Part shown: one piece after another, positions 1 through 64,000 of the stretch
How positions within the stretch are numbered: the first letter of the stretch is position 1
Layout of the letters: each line of letters opens with the position of its first letter
From: Acidobacteriota bacterium
Lineage (GTDB): Bacteria; Acidobacteriota; CAIWXX01
Assembly (NCBI GenBank): GCA_040755995.1
Contig: JBFMAF010000008.1
Location: 32,001 to 96,000 of the forward strand
Length of the DNA stretch: 64,000 nucleotides
Direction of reading: 5' to 3'
Program-made: the position numbers and the translations under genes
The notes under the pieces: model-generated
The model's input: the letters and a program-made list of their open reading frames with translations, nothing else
Told to the model about the DNA's origin: nothing
The model's database searches: none

Positions 1-510
1 GTCGCATGGCACAGCGGGCACGACGCCGGGTACAGGGCTCTTACGGCTTATGTTCCAGACGAGAAATTCGGCGTAGCGGTCCTGAGCAACTTCTATTCGA
101 TAGATCCTTCGAGCCTGGGGAAGAAGATAGTGAGCATCTATCTTTCCGATTCGCTGTCTCCCGAACCACTCAAACCCTCAACGCCCGAGGCAGCGGAACA
201 TAGTGCCGAGCCGGAGAAACCGTTCGCGGTCGACCAGAAGATGCTGGTTGAATGCGCTGGCGACTACATTAGCGAGGAGTTGGACACCACATACCATTTG
301 CTTGTGGTCGACGGCGCACTGGTGATTCGGCACTGGAGAAATGAAGACGTGCGGTTGAGGCCAAAGGGCCCGGACCTGTTTGCAGGGGATCGGGAGTGGG
401 CGGAGACGGTCCGATTCCTGAGAGACGCCCAATACGGAATAACCGGTTTTAGGCTGACCGCCGGCCGGGTGAGGAGCATTCTGTTCAAGCGGTTGGCGCA
501 ACATCGATAG
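1..510 (+). CDS. Serine hydrolase, beta-lactamase family, C-terminal part (5' partial)
   Basis: Frame is open from base 1: VAWHSGHDAGY...KFGVAVLSN, the HxG and GVAVLSN motifs of the family; continues into ORF 130..510. Confidence 0.8.
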   Translation, partial: VAWHSGHDAGYRALTAYVPDEKFGVAVLSNFYSIDPSSLGKKIVSIYLSDSLSPEPLKPSTPEAAEHSAEPEKPFAVDQKMLVECAGDYISEELDTTYHLLVVDGALVIRHWRNEDVRLRPKGPDLFAGDREWAETVRFLRDAQYGITGFRLTAGRVRSILFKRLAQHR

Positions 511-1028
511 CCGGCGTGAGATGCATAGTAGCAGGGATTCCGGGACGGTGCCCGGACTGATGCCGTTGGAGGAATGCTGGAGCGTGAGGCCGGCATCGGG
601 TCGGTACTCACGGCTAACGCGGTGCGTCGATTGAATGCCAGTCTTCAGGCACATCGAAAAGGTACATGAGTCGCTGAATCAATGCGCCGGATGTTCTCTC
701 GCTTGTCGCTTGCCACACTGATCGACTCGAATCACAAAGACGGCCACGTCAGCGGACATGGCCGGCACGAGGCACTCGACCAAGAGAGGCGTGGAGGGGA
801 GCAAAGGGGAAATGACGCATCGCGTCTGGCCCCCCCGCTCGCGGGAACCCGCGGTAGCGTTTCCTCCCGGCCACCCGGAGCCGATTCCATACGTTTGGAG
901 GGAATATTGTGCTGTTGCCCTTCGCCCGACGTATTCATGAGTAGCGGATGGAACGCCATGTTCTTAGCCGGGAAGGAAACGCCGCCGAGCTCTTCAGCGG
1001 TAGCCTGCTGGCCCGGCCGAGGTTCTTC

Positions 1029-2564
1029 ATGATCAAGCGCAGAATTTCTTTCTACCTTCTCGCGTGCGGATTGGGGGCGCTCCTTGGGTCGGCTTCGTAT
1101 ACCGCTGAGAACAGCGGGCATCTCGCCTCAGGGCGCAACGCCGTCGGGTTCAAGCTCATCGTCGCCGCCGATCCCACCCGGTCCTATCCGGCCGCCGCCG
1201 GAACCTCGGTTCAAGACCGTCCGATGCGGGTCTATCTCTGGTACCCGGCCGTCCCGGATCAGGGGAAGCCGCTGACGATCGGCGACTTCGTCCGGTGGGC
1301 GGGGGAGGATTTCGGCGAGACAACCCGCGGCCGACCAGCGGGGGAGCCGGCCCTTCCAGTCCCCTTGAAGCGAGGGCTTGAAGCGGAGGATATCGGCCCG
1401 CTCTTGGCCCGACCGCTGAGATCGCATCTCGGCCCGTCCGCCGCTTCCGGAGAGTTTCCGCTTCTCGTCTTCGGACAGGGGCTCTATTATGAATCCCCGC
1501 TTTCGAACGCCGTGCTTTGCGAATATCTGGCCAGCCGCGGCTTCATTGTTGCGACCTGTCCCCTAGTCGGGACGCGATACCGCCTGACGAACTTGAACGC
1601 CGAAGACCTCGAGACGCAGGTCCGGGACCTGGAATTCGTCCTGGCCGAGGCTCGCGCGGCTTTCCCCGGAAGAACCGCCCGCTTAGGTGTTGTCGGCTAT
1701 GACCTCGGGGGTATGGCCGGCCTGCTCCTCGCCATGCACCGCCCCGAAATCGCGGCTTTTCTTTCGATCGATTCCGGCATTCACATTCCCCATCCCTCCG
1801 GCCTGCCAGGGGCCCATCCGAGCTACAGGGAGGAGTGCTTTACCATCCCCTGGATGCACGTAACCCAGGCCCGGTTCCTGGAAGCCGCCCGGACCGAGAA
1901 GCCGGAGGCGACCCTCAGCGGTCGCAGGAAATACGGCGACAGCTGGATGGTCGGTCTGCCGACGGTCAATCACGGCGGTTTCACCTCATACGCCACGTTT
2001 GGAATCCGCAATCCGGTTCGGGGATACTGGGAGGGATTCGGCGACGAGGCGCGGAATGTCCATGATGCGATGTGCCGCCTGGCTGGGGATTTCTTCGAAG
2101 CGACTCTGAAAGACGCCCCAGCCGCGCTGTCCTTGTGGACATGCGGGACAGACGCCGCCGGCCGGGGAGGGCTGGAGGTCGAATTTCTCAGGGGAGCCGC
2201 CGCCCCGGAATCGTCGCGGTCCCTGCTCCGCCGGATCATGGAGGCCGGGTTGGATGCGGTCCGTCCCGACATCGACCGAATCCGGGCGGCGAATCCCGGG
2301 GCCGAGATTCTGAACGGGCAAGAACTCAGGTGGCTGGCCTACCATTTCCTGCTGTGGTGGGGAAGGGAAAAGGAGGCCCTGGATGCCTTCCAGCTGAACG
2401 TGGAATTGCATCCGAAATCGGCGGAGGCCTGGGCCGGCCTCGGCGAGGCCTGTCTCCTCAGCGGCGAGAACGAAGAGGCCATCACTTCTTTCCGCAAAGC
2501 CCTGGAGCTCAATCCGGATCTTCCAAACGTCAAGGCGGCCCTCGAAGCCTTGACGAAGAAATGA
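1029..2564 (+). CDS. Secreted alpha/beta hydrolase with C-terminal TPR repeats
   Basis: Signal-like N-terminus from ATG 1029; VYLWYPA, LASRGFIV, elbow GYDLGG; TPR-like AEAWAGLGEA...FRKALELNP. Confidence 0.75.
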   Translation: MIKRRISFYLLACGLGALLGSASYTAENSGHLASGRNAVGFKLIVAADPTRSYPAAAGTSVQDRPMRVYLWYPAVPDQGKPLTIGDFVRWAGEDFGETTRGRPAGEPALPVPLKRGLEAEDIGPLLARPLRSHLGPSAASGEFPLLVFGQGLYYESPLSNAVLCEYLASRGFIVATCPLVGTRYRLTNLNAEDLETQVRDLEFVLAEARAAFPGRTARLGVVGYDLGGMAGLLLAMHRPEIAAFLSIDSGIHIPHPSGLPGAHPSYREECFTIPWMHVTQARFLEAARTEKPEATLSGRRKYGDSWMVGLPTVNHGGFTSYATFGIRNPVRGYWEGFGDEARNVHDAMCRLAGDFFEATLKDAPAALSLWTCGTDAAGRGGLEVEFLRGAAAPESSRSLLRRIMEAGLDAVRPDIDRIRAANPGAEILNGQELRWLAYHFLLWWGREKEALDAFQLNVELHPKSAEAWAGLGEACLLSGENEEAITSFRKALELNPDLPNVKAALEALTKK

Positions 2565-2565
2565 C

Positions 2566-3591
2566 ATGGACAGCCTTCGGCGCGTCTTCCGGACGGGTTG
2601 CTCAGAAGCCGGTATTCCCCTTGCCCTGGCGTTCGTTCTCCTATGCACAGCCGGCCCGAGTCCGGGCGCGAGGCCGATCGCCCAGGCCTTTGACCTCACG
2701 GCGCCGCCTGCTGTCCCGGCGATCTTCGCCCCCGGGGTCGTTTCGCTCGGCCATCATGAACACCATCTCTCCCTTTCTCCCGACGGCCGGACGTTGCTTT
2801 TCGTCATGGCTGACAAACACCGGAAGCACCATGTCATCGTCGAAATGAACCGGATCGGGGACGGATGGACAGAGCCCGAGGTCGCGGCGTTTTCCGGGAT
2901 GTTCTCCGATTTCGCTCCGGCCTACTCCCCGGACGGAATGTATCTCCTGTTTTGCTCGGACCGGCCGACGGCCGATGAGGAGGATCAACCGGGCGACGTC
3001 AATATCTGGAAGGTCGTCCGGGACGGGAGGAAATGGGGGACGCCCGAGCCCCTGCCCTCTCCGGTCAACGATGAGTCGCCCGAATACAATCCGTCGGTGG
3101 CCGCTTCAGGAAACATCTATTTCCAGGACCACGACGCGGGCGGGGCGGATCTCTATCTGGTCCGGCGGACGGAGAGCGGCTACGGATTTCCCGAGAAGCT
3201 CCCGGCGGAAATCAATTCGCCCTATCCGGAAATCGGCCCCTGGATCAGCCCCGATGAGACGCTGCTTCTCTTTTCCTCCGAACGGCCCGGAGGCAGGGGC
3301 GGGATGGATATGTATCTTTCCCGCCGGACACCTAATGGTCCCTGGTCGCCAGCCGTGAATCTCGGGCTCCCCGTCAATACGCCTTTCGGCGAGGCGATCC
3401 CGACGCTTTCGCCCGACGGACGCGCCCTCTTTTACGTGGGCTTCCAGGGGCTGGACCCGGCCGAATTGCGAGGAAGAGGCTATGGGGACTTGATCCGTTT
3501 GCTCGCCTCTCCCCGGAACGGGGACGGGACACTGTATTGGGTGGATTTCGGAAGAGCGTGCGGTGCCCCGGAGGTGAGAAAGGAGGAATGA
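2566..3591 (+). CDS. PD40/TolB-like beta-propeller repeat protein
   Basis: Repeated P.xSPDG..L.F.S.R units (SPDGRTLLF, SPDGMYLLFCSDR, SPDETLLLFSSER). Confidence 0.8.
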   Translation: MDSLRRVFRTGCSEAGIPLALAFVLLCTAGPSPGARPIAQAFDLTAPPAVPAIFAPGVVSLGHHEHHLSLSPDGRTLLFVMADKHRKHHVIVEMNRIGDGWTEPEVAAFSGMFSDFAPAYSPDGMYLLFCSDRPTADEEDQPGDVNIWKVVRDGRKWGTPEPLPSPVNDESPEYNPSVAASGNIYFQDHDAGGADLYLVRRTESGYGFPEKLPAEINSPYPEIGPWISPDETLLLFSSERPGGRGGMDMYLSRRTPNGPWSPAVNLGLPVNTPFGEAIPTLSPDGRALFYVGFQGLDPAELRGRGYGDLIRLLASPRNGDGTLYWVDFGRACGAPEVRKEE

Positions 3592-3788
3592 ACGTTTCTG
3601 TACTCGCCACATTATCATCGCAAGCAAAGGGATATCGAGGCCCGTTCGACGGCCCGCGAGATCAGGATAAGGACAGGAGCAGACGGGCGAGGCCTGGCCC
3701 TGTCCGGCGAGAGGGAAAAGGAGCCGTTGGGAGGCGGAATGTGATCTTTCCCCGTGATGCGCGCGTCATGGGAGGAGATGAAAGGAGA

Positions 3789-5582
3789 ATGGCCATGATG
3801 CGGTTCGTTCTTTCGTTCCTCTCTTTTCTCACGGCCGCGGCCGTCTTCGGCTCCGGGACCCCGGCCGTCGATTTCTCCGGCCGTTGGATCGTCAATCTCG
3901 AAGAGACCGGCATTCCGGGCCTCCCCGTCTTTGTCCTCGCGTTCGTGCAAAGCGCCGATTCGATCGAGGTGTCCTCCTATTTCCCGGGTGAGGAAGAAAC
4001 GCCCGGGCGGACTATGGTCCTGCCGCTTGATGGACGAGAGGTCACCTACGCCGACCGGACCGGCAAGGCCCTGCCCTGTTCCGCTTCGCTTTCTGGCGGC
4101 GAGCTCCGGATCCGCTACCAAAGCGAGCAGGTGAGAAAGGGGAAGAAGGTCGTTCTACAGATCGAGGAGGATCACACGATAGCCGATGACGGCCGGTCGA
4201 TGAGCGTCGTTCATCGGGAAGGCCCTCCGGGCGCGCTCGGGGCATATCCCCGGCCGATCGTCCTCGACCGTTATGAAGGCGCTTTGAAGGCGCCGGGAGC
4301 GGCAGCTGCGGCCGTCCGCTCCGACATGCCCTTGCGGGCGGATGTCCTCGGCTCGATCGACGCGGAAACCGACGCCCTCCTCCGCCGACTGGTCGCCGAG
4401 GGAGGAGTTCCCTCGGCTTCGGCGGCGGTCATCTCAAACGGAAAGCTTGTCTGGGCGGCTAATTACAACGGTCCGGCCGGGTTGCTGACACGCTATTCCG
4501 TCGGCTCGATCACCAAGCCATTCACCGCGGTCGCCCTCCTCCAGCTTCTCGAGCGGGACCTGCTAGACCTGGACGCGGATGTCGGCCGCTATCTGCCCTT
4601 CAAGGTCCGCCATCCCCAGTATCCGGACGTTCCGATCACGACGCGGATGCTTCTGACCCACCAGTCCGGCTTGAACCGCGAGACGCAGGCCTTTGTCAAG
4701 TATTCGACGTTCATGGACCGCGACCTTGTCACCTTCGGCGCCCGGCTCGGCGTCGAACTCCCTCACTTCGAGAGGCAGCCGTCCGCGGAGGAGTTCTACG
4801 GCGGACTCCTCACCCCCGGCGGGACATATTTCACCCCCGACGTGTGGGCAGACAAGCCGGGCACTCTGATGTATTCGAACGCGGCTTTCGGTTTGCTGAC
4901 GTATCTCGTGGAGCGCCTCACCGGAGAAACGTTCGAAGCATACGTCGAGAAGCACATCTTCGCCCCCCTGGCCATGAACGAATCGAGCTTCAGCAAGACC
5001 GCGCATCCGGAGCGGAACGCCCCGCCGTGCGAGCGGGCCGTCGGCCCGGCCCTCTCAGTCCTCGGGCGGTCCGTCCCTCTCAACGAATCCATGAAAGCGG
5101 TCGTTCGGGAAGATGCCCTGACTTTCCCCATGTACAACGTCGCTCCGGGGCCGGTGGGGGTGCGGGCGACGGCCGCCGATCTGGCCAAGTTTCTGGCAGT
5201 CCACATGAACGCCGGCCTGGCCGCCGACGGCCGCCGGCTTCTCAAGAAATCGACGATCGACATGATGCATGCGGTCGCTGCCCCGGCTTCGGGAGCGGCC
5301 ATCGATGTCTTTCCCCTAATCGGCCACGGCATGGGATGGACGGTTTGCACCGAAGGTGTGGCCGGTCATATCGGCGGCCAGCTCGGATATACCTCGGCCA
5401 TGATCCTCAAGAAGACGGAACGCGGCTTCGCCGGCTTCATTCTCTTGATCAACTATGCACGGCGGCTGGATCCGGATTCCCGGGCCAACATGGCCTGGTC
5501 CAAGACATACTACACCCCCCTCGAACAGCGGCTCCTGGACGCGGCCGGAGCTTATCCGTCCGCGCCGAAGGTGAGAGAATAG
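3789..5582 (+). CDS. Secreted serine hydrolase, beta-lactamase family, with extra N-terminal domain
   Basis: SxxK (SITK), YSN, HxG (GHIGG), LLTHQSG; RBS AAGGAG then signal peptide. Confidence 0.85.
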   Translation: MAMMRFVLSFLSFLTAAAVFGSGTPAVDFSGRWIVNLEETGIPGLPVFVLAFVQSADSIEVSSYFPGEEETPGRTMVLPLDGREVTYADRTGKALPCSASLSGGELRIRYQSEQVRKGKKVVLQIEEDHTIADDGRSMSVVHREGPPGALGAYPRPIVLDRYEGALKAPGAAAAAVRSDMPLRADVLGSIDAETDALLRRLVAEGGVPSASAAVISNGKLVWAANYNGPAGLLTRYSVGSITKPFTAVALLQLLERDLLDLDADVGRYLPFKVRHPQYPDVPITTRMLLTHQSGLNRETQAFVKYSTFMDRDLVTFGARLGVELPHFERQPSAEEFYGGLLTPGGTYFTPDVWADKPGTLMYSNAAFGLLTYLVERLTGETFEAYVEKHIFAPLAMNESSFSKTAHPERNAPPCERAVGPALSVLGRSVPLNESMKAVVREDALTFPMYNVAPGPVGVRATAADLAKFLAVHMNAGLAADGRRLLKKSTIDMMHAVAAPASGAAIDVFPLIGHGMGWTVCTEGVAGHIGGQLGYTSAMILKKTERGFAGFILLINYARRLDPDSRANMAWSKTYYTPLEQRLLDAAGAYPSAPKVRE

Positions 5583-5592
5583 GAGTTCATGC

Positions 5593-6147
5593 ATGATCGC
5601 GAAAAAAGCGCTCTCCCTGGCGGTTCTCTTCCTGGCGGTGCTTTCGCCGGCCGTCGCGGCTCAAGCCCTCGACCCGAGGATGTCGGCCCTCGAGCCCCTC
5701 CTCCACAAGGAGTGGAAGGGGATGATGAAAGCCCCGGACGGCTCGACGGTGTGGGAAGTCGTCTGCCGTTTTGAGGCCGTCGGGTCCGGCCTGCTGGTCA
5801 AGTACGACCGGAGGACGACGGGCCGGGCCGATTTTGAAGAGGGCTATTTCTACTGGGACGACCCGGCCAAGAAGCTCGCCCTCTTCGCCGTGCACAGCGG
5901 CGGTTCCTTCCGGACCGGACTCGTCAAGGCCGAGAGCGGGGTTCTCACGATCGAGGGCAGGATGGCATGGCCGGTGGCGCCTCCAGATCCGCGGGTCAAG
6001 CAGTCTTATGATTTCCGGAACACCTTCACTCTCGTTTCCGAAACCGAGATGACAGACCGCTGGTTCCAGAACGCCTTCGGGCCGTGGCGTCCCGGGCACG
6101 AAATCGTCTTCAGGGGGGAGGTGAAAACCCCGGCTCGCCCGGATTGA
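5593..6147 (+). CDS. Secreted hypothetical protein
   Basis: AGGAG RBS, AxA signal peptide, directly follows upstream gene. Confidence 0.65.
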   Translation: MIAKKALSLAVLFLAVLSPAVAAQALDPRMSALEPLLHKEWKGMMKAPDGSTVWEVVCRFEAVGSGLLVKYDRRTTGRADFEEGYFYWDDPAKKLALFAVHSGGSFRTGLVKAESGVLTIEGRMAWPVAPPDPRVKQSYDFRNTFTLVSETEMTDRWFQNAFGPWRPGHEIVFRGEVKTPARPD

Positions 6148-6197
6148 GGACGGTTTTTCTCCCGGGCGGCGGAATGGGGTATGATTCCCGGAGAGAG

Positions 6198-8015
6198 ATG
6201 AAACGCCATCCGCGGATTGCGGCCCTGGCTGTGCGGACGGCGGGCTTGCTCGCCCTCGGTGGATTCCTCCTGTCTTGCGCCCCGCTCTCCGCCGAAGCGG
6301 TTCAGGACCCTGGGGAGGACGCGCCTCCTCCGCTGATCAGCCTCACCAAATGGAACCTCAAGACCGGCGACGATCCGGCCTGGTCCCGTCCAGACTTCGA
6401 CGACTCCTCGTGGGGCCGGGTGGAGGTGGCTGGGCGCTTCGAGGGCCACGGGCTGTTCTGGCTGCGCGCCACCGTCGATGTGGCCGGGCCGTTTCCCGAT
6501 TCCGATCCGCCGATGATCTCCGTCTACAACCTGCCGTCGGCTTTTGAGGTGTACTGGGACGGGAGACTGGTCGGCCGGAACGGCCGCTGCGACTCCAGGC
6601 ACAGCGGGGAAATCCCGGGCCGGGTGAGGTTCGTCCTGATCCTCGGCACCAGCCAGGTTCAACCGGGAACGCATCTCCTTGCCCTTCGCGTTTCCAATTT
6701 CCACCTCAAGGGCAAGACCGTCGTCACCGGGATCGGCCTCGGTCCGCAGAGCGCCTTGGCCGGCTACATCGACCGCATGGTCGATCGTCGGTTGGTTTCG
6801 ATGGGTCTGTATTTCGTGGCCGCCCTTTGCGGCCTGTTCCTCTTCGTCGGGCGGAGGAAGAACACCGCCTTCCTGTTCTTCGGCGGATTCGCCCTCCTGT
6901 TTTTCCTCCACAGCCTCTGGATCTATCTCATCGAAAGAATGGGGCTCAGCCTTCCCCCATTTGCCGTGATCGAGATCCTCGTGATCTTCGGGATTCCCGC
7001 CGCCTTCGTCTTGCTGGACGCTTTCTTGCTCTGGCACCACGAATTCCGCCGCCGGTCGACGTATCTGGCCGTCCTGGCCGTGGCCATGGCCGGGGCGGCC
7101 CTCTGGGGTTCCGGTCTGGGCGATGTCCAGGCCCGGCTCATCGGCCTTCCGGTCGCTTTCGGCTTGGGCTTGGCCGTTGCCCTGGCAGTCCAGAGAAGGC
7201 GGGGATGGGGAATGGCGCTGGTCGGAACGGCGGTTCCCGCCGTCAACCATGTTGGGATCTTTTTCATCCCGGGGTTGCTACCGTTTCTGGAGAGTCTGCC
7301 GGGATTCGCTGAAATGGCCCTGACCGCGCTGGTTCTGGCGATGTTCATTGGGATCATCGCCCTTCGCATCCGCGATGAGAACCAGGCCCTTGAGATCCTG
7401 CGCGTCCGGTCCCAGCGGCTCGCGGCCGAGCTTCTGAAGAAGAGTATCCAGCCCCATTTCATCATGAACACCCTGCTGTCCGCGCAGTCCTGGTTCGGCC
7501 GGGACCCGGACAAGGCGGGACGGTTGATCGAGGCCCTGGCTGGAGAGTTCCGGATCATCAGCCGGATCGTTTCCGAGCCGGAGATCGACCTGGCCCAGGA
7601 AATCGCCCTGTGCAGGAGCCACCTTGAACTGATGGGATATCGGCGGGACGCGATCTACCGGCTGGTCGTCAACGGCGACGTCTCCAGCTTGAAGGTCCCT
7701 CCGATGCTCTTTCATACATTGATTGAAAACGGTTTGACCCACGCCTATGAAGCCCGGGAGAACGGGACGTTCATCCTGACCTGCGAAGAGAGGAACGGGA
7801 GCGTCGAACTCCGGCTGGAGAACGACGGGTCCCGGCTGTCTCGGATCTCGGAGATGCCAGGCGACAAACTGGAAGAAGGCTTGGGCTTGAAGTACATCCG
7901 GACGCGCCTGGAAGAGAGCTTTTCCGGCCAGTGGGAGCTGGAGTACGGGTTGAAGGAGTCCCTCTGGCGCGTCCGGATCGTCATTCGCGGAAGGATGGAG
8001 CGATGCGGGTCCTGA
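6198..8015 (+). CDS. LytS/YehU-type membrane sensor histidine kinase
   Basis: IQPHFIMNTL H-box, LIENGLTH, ENDG, GLGL boxes; extracellular domain and multiple TM helices. Confidence 0.9.
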   Translation: MKRHPRIAALAVRTAGLLALGGFLLSCAPLSAEAVQDPGEDAPPPLISLTKWNLKTGDDPAWSRPDFDDSSWGRVEVAGRFEGHGLFWLRATVDVAGPFPDSDPPMISVYNLPSAFEVYWDGRLVGRNGRCDSRHSGEIPGRVRFVLILGTSQVQPGTHLLALRVSNFHLKGKTVVTGIGLGPQSALAGYIDRMVDRRLVSMGLYFVAALCGLFLFVGRRKNTAFLFFGGFALLFFLHSLWIYLIERMGLSLPPFAVIEILVIFGIPAAFVLLDAFLLWHHEFRRRSTYLAVLAVAMAGAALWGSGLGDVQARLIGLPVAFGLGLAVALAVQRRRGWGMALVGTAVPAVNHVGIFFIPGLLPFLESLPGFAEMALTALVLAMFIGIIALRIRDENQALEILRVRSQRLAAELLKKSIQPHFIMNTLLSAQSWFGRDPDKAGRLIEALAGEFRIISRIVSEPEIDLAQEIALCRSHLELMGYRRDAIYRLVVNGDVSSLKVPPMLFHTLIENGLTHAYEARENGTFILTCEERNGSVELRLENDGSRLSRISEMPGDKLEEGLGLKYIRTRLEESFSGQWELEYGLKESLWRVRIVIRGRMERCGS

Positions 8016-8719
8016 TCGTGGAAGACGAGCCTCCGATCGCGGATTACATCGAGGAGAGCATCCGCGCGGTCCTTGGGGCCGAGCTCAAGGACGTGGAGAC
8101 GGCCTATTCGCTCGATGATGCAGTGGGCCTCCTCGCGCAGAAGAAGATCGACGTCTGCTTCTTGGACCTCAACCTCAGCGGCCGGGACGGCTATGAAATA
8201 CTGGAACGGGCCATGTCCCGGCCGTTCCATACGATCATCATTTCCGCCCACACCGAGCAGGCCGCTCGCGCATTCGAGTACGGCGTCGTCGACTTCGTTC
8301 CCAAGCCCTTCAGCCGGGAGCGGCTGCGCCAGGCCCTCGACCGCTGTCTCAGCCTCCAGAGAAGCCCGTCCCCGGCGAGGTTTCTGACTTTCCGGAAGAA
8401 CAACCGGAACGGCCTCCTGCCGGTCGGGGAGATCCTCCTGTTGAAGGCCACGCGCTACCTGGTCGAGGTCTGGATGAAGGACGGCCGCCGCGAGCTGATC
8501 GAGAAGCCCTTGAACCGCCTGCAAAAGATCCTTCCCGAATCATTCGCCCGGATCCACCGGACGTATATCGTCAACCTGGATCAGGTCGAATCGTACAGGC
8601 ATCTCGGAGGGAGCCGTTATGCGATACGGTTGAAGAACGGCGACATCCTCCCGATGAGCCGCCATCGGCTCCGGGAACTCAAGCGCGTGTTCGGGAAGGA
8701 TTGTCCGGGACGGATTTGA
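8003..8719 (+). CDS. LytTR family response regulator
   Basis: RVLIVEDE, FLDLNL, DFVPKP receiver; FARIHRTYIVNL LytTR motif; overlaps kinase stop. Confidence 0.92.
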   Translation: MRVLIVEDEPPIADYIEESIRAVLGAELKDVETAYSLDDAVGLLAQKKIDVCFLDLNLSGRDGYEILERAMSRPFHTIIISAHTEQAARAFEYGVVDFVPKPFSRERLRQALDRCLSLQRSPSPARFLTFRKNNRNGLLPVGEILLLKATRYLVEVWMKDGRRELIEKPLNRLQKILPESFARIHRTYIVNLDQVESYRHLGGSRYAIRLKNGDILPMSRHRLRELKRVFGKDCPGRI

Positions 8720-8931
8720 TCAGATGGTTCGTTGACAGTGACGGTCACCTGATCATGAAGTTCCCAAGTGAGACTCGTAAGATCAGGCCAGTGGGATCTG
8801 CTCGTCGAACGCCTGATCGATGATTGCGTTCGACACCACCCCATGTTCGCCGGACGACAGTCCGCACCTCGGCGGCGTGGAGCCGGCTCCGCTGCAGGCG
8901 CCGGGGATGATGTCGAGGACCAACTGCTTCC

Positions 8932-9583
8932 TGTCCTGAAGAGCATCGTGCCGGCAGGCGCCTTCTGCTGCGGTTCAATTCTGGGGAGGAGCCCCGTGCG
9001 CCTGCGTGCGGAATCCCTGTCGGAGGTCGGGACCCCCGGGGAACAGGCCTGGGTCCCGGACTTGGAGCGGCGAATGATCAAGAGGTCCGAGTCCCCAGGA
9101 TGGGTCAAAGCGGAGAAGGCGGAGTATTGGATCAAGGATCTGATGGCGAACATGGACGAGATGCTCGATCGCGAGACCACCGTCAGATTGATGCAGGCCT
9201 GCGGGCGTTCATGCTTCCGCCTCGCCTTTGGCGTCACCGACGAGAACAAGTCTTCACGCGAAGATGTCCAGAAGTACCTGCGCTTCCTTGAGCAACGTGG
9301 CACTGGGCTCAAGCGCGAAGGCCATGTCGTAACTCTCACCTTCAATTGGGGAAGAGATCATCAGAACCCGTGGGGACTCACCATGCGTGATGGCTACTGT
9401 ATGTGCCCGCTGGTCGAGTCGGGCCCGCCGGGGCTTTCCCCCACATAATGCCTCTGCTCGACCGGATATGTGAGGGAGAGCTTCGAGCGCCGGGTCGGTG
9501 TCCCCGTGAAGGTTGAACCACTGGAGTCCCTCAAGATGGGGTGCCGGGACTGCGTGTTCAAGGTCACGATCACGGGGGTGTAG
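8932..9583 (+). pseudogene. Cys-rich DUF6144-like protein with in-frame stop and missing 5' end
   Basis: MQACGRSC, YCMCPLVE, then SPT-TAA(9446)-CLCSTGYVRESFE...ESLKMGCRDCVF, open to TAG 9583. Confidence 0.7.
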
Positions 9584-9606
9584 CGGCCCTCACCTCACTT
9601 GGAGGT

Positions 9607-9720
9607 CACGCCCTCATCGCCCAGCTGTGCATCCGCCACGAGTTCCGGTTGCTCACGAGCGATCTCGACTTCCAGCGCCTTGCGAGACACGCTCCTCTCG
9701 TCCTGATGGAGTGGCGGCAA
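9607..9720 (+). pseudogene. VapC/PIN toxin C-terminal remnant
   Basis: ALIAQLCIRHEFRLLTSDLDFQRLA matches the PIN C-terminal LLTxDxDF motif; no N-terminal half. Confidence 0.6.
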
Positions 9721-10959
9721 TCTCCTCAACAGATCTGGGCAACGGCACCGTTTCGCCGTCTCCTCACTCGGCCGGGGCGAGGCCATCGGCGCCGGGAAGA
9801 ACCGTCAGCGAGACTGAGCCGACCAACGCCTAGCCGATATCCCTCGCAGGTGCCAGCTGCAGTCCGTGCCTCTGCAAGGGGTTAAAGTCGTGCGGTACCA
9901 CCGTCTCGGGGTTTTTCGACGGGATTGGGGAAAACCTCCGACGCGATCCGATCGGCTGCGGCTGAGCAGAGATGTGAGTATTGCGGGGCGCGGTACGGAC
10001 TGTGAGGCTACAGTGCAGGAGCAGGGCGAGCCCCGGAGGGGCGGCACAACTGCGCTCCGATTGTCTCACCCCTCCGGCTCCGGCCGCCTGGATCACAAAC
10101 AGCTACCGGTTCCGGCTGCTCTGGCAGACCGATGAGAGTAGATCAGATATACATCACCTCGTCCTCCGGCCTCCTCGCCCGTGCCTCCCAGATCGTGCTG
10201 AGCCTCCAGCCGACTCGGCGCCGGGCGCCGCTGGTACGGACGTCTGCACCGCCTCCTCCTCAAACCGGCTGGAGTTTCTGGAACCCGCAGACCGTCTGGC
10301 GGGACTCAAGGGACTCCTGGGCATGTTCTGAATTGCACCGATACTCGCTCGCTGACCTCGCCTCCATACCTCCTTGCCGGCCCCGTCGACGCCTGCAAGG
10401 CGTGACAAGGGTCTGTGGCCTTGGCGGCCTCTGTCAGGTACCCGTCTCAGATGATTCACAGCGGGGACGGGTAGAGCCGCCTTCAGAGGGAAGTAGAACC
10501 GGTGGTCACTGTAGGACGCGACGCAGTCGTTCCGGCTGCTATCTTCGGAGCGACAGAGGGCGCAGGGCACGGTGACCTGGTTGGCCCCCCTGTAGCCGGG
10601 AGCCTGTTCTGGCAGTTGGGAGGATTCGCCGCAACCCGCTCAGTGGAACGACATTGTACCTGGTGTGGTGGTTAGGGACATCGCGTCGGTGAGAATCAAA
10701 ACGGACGGCGCATCGACCTCCGGACTGAAATCGGGGAGGATCGCGCGACACGGCTTGTGAGGGAAAGGGTTCTTCGATTGAGTCAATTCTTGCGCAACGC
10801 GTCATCCGCTCCGAGTACTCACGGTGGTCTCTCTCAACTCTCGACTGTTGACGCTCGACGCGCGGCGGGGCCGGAGCAGCATTGCAGGAATCGCCAGTCT
10901 GAGACCCCGCCTCGCCAGGTCTTGGAATGATCAGGAGCACCAGGAGATGACCTGCTTCG

Positions 10960-11427
10960 ATGGGCGTCGATTGGCTCAGTGCCGCCATCGAGGAGTTGCC
11001 CAGGATCGCCTGCCTGCGCGACGCCACATTCGAGTCGCGGGTGCAGAGAATGGGCAATTGCGGTGTGGGCATCACGAACCTGATCCTGGCTCCCACGGGG
11101 CAACTGAAAGCCTGCCTCTACCTGGAAGAGGATGAGTGCTTCGGGGATCTGAGAATCCAGACACTGGAAGACGTGTTCAACAGCCCGAGGGTGCGGGCGC
11201 TGGGAGAGCTGAGGGCGCCCGGAGGCGCCAGTTGCGCAGCCTGCACCTACGAGATGTTCTGTATGGGGTGTATCGTCAGGGGCATGAAGATCGTGGCCAA
11301 GCACAAACGGCAGTGCCGCTGGGCCCAGGAGAGAGAGTTGGGCCGGGCATTTCCCTCGTGCACTGACTATCCGTTTCAGGGAGGCGAAGGAATCTTCCGG
11401 GTGAACCCGAGTCAGTCCGTGTGCTAG
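10960..11427 (+). pseudogene. SPASM domain of a radical SAM maturase, lacking the radical SAM core
   Basis: CGVG...APTGQLKAC...GDLRIQTLEDVF...CAACTYEMFCMGC; in-frame TGA at 10948 and no CxxxCxxC upstream. Confidence 0.7.
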
Positions 11428-11451
11428 GCCCCGTCTGAGGCCGATTCCGAG

Positions 11452-13311
11452 ATGTGGGAAGCGTATTCGCTTGTCAAGCGGGCTCTCTTAGGACCGGTCG
11501 CATCGTGTTCGAGCCCTGGGGTTTTCGAGACACCGCGGCACCTGGGCTACCGCGACCTGGGGAGACTCCGGCCGTTCCTGGCCTCTCACTGGCGAAACGG
11601 GGCGGTGGCCGTTGCAGCGATGCTCGTGAGCACGCTGCTCTCGTTGCCGCAGCCGATGCTGGCGAAGTACGTTGTCGACGTTGTGATCGCAGGGCACGAC
11701 ATGCGGTTGCTCAACGTTGTTGGGCTCGGGATGATCGCCCTCGCAGTCGCAACCGCCCTGACTGGCCTCGTCCAGAACGTCCACCTGCTCCGATTCCAGC
11801 AGGATCTCATCTGCGAGATTCAGCAGAGGCTGCTGGATCGGGTCCTGCGCCTGCCGAAAGCGCTGCTGGACTCGAAGCAGACCGGGTACCTTGTCTCCCG
11901 GGTGGTGAGCGACGTCGCGCGGTTGCAGGCGCTCTTCTCGACGGGTGTGATCATGGTATTGCCCTCGGCGGTGAAGCTGACGTTCTGGCTCGGGGTGATG
12001 TTCTGGCTCAACTGGCGGCTGTCGCTGCAGGCGCTGGCGATCCTGCCGCTGATGATGTTGATAGCTCATCGGGCGGGAGGCCGCGTGAGGACTCTGAGCC
12101 GCGTGGCGATGGAGCGCGCGGCGGTGCTGTCTCGGGAGCTGCAGCAGTCGCTGGCGGGCCTGATGGTGATCAAGACGTTTGCCACTGAGTCCCGCGAGAC
12201 CCTGCGGCTGAAAGGAATTCTGCGCGATTCGATCGAGGTAGGAGTGGATCACGGTGTAGCCTCGACGGTCGCCACCCTGACGATCGGCCTGGTTGGAACG
12301 GTTGCACTGAGTTTGGTGACATGGGCTGGAGCGGGCCAGATCATCGCAGGATCGATGACGCTGGGAGATTTCGTCGCGTTTAACGCGTGTCTGGTAGCCA
12401 TTTACGGTCCGGCGCAGGCGCTGGTCTCGTTGAATGTCGCGGTGCAGGCCTCGTTTGCCGCACTAGAGCGGGTGTTCCAGTTGCTAGACCTGGTGCCCGA
12501 GGACGAGGACGACGATTCGAAAACGACCGTGCGGACCATCCGGGGTGACATCGCCTTCGAACACGTGATGTTCTCGTACGACGGCGTGAAACCGGTCCTG
12601 ACGGACATCTCGTTTGCCGCGAGACCGGGCGAGATGATCGCGCTGGTCGGTCCGAGCGGGGCGGGCAAGACGACGCTGGTCAGTCTGCTGGTGCGGTTGT
12701 ACAGCCCGTCCAGCGGTCGGATCCGCATCGACGGCACAGACGTCGCCGAGCTGAACGTGAGGTCGGTCCGGGAGCGGATCGCGGTCGTCTCCCAGGACGT
12801 ATTCCTCTTCGACGCCACGATTCGCGACAACATCCGGTACGCGAGGCCCTCGGCGTCTGATGCGGACGTCCGAGAAGCCGCGGCGCTGGCGGGCGCGCAG
12901 CAGTTCATCGAGGAGTTGCCGGACGGGTACGAAACGCGGGTCGGAGAGAGAGGCCAACGGCTGTCGGCAGGACAGAGACAGCGGTTGTCGCTGGCGCGGG
13001 CGTTTCTGAAGAGCCCCGATGTACTCGTCCTCGATGAGCCGACCTCGGCGCTGGATCCGTTGGCCGAGGGAGAAGTCAAGACGGCGATGACGCGGTTTGC
13101 CGAGGACCGGACCACGTTCGTGATCGGCCATCGTCTTTCCACGGTGGCCTGCGCGACGCGGATTCTGGTGCTCGACAAGGGGGTGATCGTCCAGGCGGGC
13201 TCGCACAGCGAGCTGATTCGACAGGAAGGGTTGTACAAGTCGATGTGCCGGAATCGGATGATCGCGGATCTCGTGCCTGCCGCGGCTGTGTCCAGGAAGA
13301 CAGGGTGCTGA
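11452..13311 (+). CDS. ABC exporter, fused permease/ATPase
   Basis: TM domain, GPSGAGKT, LSAGQRQR, VLVLDEPTSALD, IGHRLST. Confidence 0.92.
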   Translation: MWEAYSLVKRALLGPVASCSSPGVFETPRHLGYRDLGRLRPFLASHWRNGAVAVAAMLVSTLLSLPQPMLAKYVVDVVIAGHDMRLLNVVGLGMIALAVATALTGLVQNVHLLRFQQDLICEIQQRLLDRVLRLPKALLDSKQTGYLVSRVVSDVARLQALFSTGVIMVLPSAVKLTFWLGVMFWLNWRLSLQALAILPLMMLIAHRAGGRVRTLSRVAMERAAVLSRELQQSLAGLMVIKTFATESRETLRLKGILRDSIEVGVDHGVASTVATLTIGLVGTVALSLVTWAGAGQIIAGSMTLGDFVAFNACLVAIYGPAQALVSLNVAVQASFAALERVFQLLDLVPEDEDDDSKTTVRTIRGDIAFEHVMFSYDGVKPVLTDISFAARPGEMIALVGPSGAGKTTLVSLLVRLYSPSSGRIRIDGTDVAELNVRSVRERIAVVSQDVFLFDATIRDNIRYARPSASDADVREAAALAGAQQFIEELPDGYETRVGERGQRLSAGQRQRLSLARAFLKSPDVLVLDEPTSALDPLAEGEVKTAMTRFAEDRTTFVIGHRLSTVACATRILVLDKGVIVQAGSHSELIRQEGLYKSMCRNRMIADLVPAAAVSRKTGC

Positions 13312-13325
13312 GGCCCGGCAGGCGA

Positions 13326-13388
13326 TTGGACACGCCCATGGTCCAGCAGACCTGGCGCTCTTGCAGCGTGTTCTCCGCCGGTACGGAA
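13326..13388. repeat. Inverted imperfect copy of ~15008-15068 (internal to the Ntn-hydrolase gene)
   Basis: Encodes DTPMVQQTWRSCSVFSAGTE versus DTPMIQQTWRFCSVFSAGTE on the minus strand. Confidence 0.85.
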
Positions 13389-13401
13389 TTCCCCGGCGCC
13401 T

Positions 13402-14119
13402 TGGCCATGACCGGGACGGCCGTCTGGGGTTCCGCACTCGGCGATGTCCAGGCCCGGCTCATCGGCGTTCCGGTAGCTTTCGGCGTCGGCTTGGCCGTTG
13501 CCCTGGCAGTCCAGAGGAAGCGGGGATTGGGAATGGCTCTGGTCGGAACGGGGGTTCCCGCCGTCAACCATGTCGGGGTCTTTATCATCCCGGGGTTGTT
13601 ACCGTTTCAGGAGAGTCTGCCGGGATTCGCTGAAATGGCCCTGACCGCGCTGGTTCTGGCGATGTTCATTGGGATCATCGCCCTTCGCATCCGCGATGAG
13701 AACCAGGCACTTGAGATCCTTCCCGAATCATTCGCCCGGATCCACCGGACCTATGTCGTCAACCTGGACCAGGTCGAATCGTACAGGCATCTCGGAGGGA
13801 GCCGTTATGCGATCCGGTTGAAGAACGGGGATATTCTCCCGATGAGCCGCCATCGGCTCCGGGAACTCGAGCGCGTGTTCGGGAAGGATTGCCCGGGACG
13901 GATTTGATCAGATGGTTCGTTGACAGTGAAGGTCACCCGGTCATGAAGTTCCCAAGTGAGACTCGTAAGATCAGGCCAGTTGGATCTGCTCGTCGAACGC
14001 CTGATCGATGATTGCGTTCGACACCACCCCATGTTCGCCGGCCGACAGTTCGCACCTCGGCGGCGTGGAGCCGGCTCCGCTGCAGGCGCCGGGGATGATG
14101 TCGAGGACCAACTGCTTCC
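13402..14119 (+). pseudogene. Internally deleted duplicate of the kinase/LytTR locus (7081-7399 joined to 8533-8931)
   Basis: Direct DNA similarity; junction at shared AGATCCT (13714-13720). Confidence 0.9.
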
Positions 14120-14190
14120 GGTCGAGCACAAACAAAGCCGCGGGTACGGGTGCCGGCCTTCGGCCTGGGTACGGTGCGTTGTGTCATGAT

Positions 14191-15330
14191 TCATCGCTCT
14201 GAGGCACCGCCTCGCTGGGTGCTGTCGGAGGCCGGGCCAGTGCTGTCTCCTTGCCGCGGCCAGAGTCCTTCCAGATGATAAAGAACATCCCACTTCTGAT
14301 ACACCGAGAAATGCAGATCCAACGTCTTCGGTGCATAGACGACAGACCACGTGGTGCCCTTCTGCGCAACTTCCTGAAGGAGTTTCATTCCGGCACTCCG
14401 GTCCGCGTTTCCTCTGGTCTTGTCGAGGGCTTCTGAGATGGTTCGGAAGCGCCAGCACTGTTCTCGAAGACTCGCATCCGGCACGCCGAACACCGGTTTC
14501 GTTGTGAGGACCTGCCAGGACCTCTGGGGGCGCACTATTCTCCACTGATCCTGCTCGTGTTCCAGGATCACCGAACGCCCCGATGCATCGGCGACCAGGA
14601 AATGCGCGTTGAACGAGTTTCGATCGAGGTCGAAGGGGATGAAGTCATTGATGAATGCCACCGCCTCCTCGACACTCCTCGTCCGGTCGAGGATCATGCG
14701 TATCAAGAAGGTAGTGAAGACCAATTGCTTGTTGGCTCTCGGCGCATGAGTGGTGGGTCTCACGCCGGCGACTGCAACAGTCAAGCCGTGCTCGTTGATG
14801 CCGTCCATGGCATAGAACGGGGCCAGAAGGAGCCTGTTCCCCATCTCACTCCCTTTGACCTGCTCGAGGTCAACGTTCAATGGAAATCCAATATCAATTG
14901 CCCTGGTAAACGAAATAGAGGAGTACCCGTTGGGAGGTTGATAGAAACTGACGATGATCGAGCCGACATTCTGATTGTCCCAATTCCTTCCGATGATTGG
15001 ACAGTGTTCCGTGCCGGCGGAGAATACGCTACAAAAGCGCCAGGTCTGCTGGATCATGGGCGTGTCCAGTGCTTTCTGGTTTTCCTTCCGGAACAGCTCC
15101 TCGCGATCGCCGAAATGTGTGATGAGGTAGAGCCCGTCCTGGCACATTCCCCCTGTTCCCTGGACCTTCACAATGCTCTGCTGCGTTCTGGCCTCATCTG
15201 ACATCGACCGCGGAGGCTGTTGGAATCTCACCTCGACGATCTCCTGCTGCGCACGCGCGAGCCCGGCGATGATGAACAGGGAAATCAATGACGACGCCCA
15301 GACCCTCCCCGGATCTCGATTGAATGACAT
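14191..15330 (-). CDS. Secreted Ntn-hydrolase (C45 / linear amide C-N hydrolase family)
   Basis: FCSVF nucleophile Cys, GRNWD, DGINEHGL, HFLVADASG; GGAGG before ATG 15330. Confidence 0.8.
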   Translation of the reverse strand: MSFNRDPGRVWASSLISLFIIAGLARAQQEIVEVRFQQPPRSMSDEARTQQSIVKVQGTGGMCQDGLYLITHFGDREELFRKENQKALDTPMIQQTWRFCSVFSAGTEHCPIIGRNWDNQNVGSIIVSFYQPPNGYSSISFTRAIDIGFPLNVDLEQVKGSEMGNRLLLAPFYAMDGINEHGLTVAVAGVRPTTHAPRANKQLVFTTFLIRMILDRTRSVEEAVAFINDFIPFDLDRNSFNAHFLVADASGRSVILEHEQDQWRIVRPQRSWQVLTTKPVFGVPDASLREQCWRFRTISEALDKTRGNADRSAGMKLLQEVAQKGTTWSVVYAPKTLDLHFSVYQKWDVLYHLEGLWPRQGDSTGPASDSTQRGGASER

Positions 15331-15486
15331 CTGGGACCTCCTCTCCATCTCTGTACGTGGGTCCATGTTTTCGCGTTCCACTCGGCCTTCTCATGAGTGT
15401 ACGGTTGCGGAGCGGAGAGAAGTCGAGAAAAGACTCCGAATCGCTCTTTGAGACTCCCAGCTGCGTCCGCATGCCTGAACGCGCGA

Positions 15487-16650
15487 TTACCCGGCGGGTC
15501 TGGGGATTTCAGGTGGGCGGGCGTTTCGTGCGAGATCGACGAGCCGCCGGCAACTGGCAGCCAGGTCCGGACCGTGGCGATGCAAGTCGCCGCCGATAAG
15601 CAACACGACGTCAGGGCCGTAGAACGAGATCAGCTCGGGGACGCGCGGCAGGCTCATGCCGCCGGCCGGCACGGGGAAGATGGGATTGAGGCCCCCCAGG
15701 TCGCACTCGGTGCACTGCACGATATCGAGACACTCCTCGCGGCTGAACGAGAAGCGCCCGCGGAAACTGGGGAAGATCGTGGCGTCTGCGCCGGCGAGCC
15801 GCGCGATGCGACCGAATATCGTGCCATGAGAAATACCCGAGTCCCCGCTCACGATCGCCCAACCCTGCCACGCCGGATGGCTGAAGATCGGCAGGGCGAT
15901 CGAGTCGTCCTCGGCGATCCGCCGCATGAAGTCGAAGCCGCTGAGACCCGGCGAGAGTACGAAGCCGCCCGCTCCCCACTCAACCGCCTTGTGCACGCGC
16001 TCGATGAGCTCGTCGCACGGTGCCGTGACGTTAGGCAAATAGATGCAACGCCCGCCGTGCTTGGCGTTGGCCTCGTTCACGGCTGCGGCGCAGCGTCTCA
16101 CACGCTCCTCGAAGCGGCAGAAGCTCTGGTCGCAGAGGCCGTGGTCATCCTTGACCGCATCAATGCCGCCCGCTGCGAACTGGCCAGCAAGGATGGCCAG
16201 CTCGTGCGGCGAGAGCCCCATCGGCTTGACGGCGGTGCAGAGCAGCGGACCGGCCGGGCGACCGACCAGCCCGCGCACCCCCTGCCGGCCGAAGCGCGGC
16301 CCCTTGTACAACGCAGCCAGCCCCGGCGGCAGATCGAAGCCGACGAGCCTGATTCCCCTCTTCAGGCTTATGTTGCCCATGAGGACATTGAGCAGTTGTG
16401 TAAGCTCGCGGCCTGCGACCTCGATCGGATAGTCTACTTCCGCGCGATGCAGATCTTCTCCGAGCGGCCTGAGGTCCACTAGCCGGCCGATGATCCCCTC
16501 GCGCACGTCCTCGCGGTGGATCAGCTCCACCGGGAACTCCACTGTCTGCTCGACGCAGATCTCGCGCGCGATTTCCCCGGCCTCTGCCGCGTTCCCGCGC
16601 AGGTGGTAGACCGCCCGTAGGCGTTCACCGCTCAATGCCGGCGTTCCCAA
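15487..16650 (-). CDS. RuBisCO-like protein (form IV), KDDH type
   Basis: ICVEQT, GPRFG, KPMGL, GGIDAVKDDHGL, YLPNVT, SHPA, PAGGM, IGG; probable TTG start just after the transketolase stop. Confidence 0.9.
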   Translation of the reverse strand: MGTPALSGERLRAVYHLRGNAAEAGEIAREICVEQTVEFPVELIHREDVREGIIGRLVDLRPLGEDLHRAEVDYPIEVAGRELTQLLNVLMGNISLKRGIRLVGFDLPPGLAALYKGPRFGRQGVRGLVGRPAGPLLCTAVKPMGLSPHELAILAGQFAAGGIDAVKDDHGLCDQSFCRFEERVRRCAAAVNEANAKHGGRCIYLPNVTAPCDELIERVHKAVEWGAGGFVLSPGLSGFDFMRRIAEDDSIALPIFSHPAWQGWAIVSGDSGISHGTIFGRIARLAGADATIFPSFRGRFSFSREECLDIVQCTECDLGGLNPIFPVPAGGMSLPRVPELISFYGPDVVLLIGGDLHRHGPDLAASCRRLVDLARNARPPEIPRPAG

Positions 16651-16660
16651 TGCTGCAGCC

Positions 16661-17680
16661 TCAAAGGTCCTCGACCACGCCGCCGCGGACCGGCTCAGGC
16701 GGCTCCGCCGCTGCCAGATCCTCCTCGCGCACACCCAGGGACTCGCCTGCCAATTCCTCAATTGCCCGCAAGAGGCCGAGGGCGTCGAGGCCATACTCGC
16801 GCATCAAATAGGTCCTGCTCGCACCGTGGGCGTAACAGTCCCTGAGCCCGAGGCGTACGAGCTTGCGCCCCACACCCGCCCCGGCCATCAGCTCGGCCGT
16901 CGCCGAGCCGAGTCCGCCGATTGTCGAGTGGTTCTCCAAGGTGATCACGCCGAGGCGTGCCGTCTGAACCGCATCGATCACTTGCGGATCGTCGAACGGC
17001 TTGAGTGTCGAGACGTGCAGGTGCGTAGCCGAGAGACCCCGGCGCTCGGCGGCCGCGATCGCCCGCACCGCCTCCTCGGTGCAGATGCCGCTCGTGATCA
17101 CAGCCAAATCGGTCCCCCGACGCAGCGTGCGAGCCTTGCCGATCTGGAGCGGCTCGTCGCGCGGGAACAGGCGAGGCACTTCGCCGCGCAGCATCCTCAC
17201 ATAGACAGGCCCATCGACCGGGTGAACCGCGTCGAGCACCGACTCCACATCGGTTGCGTCTCCGCAGTCGGTGACCGTCATGTTGGGCAGGGCCCGCATC
17301 AGCGCCACGTCGTCGATCGCCTGATGAGTCACGCCCCCAGGGGTGGTGACTCCTGGCAGGAAGCCGATCAGCCGCACCCTCAGATTCGGATAGGCAATCG
17401 ACATGGCGACCTGGTCCAGAGCCCGGCGGCAGATGAAGACGGCGAAGGTGTGGACATACGGGACAAAGCCCTCGCGGGCCAGGCCGCCTGCAAAGCCGAC
17501 CATGTTCTGCTCGGCCATGCCGAAAGAGAAAAAGCGCGCAGGGTAGGTCTCCCGAAAGTCGTCGGCCTCACACGACGATGTCAGGTCTGCGCTGAGCACG
17601 AGCAGCTCGGGATGATTCGCGGCGAAGCGAACCAAGTTGCGGGCGTGGGGCCGCTGCACCATCTCCATCTCAGGCCTCAC
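16661..17680 (-). CDS. Transketolase C-terminal subunit
   Basis: LSADL, GMAEQNM, TFAVF, GVTHQAIDD, TLKPFD, ENHSTIGGLG. Confidence 0.92.
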   Translation of the reverse strand: MRPEMEMVQRPHARNLVRFAANHPELLVLSADLTSSCEADDFRETYPARFFSFGMAEQNMVGFAGGLAREGFVPYVHTFAVFICRRALDQVAMSIAYPNLRVRLIGFLPGVTTPGGVTHQAIDDVALMRALPNMTVTDCGDATDVESVLDAVHPVDGPVYVRMLRGEVPRLFPRDEPLQIGKARTLRRGTDLAVITSGICTEEAVRAIAAAERRGLSATHLHVSTLKPFDDPQVIDAVQTARLGVITLENHSTIGGLGSATAELMAGAGVGRKLVRLGLRDCYAHGASRTYLMREYGLDALGLLRAIEELAGESLGVREEDLAAAEPPEPVRGGVVEDL

Positions 17681-18599
17681 TCAGATCGACCAGTGCGCGC
17701 CTGTAGGCCTCCCGCTCTGCCTCTGACTTGAAGCGCACGTAGTGGAGCCGCGGGCGGCGCTCCTCCAGCAGCGCGAGGCCGCGGCAGGGATCGGTGCGGC
17801 AAATCACCGCCAGTGGCCTGCCGGGCGCGAAGCCCTCACCTGCACTCGCGAGCGCCTCCAGGTCGTGGCCGTCGACTTCCTCGACCCGGGCTCCGAATGC
17901 TTCGAGCCGTGCCCGGAGCGGTTCGATGCGCATGACGTCGTCTATCTTGCCGTCGCACTGCTGCCCGTTGGCGTCGATGTAGACGCCGAGGTTGTCGACA
18001 CTGTGGTAGCTGAGCGCGGCAAATGCCTCCCATGTCTGCCCCTCTTGAAACTCGCCGTCGGACATGAAGACCCAGACCCGGCCTGTGTCGCCGCGCAGCT
18101 TGCGCGCAAGGGCGATGCCGCCCGCCTGGCTGATCGCCTGGGCGAGCGATCCGGCGGTGATTTCGTGGCCCGGCGAGTGCTCGGCGCCGATCATCTCCAA
18201 CGTACTCCCATCCTTGTTGAAGTCGTCAAGGGCGCAGTCGCCAAGGCGGCCGACCTCTATCAGCGCGGAGTAGAGTACAAGCGCGTAGTGCACGGGCGAG
18301 AAGATGAAGCGGTCGAGCTCAGGAGCTCTCTGCCCGTTGTAGTCGGCGCCGGTGAAAGCCCGAAGCTCGCCGGCCCGGGGCGTGGCGACGAACGGCCCAG
18401 GCACGAGCGGGCCCTGGCTCGGCCCCAGGCGCATCACTTTAAGGTAAAGAGCGGCCAGGATCTCCGCGGAGGAGCACGCCTGACTGAGATAGCCGCCGTT
18501 GTTTCTAAGCGTATGCTCCAGCACTCGCCGTCGAACCCCTCGCGCCATCCGGGCAGCTCGCGCTTGCCAGTCGTCAGCTGTGCCGTTGTGCCTCGTCAT
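17670..18599 (-). CDS. Transketolase N-terminal (ThDP-binding) subunit, atypical
   Basis: DRFIFS, GSLAQA, SDGEFQEGQTWEA...DAN, VDGHD. Confidence 0.88.
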   Translation of the reverse strand: MTRHNGTADDWQARAARMARGVRRRVLEHTLRNNGGYLSQACSSAEILAALYLKVMRLGPSQGPLVPGPFVATPRAGELRAFTGADYNGQRAPELDRFIFSPVHYALVLYSALIEVGRLGDCALDDFNKDGSTLEMIGAEHSPGHEITAGSLAQAISQAGGIALARKLRGDTGRVWVFMSDGEFQEGQTWEAFAALSYHSVDNLGVYIDANGQQCDGKIDDVMRIEPLRARLEAFGARVEEVDGHDLEALASAGEGFAPGRPLAVICRTDPCRGLALLEERRPRLHYVRFKSEAEREAYRRALVDLSEA

Positions 18600-18770
18600 C
18601 TGCTCGCTCCGCGCCAACCCTCGTCTGCCTCAATCTACACCACTTCCCTCGTGCCACGCCACCGCCTCCGCCATGAATGCCGGAGGCACCGAGGATGGCC
18701 GAATGGCCGAGGATGATGTTGACACACCGTTCGTCCAGCGGCAAGGATCGCGTGCGAAGGGGCTTCCAGC

Positions 18771-20056
18771 GTGCGCGTCTGGTCACGATTCCTTTGCGCG
18801 TCCTTGGCCGGAGGGCTGCTTCTAGCATCGATCACAGAGGCTGAGCGGCTGCCCATAAAGATGTTCACAACAGCCGACGGGTTGGCGCGTGACCACGTCA
18901 ACGATATTTTCTGTGACTCGAAAGGCTACGTCTGGCTGTGCACCACCGAGGGGCTGTCCCGGTACGACGGATACGGATTCAGGAATTACGGGATCGCCGA
19001 CGGCCTCCCGCATCCCTTGGTCACAGACATGGTTGAGGCCGGGGAGGGCCGGTACTCGGTGGCCACGGCTGGCGGGCTCTGCATGTTCGATGCAACGCGA
19101 GGCGGGAAGTTCACGGTCTGTGGACCTACTAGTGAGGCCGCGGGGGGCAGGTTCGTCGGAGCGATCACACCGAATAGGTCCGGATGGCTGTGGTGTGCCA
19201 CTGGCGCCGGTCTCCTCAGGATGCGGTTGGAGCGGAACAAACCGCGATTCGAAAAGGTTGATTTCGGCATGGCCTGGCCAACCAAAGAAGGCCCGCGAGT
19301 TCTCGACGTCGTCGAAGATCGGCTTGGCAGACTATGGATTGCGGCAGAGGGTGAGCTCTACAGCTACGATACCAACGCTCGCGCCGGCACCCGCGTCCCC
19401 GGCTTCGGCTCACCGTCCAATGGCGTCGGTGTGCTCCTGGCCGATCGAGACGGTAGCACATGGGTAGGGACAACAAATGGCGTCTACAAGCTGGCCGTGG
19501 ACGCGGCTGGTGAGGTTGCGGTGGAGCAGTCCTGGGGAGCCGCGACAGGGCTTCCTGTGGCGCACGTCGGGTCGCTGTTCCAGTCTTCGGACGGCAGCGT
19601 CTGGGTGGGCACGTTCGGCGGCTTGACATCATTCCGTCCGAATCGGGACGCAGGCGGATTCGATCTGCGATCCTACACGACGGCCAATGGTCTCAGCGAC
19701 GTCGGAATCGGGAGCATCACAGAAGACAGGGATGACAACCTGTGGGTCGGTACCGAGGTCGGCGGCGTGATGAAGATCTCGCAGAGCGGGTTCATGTCCT
19801 ACGACGGGGCCGACGGGCTGGGAGGCATTCGAATCGATGCAATCTTCGAGGACCTGCAGGGGGAACTCTGTGCCTACACCACCCTGCGAGACAGCATCAA
19901 CATATCGAGGTGGATGGGAAACGCCTTTCGAGTCACGCGGCCGAATCTTCCCTGCGGGATCACCTACACGGGGTGGGGCACCCACCAGCTCGCTCTACAG
20001 GACCACACGGGTGAGTGGTGGATACCCACCGGACAGGGGCTCTGCCGCTACCCGGG
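18771..20056 (+). pseudogene. Two-component regulator propeller (Reg_prop) sensor, 3'-truncated
   Basis: Repeats DGL...DSKGYVWL, EDRLGRLWI, EDRDDNLWVGT; family similarity ends at GLCRYP. Confidence 0.75.
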
Positions 20057-20493
20057 TAGTCAGCCCCAAAGAGACCGCTCACGGGGAGCTCGGCCGCAGG
20101 GAGGAATGAATCGGGCTGGTCATGATCGGCATTGTTGACCAGGATGTCGACCTTTCCGAGAAGCGCTTCAGCCTTGTCCATGAGGCGTAGGATGTTGTCG
20201 GGGTCGGCAAGGTCAACCTCCCATGCCTCGCAGCGGCCTCCGAACGAGTCGACAGAGCGGATGACACCTTCGGCGCCCTGGGCAAGTATCTTGTGGTAGA
20301 GGTTGGGGCCTGGGTCCTCCGACGCTTTGAGTTCCCCATTACATCCCACTCCGAGCCACTCTGGAAAGAGCCGCAGGTACGTCACGAAGATGTCCGCCCC
20401 TTCGCTGGCCAGCGCGATGGCCGTGGCTGCGCCAATGCCGTGATTGGCGCCTGTCACCAGCGCCACCTTGCCATTGAGTCCAGTGTCCATCAT
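20051..20493 (-). pseudogene. SDR oxidoreductase, 3'-truncated
   Basis: GKVALVTGANHGIG and ILVNNA present, YxxxK half absent; AAGGAG RBS. Confidence 0.78.
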
Positions 20494-20694
20494 GGTCGTT
20501 CTCCTTTGAGGAATGACAGAATGCACGGATCGCCATGCCCGCCGACAGCGGGTCGAAGGAGGAGTAACTCAGGATAGGCTTACTTCATCGTCTTCTGGAC
20601 CAGACAATAGGCCGTTCGAGCAGGCATGTCAATCCATGCGCGATGAGACACAATGCAAGCGAGATGGGGCCGCGAGTCTCCGCGGGTGCACAAC

Positions 20695-20710
20695 GTCGCA
20701 ATCACGCGAC
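20695..20710. promoter_or_regulatory. Putative sigma-54 activator binding site (UAS)
   Basis: GTCGCAATCACGCGAC; 13/16 identical to 24587-24602; ~130 bp upstream of a -24/-12 promoter. Confidence 0.75.
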
Positions 20711-20836
20711 TAGCTCCCGCCGGACCGTCGCAGTGGCGCGGCTCCTAACACGTCCACGGCGCTCCGGACCCTCTCCAAGCGCTTGATCAGCAACTGCCTG
20801 ATTCACCTCTGCCAAGACCCCCTGCCGCACGGCCCA

Positions 20837-20853
20837 TCGGCACGTGAATTGCA
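20837..20853 (+). promoter_or_regulatory. Sigma-54 (-24/-12) promoter
   Basis: CGGCACGTGAATTGCA, GG-N10-GC. Confidence 0.8.
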
Positions 20854-20876
20854 GGGCTACCAAGGGGAGGCGTACC

Positions 20877-21428
20877 TTGAGCAAGGTGGCGGTTACGCAA
20901 TGGCTGGGTAGAGTTGCGCCCTTGTTCGACACGGCCCGTAGGGTCGTAGTCGTGGACGTGCGGGACGGCGCGAGGGGTTCGAGCCAAGAAGGGGAATTGC
21001 CGGACGGAGGGCCGAGCCACAGAATCCAGGCACTCTGCACCCTCGGCGTCGACGCGCTGATCTGCGGGGCGATATCGAGGCCGATCGCCCGGATGCTCGG
21101 TGCATGCGGCATCAGCGTTATCCCTTTCGTCGCCGGGTCTGTCGACGATGTCCTAAACGCTTACACCTCTGGAAGACTCCAATCGCCCCAGTTCGCTATG
21201 CCGGGGTGCGGCCAGGGGCGAGGCCGCGGTGGCCGGGGGCCGGGGGGTCAGTGCGTTTGTCCGAAGTGCGGCCGCCGAGAGCCGCATCTGAGGGGCAGCC
21301 CGTGCAGCGATGAGGCATGCCCCGTGTGCGGGTCACAAATGATGAGGGGGAGAGGGCCCTCTCGCGGGAAGGGAGGAGTACCATGGCAGGAACAGCCAGA
21401 ACAGGGCAGTGGGAATGGGGACCGATGA
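20877..21428 (+). CDS. NifB/NifX family protein with Gly-rich linker and Cys-rich zinc-ribbon tail
   Basis: RVAPLFDTA, LICGAIS, FAMPGC; CVCPKCG..EPH.RG.PC...CPVCG; GGAGG before TTG. Confidence 0.8.
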   Translation: MSKVAVTQWLGRVAPLFDTARRVVVVDVRDGARGSSQEGELPDGGPSHRIQALCTLGVDALICGAISRPIARMLGACGISVIPFVAGSVDDVLNAYTSGRLQSPQFAMPGCGQGRGRGGRGPGGQCVCPKCGRREPHLRGSPCSDEACPVCGSQMMRGRGPSRGKGGVPWQEQPEQGSGNGDR

Positions 21429-21730
21429 GCGGCCGGCCCGTCGGGTACGGCGGAGGAGCTGGCGGTGGAGGCGGCGCCGGATACGGTGGCTCGCACACAC
21501 GGCACGCCGCCGGGCACGGTTGGCGCCACATCTTCCGCACATCCTGGATCCCTGGATGGATGCGATTCGGGCCGGGCTGGGAGCCGCTCTCCCCCGCCGG
21601 GCGCACCGAGCTCACCCACGAGTCGGAGAAGGAGTATTTGCAGCAGGAAATCGCCGCACTTCAAGACCAGCTCGATATCGCCAAGAGGCGCCTGGAAGAG
21701 CTCTCAGCCGCCGATCAGAAAGAGGGATGA
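21383..21730 (+). CDS. DUF5320-like protein (Gly-rich, C-terminal coiled coil)
   Basis: GPMSGR, GWRH.F....PGWMRFG; paralog of 25010..25378. Confidence 0.7.
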   Translation: MAGTARTGQWEWGPMSGRPVGYGGGAGGGGGAGYGGSHTRHAAGHGWRHIFRTSWIPGWMRFGPGWEPLSPAGRTELTHESEKEYLQQEIAALQDQLDIAKRRLEELSAADQKEG

Positions 21731-22124
21731 GAGGCAGAAGGCGCGGCTGCCCGAGCATTCGCTCGAACAACCTCCGCGATTGGATTCCCCGGGGTCGAGG
21801 TCTCCGTCGACGAGGACTTGGGTGTAGTCTGGCAGCCGCGATCGGCCCCTGCCTCTCGTCATCGGTGCGGGAACGCGGAGGTCTCTTCACCGCGTCACCG
21901 TGTCTCCGCGTCTCCGCGTCTACTTCAATGGAGCGCCGCGTCCCCGTCCGCTCCACCCCAACAAGTGGTCGGGGATCGGGAGCCCTTGTTGCTACCCGCG
22001 CGGCGCATCTCGGGGAGGGGCGGTGAGCAGTGCTCCTCCGGTCTCGCCGTCCCTCCCCATTCTTTTCGGGACCTCGGAGCGCGCGCTCAGGCTCGCACTC
22101 CGCCCCTGCCGCCGACTATAATCG

Positions 22125-23066
22125 ATGCGAGGTGGCGGAGGAGTGAAGTCGCGACCTGGACTTGAAGCAGCGCTGGCCGCTCTCCTGTCCGCGTGGTTTG
22201 GCGCCGCGGGATGCTGCGAAGGTTCGCCTGTCATCATCGACACGGATATGGCGCTGGACGATGTGCGCGCCATCGCTCTGCTCGCCTGTTCGAAGACACT
22301 GGAGATCAAAGCCGTCGTCACCTCTGACGGCGCAGCCGGTGCAGCTGCTGGATACGAGAACGCACTGGCTGTACTCGCGATCCTCGATCTCGATCACGTT
22401 CCGGTCGGGATGGGTCGGCCGCTGGACGCGCCACCGCCGCCTTGGCGCGGGCTTTCCGACGCGCTTGGATGGTCTCCGATGGGCTCGGCGGGTACACCGG
22501 GCCGATCACCGGCCGAGACGGTCGCGGTGGTGTCCAGCACTCTGGATGGCTCGGCCGCTCCCGTTGACTACATCTGCCTGGGACCACTCACGAACCTGGC
22601 GCAGGTGCTGCGGGAGAAGCCTGCGTTAGCGACCCGAATCGCAAGGGTGCTCTATGTTGGATCGAAGCGCGCCGATCCAACACCAGGCTGGAACACGCTT
22701 CGCGACACGGAGGGCGCCGATCGGGTCCTCGGGGCAGACCTCACCGTCTACCAGTTCGACTTGGAAGAGCCGAACGTGCTCCGATTCGATTCCGGCCTGT
22801 GGCAGGAGGTCGGTCGGATCGATACGGTCCCTTCAAATCTCATCTACGACCTGCATCGCGACAGCCGCGTCCAGGCGCTGCTGCGGGAACGGCATTTCTG
22901 TGCGTGGGACGAGACTGTCGCCCTCTACTTGCACGCTCCGACCATCGCCAGCACAGAACCACTCCCGGGTCGACCGCGCGGGCTCAGGATAGGCGGAGTA
23001 GACGTCGATGCCGCCCGGAACACTTACCTGGCGATCCTGAGACGGGGTCGAGCGGGACGATCGTGA
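22125..23066 (+). CDS. Nucleoside hydrolase family protein, probably exported
   Basis: IIDTDMALDD (DxDxxxDD), LGPLTNLA, WN, WD; hydrophobic N-terminus. Confidence 0.82.
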   Translation: MRGGGGVKSRPGLEAALAALLSAWFGAAGCCEGSPVIIDTDMALDDVRAIALLACSKTLEIKAVVTSDGAAGAAAGYENALAVLAILDLDHVPVGMGRPLDAPPPPWRGLSDALGWSPMGSAGTPGRSPAETVAVVSSTLDGSAAPVDYICLGPLTNLAQVLREKPALATRIARVLYVGSKRADPTPGWNTLRDTEGADRVLGADLTVYQFDLEEPNVLRFDSGLWQEVGRIDTVPSNLIYDLHRDSRVQALLRERHFCAWDETVALYLHAPTIASTEPLPGRPRGLRIGGVDVDAARNTYLAILRRGRAGRS

Positions 23067-23223
23067 TCGCCTACGAGGCACCGACCGGAACCCCCATCGA
23101 TCAGCAACCGCATTCTCCGCCCAGTGCGTGTCCGGCGTCTCACACGCCCCCAACGCGGCAGCCGGGCCTTCTCGGCGGGCAATGCCTCGCATACAACGTG
23201 GCCCCTACTCAAGGAGACGACAC

Positions 23224-24489
23224 ATGGAAGCGTCGAATCGACCGGAGGATCTGAAGAAACATTTCTACCTGGATTGCGGATTCGCCACACGCGCGCTGCA
23301 TGCAGGTGAGCACGTCGGGCAACCGCATTTCACGAACCACACCAACGCGATATTCCAGACGTCCACGTTCACCTTCGAAACGGCGAAGGACGGTGCCGAT
23401 CTGTTCGCGGCGCGGAAGGAGGGATTTGTCTACACGCGCATGGGCAACCCCACGGTGCTCGTGCTCGAGGCCAAGCTCGCAGCCCTCGAAGGGTGCGCCT
23501 ACAAATTGGCGCATCCTGAGAAGACCGTGTCGTGCATTGCGTTTTCCTCGGGAATGGCAGCCATCTCCTCCACGATGATGGCCATCCTGCGCCCCGGCGA
23601 TACACTGATCGCCGGAGAGGTGCTTTATGGCGCCACCGAGGACTTCTTCCGGACCGTCCTGCAGCCGCTTGGGATACGGTGGGTGCCCGTCGAGACCTCG
23701 AACCTGGAACTTCTTGAGGCAGCCCTGCGCCAGCACGACCGCGTGCGTGCTGTCTACTTCGAGACGCCGACCAACCCGTTGATGGGGATCACCGACATAC
23801 AGGCGCTTTCGACTCTCGTGCGCAGCATCAGGCCCGACTGCCACATCGTCGTCGACAACACTTTCGCGACACCGTTCCTGCAGCGCCCCCTCGAGCTCGG
23901 CGCAGACGTCGTGCTGCACTCCACCACCAAGTACATCGGGGGCCACGGCACGGTGATCGGCGGTGCAGTGATCATGGTGGACGAGGAGGTGCGCACTCAC
24001 CTCTACCACATGATGAAGGATTTCGGTGGGTGTCCGTCGCCGTTCGATGCGTGGCTCGTGAACGCAGGGCTGAAGACCCTGCCCCTCCGAATGCGCGAGC
24101 ACTGCGCCAACGCGCAGCGCATCGCCGAGTTCCTCGAACAGCACCCGAAGGTCGATCGCGTCTTCTACCCAGGGCTGCCTTCCTTCCCGCAGCATGACAT
24201 GGCCAAGAAGCAGATGAGCGGGTTCGGCGGCATCCTGTCATTCGAGATCAAAGGAGGCTACGCCGCCGCCGAGAAGGTGATGAACAGCGTGAGGTTGTTC
24301 ACCCTGGCAGTCTCCCTTGGATGCGTGGATTCGCTGATCCAGCATCCAGCGTCCATGACCCACGCCATGATCCCGCGCGGGGAGCGCGAGCGCATCGGGA
24401 TCTCCGAGGGCCTCGTTCGCCTCTCTGTCGGCGCGGAGGACGTGAACGACCTGCTGGGCGACCTCGAAAGCGCGCTCGGCAACGCGTAG
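23224..24489 (+). CDS. PLP trans-sulfuration enzyme (methionine gamma-lyase / cystathionine gamma-lyase family)
   Basis: [48 protein letters not shown]. Confidence 0.9.
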
Positions 24490-24586
24490 CGAAGACTGAA
24501 TCGTCTAATAGCGCGGGTCGAGCACCGCCCCGTGGCCTTGCTGGTTCGGCGCGCACACCTCCCGGCATTCCCCGATCCCCCTCGGA

Positions 24587-24602
24587 GTCGCAGAAACGCG
24601 AC
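24587..24602. promoter_or_regulatory. Putative sigma-54 activator binding site (UAS)
   Basis: GTCGCAGAAACGCGAC, ~115 bp upstream of the second -24/-12 promoter. Confidence 0.75.
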
Positions 24603-24712
24603 TCGTCTGGGCGGCCTCGGTATCGCCAGGGCGACCCCGGCGGAAGGATCGAGTATTGCGATTACCCGCGCTATCAAGCGGTCGATCTCCTCTTCGATGC
24701 CCCTGTGCCCCC

Positions 24713-24729
24713 CTGGCACTATCTTTGCT
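24713..24729 (+). promoter_or_regulatory. Sigma-54 (-24/-12) promoter
   Basis: CTGGCACTATCTTTGCT, GG-N10-GC. Confidence 0.85.
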
Positions 24730-24753
24730 ATGCATGAAACCTGGAGGAAAGGA

Positions 24754-24981
24754 ATGAACCAGAGAACAAGAGAAGGACGAGGGGCGATGGGCGGGAGGCG
24801 CAGAGACGTGGGCGGCCCAGGCGGACAGGGCCGCGGCCGGATGGGCGGAGCCTTCGCGGCCGGCCCCGGCGGTGAATGCGTCTGTCCGCAGTGCGGCCAT
24901 CGCGAGCCGCATCAGCGCGGGGTGCCCTGCACCGGACGACTGTGTCCCAAGTGCGGGGTCGCCATGACAAGAGAACCATGA
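24754..24981 (+). CDS. Small Gly-rich, Cys-rich zinc-ribbon protein
   Basis: GPGGECVCPQCGHREPHQRGVPC...CPKCG; same module as the tail of 20877..21428. Confidence 0.75.
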   Translation: MNQRTREGRGAMGGRRRDVGGPGGQGRGRMGGAFAAGPGGECVCPQCGHREPHQRGVPCTGRLCPKCGVAMTREP

Positions 24982-25009
24982 CTGGATATGCACGAAAGGA
25001 GAACGACAC

Positions 25010-25378
25010 ATGCCGAGAGGTGACAGAACCGGGCCCGTCGGAATGGGTCCTATGACAGGCCGCGGAGCGGGATACTGTGCTGGGTTCGGCATGCCTGGCT
25101 ACGCGAATGCGGCGCCTGGGCAAGCGTGGGGCTTCGGCCGGACGGGTAGAGGAGCTGGCCGCGGATTCGCTGGGGGGGGTCGCGGACGGCGGCACTGGTT
25201 CCACGCAACTGGTTTGCCGGGGTGGATGCGATTCGGCGGCTGGGTGGGGCCGTACGCGAAAGCGGACCCGGAGCTGGAGAAGCATGCACTGAAGAGCCAG
25301 GCACAAGCCATACAGGCGGAGCTGGACTCGATCCAGAGCCGGCTCTCCGAGTTGGAAGCCAACGCAGGCAAGGAGTAA
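25010..25378 (+). CDS. DUF5320 family protein
   Basis: MPRGDRTGP.GMGPMTGRGAGYCAG signature; AAGGAG RBS. Confidence 0.85.
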   Translation: MPRGDRTGPVGMGPMTGRGAGYCAGFGMPGYANAAPGQAWGFGRTGRGAGRGFAGGGRGRRHWFHATGLPGWMRFGGWVGPYAKADPELEKHALKSQAQAIQAELDSIQSRLSELEANAGKE

Positions 25379-25452
25379 CTGGAAACCGGGCGGGGGGCCC
25401 GAACGGGCTCTCCGTCCACTGACGAGCCAATGAGGACATTGTGGAACAATCG

Positions 25453-25560
25453 ATGAGACTTCCCCTGATAGGAGAGAAGGCGGCGTCTTACAAGGCCGAA
25501 ACCACGCAGTGCCCGATCACCTTCCCCGACGATTTCAGGGGCAGGTGGTGGAGGAGATGA
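25453..25560 (+). pseudogene. Peroxiredoxin (AhpC/TSA) N-terminal remnant
   Basis: MRLPLIGEKAASYKAETTQCPITFPDDFRGRW resembles the PLIG..AP.F...TT.G.I.FP.DY.GKW start; stops before the peroxidatic Cys. Confidence 0.65.
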
Positions 25561-25922
25561 TGAAGGTCGCCTTCAGCACGTCGGGGGAGGCTTTGGATGC
25601 TCCGCTGGATGGTCGTTTCGGCCGGGCTCCCAGGTTCCTTGTCTATGACTTGGACAGTGCAACCTTCGAGCTTGTCGACAACGATCAGGCACTCAACAGC
25701 GCTCAAGGGGCAGGCATACAGGCGGCGGAAAAGGTGAGCCGAGCGGGTGTCGGCTGCGTCGTCACGGGGCATTGCGGTCCGAAGGCGTTTCGGGTCCTCT
25801 CTGCCGCGGGTATCAAGGTCTACAACACGAACTCGGCGACTGTAGCGGAAGCGTTGGAACAACTTCGCTCTGGGAGACTCACTCCGGCGTCCGCCGCGGG
25901 CGTGGATGGGCACTGGTTGTGA
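25557..25922 (+). CDS. NifB/NifX family protein, Orange protein (ORP)-like
   Basis: DGRFGRA..F, QGAGIQAA, TGHCGPKAF. Confidence 0.85.
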   Translation: MMKVAFSTSGEALDAPLDGRFGRAPRFLVYDLDSATFELVDNDQALNSAQGAGIQAAEKVSRAGVGCVVTGHCGPKAFRVLSAAGIKVYNTNSATVAEALEQLRSGRLTPASAAGVDGHWL

Positions 25923-26503
25923 GCAAGACGAGCCGTGTTCCCCGCACGATCTCCTATAGACCGATCGGCGTCATACGCAGCGAGCATCGCGACCCGGAGA
26001 AGACGCCGATTCAGCCCTGCTATGCCCGGGGCTGCAAGGGCCGCGCCGTGGTACTCCCCGAGTATGCCAAAGGCCTGAAGGACCTGGACCGCTTCTCGCA
26101 CGTCATTCTGCTCTACCACCTTCACAAGGCCGGCAGTCCGCTACTGACAGTGAAGCCGTTTATGGACGACGTCCCCAGGGGAGTCTTTGCGACGCGACAT
26201 CCGTGCCGCCCAAATGCCATCGGAATGAGCGTCGTGCGCCTTCTGCGGGTGGAGGGCTCTACGCTACACGTGGAAGACGTGGACATTCTGGACGGCACGC
26301 CGCTGCTAGACATCAAGCCCTTCGTCCGCCGGCTGGACTCGGTCCGCCGGTCGCACGGAGGTTGGACCGAACAGGTGGACGCGAAGACGGCGAGGGTGCG
26401 GGGCCGCAGGGGCTACCGACAGCGCAGCGGTACGGGGACAGGCGGCGATCTAACGAAAGGCTTGGGCCATAGGCGTCTTCGCGCCCGGGGCTCGAGTAGC
26501 TGA
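25919..26503 (+). CDS. trmO: tRNA m6t6A37 methyltransferase TrmO/TsaA family
   Basis: PIGVIRS, GVFATRHPCRPNAIG, DILDGTPLLDIKP. Confidence 0.85.
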   Translation: MSKTSRVPRTISYRPIGVIRSEHRDPEKTPIQPCYARGCKGRAVVLPEYAKGLKDLDRFSHVILLYHLHKAGSPLLTVKPFMDDVPRGVFATRHPCRPNAIGMSVVRLLRVEGSTLHVEDVDILDGTPLLDIKPFVRRLDSVRRSHGGWTEQVDAKTARVRGRRGYRQRSGTGTGGDLTKGLGHRRLRARGSSS

Positions 26504-26512
26504 CCCGCCGAA

Positions 26513-27391
26513 ATGGCCCGACCATTCACGATCGCCATCGCCTCCGGGAAAGGGGGAACCGGCAAGACAACCGTTGCCGTGAACCTGGCGAGCGTGCAGA
26601 GGCAACCGGTCCAACTGATGGACTGCGATGTCGAGGAGCCGAATTGCCATCTGTTCCTGGATGGCGCGATGCGCAGCCAGGAAGCGGTCGAGATCCCGGT
26701 CCCCGAGGTCGATGAGTCGCTCTGCGATGGCTGCGGCGAATGCAGCCGACTCTGCCAGTACCATGCCATCGTCTCGCTCAAGACCAAGCCTCTCTTGTTC
26801 CCCGAACTCTGCCACGGCTGCGGCGGCTGCGCCAAGGTCTGTCCTCCACGGGCCATCCGAGAGGTCGGCCGCCGCATCGGGGTCATTGAGACCTCTGTGT
26901 CAAATCACATCAGCTTGATCCAGGGTCGGCTCGATGTCGGCGTCCCAATCGCGCCGCCCCTGATCCGTGCCGTCAAGGCTCGGCGCAGGAGCGGCATGCA
27001 CGTAATCCTGGACGCGCCGCCGGGGACCTCGTGCCCGGTGATCACCACCGTGAGAGACTCGGACGTCGTAGTGCTGGTCACAGAACCGACGCCGTTCGGA
27101 CTCCACGACCTGGTGCTGGCGGTGCAGCTGATGCGAGAGCTGCGGATACCGTTCGGAGTAGTGGTCAATCGAGTCGGCTCCGGAGACGGCCGCGTCCACG
27201 CTTTCTGCCAGGCCGAAGGAATCCAAGTACTCCTGGAACTGCCGGAAGACCGTAGAGTCGCCGAAGCGTACTCCAGAGGCGAGCTCTTGTCGGACGTGCT
27301 GCCTGAGTACCGGCTGCTCTTCGTACGACTGCTGGAGACGATCCTGGACTGCTGCAATCAGACTGAAGGAGCCACACATGCCCACGTATGA
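26513..27391 (+). CDS. MinD-superfamily P-loop ATPase with inserted 2x[4Fe-4S] ferredoxin domain
   Basis: SGKGGTGKTT, DCDVEEPN, CDGCGEC...C, CHGCGGC...CP, DAPPGTSC, TEPTPFGLHD. Confidence 0.9.
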   Translation: MARPFTIAIASGKGGTGKTTVAVNLASVQRQPVQLMDCDVEEPNCHLFLDGAMRSQEAVEIPVPEVDESLCDGCGECSRLCQYHAIVSLKTKPLLFPELCHGCGGCAKVCPPRAIREVGRRIGVIETSVSNHISLIQGRLDVGVPIAPPLIRAVKARRRSGMHVILDAPPGTSCPVITTVRDSDVVVLVTEPTPFGLHDLVLAVQLMRELRIPFGVVVNRVGSGDGRVHAFCQAEGIQVLLELPEDRRVAEAYSRGELLSDVLPEYRLLFVRLLETILDCCNQTEGATHAHV

Positions 27392-27641
27392 GTACGAATG
27401 CCGAAAGTGCGGCCACCGATTCGAGCGGATGCAGTCCATCACGGATGCGCCGCTCGACGCGTGCCCGGTGTGCAACGGAGAGATCGCGCGCGTGGTCAGC
27501 GGCGGAGCCGGCTTCATTATCAAGGGGAGGGGGCAGGGCCGCACAGGCGGCCATGGCGACGGCTGCTCCATCGAGCAGCACGGGCACACCTGCTGCGGCC
27601 GTGAAGAGCGATGCGACAAGCCGCCTTGCGACGACAGATGA
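27378..27641 (+). CDS. FmdB family zinc-ribbon protein
   Basis: MPTYEYECRKCGHRFE...CPVC...GFIIKG. Confidence 0.88.
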   Translation: MPTYEYECRKCGHRFERMQSITDAPLDACPVCNGEIARVVSGGAGFIIKGRGQGRTGGHGDGCSIEQHGHTCCGREERCDKPPCDDR

Positions 27642-28591
27642 TGGTCCCACCCGCCGCTCAGCACGTGTACGGTCCTGTCTCCTCACGACGCCTGGGCCGA
27701 TCCCTCGGGATCGATTTGGTACCATTCAAGACATGCACCTATGATTGTATCTACTGCCAGCTTGGGCGCACCACGCACAAGACGGCGCTGCGTTCAGAGT
27801 ACGTGCCGATCGATGGTGTGTATGCCGAGTTGCGCGGGAGACTGGAGACCACAAGGTGCCTCGACTATGTGACCATCGCCGGCTCAGGCGAGCCGACATT
27901 GAACTCCCGCGTGGGCGACCTGATAGCGCAGATCAAGACACTCACGAACATCCCGGTTGCGGTTCTGACGAATGGGTCGCTGTTGTGGATGCGCGACGTG
28001 CAGGACGCCCTGATGGAGGCAGACCTGGTCCTCCCGTCGCTTGACGCAGGCGACGACAACCTCTTCAGGCATGTCAACCGCCCGCACAGAGATATCACGT
28101 TCGAAACGATGGTCGATGGCCTTGTCCAATTCAGGGATCGATTCGGGAAGCCGCTGTGGCTGGAGGTGTTCCTTCTCGGAGGGATTACTGGAATCCGCCC
28201 GGAAGTCGAAAGAATCGCAGCGCACGTCCGCCGGATCCGCCCGGAGCGAGTCCAGCTGAACAGCGTCTCACGCCCGCCTTGCGAGGACTTCGCCTTTGCT
28301 GTGCCCGCAAAGAGGCTGGAGGGACTCGCAACGCTGTTTGATAGGCGCGCGGATGTCGTCTGCGAAAGCGGGGACAACACATCCCAGACTCACGCCTCCG
28401 AGGCGGCCACCGACCAGGCGATCCTGGCTCTGCTGAGCAGAAGGCCGTGCACCGCGAAGGGTGTGGCCGACGGCCTCGGCATCCACATAAACGAGGCGAC
28501 CAAACGATTGCATCGCCTGGCCCAACAGAGAGAAGTGAGGCTCCTGCGCAGGCAGAGGAAACTGTTCTACCAGGTTGACATGACGCCATGA
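27638..28591 (+). CDS. Radical SAM protein (COG0731-like) with C-terminal HTH
   Basis: YGPVSSRRLGRSLG, CTYDCIYC, GSGEPTL, LTNGS. Confidence 0.88.
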   Translation: MMVPPAAQHVYGPVSSRRLGRSLGIDLVPFKTCTYDCIYCQLGRTTHKTALRSEYVPIDGVYAELRGRLETTRCLDYVTIAGSGEPTLNSRVGDLIAQIKTLTNIPVAVLTNGSLLWMRDVQDALMEADLVLPSLDAGDDNLFRHVNRPHRDITFETMVDGLVQFRDRFGKPLWLEVFLLGGITGIRPEVERIAAHVRRIRPERVQLNSVSRPPCEDFAFAVPAKRLEGLATLFDRRADVVCESGDNTSQTHASEAATDQAILALLSRRPCTAKGVADGLGIHINEATKRLHRLAQQREVRLLRRQRKLFYQVDMTP

Positions 28592-29475
28592 CGAGGGAGA
28601 TCGTGGTCATCAGCGGCAAGGGCGGCACGGGCAAGACTAGTCTGACCGCATCGTTCGCCACCCTCGCCCGCCAGCCGGTGATCGCGGACTGCGATGTCGA
28701 TGCGGCGGACCTGCATCTGGTTCTGGCGCCGCGCGTCATCGAACGGCACGAGTTCTGGAGCGGTCACGAGGCAGTGATCCGGCCGACCGAATGCACAGCC
28801 TGCGGCGCCTGCCTTGAAGACTGCCGCTTCGGAGCGATCAAGACGGACCGCCAGGCGAACGGCCAGATCACGTTCTCGATCGATCCTATGTCGTGCGAGG
28901 GCTGCGGAGTCTGCGTGCGATTCTGCCCCGTGCAGGCGATCGAATTCCGCCAGCGCCGGTGCGGCGAGTGGATGGTGTCGGATACCCGCTGCGGGCCCAT
29001 GGTCCACGCGCAACTGGGCATAGCCGCCGAGAACTCCGGTAAGCTCGTCTCGACGGTCAGGCGCGCAGCCCGCCGCGTCGCAGACGAAAGTGCGCGTACC
29101 ATGGTGATCGTCGACGGCCCGCCGGGCATCGGCTGCCCCGTCATCGCGTCGATTGCCGGCGCCGACGGCGTGTTGGTCGTCACCGAGCCTACGCGGTCAG
29201 GAGAACACGATCTTCGGCGAGTTCTGGAGCTGGCCCGTCACTTCCGAATCCCCTCGTGGGTGTGCGTGAACAAGAGCGACATCAATCCGGAGCTCACGGC
29301 GCGAATCGAAGAGGAAGCCAGGCGCCTCGGATCCGAAGTCGCCGGGCGGATCCCCTGGGACCCGTCGGTCACCGGAGCGCAGCTTGCGGGAGCATCGGTG
29401 GTCGAGTACGAAGACGGACCCGCCTCCAATAGCATAAGGACGATATGGGAGAGGTTGGAGAATGCGATTCTGTGA
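28588..29475 (+). CDS. MinD-superfamily P-loop ATPase with inserted ferredoxin domain (second paralog)
   Basis: SGKGGTGKTS, DCDVDAAD, CTACGAC, CEGCGVC, ENSGKLV, DGPPGIGCPV. Confidence 0.9.
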   Translation: MTREIVVISGKGGTGKTSLTASFATLARQPVIADCDVDAADLHLVLAPRVIERHEFWSGHEAVIRPTECTACGACLEDCRFGAIKTDRQANGQITFSIDPMSCEGCGVCVRFCPVQAIEFRQRRCGEWMVSDTRCGPMVHAQLGIAAENSGKLVSTVRRAARRVADESARTMVIVDGPPGIGCPVIASIAGADGVLVVTEPTRSGEHDLRRVLELARHFRIPSWVCVNKSDINPELTARIEEEARRLGSEVAGRIPWDPSVTGAQLAGASVVEYEDGPASNSIRTIWERLENAIL

Positions 29476-29532
29476 TCGGCTTCGGCTATCCGAGCGAGCG
29501 GGCACCCGCGCCGCTACGATCATGAGGAACAG

Positions 29533-30339
29533 TTGATGACGTATCCAGAACAGCTCCGCCTTGCCGGCTTGTTGACCGAGCCGGCGGTTCGCCACGCGAT
29601 CGACGACATGCAACTGCCGCGCGGAAGCACCGGCATCGATGCGGGATGCGGAATCGGGCAGCACGCGCTGTGGCTGGCCGAAGCGATCGGGAGCGGTGGA
29701 AAGGTTACCGGTGTGGACATTTCCACCGAGAACCTGACCGCCGCGGCGGCGACAGCGGAGGAGAGAGGATTCACGGGCCGCGTGAAGTTCCGCCAGGGGG
29801 ATCTTCTGCACCTCCCATTCGAGGACAGCTCATTCGACTGGGCCTGGTGTGCCGACACCCTCTGGCCCGTAGCGGGAATGGACCCCGTGGCTGGAGTCCG
29901 AGAGCTACGCCGAGTGGTCAGACCGGGAGGCAAGATCGGCGTCCTGTTCTGGTCGGGTCAGACGGTTCTACCCGGGTATCCGCTACTGGAAGCACGTCTG
30001 TACCTGGCTCATGCGGCCGCCAATCCCTATCTCAAGGATGTCCCGCCGGAGCTTCACTTTGTGCGGGCCAACAGCTGGCTTCGATCGGCGGGGCTCACGG
30101 AAATCCGCGTGCGGACCTATGCAGCAGAGACGCAGGCGCCGCTGTCCGCAGATAGACGGGATGCCCTCGCGTACTGGTTCTCGATGTTCTGGGGTGACCT
30201 CGAAGCACACGTTTCTGAAGAGGTCTGGGCTCAATTCCGGCGTCTATGCGATCCGGGATCCACTGAATGCATACTCCGTGATCCTGACTACCACAGCCTC
30301 ATCACGTATACGCTGTTCCGTGCAACGGTGCCAGTATGA
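29533..30339 (+). CDS. Class I SAM-dependent methyltransferase
   Basis: IDAGCGIG, GVDIS, LPFEDSSFD, RVVRPGG. Confidence 0.88.
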   Translation: MMTYPEQLRLAGLLTEPAVRHAIDDMQLPRGSTGIDAGCGIGQHALWLAEAIGSGGKVTGVDISTENLTAAAATAEERGFTGRVKFRQGDLLHLPFEDSSFDWAWCADTLWPVAGMDPVAGVRELRRVVRPGGKIGVLFWSGQTVLPGYPLLEARLYLAHAAANPYLKDVPPELHFVRANSWLRSAGLTEIRVRTYAAETQAPLSADRRDALAYWFSMFWGDLEAHVSEEVWAQFRRLCDPGSTECILRDPDYHSLITYTLFRATVPV

Positions 30340-30433
30340 ATCATCGGGAGATTGGAGCGCAGGCAGGGCGATAGATCAGGAGCATCGCATTCCGGGCCGA
30401 TCGCGGACCCGGCTGGCGATACTGGAGAAGAAG

Positions 30434-32095
30434 ATGAATTCACAAGATCAACTTGAATTGACACCGACGGCGCTCGAGCACGCGCAGAACCCGAGAAACT
30501 ACGGACCGCCGGGATCATTCAACGGGCATGCCAGAATCACTGGGCCTTGCGGAGACACGATGGAGTTCTGGCTTCAGATTCGGCACAACAGGGTGCTCAA
30601 GGCATCCTTCATCACCGACGGATGTGCTCCGTCGCTTGCCTGCGGAAGCGTGGCCACGTGCCTGCTCGATGGCAAGTCCCTCAGCGATGCACGTGCGCTC
30701 CGGCAACAGGACATCCTTGGCGCACTGGGCGGCCTTCCTGACGAGGTCGCGCATTGCGCGCTTCTCGCCGCTGACACACTGAGGGCTGCCTGCGAGGATT
30801 ACAATCGGGACAAGCCAACAGAAGCGCAGCCGACAGCCGGGGCGACATGCGAATCCTGCAACGATTCGTCGTCTTCTCCCCAGCAGCCCCGCCCCGGTGA
30901 GAGCGAGAAGGATTTCGAGGATCGTCGAAAGCTCGCGGCGCGGCTCTGCCGAATCCGCCACAGAATCGTGGTGCTCTCAGGCAAGGGCGGCGTAGGGAAG
31001 AGCATGCTGGCGGTCAATCTCGCGGTCGCACTAAAGCTGGCCGGCCGGCAGGTAGGGCTTCTCGACGTGGACATCCACGGCCCCAGCGTGCCGACCATGC
31101 TGGGGCTGGAGGGGACCAACGTGCACGGAGCAGACGGAGAGATGATCCCCGTGGACCTGGGTGGGCTGAAGGTCCTTTCCACGGGCTTCTTCCTCAGAAG
31201 CCAGGACGACGCCGTGGTCTGGAGAGGACCCCTGAAGATGGGTGTGATCAAACAGTTCTTGCAGGACGTCGCCTGGGGCGACCTGGATTTCCTGATCGTA
31301 GACTCACCACCAGGCACCGGCGATGAGCCGTTGAGCGTCTGCCAGCTGCTGGGGAAGATGGATGGAGCGATCATCGTAACAACCCCGCAGAAGGTAGCTG
31401 CCGTCGACGTCCGCAAGTCGATTTCGTTCTGCAGACAGGTCGGCGTGCCCGTGCTTGGAGTGGTGGAGAACATGAGCGGCTTTGCCTGCCCGCATTGCGG
31501 TGAGATCACCCATATCCTGCGTACAGGCGGAGGAAGGCGCATAGCGGAGGACATGAACGTGCCGTTTCTCGGCTCGATCCCGATTGATCCGATGATCGCA
31601 GCAACCGGGGACGAGGGAGAGGTGCTCGTCGAGCACCAGCCCGACTCGGCAACCGCACGTATCCTGCGGGAGATCATCAGGCCCATCCTGGCGCTGGACG
31701 GTGCGGACGAACTGGAAGGCAGTGGAGTGGATTCGGAGAAAAAAGAGGAGAGAACCATGCGGATCGCGATACCCCTGGCAGACGGAATGCTGGCGATGCA
31801 TTTCGGTCATTGCGAGAAGTTCGCCCTGCTCGACGTGGACATGACAAAGAAGGAGATCGTCAAACGGGACGATGTAGAGGCGCCCCCGCACCAGCCGGGC
31901 CTGTTGCCGAACTGGCTCGCCCAGCGCGGCGCGCACGTGATCATCGCAGGCGGGATGGGACAGCGCGCGCTGGGGCTGTTCAGCCAGCAGGGCATAAGAG
32001 TCATGGTAGGCGCGCGCGCAGAGACGCCGGAACGCCTGGTACAGAACTTCCTCGCCGGAGCGCTCCAGCTCGGCGACAACGTCTGTGACCACTGA
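30434..32095 (+). CDS. IscU/NifU-N + Mrp/NBP35 ATPase + NifB/NifX fusion protein
   Basis: GPCGDTM, DGC, HCA; SGKGGVGKS, VWRGP, DSPPGTGD, CPHC; HFGHCEKF, AGGMG, NVCDH. Confidence 0.88.
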   Translation: MNSQDQLELTPTALEHAQNPRNYGPPGSFNGHARITGPCGDTMEFWLQIRHNRVLKASFITDGCAPSLACGSVATCLLDGKSLSDARALRQQDILGALGGLPDEVAHCALLAADTLRAACEDYNRDKPTEAQPTAGATCESCNDSSSSPQQPRPGESEKDFEDRRKLAARLCRIRHRIVVLSGKGGVGKSMLAVNLAVALKLAGRQVGLLDVDIHGPSVPTMLGLEGTNVHGADGEMIPVDLGGLKVLSTGFFLRSQDDAVVWRGPLKMGVIKQFLQDVAWGDLDFLIVDSPPGTGDEPLSVCQLLGKMDGAIIVTTPQKVAAVDVRKSISFCRQVGVPVLGVVENMSGFACPHCGEITHILRTGGGRRIAEDMNVPFLGSIPIDPMIAATGDEGEVLVEHQPDSATARILREIIRPILALDGADELEGSGVDSEKKEERTMRIAIPLADGMLAMHFGHCEKFALLDVDMTKKEIVKRDDVEAPPHQPGLLPNWLAQRGAHVIIAGGMGQRALGLFSQQGIRVMVGARAETPERLVQNFLAGALQLGDNVCDH

Positions 32096-32537
32096 GCACC
32101 TGCCCGCGGACGGCGCCGCCAACGGCCACCGTCATTGCCTGTTCTGCGGCGACTGGAACCCGGCGTCCCTCAGGCTGAGTTTCACCGTCGGCCATGATGG
32201 GATGGTTCGGTCAATCTTCCACGCCAACCCCAGGCTACAGGGTTACGACGGCATCCTGCACGGCGGTGTCGTCGGCGCTCTTCTGGACGCGGCCATGACA
32301 CACTGTCTGTTCCATCATGGTGTCCAGGCATTGACGGGGGATCTGCGCGTGCGTTTTCGAAAGCCGGTCCCCTGCGAGGCACTCCTCGAGCTGCGTGCCT
32401 GGCTGCTGTCCGAGAGGCCGCCGCTCTATCGGCTCGCCGCCGAGCTTCTCCATGACAACCATGTCGTCGCCAAGGCCGAGGCCAAGTTCATGCGAAGAGG
32501 GGCGGCGAGCAGGCATCCCCTCGTCCGCGCCGTATAG
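32085..32537 (+). CDS. PaaI family hotdog thioesterase
   Basis: CLFCG..NP, QGYDGILHGG, LLDAAM, VRFRKPVP. Confidence 0.88.
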   Translation: MTTEHLPADGAANGHRHCLFCGDWNPASLRLSFTVGHDGMVRSIFHANPRLQGYDGILHGGVVGALLDAAMTHCLFHHGVQALTGDLRVRFRKPVPCEALLELRAWLLSERPPLYRLAAELLHDNHVVAKAEAKFMRRGAASRHPLVRAV

Positions 32538-32557
32538 CCGCGGTCAGCGTACCGGCA

Positions 32558-32992
32558 TTACGCCGGTGTGACGATACGGAAGCAGCCGAAGATCGCGAAG
32601 TCGCGCGGGTCGGCGGTCAAGAGGTCCGTCACCCCATTTGTGAAGTAGGTCGCGCCCAGCAACGTGTCGAGAATGCGCTTCCTCCCGAGCCGGTGCTTCT
32701 CCATCCACGACAGGAACAGGGACGTCGCATCCGCGTCGGGGAACACAGGTCTCACCTCGCGCGCGTTCCACCAGAACGCTGCCCTCTCGATGGCGCGTGG
32801 CAACGAGAGCGGCCGCAGGAACCTGCGCGGATCCGTCGTGACGTGAATGAACTCTGCCAGAACCTGAGCGGCGAGGCAGGCGCATTCCGGACGCCCCGCC
32901 ATGGACTTGCGGACGTAGCTCAGCGCAAGGTCATGTCCCGGCGTTTCCTCGATCTCCGCCTGGACGAGGAAGGTGGTGTCAATCCCGAGCAC
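32558..32992 (-). CDS. PIN domain (VapC) toxin
   Basis: IDTTFL, VLAEF, ILDTLL, TADPRDF. Confidence 0.85.
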   Translation of the reverse strand: MLGIDTTFLVQAEIEETPGHDLALSYVRKSMAGRPECACLAAQVLAEFIHVTTDPRRFLRPLSLPRAIERAAFWWNAREVRPVFPDADATSLFLSWMEKHRLGRKRILDTLLGATYFTNGVTDLLTADPRDFAIFGCFRIVTPA

Positions 32993-33218
32993 GGAGCATC
33001 TCTCCCAGCAGATCGTCGCGCCGAGTGAGGGGCTTCAAGACCTTCCCAACCGAGCTGGGACGCAGGTCTGCCAATGAGGTCCGCGGCCGTATCCGCCGAT
33101 CCCGGTACTCCATCATGGCCTCGCGGATCAACTCTGAGGTCGTCCGGTCGTTGTGGCCAGCGTACTCCTGAAAGTCCCTGTAGACGGGTTCGGATACATT
33201 TATCGTTATCGTCTTCAT
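32979..33218 (-). CDS. Ribbon-helix-helix antitoxin
   Basis: MKTITINVSE...SELIREAM; overlaps PIN start. Confidence 0.82.
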   Translation of the reverse strand: MKTITINVSEPVYRDFQEYAGHNDRTTSELIREAMMEYRDRRIRPRTSLADLRPSSVGKVLKPLTRRDDLLGEMLRARD

Positions 33219-33301
33219 ACATGTATCTTAATGTATCCCCACCTGCGCGTCAAACTGGCCCTCAGTATGTGACCTACGAACCCCGACTGCCTCGGCTCAG
33301 G

Positions 33302-33973
33302 TCAGGTAGGGAGCGCGTTCCGCTGCTCGGGCGTCGCGATCTTCCGCGCCACGTCGAGCATCTTCTGACGGCCGTAGCTGTAGTGGTGCTCCAGCAAGCC
33401 AGCTATCCGCCGAGCGTATTCCTCGGGTTCGGCCGTCGCGGAGAGAACCTTGAACCAAGCCGGCAGCACCCTCTCCCAGTCGACGCAGACCTGCCACGAC
33501 CCAGCCTCGTCGGCGAAGAAGATGATCTCCTCGCGGTAGTCGTCGATGCGGTCCAGCAGTTCGAAGATAATGTCGAAGGCATGGCGTACCTCCGCTGGCG
33601 CCCCTGTCTTCACCATGGCTATGCAGCGATCGAGTAGCCGGTGGCATTCCGCTATCCAGGCTCGCGTCGCAGTGGACATCTCCCGGTAATTCCTGGAATT
33701 GACGTTGAAGCTCTCGTAGTACTCGCGGGCCAGACTGGCCTTCTGGAAGGCATTCACACCTGCGAGGAGGTCTCGTTTGGGCTCGCCGGCCGGTTGGAGC
33801 TTCTCGGGGTCGATGTACTTCTTGACCAGCTTCAGGAGCTTCGTCGGAGGCAGCAAGTCAATGGCATCCTGCAGCATGTAGAAGACATACTCGTCGCCCA
33901 TCTTGCGGATGGCGGCGCGGAGCTTGTCGCGATCAACTGTTGGGCAGCCATGGACTACCGCCCGCGCGCCCAT
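33302..33973 (-). CDS. Hypothetical protein
   Basis: Long protein-like ORF (YYESFNVNSRNY, IIFFADEAGSWQ) coupled to the upstream gene; start uncertain. Confidence 0.65.
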   Translation of the reverse strand: MGARAVVHGCPTVDRDKLRAAIRKMGDEYVFYMLQDAIDLLPPTKLLKLVKKYIDPEKLQPAGEPKRDLLAGVNAFQKASLAREYYESFNVNSRNYREMSTATRAWIAECHRLLDRCIAMVKTGAPAEVRHAFDIIFELLDRIDDYREEIIFFADEAGSWQVCVDWERVLPAWFKVLSATAEPEEYARRIAGLLEHHYSYGRQKMLDVARKIATPEQRNALPT

Positions 33974-34314
33974 CGTCGGTAGGCCTCGATCCACTCTGAG
34001 CCCTGGGGCGGCGGGTCGGGCAGCGGCAGATCGAGGATTGGAATGCACTGGCGCGACTTCCCGCGTGCGCACGCCACGACGACTTGCCCGTCCTCCGTCA
34101 TGTCAAGTCGCTCGACGGTGACCTCTACTCCGAGCACCTCGGTGCCGAATGGCATCGCCAGATGGTCCTCCAGCATCGTATAGAACCCCGTGGTCTGCTC
34201 AGACTCATCGTATGCATCGACGATCGCCTCCTGGATGAGTCGATCCAGCTTCGCCGTCGATAATAGCTCGGAACGCCCCCTCTTCTTCGGTGCGGGTCTC
34301 GTTGCTCTGGGCAT
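33955..34314 (-). CDS. CcbP-like calcium-binding family protein
   Basis: EAIVDAYDESEQ..GFYTMLEDHL..PF...WIEAYRRW. Confidence 0.7.
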   Translation of the reverse strand: MPRATRPAPKKRGRSELLSTAKLDRLIQEAIVDAYDESEQTTGFYTMLEDHLAMPFGTEVLGVEVTVERLDMTEDGQVVVACARGKSRQCIPILDLPLPDPPPQGSEWIEAYRRWARGR

Positions 34315-34375
34315 CGTCCTCCTCACCTCTCGTCATGGATTTGACGAGAGTCTTCACCATGGTACCAGACGACCT

Positions 34376-34403
34376 GTTCCCGGATGAATTCGCCCCTCTT
34401 CAC
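34376..34403 (-). pseudogene. HicA toxin 5' remnant
   Basis: GTG overlapping the hicB stop encodes MKRGEFIRE, then HicA-like sequence is lost. Confidence 0.45.
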
Positions 34404-34609
34404 GCGACATCCAGCGCGATTTCCAACGTTTGCGCGCCCGGGTGAGATGGTGCGCCCTCATCCTCCATCACCAGCGCATAGGCATCCTGGATGTTCGCTC
34501 GTAGCTCATCCAGTGTTTCGCCCTGGCTGAAAACGCCGGGCACCTCCCTCAACCTGCCGACGTACCAGCCATCATCGATCCAATACTCAAGAGTGAAGTG
34601 CCGTTGCAT
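34400..34609 (-). CDS. HicB family antitoxin
   Basis: DGWYVG...VPGVFSQGETLDELRANIQDA. Confidence 0.85.
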   Translation of the reverse strand: MQRHFTLEYWIDDGWYVGRLREVPGVFSQGETLDELRANIQDAYALVMEDEGAPSHPGAQTLEIALDVA

Positions 34610-35040
34610 CTCGATGCCTCACTTGATTCCGTCCGCCCATCATTTCGAGCATTGCCCGGCGCGTGTTTGCATGATCTGCAAGAAGACCTCCGCGTCCGGC
34701 TCTCGTCTCACATAATACGTGGTGCCGTGACCCCCGGTCAACATGCCTGCCGTCCACGATGAATGATTGAATGATGGCGAAGTGGGTAGAACGTGCGGTG
34801 CTGACTGTGGTATCCCACTGGCCGGCCCGAGGGCATGACGACGCGTTCGAGAGATGCCGCCGATACTGCTCGCCAGAGTTGACCGATCCACCGGAACGCT
34901 CTTTTCCCCCCAAGTGGTCATTTCCTGCAGGTGTTTCCTCTTATTTCAATAGCTTACAAGCGTCGGAAACCATTCTGTTCATGCGCATGAACTCTTGTGG
35001 TGGGTCAGTTCAAGTGAGCCTGCCTGGCTCAACAGAATCC

Positions 35041-35383
35041 AGAGGTTGCGAGGCAGTATCTGCTCGCCGATGGGCACAGAGTAGTCAGTGCCGGCGCATA
35101 GCCCCACCGCGATCCCACCGGCGGCGAGTATGATCTCTTCCGGCACGTAGACGCAGAAGGTTCCGAAGACTTTGCCGCCTCTTTCCTTGTGTTCAACCAG
35201 CTCTTTCACGCGTACCCCATGGATTTCCGATACGACATAGTCGTAGAAGCCCATGGCCCGAGGCCGTTCCTGTTGGCTCAGATATATCCTGTCGTAGACA
35301 ACGGGCAACAGCTCCATCAGCATGTCGTGAGACTGCATATTGATATCCAGTTTCTCCCACATGGCGCGATATTCCCGACTCAC
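35041..35383 (-). pseudogene. 2-hydroxyacyl-CoA dehydratase / double-cubane cluster protein family, 3'-truncated
   Basis: EIHG.RVKEL, GTFCVYVPEE, GLCAG, LPRNL, then unrelated sequence where a Cys is expected. Confidence 0.78.
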
Positions 35384-35426
35384 TTTTCCTCTCCTTTTGT
35401 AACGCAAACGCGACTGGACGGGATTG

Positions 35427-35777
35427 TCACAACGTGACGACACGATCGGCGTTCAGCATCGCCGTGATCATGTGGTCCATGCCACTGACGATGCCAATGG
35501 CAACTTCATCCTGCAAGCCAAAGGCCTCCAGGCAGGTCGAACACAGCACCAACTGGACGCCCTGGTCGGCCAAAGCGCGGAGCTCGTTCAACACCGGCGA
35601 GCCTCTCACGCAGAGTTTGACTCCATCGGTGTAGAAGCAAAGTTGCGCAGGCAACGGGTCGGTCAAGCCCAGAAGTGTCAGGGCTTTCTTGACCAGCTTG
35701 ATCTTGAGGTCGGCATTCTCGGTATGGCCCATGCCATACGAGTTGAAAACGAAAACGGTATTCGACGGGGAAGACAT
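35427..35777 (-). CDS. DsrE family sulfur-relay protein
   Basis: FYTDGVKL, LCSTCL, GIVSGM. Confidence 0.85.
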   Translation of the reverse strand: MSSPSNTVFVFNSYGMGHTENADLKIKLVKKALTLLGLTDPLPAQLCFYTDGVKLCVRGSPVLNELRALADQGVQLVLCSTCLEAFGLQDEVAIGIVSGMDHMITAMLNADRVVTL

Positions 35778-36073
35778 GTTGCGCTCCTTCGTTGTCGGTC
35801 AGGGTACAGGCTGCGTATGGCGCCACCTTTCGCGGCGACGTCGGAGCCTGCAACAGTCAGCGGCGGAGGGTAGTTGAGGTGACGTCGCCAGCAAAGGGCT
35901 CTGCCAACGCGGCAACTCTGGACAGTGAATGCATCCCGTGCATTCCGCCCACGCGGAATCACGTATGGCGAAGTGGCAGAGCCATGGCGTCACCCCCTTC
36001 CAATGCGAGAGTCGGTCGAAAAGGCGCGAGGCATCAACGACATTCTATCCTGAGATAGACGCTCATTGCCCAC

Positions 36074-36793
36074 TCATTCCCACCCCTCATCGAAAATCTG
36101 CGCTCGATCGAGCTCGACCCAGCAGCGGAGTGCCAGCTCACGGATTGTGCCCATGTAGGCGGGCGTATTGTCTCCGTGTTGCCTCATGAGCGCCTGGACC
36201 TCGGCATCGATCTTCGCGATGACACTGCTCTTGGTGCGCAACCGTAAGCACCGGCCACCTGAGATGAAGAGTGCCTCGGGAGTCGGTGCGGAATTGGGCA
36301 GGATGGAGATCGTCCCGCGCCCGAGGCTGGCGCCGGTCGATACTTGCAGGCCATCATTGAGGCAACTCACCGGAGGCTGCTGGCCGGCGCTGCTCTCGAC
36401 ACGAATGTCGTCGAGCGAAGCGCCCAGCAGCTCGCGGGCGCGCGTCCCCATTTTCACGCCGATGAGCGAGTAGATGCCAAGGTGGCGGTGAAGCTCGTTG
36501 CAGATCACGGCCGCCGCCCATTCCTCCTCGCCGTGCCTCGCGATGATGTCCGCTATCAATGGCCGGAGGTCATCTTGGAACAGGTCTGGCGATGTGGGGA
36601 ACTGGCGGAAGACTACCGGCTGACGCCGCTCAAGGGCAGCCGGTATGGATCGGGCGGTTTCGCGGGCGTGCACAGGAGCGCCTTGGCTGACATGGGAGTC
36701 CATCCCATCGTCGCAGCGCAGCCACCGAGGGATACTGGCCAGCGACAGCACACAGATCGCAACGAGAACGACCCGCCGAGAGTCAGTCGACAT
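36074..36793 (-). CDS. FmdE family protein, exported
   Basis: ELHRHLG...GVKMG, SCLNDGLQVSTGASLG; signal-like N-terminus. Confidence 0.8.
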   Translation of the reverse strand: MSTDSRRVVLVAICVLSLASIPRWLRCDDGMDSHVSQGAPVHARETARSIPAALERRQPVVFRQFPTSPDLFQDDLRPLIADIIARHGEEEWAAAVICNELHRHLGIYSLIGVKMGTRARELLGASLDDIRVESSAGQQPPVSCLNDGLQVSTGASLGRGTISILPNSAPTPEALFISGGRCLRLRTKSSVIAKIDAEVQALMRQHGDNTPAYMGTIRELALRCWVELDRAQIFDEGWE

Positions 36794-36805
36794 CTTCGCA
36801 TCCTC

Positions 36806-38785
36806 CTACAGGTGAAGTGTGAGGCCGAACATCACGTTGGCACCCGGCATTGGGTAGCCGAACTTCTGCTGGTGTGAGGTATCGGTGAGGTTCTCACCAG
36901 CCGCGAAGAGCTGGGCCCGCAGCTTGTCCGCCGCCTGGATGTCATAGGTGAGCTTGGCGTTGAGCAGGAAGTATGAGTTGACCTGGAGTGTGTTGAGGGC
37001 CCCGCGCTGGCGCGCTCGCGAAGCCACCCAGTGCTTGCCAACGTAGACTCCGTCGAGATTGCACTGGAGCCGCTGCAGGAAGCGGTGTGCGAGGCCGAAG
37101 CTGCCAGTCCATTTCGGTGCATAGGGCAGATCCGCAGGCGACGCGTCCAGATAGGTGAGTCCGCCGAAGGCGGATGTCCGCGCCTGGGGCTTGAGCGTCA
37201 CCACCGTCTCCACGCCCTTCGTGTGCGTGTTCCCGACGTTGGTCCAGACAGGAGGGAAGGGCGGGGGAGGAGCGAGCACGATGCGCCCGGAGGCATCGTC
37301 CGAGAACAGGGTGATGTCGATCTTGGCCATGTCGCCAAGTCCCTGCCCGACACCGAGCTCGAAATGATCGGCTCTCTCGGCGCTGAGAAGCTCTTGCCGG
37401 TTCTGTCCCGGGATGAAGACCCTGCTCAAGGTGTCCACGTACACGCCCGGGAAATTGACTCCTCGCGCATAAGCAGCGTGCAACTCAGTGCTGTTGACGC
37501 CGACTGCCACGCCCACTTGGGGCGCCAGTTCATCACCGAATCGATCGTGGGAAAGGAACCGAACGCCGGCAGAGGGCCTCACCCACACACCACTGCCGGT
37601 TTGGAAGCGCTGGGACAGGGCCAGATGTGGACCAATGATGCGGTAAGTCTCGCGATCGAAGTCGACCTCCGGCATGGGAGGGTCCACGAAACGCACCTTG
37701 CCGCTGATGTTGTCGACATCGAGTCCCGCGATGATTTCGCCACCATCCCAGGGTTGAAGCGTCTCGCGGACTCTCAAGCCGTAGTTGTCGAAGTTGGTAA
37801 AGGTGTTTTCGTCGTTCAGCCCGCTGAGCTCATCGTGCTGGCCCGTCCAGTCAATGCTGCCCCGCTCCCAGTAGCCCTTCACATAGCCCTGCACCCTCCC
37901 CTGCTTGTGATACAGCGACGCGACCGTGAAGTAGTCGTCCACGCTGAAACGGCCGTCGCGATAGACCTGGTCCGGTGGCACCAGACTCTGTGACGGGCCT
38001 GGATCATCTGCCCAACTTGCGACGCGGTTGAATGTGAGATCGGCCTCCCAGTGCCCGTTGAGCGCATAGCCGATCCGGCCGAAGTAGCTCTGGACTTCAC
38101 CGCTTGCATGGTCGCGGTGCCCCTCTGAGGCTCGGTAGCTCTGTACGAGGTAGTAGTCAAGAGGCCCCTTCTTGCCACCATGCTCAGCGACCTCGACTCG
38201 AGTGTCGTACGAACCAAGAGCGCCCTCCAGCCGCGTCGAGAAGCCCTCATCTTCCATCCGCTTCGGGACGACGTTGACCACCGCAGAAGCCATGTTCCCG
38301 AAGAGCACCGGCTGGGTCCCTTTGTACACTTCGACAGAGTCCGCAAGGTCGATGCTCAGCACGTCCATAAGCGGATGCGTCCAGACGCTCACGAACCTGG
38401 CGATCCCATCGGTGGCTATCTGTGTCTCGGCACCAGGCCGGGATGAGCCCTGGCCGCGGATGAAGACGGCGCCCCCTTCTCCGCCGCCGAAGCTGCCTAC
38501 GGGATTGTGGCGCGAGACCAGCACGCCTGGCGTCTTCCGGAGCGCAGCCAGCAGGTCCTGCGCGTTCAAGCCCTCGATCTGGTCCCGCGCGATGACCGTG
38601 ACCTGGCTGCCCAGTGAATCCACTTTGTTGCCCTCGATCACCGGCGTCCCCACGACTACAACTTCGTGGGACGGGTGCGTGGTCTCCGCCTGAGTCTCCG
38701 GGTCATGCGGATTCGTCTCCACCGCCAGGGCGAGAACCCCGCTTCCAAGAGCGACGCCCAGAGTTAACGCGAGTGTCCACTTCAT
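36806..38785 (-). CDS. TonB-dependent receptor, probably nickel-related
   Basis: Signal peptide, plug (TPGV, IRG, VEVYKG), ENLTD...PG C-terminus; coupled to nikR. Confidence 0.88.
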   Translation of the reverse strand: MKWTLALTLGVALGSGVLALAVETNPHDPETQAETTHPSHEVVVVGTPVIEGNKVDSLGSQVTVIARDQIEGLNAQDLLAALRKTPGVLVSRHNPVGSFGGGEGGAVFIRGQGSSRPGAETQIATDGIARFVSVWTHPLMDVLSIDLADSVEVYKGTQPVLFGNMASAVVNVVPKRMEDEGFSTRLEGALGSYDTRVEVAEHGGKKGPLDYYLVQSYRASEGHRDHASGEVQSYFGRIGYALNGHWEADLTFNRVASWADDPGPSQSLVPPDQVYRDGRFSVDDYFTVASLYHKQGRVQGYVKGYWERGSIDWTGQHDELSGLNDENTFTNFDNYGLRVRETLQPWDGGEIIAGLDVDNISGKVRFVDPPMPEVDFDRETYRIIGPHLALSQRFQTGSGVWVRPSAGVRFLSHDRFGDELAPQVGVAVGVNSTELHAAYARGVNFPGVYVDTLSRVFIPGQNRQELLSAERADHFELGVGQGLGDMAKIDITLFSDDASGRIVLAPPPPFPPVWTNVGNTHTKGVETVVTLKPQARTSAFGGLTYLDASPADLPYAPKWTGSFGLAHRFLQRLQCNLDGVYVGKHWVASRARQRGALNTLQVNSYFLLNAKLTYDIQAADKLRAQLFAAGENLTDTSHQQKFGYPMPGANVMFGLTLHL

Positions 38786-39207
38786 ACAGGCATGTCCTTT
38801 CCGGTGGTAGTGACAGTCAACTTCCCGTGCTTGACGCCCTTGGATCCAATCAGAGCGTCCGCCACGGCCTTGATACGCCTCGCCCTGCCGCGCACCGCAA
38901 GCACCTCCATGCAGTTGTCGTGATCCAGATGAACATGCAACGTGGCGATAATGAGCCTGCCGTGATCGTGCTGGATGCTCGTCAACAGCTCCTGCAGGTG
39001 GCGCTTGTGATGGTCGTAGACAAGCGTGATGGTCCCGGCAATCTCGCGGTCGCCCAGCTCCCGCCGGTGCTCCACGAGCTGCGCGCGCGCCATGTCCGCT
39101 ACGGCGTGCGACCGGTTGTCGTAGCCCCGCTCCCTCGCCATTCGATCCAGATCGCGGGCAATAGGGGCAGGCAAGGAAATGCTGAAACGAACTGCCGACT
39201 CTTTCAT
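38782..39207 (-). CDS. nikR: Nickel-responsive regulator NikR
   Basis: RFSISL, GYDNRS, YDHH, HVHLDHDNCMEV, GVKHGKL. Confidence 0.95.
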   Translation of the reverse strand: MKESAVRFSISLPAPIARDLDRMARERGYDNRSHAVADMARAQLVEHRRELGDREIAGTITLVYDHHKRHLQELLTSIQHDHGRLIIATLHVHLDHDNCMEVLAVRGRARRIKAVADALIGSKGVKHGKLTVTTTGKDMPV

Positions 39208-39208
39208 A

Positions 39209-39236
39209 GTGTTACGCTCCCATGCAATCGTAACAC
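39209..39236. promoter_or_regulatory. NikR operator overlapping the nikR -10 and RBS
   Basis: Perfect inverted repeat GTGTTACG-N12-CGTAACAC (28 bp); minus-strand TTGACC 39254-39249 and TACGAT 39232-39227. Confidence 0.85.
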
Positions 39237-39530
39237 ATTCGCGAACTGGGTCAAGAGCTTTCAGCGCTTCTTCAGGGGCCGGCTCAAGCCCCGGCAGATG
39301 GCGATTCTGCATCCCCCTCACCGCGCCAGATTGCGGTGGTACAATCAGCGGCCGGGCACCGCTCAGTGTCTACTTCGGCTCATAGGTGCGCCCGAGCTCT
39401 TCCGGAGAATGCACCGCCTCGATGGCCGTCTGCACAGCCCTGCTCCTGGCACAGCATTTCCCGGCGCGTTCATCACCTGCAACCCGGGCCGCCAACGCCG
39501 CCCCTCGGGCAGCCGCGCGGGCTCGGAGCC

Positions 39531-39884
39531 TCAGTAGCTGTGCGTGCCCAGGATGACCTGGATGCCGAACTTGCTCTCGAGCGTGGGCTTCAGCGCCTCG
39601 AAGTCGATCGGGCACTGCGCCGTCTCCATCGCCAGCTTGACGCAGGTGCCGAGGTGAAGCACCTCGATCGGCCGCCCGAGGTTTTTCGTCAACTCGTTCA
39701 GCAGCTTCACACGCGGGACGGCGAGTCCCGGGCAGTCGCCGCAGTCCGTCATCGCAACTAGCTCGATTGTATCGTGGCGAGCGTACTCGCCGTTCTTCTC
39801 GGCCATCCCCTTGAAGCACTTCGCGCAGGCGATGCACGAGTGATCCTGGATTCTCCTGCAGTACAACACAGCTATTCTCGCCAC
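39531..39884 (-). CDS. CGGC domain metal-binding protein
   Basis: C...CIACAKCF, DCGDCPG, HLGTC, CP, terminal GTH; AGGAGG before GTG. Confidence 0.85.
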   Translation of the reverse strand: MARIAVLYCRRIQDHSCIACAKCFKGMAEKNGEYARHDTIELVAMTDCGDCPGLAVPRVKLLNELTKNLGRPIEVLHLGTCVKLAMETAQCPIDFEALKPTLESKFGIQVILGTHSY

Positions 39885-39892
39885 GGAACCTC

Positions 39893-40354
39893 CTATGCCG
39901 GTGATTGAGAAACCGATTCCGATTGGCCGTCGCACGGTGATTCCGGCGTCTCTACGCACATCAGCGCCTCAGTCGGGCAGATCGCAACACAGGCGGGAGC
40001 CTCCCGGCCCGCGCACAGATCGCACTTGCGTGCAACCTGTGTCTCCAAGTCCCGCGCAATAGCATCGTACGGGCAGACCATCACGCACATCCAGCAGCCG
40101 ACGCAGCGCGTCGAGTCGAGCCGCACGACTCCGCCGGCGTACCGTTCGATGCAGCCCGTCATGCAGGCGTCCATGCACGGTGCCGGGTCGCAGTGGCGGC
40201 AGAGCGACTGGAACTCGTACCGCTCGAAGAGATCCTGGCGCACGATGATGGCGCCTTTGCGCCAGCTGGCGACGCCGAGCTTCACCGTGGCGCAGGCGGT
40301 CGCGCAGAGCCGGCAGCCGGTGCACAGGTCCGGATTGGCGAATACCCGTCTCAT
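39893..40354 (-). CDS. 4Fe-4S polyferredoxin subunit of AOR
   Basis: CTGCRLC, CRHC..APC..AC, CVGCWMC..VCPY, KCDLC...PAC...CP. Confidence 0.9.
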   Translation of the reverse strand: MRRVFANPDLCTGCRLCATACATVKLGVASWRKGAIIVRQDLFERYEFQSLCRHCDPAPCMDACMTGCIERYAGGVVRLDSTRCVGCWMCVMVCPYDAIARDLETQVARKCDLCAGREAPACVAICPTEALMCVETPESPCDGQSESVSQSPA

Positions 40355-40373
40355 CACGCCCACCCCGCCCGAA

Positions 40374-42227
40374 TCATAGCGATTCAAACTCCTCCACGCG
40401 CTGCCTCGGCGGCTTCCCCTCCCTGTCCCAGCCATGCAGCGCGTAGTACTCGTCGAGCATCTGCGAAAAACTCTCCCGATCGATCCGATGGCCCGTCGTC
40501 TTGCGGCCGGTCATCGGCTCGTCGAAATACCGGGCGGGGAGCGTGTCGTCTTTCCGCGTGGCGCCTTCACGCATGTTGATCACCCGCTCGAGGTCGACGA
40601 CACGCCGCCCCACCTCGACCAGCTCCTCCCTGCCGATCTCCAGGCCGGTCGCGAGATAGATCAGCTCGCTGAAGTGATCGTAGTTGAGGTTGCGGGGGCT
40701 GTTGAAGCCGTGGCAGATGAACTTGCAGATGCCGACGCAATCCACCACGGCAAAGATGGTCTCGCCGAACGTGACGACGACCGCCTTGCTGTGATAGGAG
40801 GTCGGGTTTGGATCAACCGGTTGGCCGTAGATCTGCCGGGTGACATCGGCGGGCAGATCGAAGATCTCGAGCGTCGGGCGGCTGCGAAGATGGTCGGCGC
40901 CGCGCGAGGCGGTCGCGATGCCCAGGGCGAACCCCTTGAGGTACCGCACGTCGTGCGGGTCGGACTGGGGAAGGCCTTTGACGGCGATCAGGAAAGCCTC
41001 TGAACCAGGGAAGCGGGCCGCGACGCGACTGCCCTCCGCCAGCAAGTCGCCCAGGTCGCGCCGCGCAGCAATATCGTAGATCAACCCCTTCATGGTGTAG
41101 TAGTCGCCGAACCTCAGCTCGCGGCCTCCCGTCAAGGTCGTGTCGAGCATTCCGCGCTGGCTCAGCTCGATAGCCCATGCCAGGTAGGTGCCTGTGGAGG
41201 ATACGTCCAGACCGAGATCGTTCACGATGTTCTGCAGATCGATGATCTGCGCCGTATCGGCGATGCCGATGTTGGCGCCCAGCAGCACTTCGGAGGTGTA
41301 CTCGGGCCCTTCGCCGCCGAGCGTGTTACGATGGCGGCAGTGCACGACACAGCCGGCGCATGCCAGCATTTTCTCTACGTACTTGTGGATCTCCTCGGCA
41401 TTCAGCGTTTCCTCGAAGGAGGTCCTCTGGCTGTTGTGCGTGCGAATCGCGCCGAGGTAGTTGCTGACGTCGTACAGCAGCGGCGTCCCGACGCCGCCCA
41501 GAATGCGAATCACCTTCGACTGCTGCAGGTACTTGCGAAGCTCCACTGATTTCGCGAGAAACGCCTCGGGATGCGCGATGGGTAGCCCGAGGTGGCCGCG
41601 CGCCACGATCGCCTTGAGGTTCTTCGCCCCCCAGACAGCGCCCGTGCCGCAGCGGCCTGCGGCGTTCTTCGGGCCATATCGCACGGCGGCGAACCGTACC
41701 TTGTTCTCCCCCGCCGTGCCGATCAACTCGACCTCGACATCGGCGCCGAGATCGTGCTTGAAACGCACGGTCGCCTCGGCGCAATCTTTGCCCCAGTATC
41801 TGGTGGCGTCGCGAATCTCGACGCGGCCGTCCTCGATGTAGAGATAGACCGGCGTGTCGGCCGCCCCAGTGATGATCAGGCGGTCGATGCCGGCATAGCG
41901 CATCTCCGGCCCCAGGAATCCGCCGATGTTCGAATCGCCGAGGATGCCGGATTCAGGCGACTTCGTCGTGATGCTATGTCGCCCTGAATTCGGCGCTCCT
42001 GTTCCCGTAAGCAGGCCCGTTCCGATGATGAGCGGGTTCTCGGGTGCGAGCGCGTCGGTGCCGGGCCGGAGATGCTTGTAGAGATAGTACATGTTCAGCC
42101 CGCGTCCTCCGACGAAGTTGCGCACCAGCTCGGGTGGGGTGACACCGATTTCAATGCGGCGTCCGGTCAAATCGACGTGGGCGAGCGTCGCGAGTGGACG
42201 GCTCTTTCCAGCTGCGCGATGCTCCAT
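40374..42227 (-). CDS. aor: Aldehyde:ferredoxin oxidoreductase (tungsten AOR family)
   Basis: GGRGL, KSPESG, AGEN, AAGRCGTGAVWGAKNLKA, CAGCVVHC, GPEY, DLGLD, RGADH, CKF, EYY...GWD. Confidence 0.93.
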   Translation of the reverse strand: MEHRAAGKSRPLATLAHVDLTGRRIEIGVTPPELVRNFVGGRGLNMYYLYKHLRPGTDALAPENPLIIGTGLLTGTGAPNSGRHSITTKSPESGILGDSNIGGFLGPEMRYAGIDRLIITGAADTPVYLYIEDGRVEIRDATRYWGKDCAEATVRFKHDLGADVEVELIGTAGENKVRFAAVRYGPKNAAGRCGTGAVWGAKNLKAIVARGHLGLPIAHPEAFLAKSVELRKYLQQSKVIRILGGVGTPLLYDVSNYLGAIRTHNSQRTSFEETLNAEEIHKYVEKMLACAGCVVHCRHRNTLGGEGPEYTSEVLLGANIGIADTAQIIDLQNIVNDLGLDVSSTGTYLAWAIELSQRGMLDTTLTGGRELRFGDYYTMKGLIYDIAARRDLGDLLAEGSRVAARFPGSEAFLIAVKGLPQSDPHDVRYLKGFALGIATASRGADHLRSRPTLEIFDLPADVTRQIYGQPVDPNPTSYHSKAVVVTFGETIFAVVDCVGICKFICHGFNSPRNLNYDHFSELIYLATGLEIGREELVEVGRRVVDLERVINMREGATRKDDTLPARYFDEPMTGRKTTGHRIDRESFSQMLDEYYALHGWDREGKPPRQRVEEFESL

Positions 42228-42278
42228 CTGGCTACTCCCCGACCTGTCTCCGCCCCGCCGGTGAATCGACTGGCCGAT

Positions 42279-43649
42279 CTACCATGGTCTCCTATCCTGC
42301 TCCCGTTCCGACCAACCTGCGTCATCGAACTGCTTGTGGTAGGGCTCGGCCAACTCCAGCGACTTGCGCCACGGCAGACCGACTCCCTCCATCTGGTCCC
42401 TGAACCAGGCGCGTCGCGAATCGAAGAGCGCCCTCTTGCCGTTCAACAGCGCGTCCTTTACCGGCGCGGCGGACCTCTGCGACTGTATCAGGTAGTTGAT
42501 CAATCCGACGGGGCCGAGGTCACCCACCACCACTGCGCCGATGAGGAGGTCGCGACGGAAGACGAGTTTCTGGTAGATCCGGCCTTCGAACGACTCGCGC
42601 AACCGCACCTCATCGCCCGGCTCCGGCTCGATCACCCCTATCGACATGATCGGGGTGCCGAAAAGCGGCAGGGCGGTCATGCCGATGTAGCCGCCATGTT
42701 CGGTGGAATGCCCGGCCATGTTCAAACCCGCGATGCGCCCCTGCGCGTGCGCGTTGGGCCAGTTCGCGTTCACGAACACGCTGCCACGGGTCACGTCGTG
42801 CGTCTCGGCCACATCACCGGCGGCATACACCCCGGGCACGTTCGTCTCGAAGAAGCTGTTCACCAGTACCCCGACGTCAGTCCTCACGCGCGTGCCGCTC
42901 ACCAGACTCAGATTCGGCCTGACGCCCGTCGCCTTGACGACCACTGAGCATTCGATCTTCTCCCCGTTGTCCAGCAAGACGGCGGCCACACCGTCCTCTC
43001 TGCTCCCCGACACCTCCGCCAAGCGACGTCCTACCAGAACGCGTATGCGATTCTGCTCGAGAATCGCGCGCGCGTGCTCGGATGCAGGGGCGTCAAGTAT
43101 TCGACTGAGAATGTGGGGCAACAGCTCCACGAGCGTGACATCCAGTCCGGCGCCGCGCAGTCCGCAGGCAGCCTGAATCCCCACCAGCCCCGCACCCACG
43201 ACGACGGCCGTGCGGCGGGACGAGCCGCACGCCGCAATGCGAGCGCGGATCGCCTCTGCGTCTCCCCGCCTCCAGAAATCGAAGACCCCGGTGCGATCAG
43301 ACCCCCTGAGCGGCGGGAACGTCTGGACCGAGCCGGTTGCGATGAGGAGCCTGTCGTAGTGCATCGTTTCCCCGTCTGCGAGAACGACCGTCTTCGAGTC
43401 GACGTCGAGCGATTCGGCGCGGACGCCGAGTCGCGGCTCGATCCGCAAGCGTTGATAGAAGTCGGCGGGCCGGTAACGCATTCCGTCGGCCGTCGTTTCG
43501 CCTGCGACGAAGTGCGAAATGAGCGGCCGCGAATAGACGTGATGCGGCTCATCACCGACAACCACGATCTCGCAGCTCCTGTCCACCGCGCGGATGGACT
43601 CTGCCGCGCCGATGCCAGCCGCGCTGTTGCCTACGATCAGATAGCGCAT
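42279..43649 (-). CDS. FAD/NAD(P)-dependent oxidoreductase (AOR flavoprotein partner)
   Basis: VGNSAAG, YSRPL, LLIATGS, VGAGLVG, YAAGDVAE. Confidence 0.9.
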   Translation of the reverse strand: MRYLIVGNSAAGIGAAESIRAVDRSCEIVVVGDEPHHVYSRPLISHFVAGETTADGMRYRPADFYQRLRIEPRLGVRAESLDVDSKTVVLADGETMHYDRLLIATGSVQTFPPLRGSDRTGVFDFWRRGDAEAIRARIAACGSSRRTAVVVGAGLVGIQAACGLRGAGLDVTLVELLPHILSRILDAPASEHARAILEQNRIRVLVGRRLAEVSGSREDGVAAVLLDNGEKIECSVVVKATGVRPNLSLVSGTRVRTDVGVLVNSFFETNVPGVYAAGDVAETHDVTRGSVFVNANWPNAHAQGRIAGLNMAGHSTEHGGYIGMTALPLFGTPIMSIGVIEPEPGDEVRLRESFEGRIYQKLVFRRDLLIGAVVVGDLGPVGLINYLIQSQRSAAPVKDALLNGKRALFDSRRAWFRDQMEGVGLPWRKSLELAEPYHKQFDDAGWSEREQDRRPW

Positions 43650-43719
43650 CGCCGCCTCCACCGGGCCTTCGAAAATCGACGCTGGACGACGCGCCACCGG
43701 GCGTATGGTGCGGGGTCTC

Positions 43720-44460
43720 TCACGAGTGGCTCGGGTGAAATGCCCATATCGTGGCGATACCGGCCAGCATGAGGGCGAACTGCAGAATCGATTCGGCCGG
43801 ACGTTTCTTTCCCCGGCGTCCCGGAATGAGGTCAGCCAGGGCGATGTAGATGAAGCTTGCCGCCGAAAGCGCGAGCACATAGGGCGCCACAGCGAGTATG
43901 GAACGCGTGGCGAGGTAGGCCAGAACCGCACCGACCAGCGTGAACGAGCTGGAGAGACTGTTGTAGAGCATGGCCGAGGCGCGGCGGTAGCCCGAGTCCA
44001 CGAGGATCATGAAGTCACCGACCTCCTGCGGGATCTCGTGCGCGATTACTGCGATGGGTGTGGCGATGCCCAGATCTGTCGACGTGACGAAAGCCATCGT
44101 GATGGCGATTCCATCCACGAAGTTGTGGAACGCGTCTCCCACCAGCACCAGCGCACCTGCCGACGAATGAACGTCGCAATGCGGATCGTGGCAGTGCCTC
44201 CAGACCACCAGCTCCTCGAGGACGAAGAACAGCAGGATGCCGAACAGCACAGTTCGGAGTGTGGCGGGCCCGGAGAGCCGCTCCAGAGCGTATGGGATCA
44301 TGCCGATGAAGGCGGCTCCGAGCAGCGTGCCGGTCGCGTAGCTCACGACGTTCGGGACCAGCCATTGGCTCTTCCCGTCCTTGAATAGCAGCACTGCGCC
44401 CGCTATCAACACCGATCCGACACTCCCGAGCGCACTGAAGAGTATGATCATTCTCAGCAT
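43720..44460 (-). CDS. ZIP family divalent metal transporter
   Basis: HCH loop, GDAFHNFVDG, HEIPQEVGD, FIYIALADL. Confidence 0.92.
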   Translation of the reverse strand: MLRMIILFSALGSVGSVLIAGAVLLFKDGKSQWLVPNVVSYATGTLLGAAFIGMIPYALERLSGPATLRTVLFGILLFFVLEELVVWRHCHDPHCDVHSSAGALVLVGDAFHNFVDGIAITMAFVTSTDLGIATPIAVIAHEIPQEVGDFMILVDSGYRRASAMLYNSLSSSFTLVGAVLAYLATRSILAVAPYVLALSAASFIYIALADLIPGRRGKKRPAESILQFALMLAGIATIWAFHPSHS

Positions 44461-44687
44461 GGGCTCACTCCGAACGATCGGCTCTCCTGCGTGCTCATCC
44501 CCTCGTGGAAGGTGGCCATCTCTTGAAGCGGTCTCGGTGGCACAGCCTCTTTCCCACAACGTGGCCATAGCAGGAAACGCGCCAACCCCAGTCGACCGCG
44601 TGATCTGAGTGCCTTCTCTCGATGAATCTCCGGGTTGCGGTCGTGACCTGGGCGTTGCCGACGCGTGCGGGGTCGCATCGCCGCCAC

Positions 44688-45248
44688 TCACTCGGCAGAT
44701 CGAGTCGCTCCAGTGCGACTTCGCTGGACCTCGACCATTGCACCTGCGAGATACCTTGCGGCTAGACTGACGTAGAGGTCCTTCGCCCAGTGGGTCATTG
44801 GGGCGTGACGCTCGTTCACCTCGCCGGTGACCCTCGCCGGCACGCCCACCGCAATCCTGCGGGGCGGGATCTTCTGGCTGTTCTTGACCAGGGTCATTTC
44901 ACCAACTATGGCGCCCTCTCCCACCTCAGAGAAGTCGCTCACCACCGCGCGCATGCCGATGACGGCACCATCCCTGATCGTGGCGTTGTGGATCATGGCG
45001 CCGTGGCCGACGGTGACCCGCTTGCCGATCCGCGTGCAGTCCTCGGGCCGGGCGTGCACGATGACCCCTTCCTCGACGGCGGTCTCATCCCCGATCTCTA
45101 TGGAACCGTAATCGCCGCGCAAGATAGCGCCGTGCCCGATGTAGCAGCTCTCACCGATCGTCACTCTCCCAATGATCTGCGCAGAGGGGGATACATAGGC
45201 GCTTCCGGCGATGTCAGGGTGGCGTTCCTCGAAAGCGTAGACTGGCAT
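44688..45248 (-). CDS. Gamma-class carbonic anhydrase family protein
   Basis: Hexapeptide repeats, LRGD, VH, TVGHGAMIH, GVPA. Confidence 0.9.
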   Translation of the reverse strand: MPVYAFEERHPDIAGSAYVSPSAQIIGRVTIGESCYIGHGAILRGDYGSIEIGDETAVEEGVIVHARPEDCTRIGKRVTVGHGAMIHNATIRDGAVIGMRAVVSDFSEVGEGAIVGEMTLVKNSQKIPPRRIAVGVPARVTGEVNERHAPMTHWAKDLYVSLAARYLAGAMVEVQRSRTGATRSAE

Positions 45249-45329
45249 TGTTCATCCTTTCCATCAAAGCGGCTCTTTGCATTGGATCAAGTCCAGATGC
45301 GTTTCACATCATACTTCAAACCTCCAGAG

Positions 45330-45482
45330 ATCGGCCCCTCATCGCCACCCTGCCCATCGCCTCATACAGCACGGGAACCACAATCAGGCGCAGGTGGAAG
45401 GCAAAGGGGAACCCGCCGAGGTAGACGACGGCCTGCGGCCTGTGCAACTCGGCGCCGGTAGACCTTGTGAGGGCGAGTGGCA
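45330..45482 (-). pseudogene. Degenerate copy of the 3' end of the RND permease gene (~51615-51772)
   Basis: Encodes PLALTRSTGAELHRPQAVVYLGG...LRLIVVPVLYEAMG, nearly matching the intact gene. Confidence 0.85.
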
Positions 45483-45489
45483 ACGAGCT

Positions 45490-47757
45490 TCAATCGAAGC
45501 TGTATTCCAGCTTGGCGAAGAACGTTCTCATGTAGCGCGGGCCGTAGACGTAGCCGGCGTCTCTGTCCGGTCCCCGGTCCAGATCAGACTGGAATTGATC
45601 GAAAAGGTTGCTCACTCCCGCAGTGAGCCGCACTTTGGCCCTGCCTGAGGGATCTGCCCACAAATCCCTTGCGCCCGTCAGATCAAGGACATAGAAAGAA
45701 GGCGTTTCCTCCAGCCGGCTAGCCTGGATGTATCCGGCGTAGTGCGGGACAAGCATTCTTCCGGTATACTGCAGCCTTCCGGATATGTTCGTTTTTGTCC
45801 TGCTCTCGTAATAGTCGGCAGAAAGGTACCCGTATGTCTCGGGTGTCCTGAAGAATGACCTTTGATTGAAATCAGGTTCAGGATGATCGTACAGCCCCTG
45901 CTCCCAGGTGAATCCTGCTGCGAATCCCAGCTTCTCACCGATCTCGATCCTTGTAGCGATTTCAACTCCGTAGCTCCTTGCAGCGCCGGCGTTTATTCTC
46001 TGGAACACAAGCTCATCGTCTCCGGAGTGCAGAGGCTGGAGTGCAAAGGCATCCCTGAGCCTCGTATAGAACCCCGTTACGGCGACTGATTGAGTCATTG
46101 TCTCTCCCGCTGTCCAGTTGTTCTGGAGACCCGCACTGTAGCTTGTGGAAGACTCCTCTCTGAGCGTTGGATCGTTGATTATGATCGCACCTTGGCCTCC
46201 GACCTGAGTGATATGCAGGTCCTCGTCAAAGACCTTCGGGGCGCAGAATCCGCGGGAGACTGCCGCCCTGAGTCTCCAGCTGTCGCTGAGTGAGATCATC
46301 ACGTTGCCGCGGGGGCTCATGACTGTCTTGTTCAATACATTGGGCCTGTCCAACCGAAGCCCGCCTACAACGGTGACTCGATTGCCCAGAGTGATTTCAT
46401 CCTGAACGAAAACTCCGGTGTTCGTGTACACGTCGTCAATGACTCTGTCATAAGCAAGAGCCTCGTCTTTCAGCCATTCACGATCCAATGCGAGGCCGGC
46501 AACAAGATAGTGTTTCTCAATCTGATGGTGCAGAACCGCCTCGAAATTGACCAGAGGGTTGGTCGACTTTCCATACGCATTCGGATCCATGTTGGAACCA
46601 TAATAGGAATCTCTTCTTGTATAGGCAAAGGCCATGGAAGTTTCGTAGAAGCTTTTGCCCGAAAGGAGCTGTCTCCATCGTGCTCTCCCGCCATATCGCA
46701 GAGTATCGGCTGCCTCTGCGGTCAAGGCCTCATGGGGAGGAAGATCGAGCCTGTCTCCACCTCTGCGGTCCTCGTGAAATCTGTGAATATCAACAGTGAG
46801 CTGGCCCTTGTTCGCCAGCAGATCCTGGAAGAATCGAACGCCGAAGGCTTCAAGCTTCTTGTATCCCATATCCGAGAATCCGTCCCCGTCTCTGTCAATC
46901 GGGGCCACCCGGTCCACCTTTCCGAAGCCGAGTATCCCCGTATCCCCGGACGAATTCACAGCAGAAAACAGGCCGGAGCCAAGACACTCCGGCCTCCCGT
47001 TCTGCCACCCCTGCTGATAACTCATCCGGAACATCGTTTCCTCCGGGTTCTTCCCCACGATGTTAACCACCCCCGCGACAGCTGAAGCTCCGAATAGCGC
47101 GGAGCCCCCACCCTTCACAACCTCGATCTGCTGTATCATCTCCGGTGGAATCTGCTCAAGCCCGTATACGAGCGCAAGAGAGCTCAGCGAAGGACTGCCG
47201 TCAAGAAGCACCTGAGTGTAGCGTCCCTCAAGTCCGTTCAGTCGGATGTGGGTTATGTTGCAGTTCTGGCATGCGTTTTCTACTCTGACTCCGGTTACTG
47301 CCGTGAAAGCGTCTGAGACCGTTCTAACCAGAGGTGAAGCCAGCTCTCTGCTGCTGATGACTTCTGTCCTCACGGGCACATCCGCAAGAACTACCTCCCT
47401 CCTGGTTCCGGTAACCACTATTGCATCAGAAACCGCTTCCTTCTTGGTAAGTTCGATTAGTATCTCCTGAATGCCATCTCCTGCCAGAGACAACGGCGGG
47501 CATTCGCTCAGATAGTACCCTTCCATAAAGGCTTCGAGAGTGTACGTTCCGCCAGGCACTTCTGCAAAGCAGAAGTCCCCGTTTCTATCGGTCGACACAA
47601 CTCTACCTAACGGCTTCAGTATTACATCCGCCGAACAGACAGGACTTCCGTCTTTTCCTGCTGTGACTCGGCCTCTGATCGTCCCTGCGCCGCAGAGGCC
47701 TACGCAGCAGAATACGAGAATCGCGCAAACGAAAAGCTGAACACATTGCCTACTCAT
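45490..47757 (-). CDS. TonB-dependent receptor with N-terminal carboxypeptidase-regulatory-like domain and plug CxxC
   Basis: VVTGTR, ENACQNC, RLNGLEG, IEVVKGGGSALFG, YVYGP. Confidence 0.9.
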   Translation of the reverse strand: MSRQCVQLFVCAILVFCCVGLCGAGTIRGRVTAGKDGSPVCSADVILKPLGRVVSTDRNGDFCFAEVPGGTYTLEAFMEGYYLSECPPLSLAGDGIQEILIELTKKEAVSDAIVVTGTRREVVLADVPVRTEVISSRELASPLVRTVSDAFTAVTGVRVENACQNCNITHIRLNGLEGRYTQVLLDGSPSLSSLALVYGLEQIPPEMIQQIEVVKGGGSALFGASAVAGVVNIVGKNPEETMFRMSYQQGWQNGRPECLGSGLFSAVNSSGDTGILGFGKVDRVAPIDRDGDGFSDMGYKKLEAFGVRFFQDLLANKGQLTVDIHRFHEDRRGGDRLDLPPHEALTAEAADTLRYGGRARWRQLLSGKSFYETSMAFAYTRRDSYYGSNMDPNAYGKSTNPLVNFEAVLHHQIEKHYLVAGLALDREWLKDEALAYDRVIDDVYTNTGVFVQDEITLGNRVTVVGGLRLDRPNVLNKTVMSPRGNVMISLSDSWRLRAAVSRGFCAPKVFDEDLHITQVGGQGAIIINDPTLREESSTSYSAGLQNNWTAGETMTQSVAVTGFYTRLRDAFALQPLHSGDDELVFQRINAGAARSYGVEIATRIEIGEKLGFAAGFTWEQGLYDHPEPDFNQRSFFRTPETYGYLSADYYESRTKTNISGRLQYTGRMLVPHYAGYIQASRLEETPSFYVLDLTGARDLWADPSGRAKVRLTAGVSNLFDQFQSDLDRGPDRDAGYVYGPRYMRTFFAKLEYSFD

Positions 47758-47879
47758 AGTTCTCTCCAGGTCTGATTACGGTATGCAGAATCGGTCACAC
47801 GGTATTGATGAAGCCAACGCGCCCCGATGCGATGGCGCGGTTTGCAGCATGTCAGGACGTCGCGGAGTGGGTCGGCGCC

Positions 47880-48029
47880 TTGGACATCCGAATCGATGTT
47901 GATCCAGGGCCGCCCAAGCGCACCGGCTTGATCAGCCCTCACCAGGCAAGGCTCGTTTTGCTCGCTGCCCGACCGCATTAACGGGTTCGAGCCCGGCGCC
48001 AGCAAGACGCACTCCACGAATGACATCAC
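47880..48029 (-). pseudogene. Degenerate TolC N-terminal remnant
   Basis: SFVECVLLAPGSNPLMRS...QAGALGRPWINIDSDVQ aligns with SLADCVSLALARNPLVRS...QAKALPQPSIDIDSDLQ of 56068..57324. Confidence 0.72.
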
Positions 48030-48100
48030 TGCACCTCCCCACGAACGTCGACGTACGAGAGTGTACTAACTGAACGAAACGAAATGAGCAGAGGGGGGCT

Positions 48101-48373
48101 TCAGGCGAGAGGAGGCGAGCGGGATAGCGGAATAATCAGCCATGCGCGGCGGGGCACAGAGAAGACCACCGGCTGCAGCATTTCCACTACAACCAGCTGG
48201 CACGGAGGACTCAGGTTCACCTGATGAGGCGTTCCGATCGACTGGCCGTAGTTGCATGCCGGACAGTGGTCGTTTGAAGAGATGCTTTCTTCTGTGTGCG
48301 AGAAATTGACGGACGCCAGGACGAACAGGAACAGAGCCAGGAAACCCGCCACAGCCCATCTGTTTTGCCTCAC
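48101..48373 (-). CDS. Leader protein, DUF2946/CruR-like (CPAC, C-terminal RSPP), copy 3
   Basis: Hydrophobic N-terminus, SHTE, CPAC, PLSRSPPLA; two paralogs in window. Confidence 0.75.
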   Translation of the reverse strand: MRQNRWAVAGFLALFLFVLASVNFSHTEESISSNDHCPACNYGQSIGTPHQVNLSPPCQLVVVEMLQPVVFSVPRRAWLIIPLSRSPPLA

Positions 48374-48558
48374 CAGATACACTCCCATCGCCAATCTACG
48401 CCAGAGGTCGGCCGGAATTCAGGATGATACGCGGCATACCGTCGAGCCGCGTTGGGGGCGGAAGTAGGCGGCGCTTGGGCTCGACGCGGAACGTCGTCGC
48501 CCGTCCATGTGGCATCTGCCGCCAGCCAGCCTTCGTGCTGCCAGTGTCCTTGCATCTC

Positions 48559-48589
48559 TATAATGACAGTGACTCTCATTTTCATTATA
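48559..48589. promoter_or_regulatory. Fur-family operator
   Basis: Minus strand TATAATGAAAATGAGAGTCACTGTCATTATA, a palindromic array resembling overlapping Fur boxes. Confidence 0.7.
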
Positions 48590-48611
48590 CAACAACTGCG
48601 AAACCTGTCAA
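48584..48611 (-). promoter_or_regulatory. Sigma-70 promoter
   Basis: TTGACA (48611-48606), 16-nt spacer, TATAAT (48589-48584). Confidence 0.8.
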
Positions 48612-48693
48612 CACGCTACTGGCGAGGCGCGGCCTCAGACTCGCGAAGCATGCATCGTTCTGACGGCTGCGCCTCGCCTCGACAGTGGAAGGC

Positions 48694-50976
48694 CTAGAAA
48701 AGAAGTCTAAGTGTCAGCCGTGTGTTCCGGCCTGCGCTGAGAGCGTATTGCTTATACGTGTCCAGGAAATCCTTGTACGACTTGTTGGCCAGATTGCCGA
48801 TCCAGAGATCGATGCAGAGCACGCTCTTCCCAAGTTCCCGTTTCCCGCCGGCCGCCAGGTCAAAAAGAACGTAGCTTTCCGTATCCAGGGGGAAGGGTTC
48901 GTCTGGGCCAGCGATTGTTCCCCTCCCGGTCCAGGTAGAGCGGAGCTCAACGAAGGGGCTCGACCAACTCCCCACTGCGAAGTCGTGGATCCGAACACTG
49001 AAACCGGCACGGACTGGGGGCGTGAAAGGGAGGCGCTTACCGGTATCGTCGTTATGGGTCTGCAGGGTTTCACCCAGTGCACGCAGGGACAGAAATGGCG
49101 TGGCGTCCATCTCGATCCTGCCCTCCACCCCGCTGACGACAGCGTCGCTTTGGTCAAACGTGCTCACCGGAAGGCCCCCGATCGTCTCGCCGGTCAGCCG
49201 GAGATAGATGTAGTTTGCGAATACAGCGCGATAAACAGCCACCGATCCCCGCACTCGCTCGTGATCGCATCGGAGCGTGAATTCGGTGTTGAGGTTGGTT
49301 TCCTCCTGGAGATTCGGGTTGCCTTTCTCGTAGAGCTGCACCCCGTCGTGCGGTCCGTTGGCGAAGAGCTCGAACTCCGAGGGATTTCGCCAACCCCGGC
49401 TGATGCTGACACCAGTGGAAATGACCCGATTGAAACGATACACGACTCCCGCACCCCCGGTCAACGCCTGATAGGTTTTCTCAAACTTGTCGGGAATGCT
49501 CAGTATGGTGTCCGCCGGCACATCCAGGGTCCGGCGGTCGATGCGGAGCCCCGCGTTGAGGGTCCAGTGATCGAACTTCTCCCTTCGGCCGAAGCCGGCT
49601 TCCTCGAAAACCATGGCTGACCATGTCCTGTTTTCGTAATAGGGCAGTAGCTTGACCGGGCCGAACGTTTCATTGCTTTGGCGGCTATGTTCCAGTCGAA
49701 CGACGCCCCGCGCCAGCGGACCCACTGGATTATGCTGGAAAGATGCCCGGTACAACTGGGTGTCGAGCTCGAGATCCACTTTTGCCCCATGGCTCCGCCC
49801 CAGGGGGAACGCGCGGCGGATGTTCCGGGAAAGATTGGCGTCCAACTGCAGCAGTCCCCACGTCGCAGGCAGGGAGGCAGCCACACCACCAATCTCGTTT
49901 TGGAGGCCCAGACGGAAATTCGGCTGGAGTGGAATGTAGAACCCCAAGTCGTTTTGCCAATGCCGGAAATGCCCTGTGACCATCATGCCTTTCTCGGACT
50001 GATAACCGCCTTCCAGCGAAGCGGATTGCTGATCGTAGTCGGTGTTGGGGAGGTCTCCGGCCGGCGTTCCCATGTTGCCCGTTGCCCGGTGCGTCAGTGA
50101 GGCGCGCCCGGCGAAGCCTGCGCGGCCACCATCGATCTGTGCGTGGAGGATCTTGGCTCCGTTGACACCAGCGTATCCAAGGATACCTTCCCCGCTGAAC
50201 ACCGGCCGATCATCCACCGGGAATGGGAGCGGCGCGGAGACTAGATTGACGACACCACCGATGGCCTGCGTTCCGTACAGCACGCTGGCAGGCCCGCTGA
50301 CGACTTCGATGCGATCGGCCTCGTAGGGTTCGATGTTCGCCATGTGTCGGCGGCTGAACTGGAAATAGTCATGGAAAATACCGTTGCTGAGGACCCGGAT
50401 GCGTTCATTGGTCTGGCCCCTGATCATCGGGACACCACTTGCATCTCCGGTGGATATGTTGCGCACACCCGGAACATCCTTGATCGCCTCCCCGATTGAG
50501 AGTCCTGAACGGGTGCGGACGCTTCCGGCATCGACCGCGTACGTAGTTTGCGCCACAGCCAGACTTTCCGCCTTCCATGGAGCGGCGGTCACGGTAACGG
50601 ATTCGGAAATGACAGGCAACGGCCGGGCGGCCAGCTGAATTTCAGCAGCAGAGGGAACTTCAATCCTGAACTGTTCCGGCACGAACTTCGCACTGGACAG
50701 GGCCAACGTGAACTGCCCCGGAGGGATATCTGCAAAACTGAACCGGCCTTCGGAGTCGGTAAGCGTCGACAAACCCAGCTCGGCCAACTCAACCGTAATG
50801 CCGGCGACCGGGTCCCCCGTACCCGCTCGGACCACGCGACCGAAGACCTCGGAACCGGACTCCTCTGCCAACAGCGTCAATGGTGTGAACACCGAGAGAA
50901 GCGCGGCACCAGTGCAAAAGAAGAGTACAATCGCAATCCTAGCTGTCGATGGATCTCTTGCAAACCTAAGTGACAT
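48694..50976 (-). CDS. TonB-dependent receptor
   Basis: VTVTA, VPGV, PMIRG, IEVVSGPASVLYG, ELFANGPH, terminal Phe; AGGAGG RBS. Confidence 0.9.
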   Translation of the reverse strand: MSLRFARDPSTARIAIVLFFCTGAALLSVFTPLTLLAEESGSEVFGRVVRAGTGDPVAGITVELAELGLSTLTDSEGRFSFADIPPGQFTLALSSAKFVPEQFRIEVPSAAEIQLAARPLPVISESVTVTAAPWKAESLAVAQTTYAVDAGSVRTRSGLSIGEAIKDVPGVRNISTGDASGVPMIRGQTNERIRVLSNGIFHDYFQFSRRHMANIEPYEADRIEVVSGPASVLYGTQAIGGVVNLVSAPLPFPVDDRPVFSGEGILGYAGVNGAKILHAQIDGGRAGFAGRASLTHRATGNMGTPAGDLPNTDYDQQSASLEGGYQSEKGMMVTGHFRHWQNDLGFYIPLQPNFRLGLQNEIGGVAASLPATWGLLQLDANLSRNIRRAFPLGRSHGAKVDLELDTQLYRASFQHNPVGPLARGVVRLEHSRQSNETFGPVKLLPYYENRTWSAMVFEEAGFGRREKFDHWTLNAGLRIDRRTLDVPADTILSIPDKFEKTYQALTGGAGVVYRFNRVISTGVSISRGWRNPSEFELFANGPHDGVQLYEKGNPNLQEETNLNTEFTLRCDHERVRGSVAVYRAVFANYIYLRLTGETIGGLPVSTFDQSDAVVSGVEGRIEMDATPFLSLRALGETLQTHNDDTGKRLPFTPPVRAGFSVRIHDFAVGSWSSPFVELRSTWTGRGTIAGPDEPFPLDTESYVLFDLAAGGKRELGKSVLCIDLWIGNLANKSYKDFLDTYKQYALSAGRNTRLTLRLLF

Positions 50977-51133
50977 GGTTGCCTCCTGTGTCAATCATTC
51001 TGGTGACACAATTAAAGTATCGTCAGTTCTTTCATTATGAAGATGCTCATCCCCCACACTTCTGTACGCCTCCCCTGAAACGGCGGGGTACAAGTATGTT
51101 GGCTAAGCGAAACCGGACGAGCAGGCGGAGGGG

Positions 51134-51406
51134 TCAGGCGGGGGGAGGTGAGCGGGAGATGGGCACGACGACAGCTGCCTGGCGAGGCGGTGGCATCCCG
51201 ATCTGCCCTAGCAGTTCCACCACGTCCAGTTGCCATGGTGGGCTCAGGTCCACATCCTGAGCCGTACCGAGCGACTGGCAATAGATGCAGGCGGGACAGT
51301 CGTCGTTCGCGCAGATGTCCTTTTCTGTGTGCGAGGCATCGACGGAAGCCAGGACGAACAAGAACGCGGCCAGGAAGGACGCAATGGCCCATCTGTTTCG
51401 GCCCAT
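51134..51406 (-). CDS. Leader protein, DUF2946/CruR-like (CPAC, C-terminal RSPP), copy 2
   Basis: Hydrophobic N-terminus, SHTE, CPAC, PISRSPPPA. Confidence 0.75.
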   Translation of the reverse strand: MGRNRWAIASFLAAFLFVLASVDASHTEKDICANDDCPACIYCQSLGTAQDVDLSPPWQLDVVELLGQIGMPPPRQAAVVVPISRSPPPA

Positions 51407-51607
51407 CACGCGCACTCCATTTGAATCAGATTTCGCCCCTTCCTTGGCTGCCTCGAACGGCAGGCGCTTTTCGCAATGGACATGGTGAGGGGAAGAGGTG
51501 ATGAGCTATGCCGGTGCCGTTCAGCTTCACCACATGTCACCGCGTCCACTGCATGACTGAATCACGATACCCTGTGGCTACAGAGTCCATAGCAGCCACC
51601 GCCTCCT

Positions 51608-54600
51608 TCATGCCTCGGGCCCCTTGCGTCTCAACGCCACCTTGCCCATCGCCTCGTACAGCACGGGAACCACGATCAGGCGCAGGAGAATCGCGAAGAG
51701 GAAGCCGCCGATGTAGACGACGGCCAGCGGCCTGTGTAGCTCCGCCCCGGTGGATCTTGTCAAGGCGAGCGGCAGAACGCCCATGATCATTACCACGTCG
51801 GTGAGAAAGATCGGCCTGAACTTTGTCAGCGCCCCCTGCAGCACGGCCTCACGCAGCGCGAGTCCCTGCTTCACGAGGCCGTTGATCTTGGCCACCAGAA
51901 TCACGTCGTTCTGAACACAGATGCCGAAGAGAGCGATCAGGCCTATGGTGGAGGAGACGTTGATGGTCTGTCCTGTCACCCAGAGCGCAAGGATTCCACC
52001 GATCAAGGTCGAGGGGATGTTCAAGACGATCAGCAGCGACTGCCAGATCGATCCCAGCGAGGAGAACAGTATCACGAAGACGATCAGGATCACGATGATC
52101 ATGACGTAGGTGAGGTGCCTCATCGCGCGCTGCTGGCCTTCGAACTGGCCCCCGAACGTGACGAAGTAGCCGGGTGGCAGGAGCACATCCTCGGAGATCC
52201 TCCTCCGCGCATCTTCCACAAAGCTCCCGATGTCCCGCCCGATGACGTTGCACAGGATGATCTTCCGCCGCATGAGGTTTTCGCGGAGGATAGTCTGAGG
52301 CCCCTCGCTCCTGCTGATCGTCGCGAGGTCTGCGAGTGGGATTCGTACTCCGGACGGCGTGTCCACCAGAAGGCTGCGGATGGCGTCCTCGTCGTTGCGA
52401 TACTGATCAGGCAGGCGTATCAACACGGATGTCACCCTGTCCTCTTCGTAGACGTCCGTGACTTCGATCCCGTTCAGCGCGGTCTCGATCAGGTCGGCAA
52501 TCTGGCCGACGGGGATGCCATGCCTGCCGAGCTCCTGCCGCTCCAGCTGGATGACGAGCTGAGGCACGCCGGTGGTCTGCTCGATCTGGAGATCTGCCAC
52601 CCCGTCGATCTCTGCTATCACACCGCGGATCTCCTTGATCTTCTCGGTCAGAACCGCAAGGTTCGGCCCGAAGAGCTTGACGGAGAGCTGGCCCTCGGTT
52701 CCGGTTAGCATCTCGGCGAGCTTGTTGGCGATCGGCTGCTCGAAGATGTAGGCGATGCCCGGCAGCTTGTCCAGCTCGGTTCGCATCGCCTCGATGACCT
52801 CTTCGATGCTCCGTTCCCGGCCCTCCTGGGGCAGGAGCTGGATGTTATAGTGACTGTGGCCGACCGGGTGCAGATGCTCGGATGCCTCGGCCGTGCCCGT
52901 CATTCTCGAAACCGACACCACCTCGGGGAAAGACATGAAAATCGACTCGATCTTGGTCCCCATCTTCACCGATTCCTCGAGCGAAGTCTCCGGCAGCATC
53001 ACGGTGGACGCCATGATGGCACCCTCGTCCAAAGGCGGTACGAACTCCTTGCCGAGGAAGTGGAGTCCGATTCCTGCCACCGCGATGAGCAGCAGGAACG
53101 CCGTGATGATCTTGCCCTTGTGATCGAGCGCTCGAAGCAGAAGTGACCGGTAGGCGGAGGCCAAGCCGACGATCATCGGGTTGGGCCTGTTCTTGAGAGA
53201 GCCCCGGCTCAGGAGAACGGCCGCCAGAATGGGCTGCAGCGTCAGATTCAGAATCATCGCACCGAAAAGCGCCCCGGCCACGGCGAAGGCGGTCGGATGG
53301 AACATCGCGCCCTCGATACCCTGGAGCGTCAGGAGCGGCACAAAGACCAGGATGATGATCAAACTCGCAGAAAAGAGGTAGCTTCCCACCTCCCTGGCCG
53401 CCGCCGAAACCAGTTCGGTGCCGGAGCGTGAGGAGCGGCCGGTGTTCTCCTGGAGTATCCTGACGATGTTCTCGACCATGATGATGGACCCGTTGGCCAT
53501 CTTTCCGATTCCGATGGCGAGACCGCCGATGGACATGACGGTCAACTTGATCCCGAAGAGGTCCATGAGCACCAGCGCGATCAGGATGGAAAAAGGGATC
53601 GTGAGGGATGCGATGAGGGAGCTGCGCACGTTCCACATGAAGAACATCATCACGAGGATGATGAGGATCGCCCCTTCCAGGATCGAAATCTCCAGGTGCT
53701 CAATAGATCTGACGATCAAGATCGATTGGTCATAGAAGGGCTTGATGGTGATGTTCCTGGGCAGGTCCCTGGAGACTTGCGCGATCGCGTTCTTGATGTT
53801 CGCGATGGCGTTGAGGGTGTCCCCGCCATACTGCTTCTCGACGGTGACGTAGACAGCCTCCTTCCCATTGTGCCCCGCCGACTCGCGCCTGAACTTGCTC
53901 CCGATCTTCACCTCCGCCACGTCCTTCACGAAGACGGGCACATTGTCGCGCGACGTGATGAGGGTGTTCTGGATGTGATCGAGGGTCTCCATCCGGCCCA
54001 GCCCCTTGATAAGTATCTCCTGGGACCCCTTCGAGATGATCCCTCCCGAGAAGTTGCGATTGTTGGCCCCGATCGCCTCCCTGACCTCCTCGATCGTTAT
54101 GTCATAGTGCGTGAGCATGTCCGGCTTGAGATAGACCTGGTATTGTTTGATGAACCCGCCGAGATTGATGATGAAGGCCATGCCGGGCACACCCTGCAGC
54201 CGGTAGCGCACCGTCCAGTCGGCCACGGAGCGAAGCTCGAGCGGATCTGCACCTTCCCCGACGACCGCGAACTCGAAGACCTCGCCCATCCGCGACGAGA
54301 CCGGGCCGAGAATCGGCTCGGTCGTTCCAACCGGCAGGCGCCCCGCAATCAGCTCCAACTTGCTCGCGACGATCTGCCGCGCCAGGTAGATGTCCGTGTC
54401 CCAGTCGAATTCGACCGTGACCACCGAATCGCCCGTCGCCGATTCGGACCGCACCCGAGTCACGTGCGGCGCCCCGGACATGAGGCTCTCGAGCGGAAAC
54501 GATATCAACCGCTCGACGTCCTCAGAGGCCATCCCGGGGTTCTCGGTGATGATGGTTACGAGCGGCGCATTGAGGTCAGGGTAGATATCCTTTGGGATTC

Positions 54601-54697
54601 GTATGTAGACAACGACCCCCCAGATGCAGACAAGGAGCAGCAGGAGGACCGTGAGCAGCTTGTGTCTGAGAGAGAAATCGATCAGGCGGCCGATCAT
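51608..54697 (-). CDS. CusA/CzcA-like heavy-metal RND permease
   Basis: 1029 aa; DIYPDL, EFVPPLDEG, GGQFE, GAELHRPLAVVYIGG. Confidence 0.92.
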   Translation of the reverse strand: MIGRLIDFSLRHKLLTVLLLLLVCIWGVVVYIRIPKDIYPDLNAPLVTIITENPGMASEDVERLISFPLESLMSGAPHVTRVRSESATGDSVVTVEFDWDTDIYLARQIVASKLELIAGRLPVGTTEPILGPVSSRMGEVFEFAVVGEGADPLELRSVADWTVRYRLQGVPGMAFIINLGGFIKQYQVYLKPDMLTHYDITIEEVREAIGANNRNFSGGIISKGSQEILIKGLGRMETLDHIQNTLITSRDNVPVFVKDVAEVKIGSKFRRESAGHNGKEAVYVTVEKQYGGDTLNAIANIKNAIAQVSRDLPRNITIKPFYDQSILIVRSIEHLEISILEGAILIILVMMFFMWNVRSSLIASLTIPFSILIALVLMDLFGIKLTVMSIGGLAIGIGKMANGSIIMVENIVRILQENTGRSSRSGTELVSAAAREVGSYLFSASLIIILVFVPLLTLQGIEGAMFHPTAFAVAGALFGAMILNLTLQPILAAVLLSRGSLKNRPNPMIVGLASAYRSLLLRALDHKGKIITAFLLLIAVAGIGLHFLGKEFVPPLDEGAIMASTVMLPETSLEESVKMGTKIESIFMSFPEVVSVSRMTGTAEASEHLHPVGHSHYNIQLLPQEGRERSIEEVIEAMRTELDKLPGIAYIFEQPIANKLAEMLTGTEGQLSVKLFGPNLAVLTEKIKEIRGVIAEIDGVADLQIEQTTGVPQLVIQLERQELGRHGIPVGQIADLIETALNGIEVTDVYEEDRVTSVLIRLPDQYRNDEDAIRSLLVDTPSGVRIPLADLATISRSEGPQTILRENLMRRKIILCNVIGRDIGSFVEDARRRISEDVLLPPGYFVTFGGQFEGQQRAMRHLTYVMIIVILIVFVILFSSLGSIWQSLLIVLNIPSTLIGGILALWVTGQTINVSSTIGLIALFGICVQNDVILVAKINGLVKQGLALREAVLQGALTKFRPIFLTDVVMIMGVLPLALTRSTGAELHRPLAVVYIGGFLFAILLRLIVVPVLYEAMGKVALRRKGPEA

Positions 54698-54712
54698 TCG
54701 CTCTTCCCCGCC

Positions 54713-56068
54713 TCAGTGAACATGGGCCTGTTTCAGCTCCTCATCCAGGAGCTTGCTCTTGAGCTGGTAGCTGCCGGCGGTCACGACCTTCTCTCCCGGC
54801 TCGATCCCGTCGAGGATCTCGTAGAAGCCGTTCTCCCTGCAGCCGACAGCTACGGCCCTCGGCTCGAACCCTCCGTCGACACTCAGAAAGACCATCTTCT
54901 CGCCACGGTCGTCCAGCACAGCCTCCACCGGCAGCGCCAGAACCTCTGTCGGCTGGTCAAGGTAGATCGTAACGTCGGCGAACATCCCGGCCTTCAGCTG
55001 CTGGCCTCTGTTGTCGACCTGAGTGCGCATGGTGATGGTCCGCGTGTCCTCCTTCAGGACGTCGCCGACGTACGTCACGCGGCCCTCGAATCTCTCTGCC
55101 GGATACGCAGGCACCGAAACCTGGACCTCCTGCCCCACTCGGATTCTCGACACATCTCTCTCGTAGATCTCCGCATCGATCCAGAGAACGGTCGGGTCCA
55201 TGATGACGAAGATCTCCGTGGTCTGGTCCACCATGCCGCCCAGAATAGCCTTGGTGTCGATGACCTTGCCGCTCAACGGAGAGTGCAGGGTGATCACGGC
55301 ATTGATCTGGTGGCTCTTGTCCATCTCCAAAACTTGTGCCTCGGTGAAGCCCAGCACATGGAGCTTCTTCTCCGCTGCATTCAACGTAGCCTCCGCCGCC
55401 TTGAATGAGGCCTCGCTCTGCAACACGTCCTTCTCGGCACCCACGCCGCGATTGAACAGCAGGCGCTCGCGCTCGAGGCTCCGATTCGCCAGCTCGTGGT
55501 CCGCTCTCGCCTTGTAGAACTCGGACCTGGCGTTGCCAACCTCCTCGCTCTCGAGCGTCACCAGCTCCTGTCCCGCCCTCACCCAATCGCCGAGGGACAC
55601 GTGGATCTCCGAAACCCTGGCAGAGAAAGCGTAGCTGACGATGGCCTTCTTCTTCTGCGGAATGAGGACCTTCCCCATCGCCTTGAGCTGCGAGCGCATC
55701 GGCCGCCGCCCGACCTCGGCGGTCTTGATCTCGACTGCCCCTTGCTCAGCCTCGGAAAGCTCCACCAGCGGCACCGCATCGTGCTGCCATCCACGGCCCC
55801 ATCGCCGGCTATGGCGGTGAGCGGCGTCACGGAGCGCGCCGGCGGCGTTGTTCAATGCCTGTGTCTGCCCGGACACGGGTTGGACTGTCTCCTTCTCGGA
55901 GGACGCGGCCTGCCCGGTCCGCGCGACCCCGTTCGTTGTTCTCGTACATCCAGGAGCAGCCGCACACGTGGCCAGCACGGCCAGGATGTGAACCACACGC
56001 GGGACCTGATGCAAGGCGTTGCGGTCCGAGCGGGATATCATGGATTTGAAACCAGAATTCCTATTCAT
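54713..56068 (-). CDS. RND periplasmic adaptor (CzcB/CusB family)
   Basis: GDWVRAGQEL, SPLSGKV, TRTITMR, LKAGMFA, GEKVVTAG. Confidence 0.9.
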   Translation of the reverse strand: MNRNSGFKSMISRSDRNALHQVPRVVHILAVLATCAAAPGCTRTTNGVARTGQAASSEKETVQPVSGQTQALNNAAGALRDAAHRHSRRWGRGWQHDAVPLVELSEAEQGAVEIKTAEVGRRPMRSQLKAMGKVLIPQKKKAIVSYAFSARVSEIHVSLGDWVRAGQELVTLESEEVGNARSEFYKARADHELANRSLERERLLFNRGVGAEKDVLQSEASFKAAEATLNAAEKKLHVLGFTEAQVLEMDKSHQINAVITLHSPLSGKVIDTKAILGGMVDQTTEIFVIMDPTVLWIDAEIYERDVSRIRVGQEVQVSVPAYPAERFEGRVTYVGDVLKEDTRTITMRTQVDNRGQQLKAGMFADVTIYLDQPTEVLALPVEAVLDDRGEKMVFLSVDGGFEPRAVAVGCRENGFYEILDGIEPGEKVVTAGSYQLKSKLLDEELKQAHVH

Positions 56069-57324
56069 TAATCATCTCCTACTTGTGGCTCGCCAACCGC
56101 CCTCTCCAGCGCAGCCAGCGCCACCGAATACTCGGAACGGGAGTCCGCGTAGGACTTGCGTGTTTCGATCAGCGTCCGCCGGGACTCGATCAAGTCAATG
56201 CCTGCCGCGCCGCCGTGAAGGTAGCTGAACAGCAGCATGTCATACGCCTCCTCGGCCTGCGACAGCATTTCCTCCTCGAAGAGCGCTATCTGCTCGGCGG
56301 CGGACGCGGCGCTCCGATACGCATCCTCCACCTCCAGAGAGATCAGGTTCAGCGTGTGCTCCGCTTCGCGCCTCGCCGCCTCAAGGTTCGCCTCCGCCTC
56401 GCGGACCTCACCTCTCTTCGGCTGCCAGAAGAACAGCGGCACGGGGAACGAGATCGCGAAGTCCCACGTCGACTCCTCTCCCGCGATCCGGTGGCGAGAC
56501 AGCCCCACATCGAAATCGGGCAGATAGCTCAGATACCCCTGCTTGCGCCGGAGCGTTTCCTTTTCTACGGAGGCCTGCGCTCGCCGCGCCTCCGGCCGAG
56601 ACGCAGAGGCTCTCTGCCTGAGCTCTTCGACGGGTGGAATCTCTGCCCTCGGCTTGAACTCCCCGTCAATCTCCAGAGGATCGTCGGTACCTCTGGCCAG
56701 CAAGTAGTTGAGGCGGGCCTTCGCGAGCCTGATGTCGCGCATGGCAGCTTGAGCGGTGTTGGCTGCCTTTGACGCTTCCACCCGCGCCCGAAGGACCTCC
56801 ACTCTGGGCGCATCCCCGGCCTCGAACTTCACCCTCGTCTTGTCGAGAAAATCGTTGGCAAGATCGCGGTCCTCCTCGCTGTGACGCAGCTTCTCCATGG
56901 CGAGGAGAAGCCCGTAGAAGGCCTCCTTGATCTCGTATGTGATCTGCAATCTCCACAGGTCAAGATCGGCGAGTGCCTCCTGGGATTCTCGAACGGCTAT
57001 CCCGCCACGGGTTGCGCGTTTCCCCGGAAACTCGAATGTCTGGGAGATACCGAGATAGGACTCTCCTGAGTGGCCAAGCTGGAAAGGGCCGGGCTGGAGA
57101 TCCGAATCGATGTCGATCGACGGCTGTGGCAGCGCCTTCGCCTGTTGAATCCTCGCCAACGATGCCCGGTACATCTCCCCGGCCGATCGGACCAGCGGAT
57201 TCCTTGCGAGCGCCAGCGAGACGCAATCCGCGAGGGACAACCGCTGAGGCGTGCCCTCGCCATGAAGAACCGCCGCCGGTACGACTTGGGCCAATAATAG
57301 TAGACAAACAGCTACCCGCTGCAC
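56068..57324 (-). CDS. TolC/CzcC family outer membrane protein
   Basis: Signal peptide, ALARNP, YLPDF, LERAVG; AGGAGG before GTG. Confidence 0.9.
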   Translation of the reverse strand: MQRVAVCLLLLAQVVPAAVLHGEGTPQRLSLADCVSLALARNPLVRSAGEMYRASLARIQQAKALPQPSIDIDSDLQPGPFQLGHSGESYLGISQTFEFPGKRATRGGIAVRESQEALADLDLWRLQITYEIKEAFYGLLLAMEKLRHSEEDRDLANDFLDKTRVKFEAGDAPRVEVLRARVEASKAANTAQAAMRDIRLAKARLNYLLARGTDDPLEIDGEFKPRAEIPPVEELRQRASASRPEARRAQASVEKETLRRKQGYLSYLPDFDVGLSRHRIAGEESTWDFAISFPVPLFFWQPKRGEVREAEANLEAARREAEHTLNLISLEVEDAYRSAASAAEQIALFEEEMLSQAEEAYDMLLFSYLHGGAAGIDLIESRRTLIETRKSYADSRSEYSVALAALERAVGEPQVGDD

Positions 57325-57403
57325 TTCTATACACCTCCTGGAAAAGCGTGATGAACGAGATGTAACTGTCTCTGGTGACCCGATCTACGGGCGAAAGGAG
57401 GCT

Positions 57404-57685
57404 TCAGAAAGTGGGAGGCGAGCGGGAGAGCGGAGCGAACAGAACGGCCTGACAGTGCCAGCTAACCTCGACGGGCTCCAGCTGTTCGACCACAGCCAGT
57501 CGACAGGCCGGTATGATGTCAGCGTGCTGGGCTGTTGCCAGTGACTGGCCGTAGACTCCAGCAGGGCACTGGTCGTTGTCATTGGAGCTGATGTACTCCT
57601 CGGTGTGAGACAGGTTGACGCAGGCCAGAACGAAAACGAAGACGGCCAACGTGGGCCAATTCAACCACCTCGTTCGTCTCGTCAT
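57404..57685 (-). CDS. Leader protein, DUF2946/CruR-like (CPAG, C-terminal RSPP), copy 1
   Basis: Hydrophobic N-terminus, SHTE, CPAG, PLSRSPPTF; 79 bp upstream of tolC. Confidence 0.72.
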   Translation of the reverse strand: MTRRTRWLNWPTLAVFVFVLACVNLSHTEEYISSNDNDQCPAGVYGQSLATAQHADIIPACRLAVVEQLEPVEVSWHCQAVLFAPLSRSPPTF

Positions 57686-57784
57686 GCCTACTCCGGTAAC
57701 TACTCTACCCAACATCCGGCCAGGCCGTCAACGGAATTCTAGACTGTTGCAAGATGCTACACCTACTGCTATGCTTTGCCGCTG

Positions 57785-59122
57785 ATGGAGAAGCGGCTCG
57801 ACGCACGCCATTTCCCGCTGGTGCTCGACTTCGTTGAGCAGGGCATATTCACAGTGGATGAAAAGGGATGCATAACCTCGTTCAACCGGGCGGCGAAGGC
57901 CATAACCGGCTATTCGGAGGAAGACGTGCTGGGTCGGGAATGCTCCTCGGTGTTCAGGACGGAGCTATGCGACACGATCTGCCCGCTGCGGCGCAGCATC
58001 GCCTCCGGCGAGTACATCCGGAACCGCGAGGTGCGGATACACGCCAAGGACGGGCGGCGGATTCCGATCTCGATCAGCACGGCGCCTCTTCTTACCTCGT
58101 GGGGTACACTGCTGGGCGGGGTCGAGGTCTTCACCGATCTCTCGCACATCGCGGATCTGCAGCGGAAGCTCGATGGGCAGTACCAGTTCGAGGACATCGT
58201 CAGCCGCAATCCCGAGATGCACAAGATCTTCAAGATGCTCCCCCTCGTCGCTGAGAGCACCAGCACAATCCTCATCACGGGTGCCAGCGGCACCGGCAAG
58301 GAGCTCGTGGCGAAGGCGATCCACCATCATGGTCCCCGCAGCAAGCGCCCTTTTGTCGCTGTCAACTGCGCGGCGATACCGGAGACGCTTCTCGAATCAG
58401 AGCTCTTCGGCTACCGGCGCGGCGCGTTCACCGACGCAAAGCGCGACAGGGCGGGGAGAATCGCACAAGCCGAGGGCGGAACGCTGTTCGTCGACGAGGT
58501 GGGCGACCTGCCCAAACCCCTGCAGGTGAAGCTCCTCAGGTTCTTGCAGGACAAGACGTACGAACCACTCGGGTCCAACGTGGCCCAGCGCGCGAATGTG
58601 AGAGTGATCGCCGCGACGCATCGAGACTTGGAGGCGATGATGCGGGAAGGGCTTTTCCGAAAGGACCTGTACTTCCGTCTGAATATCCTGCAGATCGCGC
58701 TGCCGCCGCTCTCCAGGCGTCCGGAGGACATCCCGCTGCTCGCCCGCCATTTCGTCCAACGTTTCCGCCAGGCCACCGGCAAGGTCATCGAGGGGATCTC
58801 GCCGGAGGCGCTTGCCGCGCTGGTGCGTTACCCATTCCCAGGCAACGTGCGCGAACTGGAGAATCTCATCGAGCGCGCCTTCATCCTGTGCGAGAGGCCG
58901 GTGGTCGACCTGCGTGACCTGCCGCCGCATGTCGCGGCGGCGCTGAGCCGGGGCGCCGGGCCGGAGGCCGTAGATGAACACGGCGGGAGCCTGAATCGTG
59001 TAGAGATCGAGGCAATACAGCAGGCACTGAAAAGGCACGCAGGCAATCGCACACGCGCCGCGCGAGATCTCGGCATTCATCGCAGCACGCTCATCCGCAA
59101 GATCCATCGTTACCGGCTATGA
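57785..59122 (+). CDS. PAS-domain sigma-54 activator, OrpR-like
   Basis: PAS with C-x8-C-x3-C, GASGTGKE, ESELFG, GAFTDA, FPGNVREL, Fis-type HTH. Confidence 0.9.
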   Translation: MEKRLDARHFPLVLDFVEQGIFTVDEKGCITSFNRAAKAITGYSEEDVLGRECSSVFRTELCDTICPLRRSIASGEYIRNREVRIHAKDGRRIPISISTAPLLTSWGTLLGGVEVFTDLSHIADLQRKLDGQYQFEDIVSRNPEMHKIFKMLPLVAESTSTILITGASGTGKELVAKAIHHHGPRSKRPFVAVNCAAIPETLLESELFGYRRGAFTDAKRDRAGRIAQAEGGTLFVDEVGDLPKPLQVKLLRFLQDKTYEPLGSNVAQRANVRVIAATHRDLEAMMREGLFRKDLYFRLNILQIALPPLSRRPEDIPLLARHFVQRFRQATGKVIEGISPEALAALVRYPFPGNVRELENLIERAFILCERPVVDLRDLPPHVAAALSRGAGPEAVDEHGGSLNRVEIEAIQQALKRHAGNRTRAARDLGIHRSTLIRKIHRYRL

Positions 59123-59146
59123 GGCATGCTGCTGGAGGTGGTCAGG

Positions 59147-59632
59147 ATGAACAGTCCCGCGAGTGCGACCGGAATCGTCGTCGACGTGCCCGGTCGAGGG
59201 CGGATCAGCATCGCCCGCGTCTTTCTCGACTTCACGGGCACACTCTCGGCTGACGGGCAACTGCTGACGGGAGTTGCCGAACGGCTCCGGCTGCTGGCGG
59301 CACAGGTGCCCATCACGGTTCTTACCGCCGACACGTTCGGCACGGCGAGGGAGGCCCTGATGGGACTCCCTGTCGAATTCCGGGAGATTCGAAACGGGGC
59401 TGAGAAGGAGCGCATAGTCCAGCAGTGCGCGCTGGCGGGATTCGCGGCCATCGGGAACGGCATGAACGATGTCGCCATGATCCGTGCCGCAGATCTCGGC
59501 ATAGCCGTGGTGGGGTCGGAAGGCGCGGCCAGCGAGCTTCTCCGAGTGGCTGGCGTGGTGGTCACGAACATCAACGATGCACTCGACCTGCTCCTCAAGC
59601 CGCTCCGCCTGAAGGCCACCCTGCGCGAGTAG
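59147..59632 (+). CDS. Soluble P-type ATPase-like HAD protein
   Basis: DFTGTL, TADTFG, IGNGMND, GSEG, ALDLLLKP.RLKATLR. Confidence 0.82.
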   Translation: MNSPASATGIVVDVPGRGRISIARVFLDFTGTLSADGQLLTGVAERLRLLAAQVPITVLTADTFGTAREALMGLPVEFREIRNGAEKERIVQQCALAGFAAIGNGMNDVAMIRAADLGIAVVGSEGAASELLRVAGVVVTNINDALDLLLKPLRLKATLRE

Positions 59633-59749
59633 GGCCCGCCGGTCCATCCCGGCTCAGCGGCCTTGGCACTGCATTGTCTCGGATCAACACACGGGAAAGG
59701 AGGGCCGCTTGTGCCCGGCCGACTGCAGCGACTACGCGATACACCCCGT

Positions 59750-60199
59750 TCAGACCCGCTCCTTCAACGGATTCCACACCCTCGAGAACCCGAAGTCGTC
59801 GAAGTCCTTGACGTTTACCGTCGCGAGATGCGTGACCCCCTGGCGCCTGAGGCTGAGCGCCACACGCGCGTCGTAGATGCGCCGGCGAGCAAATCCGGGT
59901 CGTGCGGCGATCTCCCAGAGCTCATCATGCAAACCCGCACTATCGGGACCAAAACCGAGCAAGGCCCATCGAGGATGCCGGCGGTATTCCTGGATTACAC
60001 GCGCCGCGTCCTTGGGCGATAGGGGTCGCCGGACGACAATTGGATTGCGAAGCAGCGTGTAGAGCTCCATCAACACGAATTCGGACACGGCGACATCCTC
60101 GCGCTGTCCCAGTGCTGATATGAAGCTGAACGCAGCCCGGTGCCACGGACTGTCCGCGTTGTACGCATATAGCAGCAGATTGGAGTCTATCGAAGTCAT
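59750..60199 (-). CDS. PIN domain (VapC) toxin
   Basis: IDSNLLLYA, VLMEL, IYDARVA, TVNVKDF. Confidence 0.88.
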   Translation of the reverse strand: MTSIDSNLLLYAYNADSPWHRAAFSFISALGQREDVAVSEFVLMELYTLLRNPIVVRRPLSPKDAARVIQEYRRHPRWALLGFGPDSAGLHDELWEIAARPGFARRRIYDARVALSLRRQGVTHLATVNVKDFDDFGFSRVWNPLKERV

Positions 60200-60462
60200 C
60201 GCTGCGTGTGCGAGGCGACCCCCCGTTCCACGTCGTCCAATGCCGCCTCCCGGACGGCAGCATGGCTAAGCCCCCTCCACCCAAGACGGCGGGGTTCCGG
60301 CGGGGACCACGATTCTCCATCTGGAGAAGGCGACGGATAGGCCTGCAGTAGCATTTCTGCTCCTCGTCGCACAGCCTCCGCCAACGACCATTCCTTCGCC
60401 TCCGCCACTTTCCTCAGGCCGCGGTACAGCTCGTCGGGCAATTGTATCTGTGTCCTCACCAT
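60196..60462 (-). CDS. Ribbon-helix-helix antitoxin
   Basis: MVRTQIQLPDELY...SLAEAVRR; ATGA overlap with the PIN gene. Confidence 0.85.
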   Translation of the reverse strand: MVRTQIQLPDELYRGLRKVAEAKEWSLAEAVRRGAEMLLQAYPSPSPDGESWSPPEPRRLGWRGLSHAAVREAALDDVERGVASHTQR

Positions 60463-60801
60463 GCTTACATTTTTACAGCTACATTAGATCAGTGTCAAGC
60501 TGAGACTCGACGACTCTCCGCACCGATTCTGTGATGGCCCAGGCGCGATGCCGCCGAACGAGGGTGCGTCAAGCACGAGTGCGCGAAGGACCCCTTTCGT
60601 CTGTACTGCACGACATGAGTCGCGCTGTATAGCGTTCATCGTGCGCCGCTGGATGTGCGGGGAGAGACCGCCTACGCTTCGCGAGCAGCGAACGATCCAA
60701 TCGCCGGGTTGCGCCACAGAGCAGGGGCACCCGGAAGATGATAGAATGGCCTACGTAGTCAGCGGCTTCGATCAGTACTCAACGGGAGGGGGGATCGAAA
60801 G

Positions 60802-62409
60802 ATGTCGTCGAAACCGAGCCGAGGAGGTCTCTTCGGCTGGCTGCGGGGCGAAGCACGTCCCAACGATCCGACTGACGTCGTGCCGATATCTGAAAAGGCC
60901 CGAATAGCACCGGCGCGGCCGGAGTCGCTCCTGCAGGATCGGCTGCGCGACAGAGGCGAGATCGGCAAGGGCGGGATGAGCACAATACGCAAGGTGTTCG
61001 ACAAGAACCTCCTCCGCTACATAGCGATGAAAGTGTTGAACCTGAAGTATGCGGGAGACAGCGGCGAGGTACAGCGATTCATCGAGGAGGCGCAGATCAC
61101 CGGGCAGCTCGAGCACCCGAACATCCCTCCCGTGCACGAGATCGGCGAACACGAGGGCACGCACTACTTCACTATGAAGCTCATCCAGGGCGAGACCCTG
61201 GACAGCATACTCCGCTCCAAGACCTACTCCCCAGTGGACAGCACCGAGCTGTACCGCGTACTGGAGGTGTTCGATCACGTATGTCAAGCCATCTCCTTCG
61301 CCCACAGCCGCGGCATTCTCCACTGCGATCTCAAGCCGGCCAACATCATGGTTGGGAAATACGCTCAGGTCTACGTGATGGACTGGGGTGTCGCAAGGCT
61401 CAAGGACGAGTTCCGGCCTTCCGGCGCAGACCGCGAAACCCTGGCGCTCGCGACCGTTTCCAGCCGCGCCGAGGACGACAGCGGCAAGATCGTCGGCACG
61501 CTGGCCTATATGCCGCCGGAGCTTGCCCAGGGATGGCTCGAGGAGATCGACGAGCGCACCGACGTGTTCTCGCTCGGGGCTATCCTGTATCGTGCCCTTG
61601 CCGGGAAACCTCCATATCATGACAAGGACTTCGGCACCAACTTCGCGAACGCACTCGAAGCCAAGATCACGCCTCCGCAAGAGGTGCGCCCGGGCATCAA
61701 CCTCCCGGTGCGCCTCTGTGATATCGCCATGAAGGCCCTTGGCCGGGATCCCGCCGATCGGTATCAGTCGGTGGATGCTCTCAGAGAAGACGTCGAGATA
61801 TTCATGCGCGGCGGGCCGGGATTCCCACGGCGCACCTTCGCGGCCGGGACGCTGATCATCAAGGAGGGGGAGCCCGGAAGCACTGCCTACGTGATCGAAC
61901 GCGGCACCTGCCGCGTCTTCAAGATGATCGACGGGCAGAAGAACGTCATCAGGGAAATGGGACCGGGGGCGGTATTCGGGGAGGCCGCGGTGCTCAGCTC
62001 GCAGCCACGCACAGCATATGTCGAGGCCGTGGACGATGTCACCGCGCTCGAGGTGACGCGCGAGGCGATCGAGCGCGAAATCGGCCAGACCCAGTGGGTC
62101 GGCTCGCTCGTCAAAGCCCTGGCCGAACGCTTCCACGACCTCGACGCAACACTCGCCAGAGCCAGGCAACGACTACTGGCCGCCGAGACGGTGCTGCGCT
62201 ACATCTGCTCAACCGCAGAAACGGGACGCGCTGGGGAGCGCGTGGCCAGATGGTCGGAGCTGCGCGAGACTCTGTGTTCGAGACTCGGCGAGGCCGAGGA
62301 TGAGGTAATAGAGTTCGTACAAGCGATCGACGGCATCACGGTCGACCCGGAGACTGACAGCATCGTCGTAACAACGCACCGCTCATCACCGAGGGAGGGA
62401 GAGAAATGA
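60802..62409 (+). CDS. Hanks-type Ser/Thr kinase with cNMP-binding domain
   Basis: GKGGMS, AMK, HPNI, HCDLKPAN, DWG, GTLAYMPPE; IIKEGEPG, FGEAA...PRTA. Confidence 0.9.
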   Translation: MSSKPSRGGLFGWLRGEARPNDPTDVVPISEKARIAPARPESLLQDRLRDRGEIGKGGMSTIRKVFDKNLLRYIAMKVLNLKYAGDSGEVQRFIEEAQITGQLEHPNIPPVHEIGEHEGTHYFTMKLIQGETLDSILRSKTYSPVDSTELYRVLEVFDHVCQAISFAHSRGILHCDLKPANIMVGKYAQVYVMDWGVARLKDEFRPSGADRETLALATVSSRAEDDSGKIVGTLAYMPPELAQGWLEEIDERTDVFSLGAILYRALAGKPPYHDKDFGTNFANALEAKITPPQEVRPGINLPVRLCDIAMKALGRDPADRYQSVDALREDVEIFMRGGPGFPRRTFAAGTLIIKEGEPGSTAYVIERGTCRVFKMIDGQKNVIREMGPGAVFGEAAVLSSQPRTAYVEAVDDVTALEVTREAIEREIGQTQWVGSLVKALAERFHDLDATLARARQRLLAAETVLRYICSTAETGRAGERVARWSELRETLCSRLGEAEDEVIEFVQAIDGITVDPETDSIVVTTHRSSPREGEK

Positions 62410-64000
62410 AGAGGGCCGCCTGTTTGTTGATTCTGCTCGCAATTCCCGCCACCCGCGCACCCGATGCGGCCGATAGACTCGGCTGGTCGTGGGAAGACCG
62501 GCGCGGCCTGGAGGATTGGTACTGGAACCAGCGCGCGTTGCCCGCGCCGAAGGTCCCGGTGGAGGTGTTTCGTGCGGCGGTCGTCGCCGAGAGCACGCGT
62601 GCCGTGCCCGCCTACGCGCAACGAGTCGACTGGCAGGACCTGGGGCCCGATCCGATCCTCCGCGCGACAATGTACGGAGACGGGACGCTGACTGCAAGCG
62701 GCAGGACACTGGCTGTCGCCATCGATCCAGCCGATCCCGACATCCTGCTGCTCGGCACGGCCCAGGGCGGTATCTGGCGATCGATCGACGCCGGCAGGCA
62801 CTGGGTTGCGGTCGCTGAGAACATGCCGTCGCTGGCGATCAAGGTGATCCGCTTCTCGCAGAGCAATCCTGACATTGTCTACGCGGGCACTGGTGAGCCT
62901 CACTCCAAGACGAGCATCTTCGGCATGGGGGTCTTCAAGTCGGCCGACGGCGGCCAGACCTGGCGCACTCTGCCCGATCACGGCAAGGGATGGGACTTCC
63001 GATACGTAGCGATCAGCGGTCTGCGCGTGCACCCGGCCAATCCCTCAGTCCTGTGGGTCACTACCGCCAACGTGCTTCCTGATCGTGTCCATGTCAACGT
63101 GCCTCCGCCCGATCGTCCGCAGACCGGCATCTACAAGTCAACAGACGCGGGCCGCAGCTGGCGGCTTGTGCAGCCGGCCAATGACTACCGCCGCTACATG
63201 TACCCGGTCTACGATCCGTATCTCGCGCACGGCGTCGGCTTCATGGACCTGGAACTCTTCAACGCGAATCCCAACGTGCTGTTCGCCAGCGAATACTCAG
63301 GGGGTATCTACAGGTCGACCGATGGAGGAGAGCGGTGGCAGCGCGTGACGCCGGTGAAGAACCCGGACGGCGGTGCGGCCATGGGTGCCGATTTCCCTGA
63401 CCGGATCGGCGAGTACAGCGACTTCGACTGTGTCAAGGCGCGATTCGAGAGGTACCCCGTGCTGCCGCGCGGGAGGTCGATCCCCGAATTCAACCGGATT
63501 GAGATCGGTCTGGCACAGCGCGGAACGGGAATCACCACCGACTATCGAACCACGGTTCTCTACGCCGGCCTCGGGGCCGTGCTGCAGCTCGACAAGAATG
63601 GGAACGGCAAGTTCGATCCCGGCACGGACGTGGAAGCGCCGCAGGGGATCATGTTCAAGACGACCGACGGCGGGCAAAGCTGGACCTGGCTCGGGGACTG
63701 GCTTGACGGTGTGCCGGCCTACTGCGACACCTGCAACGATCCCTCCATGATGAACTGCCTGTATGACAACACCGTCGAGGTGAACCCGGAGGATGCAGGC
63801 GACGTGGTCATCGGCGGGAATGCAAACTACAGTTCCCTCTGGCCTGACCCGGTCAATGCTCCTGTGCGGATGCTGCAGATCCCCTGGAGCGGGATGGTCT
63901 ACCGCTCGCGCGACGGCGGGAGCACCTGGGTCGACACTACCCCGGCATGCGCTCGCTACGAGCCGGCAACGGATCAGCCCGCTTCTCACGGCCTGCCGGT
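62406..64000 (+). CDS. Secreted BNR/Asp-box beta-propeller protein (3' partial)
   Basis: Absent from the ORF track as it runs off the window; MKRAACLLILL signal, WRSIDAGRHW, FKSADGGQTW, YKSTDAGRSW, YRSTDGGERW. Confidence 0.85.
   Translation, partial: MKRAACLLILLAIPATRAPDAADRLGWSWEDRRGLEDWYWNQRALPAPKVPVEVFRAAVVAESTRAVPAYAQRVDWQDLGPDPILRATMYGDGTLTASGRTLAVAIDPADPDILLLGTAQGGIWRSIDAGRHWVAVAENMPSLAIKVIRFSQSNPDIVYAGTGEPHSKTSIFGMGVFKSADGGQTWRTLPDHGKGWDFRYVAISGLRVHPANPSVLWVTTANVLPDRVHVNVPPPDRPQTGIYKSTDAGRSWRLVQPANDYRRYMYPVYDPYLAHGVGFMDLELFNANPNVLFASEYSGGIYRSTDGGERWQRVTPVKNPDGGAAMGADFPDRIGEYSDFDCVKARFERYPVLPRGRSIPEFNRIEIGLAQRGTGITTDYRTTVLYAGLGAVLQLDKNGNGKFDPGTDVEAPQGIMFKTTDGGQSWTWLGDWLDGVPAYCDTCNDPSMMNCLYDNTVEVNPEDAGDVVIGGNANYSSLWPDPVNAPVRMLQIPWSGMVYRSRDGGSTWVDTTPACARYEPATDQPASHGLP

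What the first reader, a model, noticed from the sequence alone, without database searches (positions are those of the whole stretch)
15487..18599. KDDH RuBisCO-like protein coupled to a split transketolase
Seen: tightly linked tktN-tktC-RLP; RLP motif KDDH rather than KDDE. Known: the Rhodospirillum rubrum KDDH-type RLP isomerises methylthioribulose-1-P to methylthioxylulose-5-P, which a cupin then processes; other RLPs act in apionate catabolism. No cupin is seen here. Inference: the ThDP enzyme may cleave or transfer C2 from a 1-substituted xylulose-5-P, giving an alternative MTA/5'-deoxyadenosine salvage route.
Basis: partly seen in the sequence, partly recalled or inferred. Interest (0 to 1): 0.78.

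Follow-up and report, generated by a model that had tools for sequence, protein, structure and literature searches.

The report
RuBisCO-like isomerase with remodelled transketolase
A non-carbon-fixing RuBisCO relative sits in one operon with a two-piece, transketolase-like thiamine enzyme whose sugar-gripping residues are rebuilt; together they probably break down the sulfur sugar left over from S-adenosylmethionine use, by a widespread route not found in the papers searched.

Summary
In detail: an intact tktN-tktC-RLP operon, RLP with KDDH. The RLP groups with transketolase-linked RLPs, sister to RLPs lying beside Rru_A2000-type cupins; MtnW and OiaX fall outside. The pairing is conserved: 49 of 80 relatives' loci carry the RLP in cis and 48 of 50 genomes carry it. 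None of 55 such genomes has a close cupin orthologue. Relatives sit beside mtnK/mtnA, metY/metX, or a nucleoside phosphorylase, deaminase and S-oxide reductase. This genome has mtnP and mtnA elsewhere. The transketolase keeps its ThDP residues but has H26Y, H100L/M, H461L and D469G (E. coli numbering), fitting a donor without a C1 hydroxyl. The same enzyme also occurs without an RLP, beside a kinase, dehydrogenase and epimerase-like set, so it probably acts downstream. Best reading (0.7): it replaces the cupin and cleaves 1-methylthio-pentulose-5-P to glyceraldehyde-3-P. Release of methanethiol plus an acetyl unit is my favoured but untested ending (about 0.4). The scan reported this cassette before on other DNA.

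The parts
17670..18599 (-). tktN: ThDP-binding (PP) chain of a split transketolase-like enzyme, 309 aa. Keeps H66, the (S)DGE...N metal/diphosphate motif and H261; has Tyr for H26, Met for H100, an invariant extra His141 and a ~27-residue insertion.
   Evidence: PF00456 E 1.5e-16. Best PDB match 6yak, E 2.4e-34 by sequence and TM 0.74 by fold. Residue counts; insertion seen.
16661..17668 (-). tktC: pyrimidine-binding and C-terminal chain, 335 aa from the ATG at 17668. Keeps E411, F434, H473, R358, S385 and R520; has Leu for H461 and Gly for D469.
   Evidence: PF02779 + PF02780; 6yaj E 1.2e-61; start codon and GAGG spacing read from sequence.
15487..16650 (-). RuBisCO-like protein (form IV, KDDH group), 382-387 aa depending on the TTG start; the only RuBisCO-family gene found in the genome.
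   Evidence: PF00016 E 2.3e-25. Below the cut-offs of MtnW (205/409) and OiaX (96/700). Best PDB match 3qfw E 2.8e-72. Tree; single copy.

Best explanation
A cupin-independent branch of methylthioadenosine (MTA) salvage. MtnP and MtnA, encoded elsewhere in this genome, turn MTA into 5-methylthioribulose-1-P (inferred from family scores). The RLP isomerises it to 1-methylthio-pentulose-5-P (inferred from kinship to the R. rubrum/R. palustris type). The TktN/TktC ThDP enzyme then adds to C2 and breaks C2-C3, releasing glyceraldehyde-3-P (inferred from the active site and gene context). My favoured last step (about 0.4 overall): the bound 2-methylthio-1-hydroxyethyl unit eliminates methanethiol, giving acetyl-ThDP and then acetate or acetyl-phosphate. 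This needs no reductant, unlike the cupin route. Alternatives are release as methylthioacetaldehyde or transfer to an aldose. In this genome the role is probably housekeeping disposal of MTA; in relatives with importers it is catabolism of external methylthioribose.
For: Pairing; 23 of the top 25 plasmid RLP hits have tktN about 2 kb upstream (several are near-identical Ensifer plasmids). Replacement of the cupin: no close Rru_A2000 orthologue in 55 of 55 transketolase-type genomes; no transketolase in 80 of 80 cupin loci; the one cupin-type genome searched whole lacks this enzyme. Context: mtnK-mtnA-tktN-tktC-RLP on two named plasmids and in L018; mtnK within the fetched stretch at 12 of 20 loci from one alphaproteobacterial family; phosphorylase-deaminase-mtnA-S/N-oxide reductase-tkt-RLP in Ponticoccus; metY/metX upstream in planctomycete loci; mtnA in 48 of 50 genomes. 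This genome has MtnP, MtnA and two acetate kinases over cut-off and a separate canonical split transketolase. Active site: H100 is Leu/Met and H26 is Tyr in 90 of 90; D469 is Gly in 81 of 81. H100L/F lets transketolase use a donor without the hydroxyl (PMC7661550, PMC10787763, passages). Downstream position: near-identical enzymes occur without an adjacent RLP, beside a BisC-like reductase, FGGY kinase, Zn-dehydrogenase and AraD-like protein; two genomes with this enzyme have no RuBisCO-family match at all.
Against: No activity was measured. [quoted passage not shown] The link between the two sister clades has modest support (0.84). Fourteen of 55 genomes hold distant cupins (29-41% identity, best E 2.7e-16) whose function I did not test. 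Cupin loci are mostly short, so 0 of 80 is a weak test. This genome has no MetY over cut-off and no mtnK hit, and its mtn genes are unlinked. The metY/metX link comes from one lineage. The loop holding the H100 site has pLDDT<50, so that equivalence rests on alignment and spacing; invariant His141 might take over its role. A divergent copy lies in an unrelated cluster with crotonase- and reductase-like genes, so the family can be repurposed. Canonical transketolase suppresses elimination to acetyl-ThDP (PMC8015787, passages). A class II aldolase domain in a fusion protein of this genome could also consume the RLP's substrate.
Confidence: 0.7

Rival explanations
1. The main substrate is the 5'-deoxy series. 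5'-deoxyadenosine gives 5-deoxyribulose-1-P, the RLP makes 1-deoxy-xylulose-5-P (DXP), and the ThDP enzyme cleaves surplus DXP to glyceraldehyde-3-P plus acetaldehyde or a transferred hydroxyethyl unit.
For: H100L/M is the change that suits a methyl-ended donor (PMC7661550 passages). MtnK/MtnA-like genes also serve 5-deoxyribose (PMC6079011 passages). This genome has dxr and ispG but no dxs over cut-off and no HMG-CoA reductase, so RLP-made DXP would be useful.
Against: A cytoplasmic BisC-like S/N-oxide reductase recurs beside the transketolase (L259/L271, L233, L234, L274, L278), which fits an oxidisable sulfur group, not a methyl. metY/metX neighbours point to methanethiol. The enzyme takes the place of a cupin that acts on the methylthio compound.
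Confidence: 0.15
2. Same pathway, other stereochemistry: the enzyme acts on the RLP's minor product, 1-methylthio-D-ribulose-5-P (the C3 epimer), or on both epimers. This is a variant of the best explanation, not exclusive of it.
For: The RLP makes a 3:1 xylulose:ribulose mix (PMC5893883 passages). H26Y reverses E. coli transketolase enantioselectivity to 88% R, and H26 and D469 are hydrogen-bond partners (PMC3657141 passages). Both are replaced throughout this family.
Against: The RLP-free clusters L233 and L234 carry a protein scoring best as L-ribulose-5-P 4-epimerase (245 bits, cut-off 251), whose usual product has the D-xylulose configuration (recalled).
Confidence: 0.2
3. The enzyme is a DXP-synthase substitute (pyruvate + glyceraldehyde-3-P to DXP) that fills the missing dxs step.
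For: dxs is missing here while dxr and ispG are present. H100L plus a D469 change is an engineered route to pyruvate use (PMC10787763 passages).
Against: 32 of 50 genomes with this enzyme have dxs. Of 16 relatives with dxr but no dxs, only 1 has this enzyme. It does not explain the coupling to the RLP.
Confidence: 0.04
4. The operon catabolises some other sugar (apiose-, hamamelose- or tetronate-type RLP chemistry, or an unknown 5-substituted pentose), with the transketolase doing ordinary ketol transfer.
For: Some loci carry FGGY kinases, SDRs and sugar importers instead of mtnK. One divergent copy sits in an unrelated cluster.
Against: OiaX scores 96 against a cut-off of 700, is 26% identical, and lies outside the clade. 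mtnK/mtnA dominate the informative neighbourhoods. Four conserved substrate residues of ordinary transketolases are replaced, and a canonical split transketolase is already present.
Confidence: 0.1

Closest known systems
MTA-isoprenoid shunt of Rhodospirillum rubrum and Rhodopseudomonas palustris (MtnP, MtnA, DeepYkr RLP, cupin methylsulfurylase Rru_A2000)
   Same: MtnP and MtnA are present. The RLP is of the KDDH group, with 59 columns at least 90% conserved across cupin-type and transketolase-type sets. The partner gene is adjacent to the RLP.
   Different: No Rru_A2000-type cupin; a ThDP enzyme stands in its place, upstream rather than downstream. The RLP belongs to a separate sister clade (KPMG vs KPQG, EQT vs EQS, a small insertion near residue 267). 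The predicted product is triose-P plus a C2 unit, not DXP.
Split transketolase of Carboxydothermus hydrogenoformans (PDB 6yak/6yaj)
   Same: Two-chain architecture, fold (TM 0.74), and the ThDP- and metal-binding residues.
   Different: H26Y, H100L/M, H461L, D469G, an invariant new His141 and a ~27-residue insertion; only about 30% identity in the N chain.
DHAP shunt (MtnK/MtnP, MtnA, Ald2/DrdA)
   Same: Same entry steps; also splits a 5-substituted pentulose phosphate into a triose phosphate and a C2 unit.
   Different: It uses a class II aldolase directly on the 1-phosphate, with no RLP and no ThDP. Several relatives' clusters carry an aldolase-type gene as well as the RLP-transketolase pair.
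Phosphoketolase and sulfoacetaldehyde acetyltransferase (recalled)
   Same: Proposed chemistry: a ThDP-bound C2 unit loses its beta leaving group to give acetyl-ThDP.
   Different: Different families; neither appeared among the family hits. The analogy is mechanistic only and untested.

Membership tests
DeepYkr RLP (MTRu-1P 1,3-isomerase) | RuBisCO large-subunit domain with KDDH in place of KDDE | tested here: met
DeepYkr RLP (MTRu-1P 1,3-isomerase) | Groups with cupin-linked RLPs rather than with MtnW or OiaX | tested here: met
   (89 sequences, FastTree): transketolase clade 0.96, cupin core clade 1.0, joint node 0.84. [quoted passage not shown]
DeepYkr RLP (MTRu-1P 1,3-isomerase) | Isomerase activity on 5-methylthioribulose-1-P | not testable with these tools
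   Needs an assay.
MTA-isoprenoid shunt | MtnP (or MtnN+MtnK) and MtnA in the genome | tested here: met
   TIGR01694 315/275; TIGR00512 439/279.
MTA-isoprenoid shunt | Rru_A2000-type cupin methylsulfurylase | tested here: not met
   No match at E<=1e-8 in G000 with a query that matches Rru_A2000 at E 9e-44.
MTA-isoprenoid shunt | O-acetylhomoserine sulfhydrylase to recapture methanethiol | tested here: inconclusive
   No TIGR01326 match over cut-off; five Cys/Met PLP enzymes and a MetX-like gene are present.
MtnW (YkrW-type enolase RLP) | NCBIfam cut-off and clade | tested here: not met
   205/409 and 157/514 bits; 29% identity, outside the clade.
OiaX (apionate RLP) | NCBIfam cut-off and clade | tested here: not met
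   96/700 bits; 26% identity.
Canonical transketolase | Fold and ThDP/metal-binding residues (H66, GDG..N motif, E411, F434) | tested here: met
Canonical transketolase | Substrate residues H26, H100, H461, D469 | tested here: not met
   Tyr 90/90; Leu or Met 90/90; Leu 80/81; Gly 81/81. All transketolase models are far below cut-off.
DXP synthase | TIGR00204 cut-off, single chain | tested here: not met
   150/466 bits for TktC; two chains.

The most novel reading that the evidence does not exclude
TktN/TktC is a transketolase-derived, ThDP-dependent carbon-sulfur lyase. It splits 1-methylthio-pentulose-5-P into glyceraldehyde-3-P, methanethiol and acetyl-phosphate or acetate without oxygen or reductant. 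It would be the shared end point of at least three feeder routes (MtnP/MtnK-MtnA-RLP; kinase-RLP; reductase-dehydrogenase-kinase-epimerase without RLP), and a widespread, unrecognised biological source of methanethiol.
Probability: 0.35. Interest if true: 0.85.

Novelty: new variant of a known kind. Interest (0 to 1): 0.7.

Why it matters
It would add a further MTA/methylthioribose salvage route and show that the DeepYkr RLP has a second partner. In the small unbiased samples here, that partner was at least as common as the textbook cupin: 3 to 1 among 400 Pseudomonadota genomes and 23 to 1 among plasmid records. It gives a function to a family of mis-annotated 'transketolase/DXS' genes (at least 436 matches in GTDB species genomes), may reveal new ThDP chemistry, and offers a natural transketolase that already carries substitutions engineers introduce (H100L, H26Y, D469 change). 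All steps can be tested with purified enzymes.

Tried and rejected
DXS substitute: rejected. A TktC-RLP fusion in L268 as evidence of a complex: the junction looks like a one-base frameshift in the last codons of tktC, so it was not used and no complex was predicted. The small EutQ-like cupin after tktC in 11 purple-sulfur-bacterial loci is PF05899, about 98 aa, and the Rru_A2000-type query did not pick it up in the genomes searched. The AlphaFold model of TktN confirmed the fold but left residues 134-149 unresolved. The promoter/terminator scan gave nothing above chance. The methionine gamma-lyase-like and nucleoside-hydrolase-like genes 3.5-6 kb upstream lie on the other strand and are not conserved neighbours, so they were left out. 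Paper searches listed no paper describing the pairing; Erb 2012 was not held. The tktN scan used two peptide patterns and misses alphaproteobacterial variants, so 436 is a lower bound.
Full report
Observation. The minus strand carries three intact genes: tktN (18599-17670, 309 aa), tktC (17668-16661, 335 aa) and an RLP (16650 or 16635 to 15487). The tktC ATG lies one base after the tktN stop, and the RLP TTG lies 10 or 25 bases after the tktC stop; a GAGG precedes the tktC ATG and the first TTG. Pfam gives Transketolase_N; Transket_pyr plus Transketolase_C; and RuBisCO_large. No NCBIfam model reaches cut-off for any of the three. The RLP motif is KDDH.

The RLP. Its best solved relative is 3qfw (E 2.8e-72); that this is an R. 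palustris RLP is recalled, not shown by the call. For a reference set I took an RLP-adjacent cupin from G425, which matches PDB 3jzv 'Rru_A2000' at E 9e-44, and fetched 80 metagenome loci with it. Of these, 67 show an RLP directly upstream, the other 13 have under 600 bases upstream, and 0 of 80 show a transketolase (many loci are short). I built a tree of 89 RLPs: 39 transketolase-adjacent, 8 from genomes with this transketolase but not directly after it, 39 cupin-adjacent, one orphan, MtnW and OiaX. The query falls in a transketolase-type clade (support 0.96), sister to the cupin-type clade (core 1.0; joint node 0.84). A Vibrio transketolase-linked RLP branches just outside both, then MtnW. 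KDDH occurs in 45 of 47 and 38 of 39 sequences, and 59 columns are at least 90% conserved in both sets. Mean identity of the query is 53% to its own set, 36% to the cupin set, 29% to MtnW and 26% to OiaX. R. rubrum and R. palustris RLP1 isomerise 5-methylthioribulose-1-P to a 3:1 mix of 1-methylthio-xylulose-5-P and -ribulose-5-P (PMC5893883, passages). Their sequences were not in my tree, so the same activity here is an inference.

Conservation. A tktN profile found 436 matches in GTDB species genomes, of which the best 80 were fetched. Record titles span planctomycetes, proteobacteria, myxobacteria, Chloroflexota, Acidobacteriota, spirochaetes, Clostridia, Nitrospirae, Desulfobacterota, a Udaeobacter and one MAG labelled Promethearchaeota (binning not checked). 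The RLP is in cis at 49 of 80 loci (38 directly after tktC); 8 loci end too soon and 23 lack it. I searched 50 of these 80 genomes whole: 48 have the RLP (the two misses lie at contig ends, one with a partial RLP), 48 have mtnA and 32 have dxs. In the other direction, 4 of 400 sampled genomes from the phylum of G046 had this RLP; 3 were transketolase-linked and 1 cupin-linked. Among the top 25 plasmid RLP hits, 23 have tktN about 2 kb upstream, 1 has a cupin and 1 stands alone (several records are near-identical). The cupin query found no close orthologue in 55 transketolase-type genomes; 14 had distant cupins of 29-41% identity that I did not examine. In the host's own phylum the cassette is patchy: 1 of 40 relatives, and 0 of 2 in its family.

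Neighbourhoods. The order mtnK-mtnA-tktN-tktC-RLP, beside a sugar ABC importer, occurs on Pararhizobium and Brucella anthropi plasmids and in G450. mtnK and mtnA directly precede tktN in 2 of the 80 GTDB loci (L018, scanned over cut-off; L080 by clustering) and lie further along in L113 and L114. In the family of G478, 21 of 301 genomes have the enzyme; of 20 loci fetched, 15 have the RLP adjacent and 12 have mtnK. Ponticoccus has phosphorylase, deaminase-like amidohydrolase, mtnA, BisC-like reductase, tktN, tktC and RLP in one run. metY lies upstream in 5 and metX in 6 planctomycete loci, probably one lineage (one of each scanned). In Marinovum and Paracoccus seriniphilus the transketolase has no adjacent RLP. 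It faces a BisC-like reductase without a twin-arginine signal, an FGGY kinase, a Zn-dehydrogenase and a protein scoring best as L-ribulose-5-P 4-epimerase (all below cut-off). These RLP-free enzymes interleave with RLP-linked ones on short branches and keep Y37, M136 and H141. G488 and G617 have no RuBisCO-family match; G722 keeps its RLP-mtnK-mtnA cluster elsewhere. Dehydrogenase, kinase and 4-epimerase could make a 1-substituted xylulose-5-P from a substituted pentitol (inference), which places the transketolase downstream of the RLP product. Against a single role, a second, divergent copy in G722 (H141R) sits among crotonase- and reductase-like genes.

The transketolase. The predicted TktN fold matches 6yak best (TM 0.74). 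Across 90 N chains and 81 C chains, cofactor residues are kept: H66 89/90; D, E and N of the metal motif 90/90; H261 90/90; E411, F434 and H473 81/81. Most phosphate ligands are kept too: R358 73/81, S385 80/81, R520 80/81. But H26 is Tyr in 90/90, H100 is Leu (60) or Met (30), H461 is Leu in 80/81 and D469 is Gly in 81/81, and a new His141 is invariant. E. coli numbering comes from alignment to the genome's canonical split enzyme, the 6yak alignment and recalled spacing; that loop is unresolved in the model. H100 is a donor-binding residue, replaced by Phe in DXS, and H100L/F admits pyruvate (PMC7661550 and PMC10787763, passages). H26Y reverses enantioselectivity, H26 pairs with D469, and H461 binds phosphate (PMC3657141, passages). 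This fits a phosphorylated donor without a C1 hydroxyl and leaves the C3 configuration open.

Host genome. G000 (99.8% complete) has this one RLP; MtnP and MtnA over cut-off on other contigs; no mtnK hit; no stand-alone class II aldolase, only one domain in a 1281-aa fusion; two acetate kinases; no MetY over cut-off; and two other split transketolases. It has dxr and ispG but no dxs and no HMG-CoA reductase. That gap is not explained by this operon: 16 of 40 relatives have dxr without dxs and only 1 of them has this enzyme (counts include G025, whose data are unpublished). Missing dxs is a known open question (PMC10663253, passages).

Mechanism. Shown: gene content, linkage, residue changes, absence of the cupin. 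Inferred: MTA to MTRu-1P, RLP isomerisation, and ThDP cleavage at C2-C3 to glyceraldehyde-3-P (0.7). For the C2 unit I favour loss of methanethiol to give acetyl-ThDP (about 0.4 overall). The reasons: thiolate is a better leaving group than hydroxide (established chemistry); several ThDP enzymes make acetyl-ThDP by such elimination, though canonical transketolase avoids it (PMC8015787, passages); transfer would make dead-end methylthio-sugars; and aldehyde release would duplicate aldolase-type genes found in some of the same clusters. None of this is tested.

Literature and novelty. Searches listed nothing on an RLP-transketolase pathway. The word transketolase or ketolase had zero occurrences in PMC5893883, PMC6302742, PMC6079011 and PMC4958253. 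I saw passages only of those papers and of PMC10986504, and the first third of PMC13663882. Erb 2012, Warlick 2012, Imker 2008 and Carter 2018 were not read; they, their supplements, figure S6 of PMC4958253 or theses may mention the pairing. This scan noted the same cassette in at least seven other windows, and the BisC cluster once; these are unchecked AI notes and are not counted as support. Verdict: a real, widespread, apparently uncharacterised variant of the MTA-isoprenoid shunt; interest 0.7.

Noticed in passing
G000:C20:15808-19650 (L258:1809-5651): A 1281-aa fusion of an FGGY kinase, a 2-hydroxyacid dehydrogenase, an SCP2 domain and a class II aldolase; the genome's only aldolase II domain.
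   Followed up: partly
G000 and relatives G001-G040: dxr present but dxs not found in G000 and 16 of 40 relatives; the DXP source in this phylum is unexplained.
   Followed up: partly
window 13245-14190: A mosaic ORF joining diverged pieces of the C45-like hydrolase at 14191-15381, the sensor kinase at 6084-8015 and the LytTR regulator at 7931-8719; a decayed duplication or an assembly chimera.
   Followed up: no
window 23224-24489 and G000:C38:17730-18992: Two near-identical methionine gamma-lyase-like genes, each followed by similar small genes; a duplicated block.
   Followed up: no
window 22125-23066: A nucleoside-hydrolase-family gene (PF01156) with a signal-peptide-like N terminus, on the opposite strand to the operon.
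   Followed up: no
L114:6682-8418: In Alkalispirochaeta the cluster includes three EutN/CcmL-like shell vertex genes (one scanned), a class II aldolase, mtnK and mtnA; a possible microcompartment link.
   Followed up: partly
L268:2636-4753: tktC reads through into the RLP as one 706-aa frame, apparently through a frameshift near the end of tktC.
   Followed up: yes
L078:4912-6852: A single-chain 647-aa form of this transketolase, followed by a Cys/Met PLP enzyme below all cut-offs.
   Followed up: partly
L013 and L126 (G052): Operon split in a planctomycete: tktN stays with metY/metX while tktC-RLP lies about 190 kb away.
   Followed up: partly
L003:9979-10272 and 10 similar loci: A small EutQ-like cupin (PF05899) follows tktC in purple-sulfur-bacterial loci that lack an adjacent RLP.
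   Followed up: partly
L280:6698-11542: A divergent copy of this transketolase among crotonase-like, ketopantoate-reductase-like and dehydrogenase genes, with no RLP.
   Followed up: partly

Follow-up and report, generated by a model that had tools for sequence, protein, structure and literature searches.

The closest described counterparts of the leaders analysed here are CruR and CutF, in which metal sensing by a nascent peptide is coupled to ribosome arrest. In CruR (Bp2923 of Bordetella pertussis; DUF2946/PF11162), Cys90 lies 49 residues before Arg139, and the 45 residues between the two motifs have a tolerance of 1–2 (PMC9426467); its arrest has been shown in vitro (PMC12992588). CutF of Rhodobacter capsulatus combines an anti-Shine-Dalgarno (anti-SD) stem with Cu-induced stalling (10.1101/2025.02.05.636593), and a survey sorted 5,334 CutF-like proteins into 29 clusters, with OEP/RND genes as the commonest neighbours and TonB genes next (10.1101/2022.11.11.516240); the word 'Acidobacteria' is absent from its main text. 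ApdA, ApdP and SecM are described as monitoring protein localisation, with no metal site. They and the members of a proteome-wide set, which includes a TonB-related class, carry Arg-x-Pro-Pro near the C-terminus and a localisation signal. RSPP is a partly permissive arrest motif (in ApdA) and is under-represented, RxPP alone is insufficient for arrest, and the accompanying upstream-ORF survey covers RAPP and RGPP (PMC12992588). As far as these accounts go, the principle, the RND and TonB neighbours of such leaders and RSPP as a permissive motif are already published.

We analysed a 64,000-nucleotide window of an Acidobacteriota genome containing three leader ORFs, L1, L2 and L3 (Table 1). The likeness to CruR includes an export signal, a CxxC motif (in L2 and L3; CPAG in L1), RxPP lying two or three residues short of the C-terminus, a Cys-to-Arg spacing of 48 (49 in CruR), a C>G bubble at the 3' end and, for CruR and some of the family leaders, a position as first gene before a TonB receptor. 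CruR differs in having RAPP in 145 residues, as opposed to RSPP in 90, and the leaders here score below the Pfam cut-off. The CruR intergenic region is 162 nt, whereas family medians are shorter (66 nt before TolC, 98 before TonB); the family leaders have a predicted anti-SD inside the arrest codons, and the neighbours here point to Zn/Fe-type rather than Cu-type genes. With CutF the leaders share the signal, a Cys site separated by about 45 residues from the Pro-Pro motif at the C-terminus and, by prediction, a stem over the next SD, and L1, L2 and L3 all have the length, PP motif and hydrophobic N-terminus by which CutF-like proteins were surveyed. CutF, however, carries CxxxC and heads a multicopper oxidase, and metal prolongs its pause. 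The leaders are thus less new than the original prediction implied, since CutF-like leaders before OEP/RND and TonB genes have been catalogued and RSPP has been reported; the ApdA, ApdP and SecM group differs in its lack of a metal site and the upstream-ORF survey in its motifs.

Table 1. Positions of the leaders, their neighbours and associated elements in the window.
Feature	Position	Strand	Description
RND C-terminus relic	45316..45483	-	80% identical to residues 975–1028; directly after TBDT2
TonB-dependent receptor 2 (TBDT2)	45490..47757	-	CxNC motif in plug region
Retained SD and tolC relic	47754..48040	-	91 open codons; signal peptide deleted; homology 47880–48026
L3 leader	48101..48373	-	90 aa, GTG start; CPAC, RSPP + 2
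9-1-9 palindrome resembling a Fur-family box	48562..48580	.	Just downstream of L3 -10
Perfect sigma-70 consensus promoter	48584..48611	-	Upstream of L3; 12/12, 16-nt spacer
TonB-dependent receptor 1 (TBDT1)	48694..50994	-	Likely ATG 50976; nearest solved relative ZnuD (E 2e-24)
Retained tolC RBS and GTG (51059)	51012..51075	-	Opens a 15-codon mini-ORF ending 36 nt before TBDT1 ATG
L2 leader	51134..51406	-	90 aa; CPAC, RSPP + 2
CusA/CzcA-family RND	51608..54697	-	1029 aa; TIGR00914 860 bits vs cut-off 701
CzcB/CusB-type membrane fusion protein	54713..56068	-	451 aa; PF16576; TIGR00999 below cut-off
TolC-family outer membrane factor	56068..57324	-	418 aa; PF02321 E 4e-51
Predicted stem	57324..57435	-	L1 RSPP-coding region paired with tolC SD (57339–57334) and GTG start; intergenic region of 79 nt; stop lies in a C-rich tract
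L1 leader	57404..57685	-	93 aa; N-terminally hydrophobic; CPAG, the second Cys being lost; RSPP + 2 residues
Weak sigma-70-like promoter candidate	57702..57731	-	Upstream of L1, 9/12 matches; 7 such sites vs 3.8 expected, weak alone

Three sibling leaders and a wider RSPP family

All three predicted ORFs were found on the minus strand with the features ascribed to them. Each is preceded by GGAG 5–8 nt 5' of the start and contains a 17-residue hydrophobic stretch (mean Kyte-Doolittle 1.9–2.4), an SHTE motif, a Cys motif (D-x-C-P-A-C in L2 and L3; D-Q-C-P-A-G in L1) and P-[LI]-S-R-S-P-P followed by two codons and TGA. The Cys-to-Arg distance is 48 throughout, with 44 residues between the Cys motif and RSPP. 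This constancy had been noted despite the divergence in between; it is real, but it largely reflects shared descent, because the leaders are 49–60% identical and align without gaps from Cys to Arg. The wider family is the stronger evidence on spacing. As a test of chance we searched the 307,211 stop-to-stop segments that a six-frame reading of the genome yields: R[ASGD]PP plus 0–5 residues closes 167 segments of 55 aa or more, a Cys motif lies 38–56 residues upstream in 11 of them, and four of the 11, by manual reading, have a hydrophobic N-terminus, namely L1–L3 and a RAPP leader on contig C23.

A leader profile returned 432 matches at E≤0.01 (174 representatives at 50% identity), which puts the RSPP-variant family that had been predicted at 432 proteins or more; Aminicenantes represent it best. 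Among the 268 proteins retrieved, 261 have [RK]xPP no more than 12 residues from the C-terminal end and 254 of those have CxxC, with a Cys-to-Arg distance of 48 in 233 of the 254, a count made with profile searches, which favour ungapped matches. The tail after the arrest motif is two residues long in 233/261. The motif spectrum (RSPP 188, RAPP 50, RGPP 12, RPPP 4, KSPP 4, RDPP 3) agrees almost exactly with the set of permissive residues in PMC12992588 (A, G, S, D and P). Within 3,216 long host ORFs, RSPP and RAPP occur at 0.35 and 0.34 of expectation and KSPP is also depleted (0.53, small counts), while RDPP is not and RLPP, RVPP and ASPP are near 1 x expectation.

The next gene in 132 non-redundant related loci, which share kinship and are not independent, encodes TolC in 70, a TonB receptor in 57 and a porin in two, the remaining three being contig ends; a metal-homeostasis-type gene is next in 129/132, in line with the predicted position upstream of transporters. 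Two genomes of the same family as the host gave no match to the leader profile, and the cassette is therefore patchy or acquired.

Membership of DUF2946 is less direct. L3 matches the Pfam model (PF11162) at 14 bits, below the gathering cut-off of 23.7, L1 and L2 gave no match, and no NCBIfam model matched L1–L3. Of 121 relatives, 14 match DUF2946 at E≤1 (best 0.007), fewer than the 18 that match an unrelated zinc-ribbon model. The suggested HMM search thus left all three leaders under the cut-off, but remote similarity did emerge: hhalign of the leader family against four DUF2946 members gave a probability of 89% (E 2e-6), and the ESM Atlas assigned 0.95 to a cluster with 54% DUF2946. Those four members, leaders found independently in the same phylum with the Pfam model, have spacings of 47, 48, 48 and 48. 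Taken together, spacing, motif spectrum, neighbourhood, profile similarity and the depletion of RSPP from long host ORFs agree with the CruR/DUF2946-like arrest-leader reading first proposed, as far as sequence can indicate.

Proposed arrest, predicted pairing and candidate Rho sites around the leader stop

On this basis we consider, with a probability of roughly 0.7, that L1–L3 act in cis as ribosome-arrest leaders of the DUF2946-like type represented by CruR and CutF, that they respond to metal and that the copies arose by duplication. The N-terminal hydrophobic segment would take the nascent chain to the Sec translocon, and the ribosome would pause with the two prolines of RSPP occupying its P and A sites, as CruR toeprints and ApdA/ApdP mutants suggest. 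The His/CxxC site would by then sit at the periplasmic exit, about 47–50 residues away from the P site, and metal bound there would alter the length of the pause. It had been proposed that the metal site clears the exit tunnel at this stage; at about 50 residues it should be clear of the tunnel, but its position is more probably the periplasmic mouth of the translocon, the distance being sufficient to span the membrane, as argued for CutF. By computed pairing and C-richness, the paused ribosome would cover both the CCUCC-type sequence of the Ser-Pro-Pro codons and the C-rich tract, presumably freeing the next SD and blocking Rho loading, such that the pause turns downstream genes on. For L1 the freed site would be the tolC SD. 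For L2 and L3 it would be a leftover tolC start, from which the effect would extend to the receptor through the prevention of polarity in the case of L2 and through translational coupling in that of L3.

In the window, the predicted cost of opening the ribosome binding site (RBS) is 16–17.5 kcal/mol free and 9–12.6 stalled, the L2 value coming from a segment displaced by one base, and synonymous recodings reached the real cost in 6/200, 0/200 and 0/200 cases for the three leaders. Pairing with the SD in relatives is more extensive for the real sequence than for recoded versions at 47/67 TolC and 50/55 TonB loci. Even in the stalled model the SD mostly stays paired (median unpaired 0.21 and 0.20 in relatives; 0.08–0.38 in the window). 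The first Pro codon of the motif is CCT in 107/132 loci, compared with 32% in neighbouring genes; this bias may act through Rho or slow decoding and not through pairing, since a partner-swap test barely beats its control for TolC loci (0.65 vs 0.60; TonB 0.81 vs 0.66).

Over the 35 nt that follow the stop, 117/122 leaders have more C than G, compared with 56/146 control stops. C minus G in the best 60 nt is 19, 24 and 19 for the three leaders, an excess in part imposed by the Pro/Ser codons; a value of 18 is attained in about 0.3% of genome windows and a value of 24 in 0.02%. The host encodes Rho, for which the C>G bubble could plausibly serve as a site. No intrinsic terminator was found between any leader stop and the next start, and one weak candidate lies inside L3. 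The receptor RBSs are predicted to be fairly open (5.5 and 3.6 kcal/mol), and control by L2 and L3 therefore needs an indirect step. We also considered a further hairpin relay where TBDT1 begins, formed by a 7-nt inverted repeat, and set it aside as unsupported: the opening energy is unchanged with a ribosome at the mini-ORF stop (5.5 vs 6.0, computed with an index off by one).

Copying of the pump operon and an unusual RND

Pfam matches bore out the predicted neighbours: L1 is followed by OEP, HlyD_D23 and ACR_tran, and L2 and L3 each by a TonB receptor. The tolC relic noticed after L3 is genuine, with E 9e-12 and 49% identity across 49 residues. The stop codon of the relic and the start codon of TBDT2 overlap in ATGA. 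This receptor is flanked by a relic of the 5' part of tolC and one of the 3' part of the RND gene, and DNA homology of the L1 and L2 cassettes reaches the tolC GTG (62% over 374 nt). As these relics show, L1–L3 arose in the host lineage by duplication of a leader-tolC(-MFP-RND) unit. The predicted reuse of leaders for both uptake and RND genes therefore stands, with the qualification that it came about here by copying the leader-tolC cassette and that L1 has lost its second Cys. TBDT2 is of the type found behind most receptor-preceding Aminicenantes leaders (about 40% identity), while TBDT1 scores 124 bits against the ZnuD model, far below its cut-off of 950.

The palindrome at L3 is one that we take to resemble the Fur consensus; a near copy overlaps a promoter-like site before feoB on contig C31, and Fur-like boxes before relatives' leaders are no commoner than in shuffles. 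By eye, promoter-like hexamers lie close to the starts of relatives' leaders. A fourth leader precedes a porin gene and ZnuA/ZnuB-like genes. Together with the ZnuD-like receptor and the His-rich RND, the Fur-like box shared with feoB and the neighbours of this fourth leader suggest a direction for both polarity and metal: we lean somewhat towards CruR polarity, in which metal ends the pause and the genes go off, and to a similar degree towards a Zn/Fe-type divalent metal over Cu.

The RND (AlphaFold model, pLDDT 70) resembles CusA and ZneA in fold and nearest structures and, like these HME-RNDs, scores above the TIGR00914 cut-off, but the TM4 proton-relay aspartate of the HME-RND group (CusA D405) is missing. 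Alignments to ZneA and CusA place Lys399 and Asn402 in TM4, the latter where CusA has Asp405, with Asp931 in TM10, Asp967 in TM11 and a four-His periplasmic segment at 608–616. Compared with the described relays of CusA (D405-E939-K984; PMC8092243) and AcrB (D407, D408, K940; PMC8277102), it has Asn at D405/D407, Gly at D408, Gln at E939/K940 and Ile at K984. Asn402 is conserved in 120/120 nearest homologues, and Lys399, Asp931 and Asp967 are conserved too (counts of 120/120 and 118/118). No close relative of the TM segment was found on plasmids (best 47%), and, judged by titles and abstracts, we found no description of the Lys/Asn TM4 variant in the open-access literature on RND proton relays or Aminicenantes metal transport. 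One speculative and rather unlikely interpretation is that this is a re-wired subfamily, in which the CusA TM4 Asp and TM11 Lys have been exchanged for TM4 Lys and TM11 Asp (or Glu), about one helical turn nearer the periplasm as judged from alignment offsets, with a four-His periplasmic site. Since interchangeable leaders of one polarity would gate both RND and TonB uptake receptors, such a pump would be switched on in metal starvation to acquire metal, either by inward transport or by export of a metal carrier, and not to detoxify; the leader and RBS cassette would be a portable switch that could be placed before any gene.

Alternative readings and implications

The sign of the response could differ among leaders. 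With CutF polarity at least for L1, metal would prolong the pause and turn on the RND for detoxification, and the TonB leaders would act oppositely, small sequence differences setting the sign. CutF itself is a precedent, and a DUF2946 gene is reported to head the zinc-induced czrCBA operon of Caulobacter (PMC4176598). Leaders do group by downstream gene (16 changes on the tree vs 46.9 shuffled). PPP at -27 to -25 and Gly at -21 are commoner in TonB leaders and PQL and Glu in TolC leaders, L1 is without the second Cys that L2 and L3 keep, and four leaders precede RNDs that retain an acidic TM4 residue. However, no alignment column splits the two classes absolutely, the starred branches force at least four TolC/TonB partner switches (in a quick tree search on 86 columns with long branches), both leaders of one locus are sisters, and the window leaders form one clade (support 99) whatever gene follows. 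We regard opposite polarities as improbable, though less so than the readings that follow.

Sensing of secretion or periplasmic thiol-redox state, by SecM/ApdP-like pulling or a CxxC disulfide, would fit with downstream products that are all exported envelope proteins, with the absence of an intact CxxC from L1 and six others of 261, and with the disulfide raised as an alternative folding force for CutF (10.1101/2022.11.11.516240). It is very unlikely given that every classified neighbour in the 132 loci is a metal-type transporter, with no sec or dsb gene among them, and that the leaders keep a His at -59 (96% and 89% of the two leader classes) and His/Gln/Asn after CxxC. Marginally less likely still is that L1 alone regulates, with L2 and L3 as passengers of operon duplication, or that the products are small periplasmic metal-binding proteins acting in trans. 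It is relic starts, not receptor starts, that face L2 and L3, the receptor RBSs look open, TBDT2 has its own promoter with the Fur-like box, and a tolC relic was found in none of the relatives' TonB-class intergenic regions. Nevertheless, CxxC, spacing, RSPP, SD and stem are all kept in L2 and L3. The dN/dS between leader paralogues is 0.19–0.40, a constraint that may predate decay because the RND relic also gives 0.20. The predicted structure, a single helix (3–33) with a low-confidence tail (pLDDT 65, pTM 0.32), is unlike a stable chaperone.

Read as metal-responsive arrest leaders, L1–L3 extend metal sensing by nascent peptides, as known for CruR and CutF, to an RSPP family of Acidobacteriota that has no annotation, and their spread by copying of a whole pump operon sets them apart from the CruR and CutF cases. 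The conserved loss of the proton-relay Asp from the RND is a lead in its own right and might prove more important than the leaders themselves. The locus is a natural experiment, in which three sibling leaders, one without a Cys, precede one RND and two receptors; such a set could show what makes metal end a pause, as in CruR, or prolong it, as in CutF, and the relics show how such switches gain new targets.

The leaders and their family

The original prediction of three paralogous leaders, L1, L2 and L3, was upheld when the ORFs were re-found with the motifs and neighbours it described (see table). The first Cys and the Arg are indeed 48 residues apart in all three, and RSPP is followed in each by two codons and TGA. 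Annotation of the neighbouring genes places L1 upstream of tolC-MFP-RND, and homology confirms a tolC relic between L3 and its TonB receptor, TBDT2. The closest solved relative of the receptor behind L2, TBDT1, is ZnuD. A profile built from L1-L3 found no further copies in the host genome, and a motif scan of that genome recovered a fourth leader, more distant from L1-L3, with porin and ZnuA/ZnuB-like genes downstream. The region close behind it also contains small ORFs resembling phage genes, along with an integrase-like gene.

Leaders and associated features (window positions unless stated)
Feature	Position	Strand	Description
L1	57404-57685	-	next genes tolC-MFP-RND
L2	51134-51406	-	next gene TonB receptor TBDT1
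L3	48101-48373	-	next a tolC relic, then TonB receptor TBDT2
Fourth leader	locus L005:6882-7214, host genome G000, contig C23	-	His-rich; CxxC; RAPP; spacing 48; DUF2946 20.3 bits
RND	51608-54697	-	lacks TM4 proton-relay Asp; conserved Lys399, Asp931, Asp967; four-His periplasmic segment
RND C-terminal relic	45316-45483	-	open 55-codon frame beginning 6 nt past TBDT2 stop; dN/dS 0.20 against intact RND
Palindrome sites	48562-48580; G000 contigs C31:71495, C32:70399, C32:180790		pattern scan of genome
PAS/sigma-54 activator gene	57776-59122	+	divergent, 90 nt from L1 start
Genes downstream of TBDT2	39893-45248	-	gamma carbonic anhydrase-like, ZIP, flavin oxidoreductase, aldehyde ferredoxin oxidoreductase, ferredoxin-like ORF; all metal-related
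Inverted repeat	50987-51010		perfect 7-nt arms, 10-nt spacer, immediately upstream of TBDT1 Shine-Dalgarno site; could be an RNA hairpin or protein-binding site

The proposed RSPP-variant family is real: iterated searches gave 432 proteins and 174 representatives, and among the 268 distinct proteins retrieved from the best 120 and best 150 of these, respectively, 261 carry the C-terminal motif, with a Cys-to-Arg spacing of 48 in 233 of the 254 that bear CxxC. Motif position 2 in the retrieved proteins is nearly restricted to S, A, G, P and D, the residues described as tolerated there in ApdA and ApdP (PMC12992588). Members are mostly labelled Candidatus Aminicenantes or 'uncultured Eubacteriales', the latter doubtful because those contigs encode TonB receptors and TolC. 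The leader profile matches 23 of 401 host-phylum genomes (host counted; a few matches weak). From 169 loci with flanks of ≤7 kb (148 from the family search, 21 from host-phylum genomes) came 199 leader ORFs, 198 with the motif, of which 132 were kept at <90% identity. Of these, 70 are followed by a TolC gene, 57 by a TonB receptor gene and 2 by a porin gene, and 3 meet a contig end, bearing out the predicted reuse before uptake as well as RND genes. Two leaders occur in 30/169 loci and three in none within these flanks; the usual order among the two-leader loci listed is leader-TonB-leader-tolC-MFP-RND. In the tree, leaders group by partner gene across the family, yet with at least four partner switches. 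One database protein, P0130, joins the first 77 leader residues to RND-like segments, probably through deletion or an assembly artefact.

The window leaders, which had been likened to DUF2946 proteins, do not reach the Pfam cut-off. Four host-phylum leaders chosen by the DUF2946 model (three above cut-off) have spacings of 47-48, and the proteins behind them resemble TonB receptors at their N-termini; their profile matches the RSPP family (89%, E 2e-6), and the ESM Atlas gave a DUF2946-bearing cluster at 0.95. CruR is described with 45 residues between its motifs (PMC9426467), compared with 44 in the window leaders. Because the cut-off is missed but spacing, profile and ESM Atlas agree, the RSPP leaders are not formal PF11162 members but are probably distant kin of CruR and CutF, and by analogy would function like them.

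Locus history and an unusual pump

The DNA similarity of the L1-L3 cassettes extends beyond the leader stop up to the tolC Shine-Dalgarno site and GTG. The retained tolC start opens a 15-codon ORF behind L2 and, behind L3, a 91-codon tolC relic with a stop that overlaps the receptor start. Of 112 TolC ORFs compared, the window's own matches this relic best, though narrowly. The last 54 RND codons, 80% identical, lie directly behind TBDT2. Since one relic precedes this receptor and the other directly follows it, TBDT2 is located within a decayed second copy of the leader-tolC-MFP-RND operon. L1, L2 and L3 form one clade (support 99; dN/dS 0.19-0.40), and the leader set has a duplication history documented in the DNA.

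The RND downstream of L1 is, by its residues, an unusual pump. It passes TIGR00914 and has a predicted fold like those of CusA and ZneA, but Asn402 occupies the position aligned with D405, reported as essential in CusA (PMC8092243). Among the best 120 of 733 matches, Lys399, Asn402 and Glu409 are invariant, as are three of the four periplasmic His (the fourth in 118/120); Gln929-Asn930-Asp931 and Thr966-Asp967 are invariant in the 118 homologues covering them. Alignment offsets suggest a reversed, shifted ion pair. The Lys/Asn subfamily numbers at least several hundred proteins, the check covering 120 of them; a second subgroup (52-54% identity) keeps Lys/Asn with mostly Glu at position 967. 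A search by RND alone added nine genomes, seven with Lys/Asn and two with Asp. Upstream DNA is available for five of the Lys/Asn loci, and four of these carry a CxxC-RAPP leader of different type, with spacing 44; neither Asp locus carries a leader. This sister type, H-x-CPFC...RAPP, stands before the second subgroup at loci L222, L223, L224 and L227, and their genomes are not among the matches listed in the host-phylum RSPP profile search. The link between leader and Lys/Asn RND is not exclusive, because the RNDs behind four other leaders have an acidic residue in TM4.

Proposed pause readout and metal

RSPP and RAPP are about threefold depleted in long host ORFs (crude gene set). Ser-Pro-Pro codons are strongly biased, the first Pro being CCT in 107/132 leaders versus 32% in neighbouring genes; L1-L3 all use CCT-CCY, the commonest Pro codon nearby being CCG, and therefore carry a CCUCC-like run complementary to GGAGG. 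In folding predictions this run pairs with the next Shine-Dalgarno site and start in all three window cassettes, at an opening cost of 16-17.5 kcal/mol, 5-7 lower with a stalled ribosome; only 6, 0 and 0 of 200 synonymous recodings reach the real cost. The real sequence of relatives also beats recodings at 47/67 TolC and 50/55 TonB loci, loci with long spacers or no Shine-Dalgarno site having been dropped. Against freeing of this site, it stays mostly paired in the stalled-ribosome model, and partner swaps indicate little specific co-adaptation at TolC loci (0.65 versus control 0.60; TonB, 0.81 versus 0.66). The pairing region also forms a C>G bubble resembling the Rho site of CruR; past the stop, C outnumbers G in 117/122 leaders versus 56/146 control stops, and the host encodes Rho. 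Readout may thus be by Shine-Dalgarno masking or by Rho loading, and under both a pause would switch downstream genes on.

Upstream of L3 lies a promoter that matches the sigma-70 consensus perfectly, and behind this promoter a 9-1-9 palindrome resembling a Fur box. This palindrome pattern occurs four times in the host genome and not at all in a reversed control. One copy overlaps a promoter-like site before feoB, and two genes of the Fur family are present in the genome; with the promoter and palindrome, these suggest that the L3 unit, and only this one, is induced when iron or a similar metal is scarce. The feoB-preceding copy is also upstream of an ORF resembling, by eye, a DtxR-type regulator, and two copies precede small outer-membrane-like proteins. 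The L3 palindrome, ZnuD-like receptor, ZIP gene downstream of TBDT2 and ZnuAB-linked fourth leader make a Zn/Fe-type metal somewhat more likely than Cu for the leaders.

Toeprinting is reported to show arrest at the CruR RAPP (PMC12992588), CutF-type leaders upstream of OEP/RND and TonB genes have been catalogued (10.1101/2022.11.11.516240), and Caulobacter czrCBA is described as headed by a DUF2946 gene (PMC4176598). The leader principle and its OEP/RND and TonB neighbourhoods are thus already known. On sequence grounds, the window leaders represent a genuine RSPP variant of CruR/CutF-type leaders that is well conserved, and it is this variant, its duplication history and the unusual RND that are added here.
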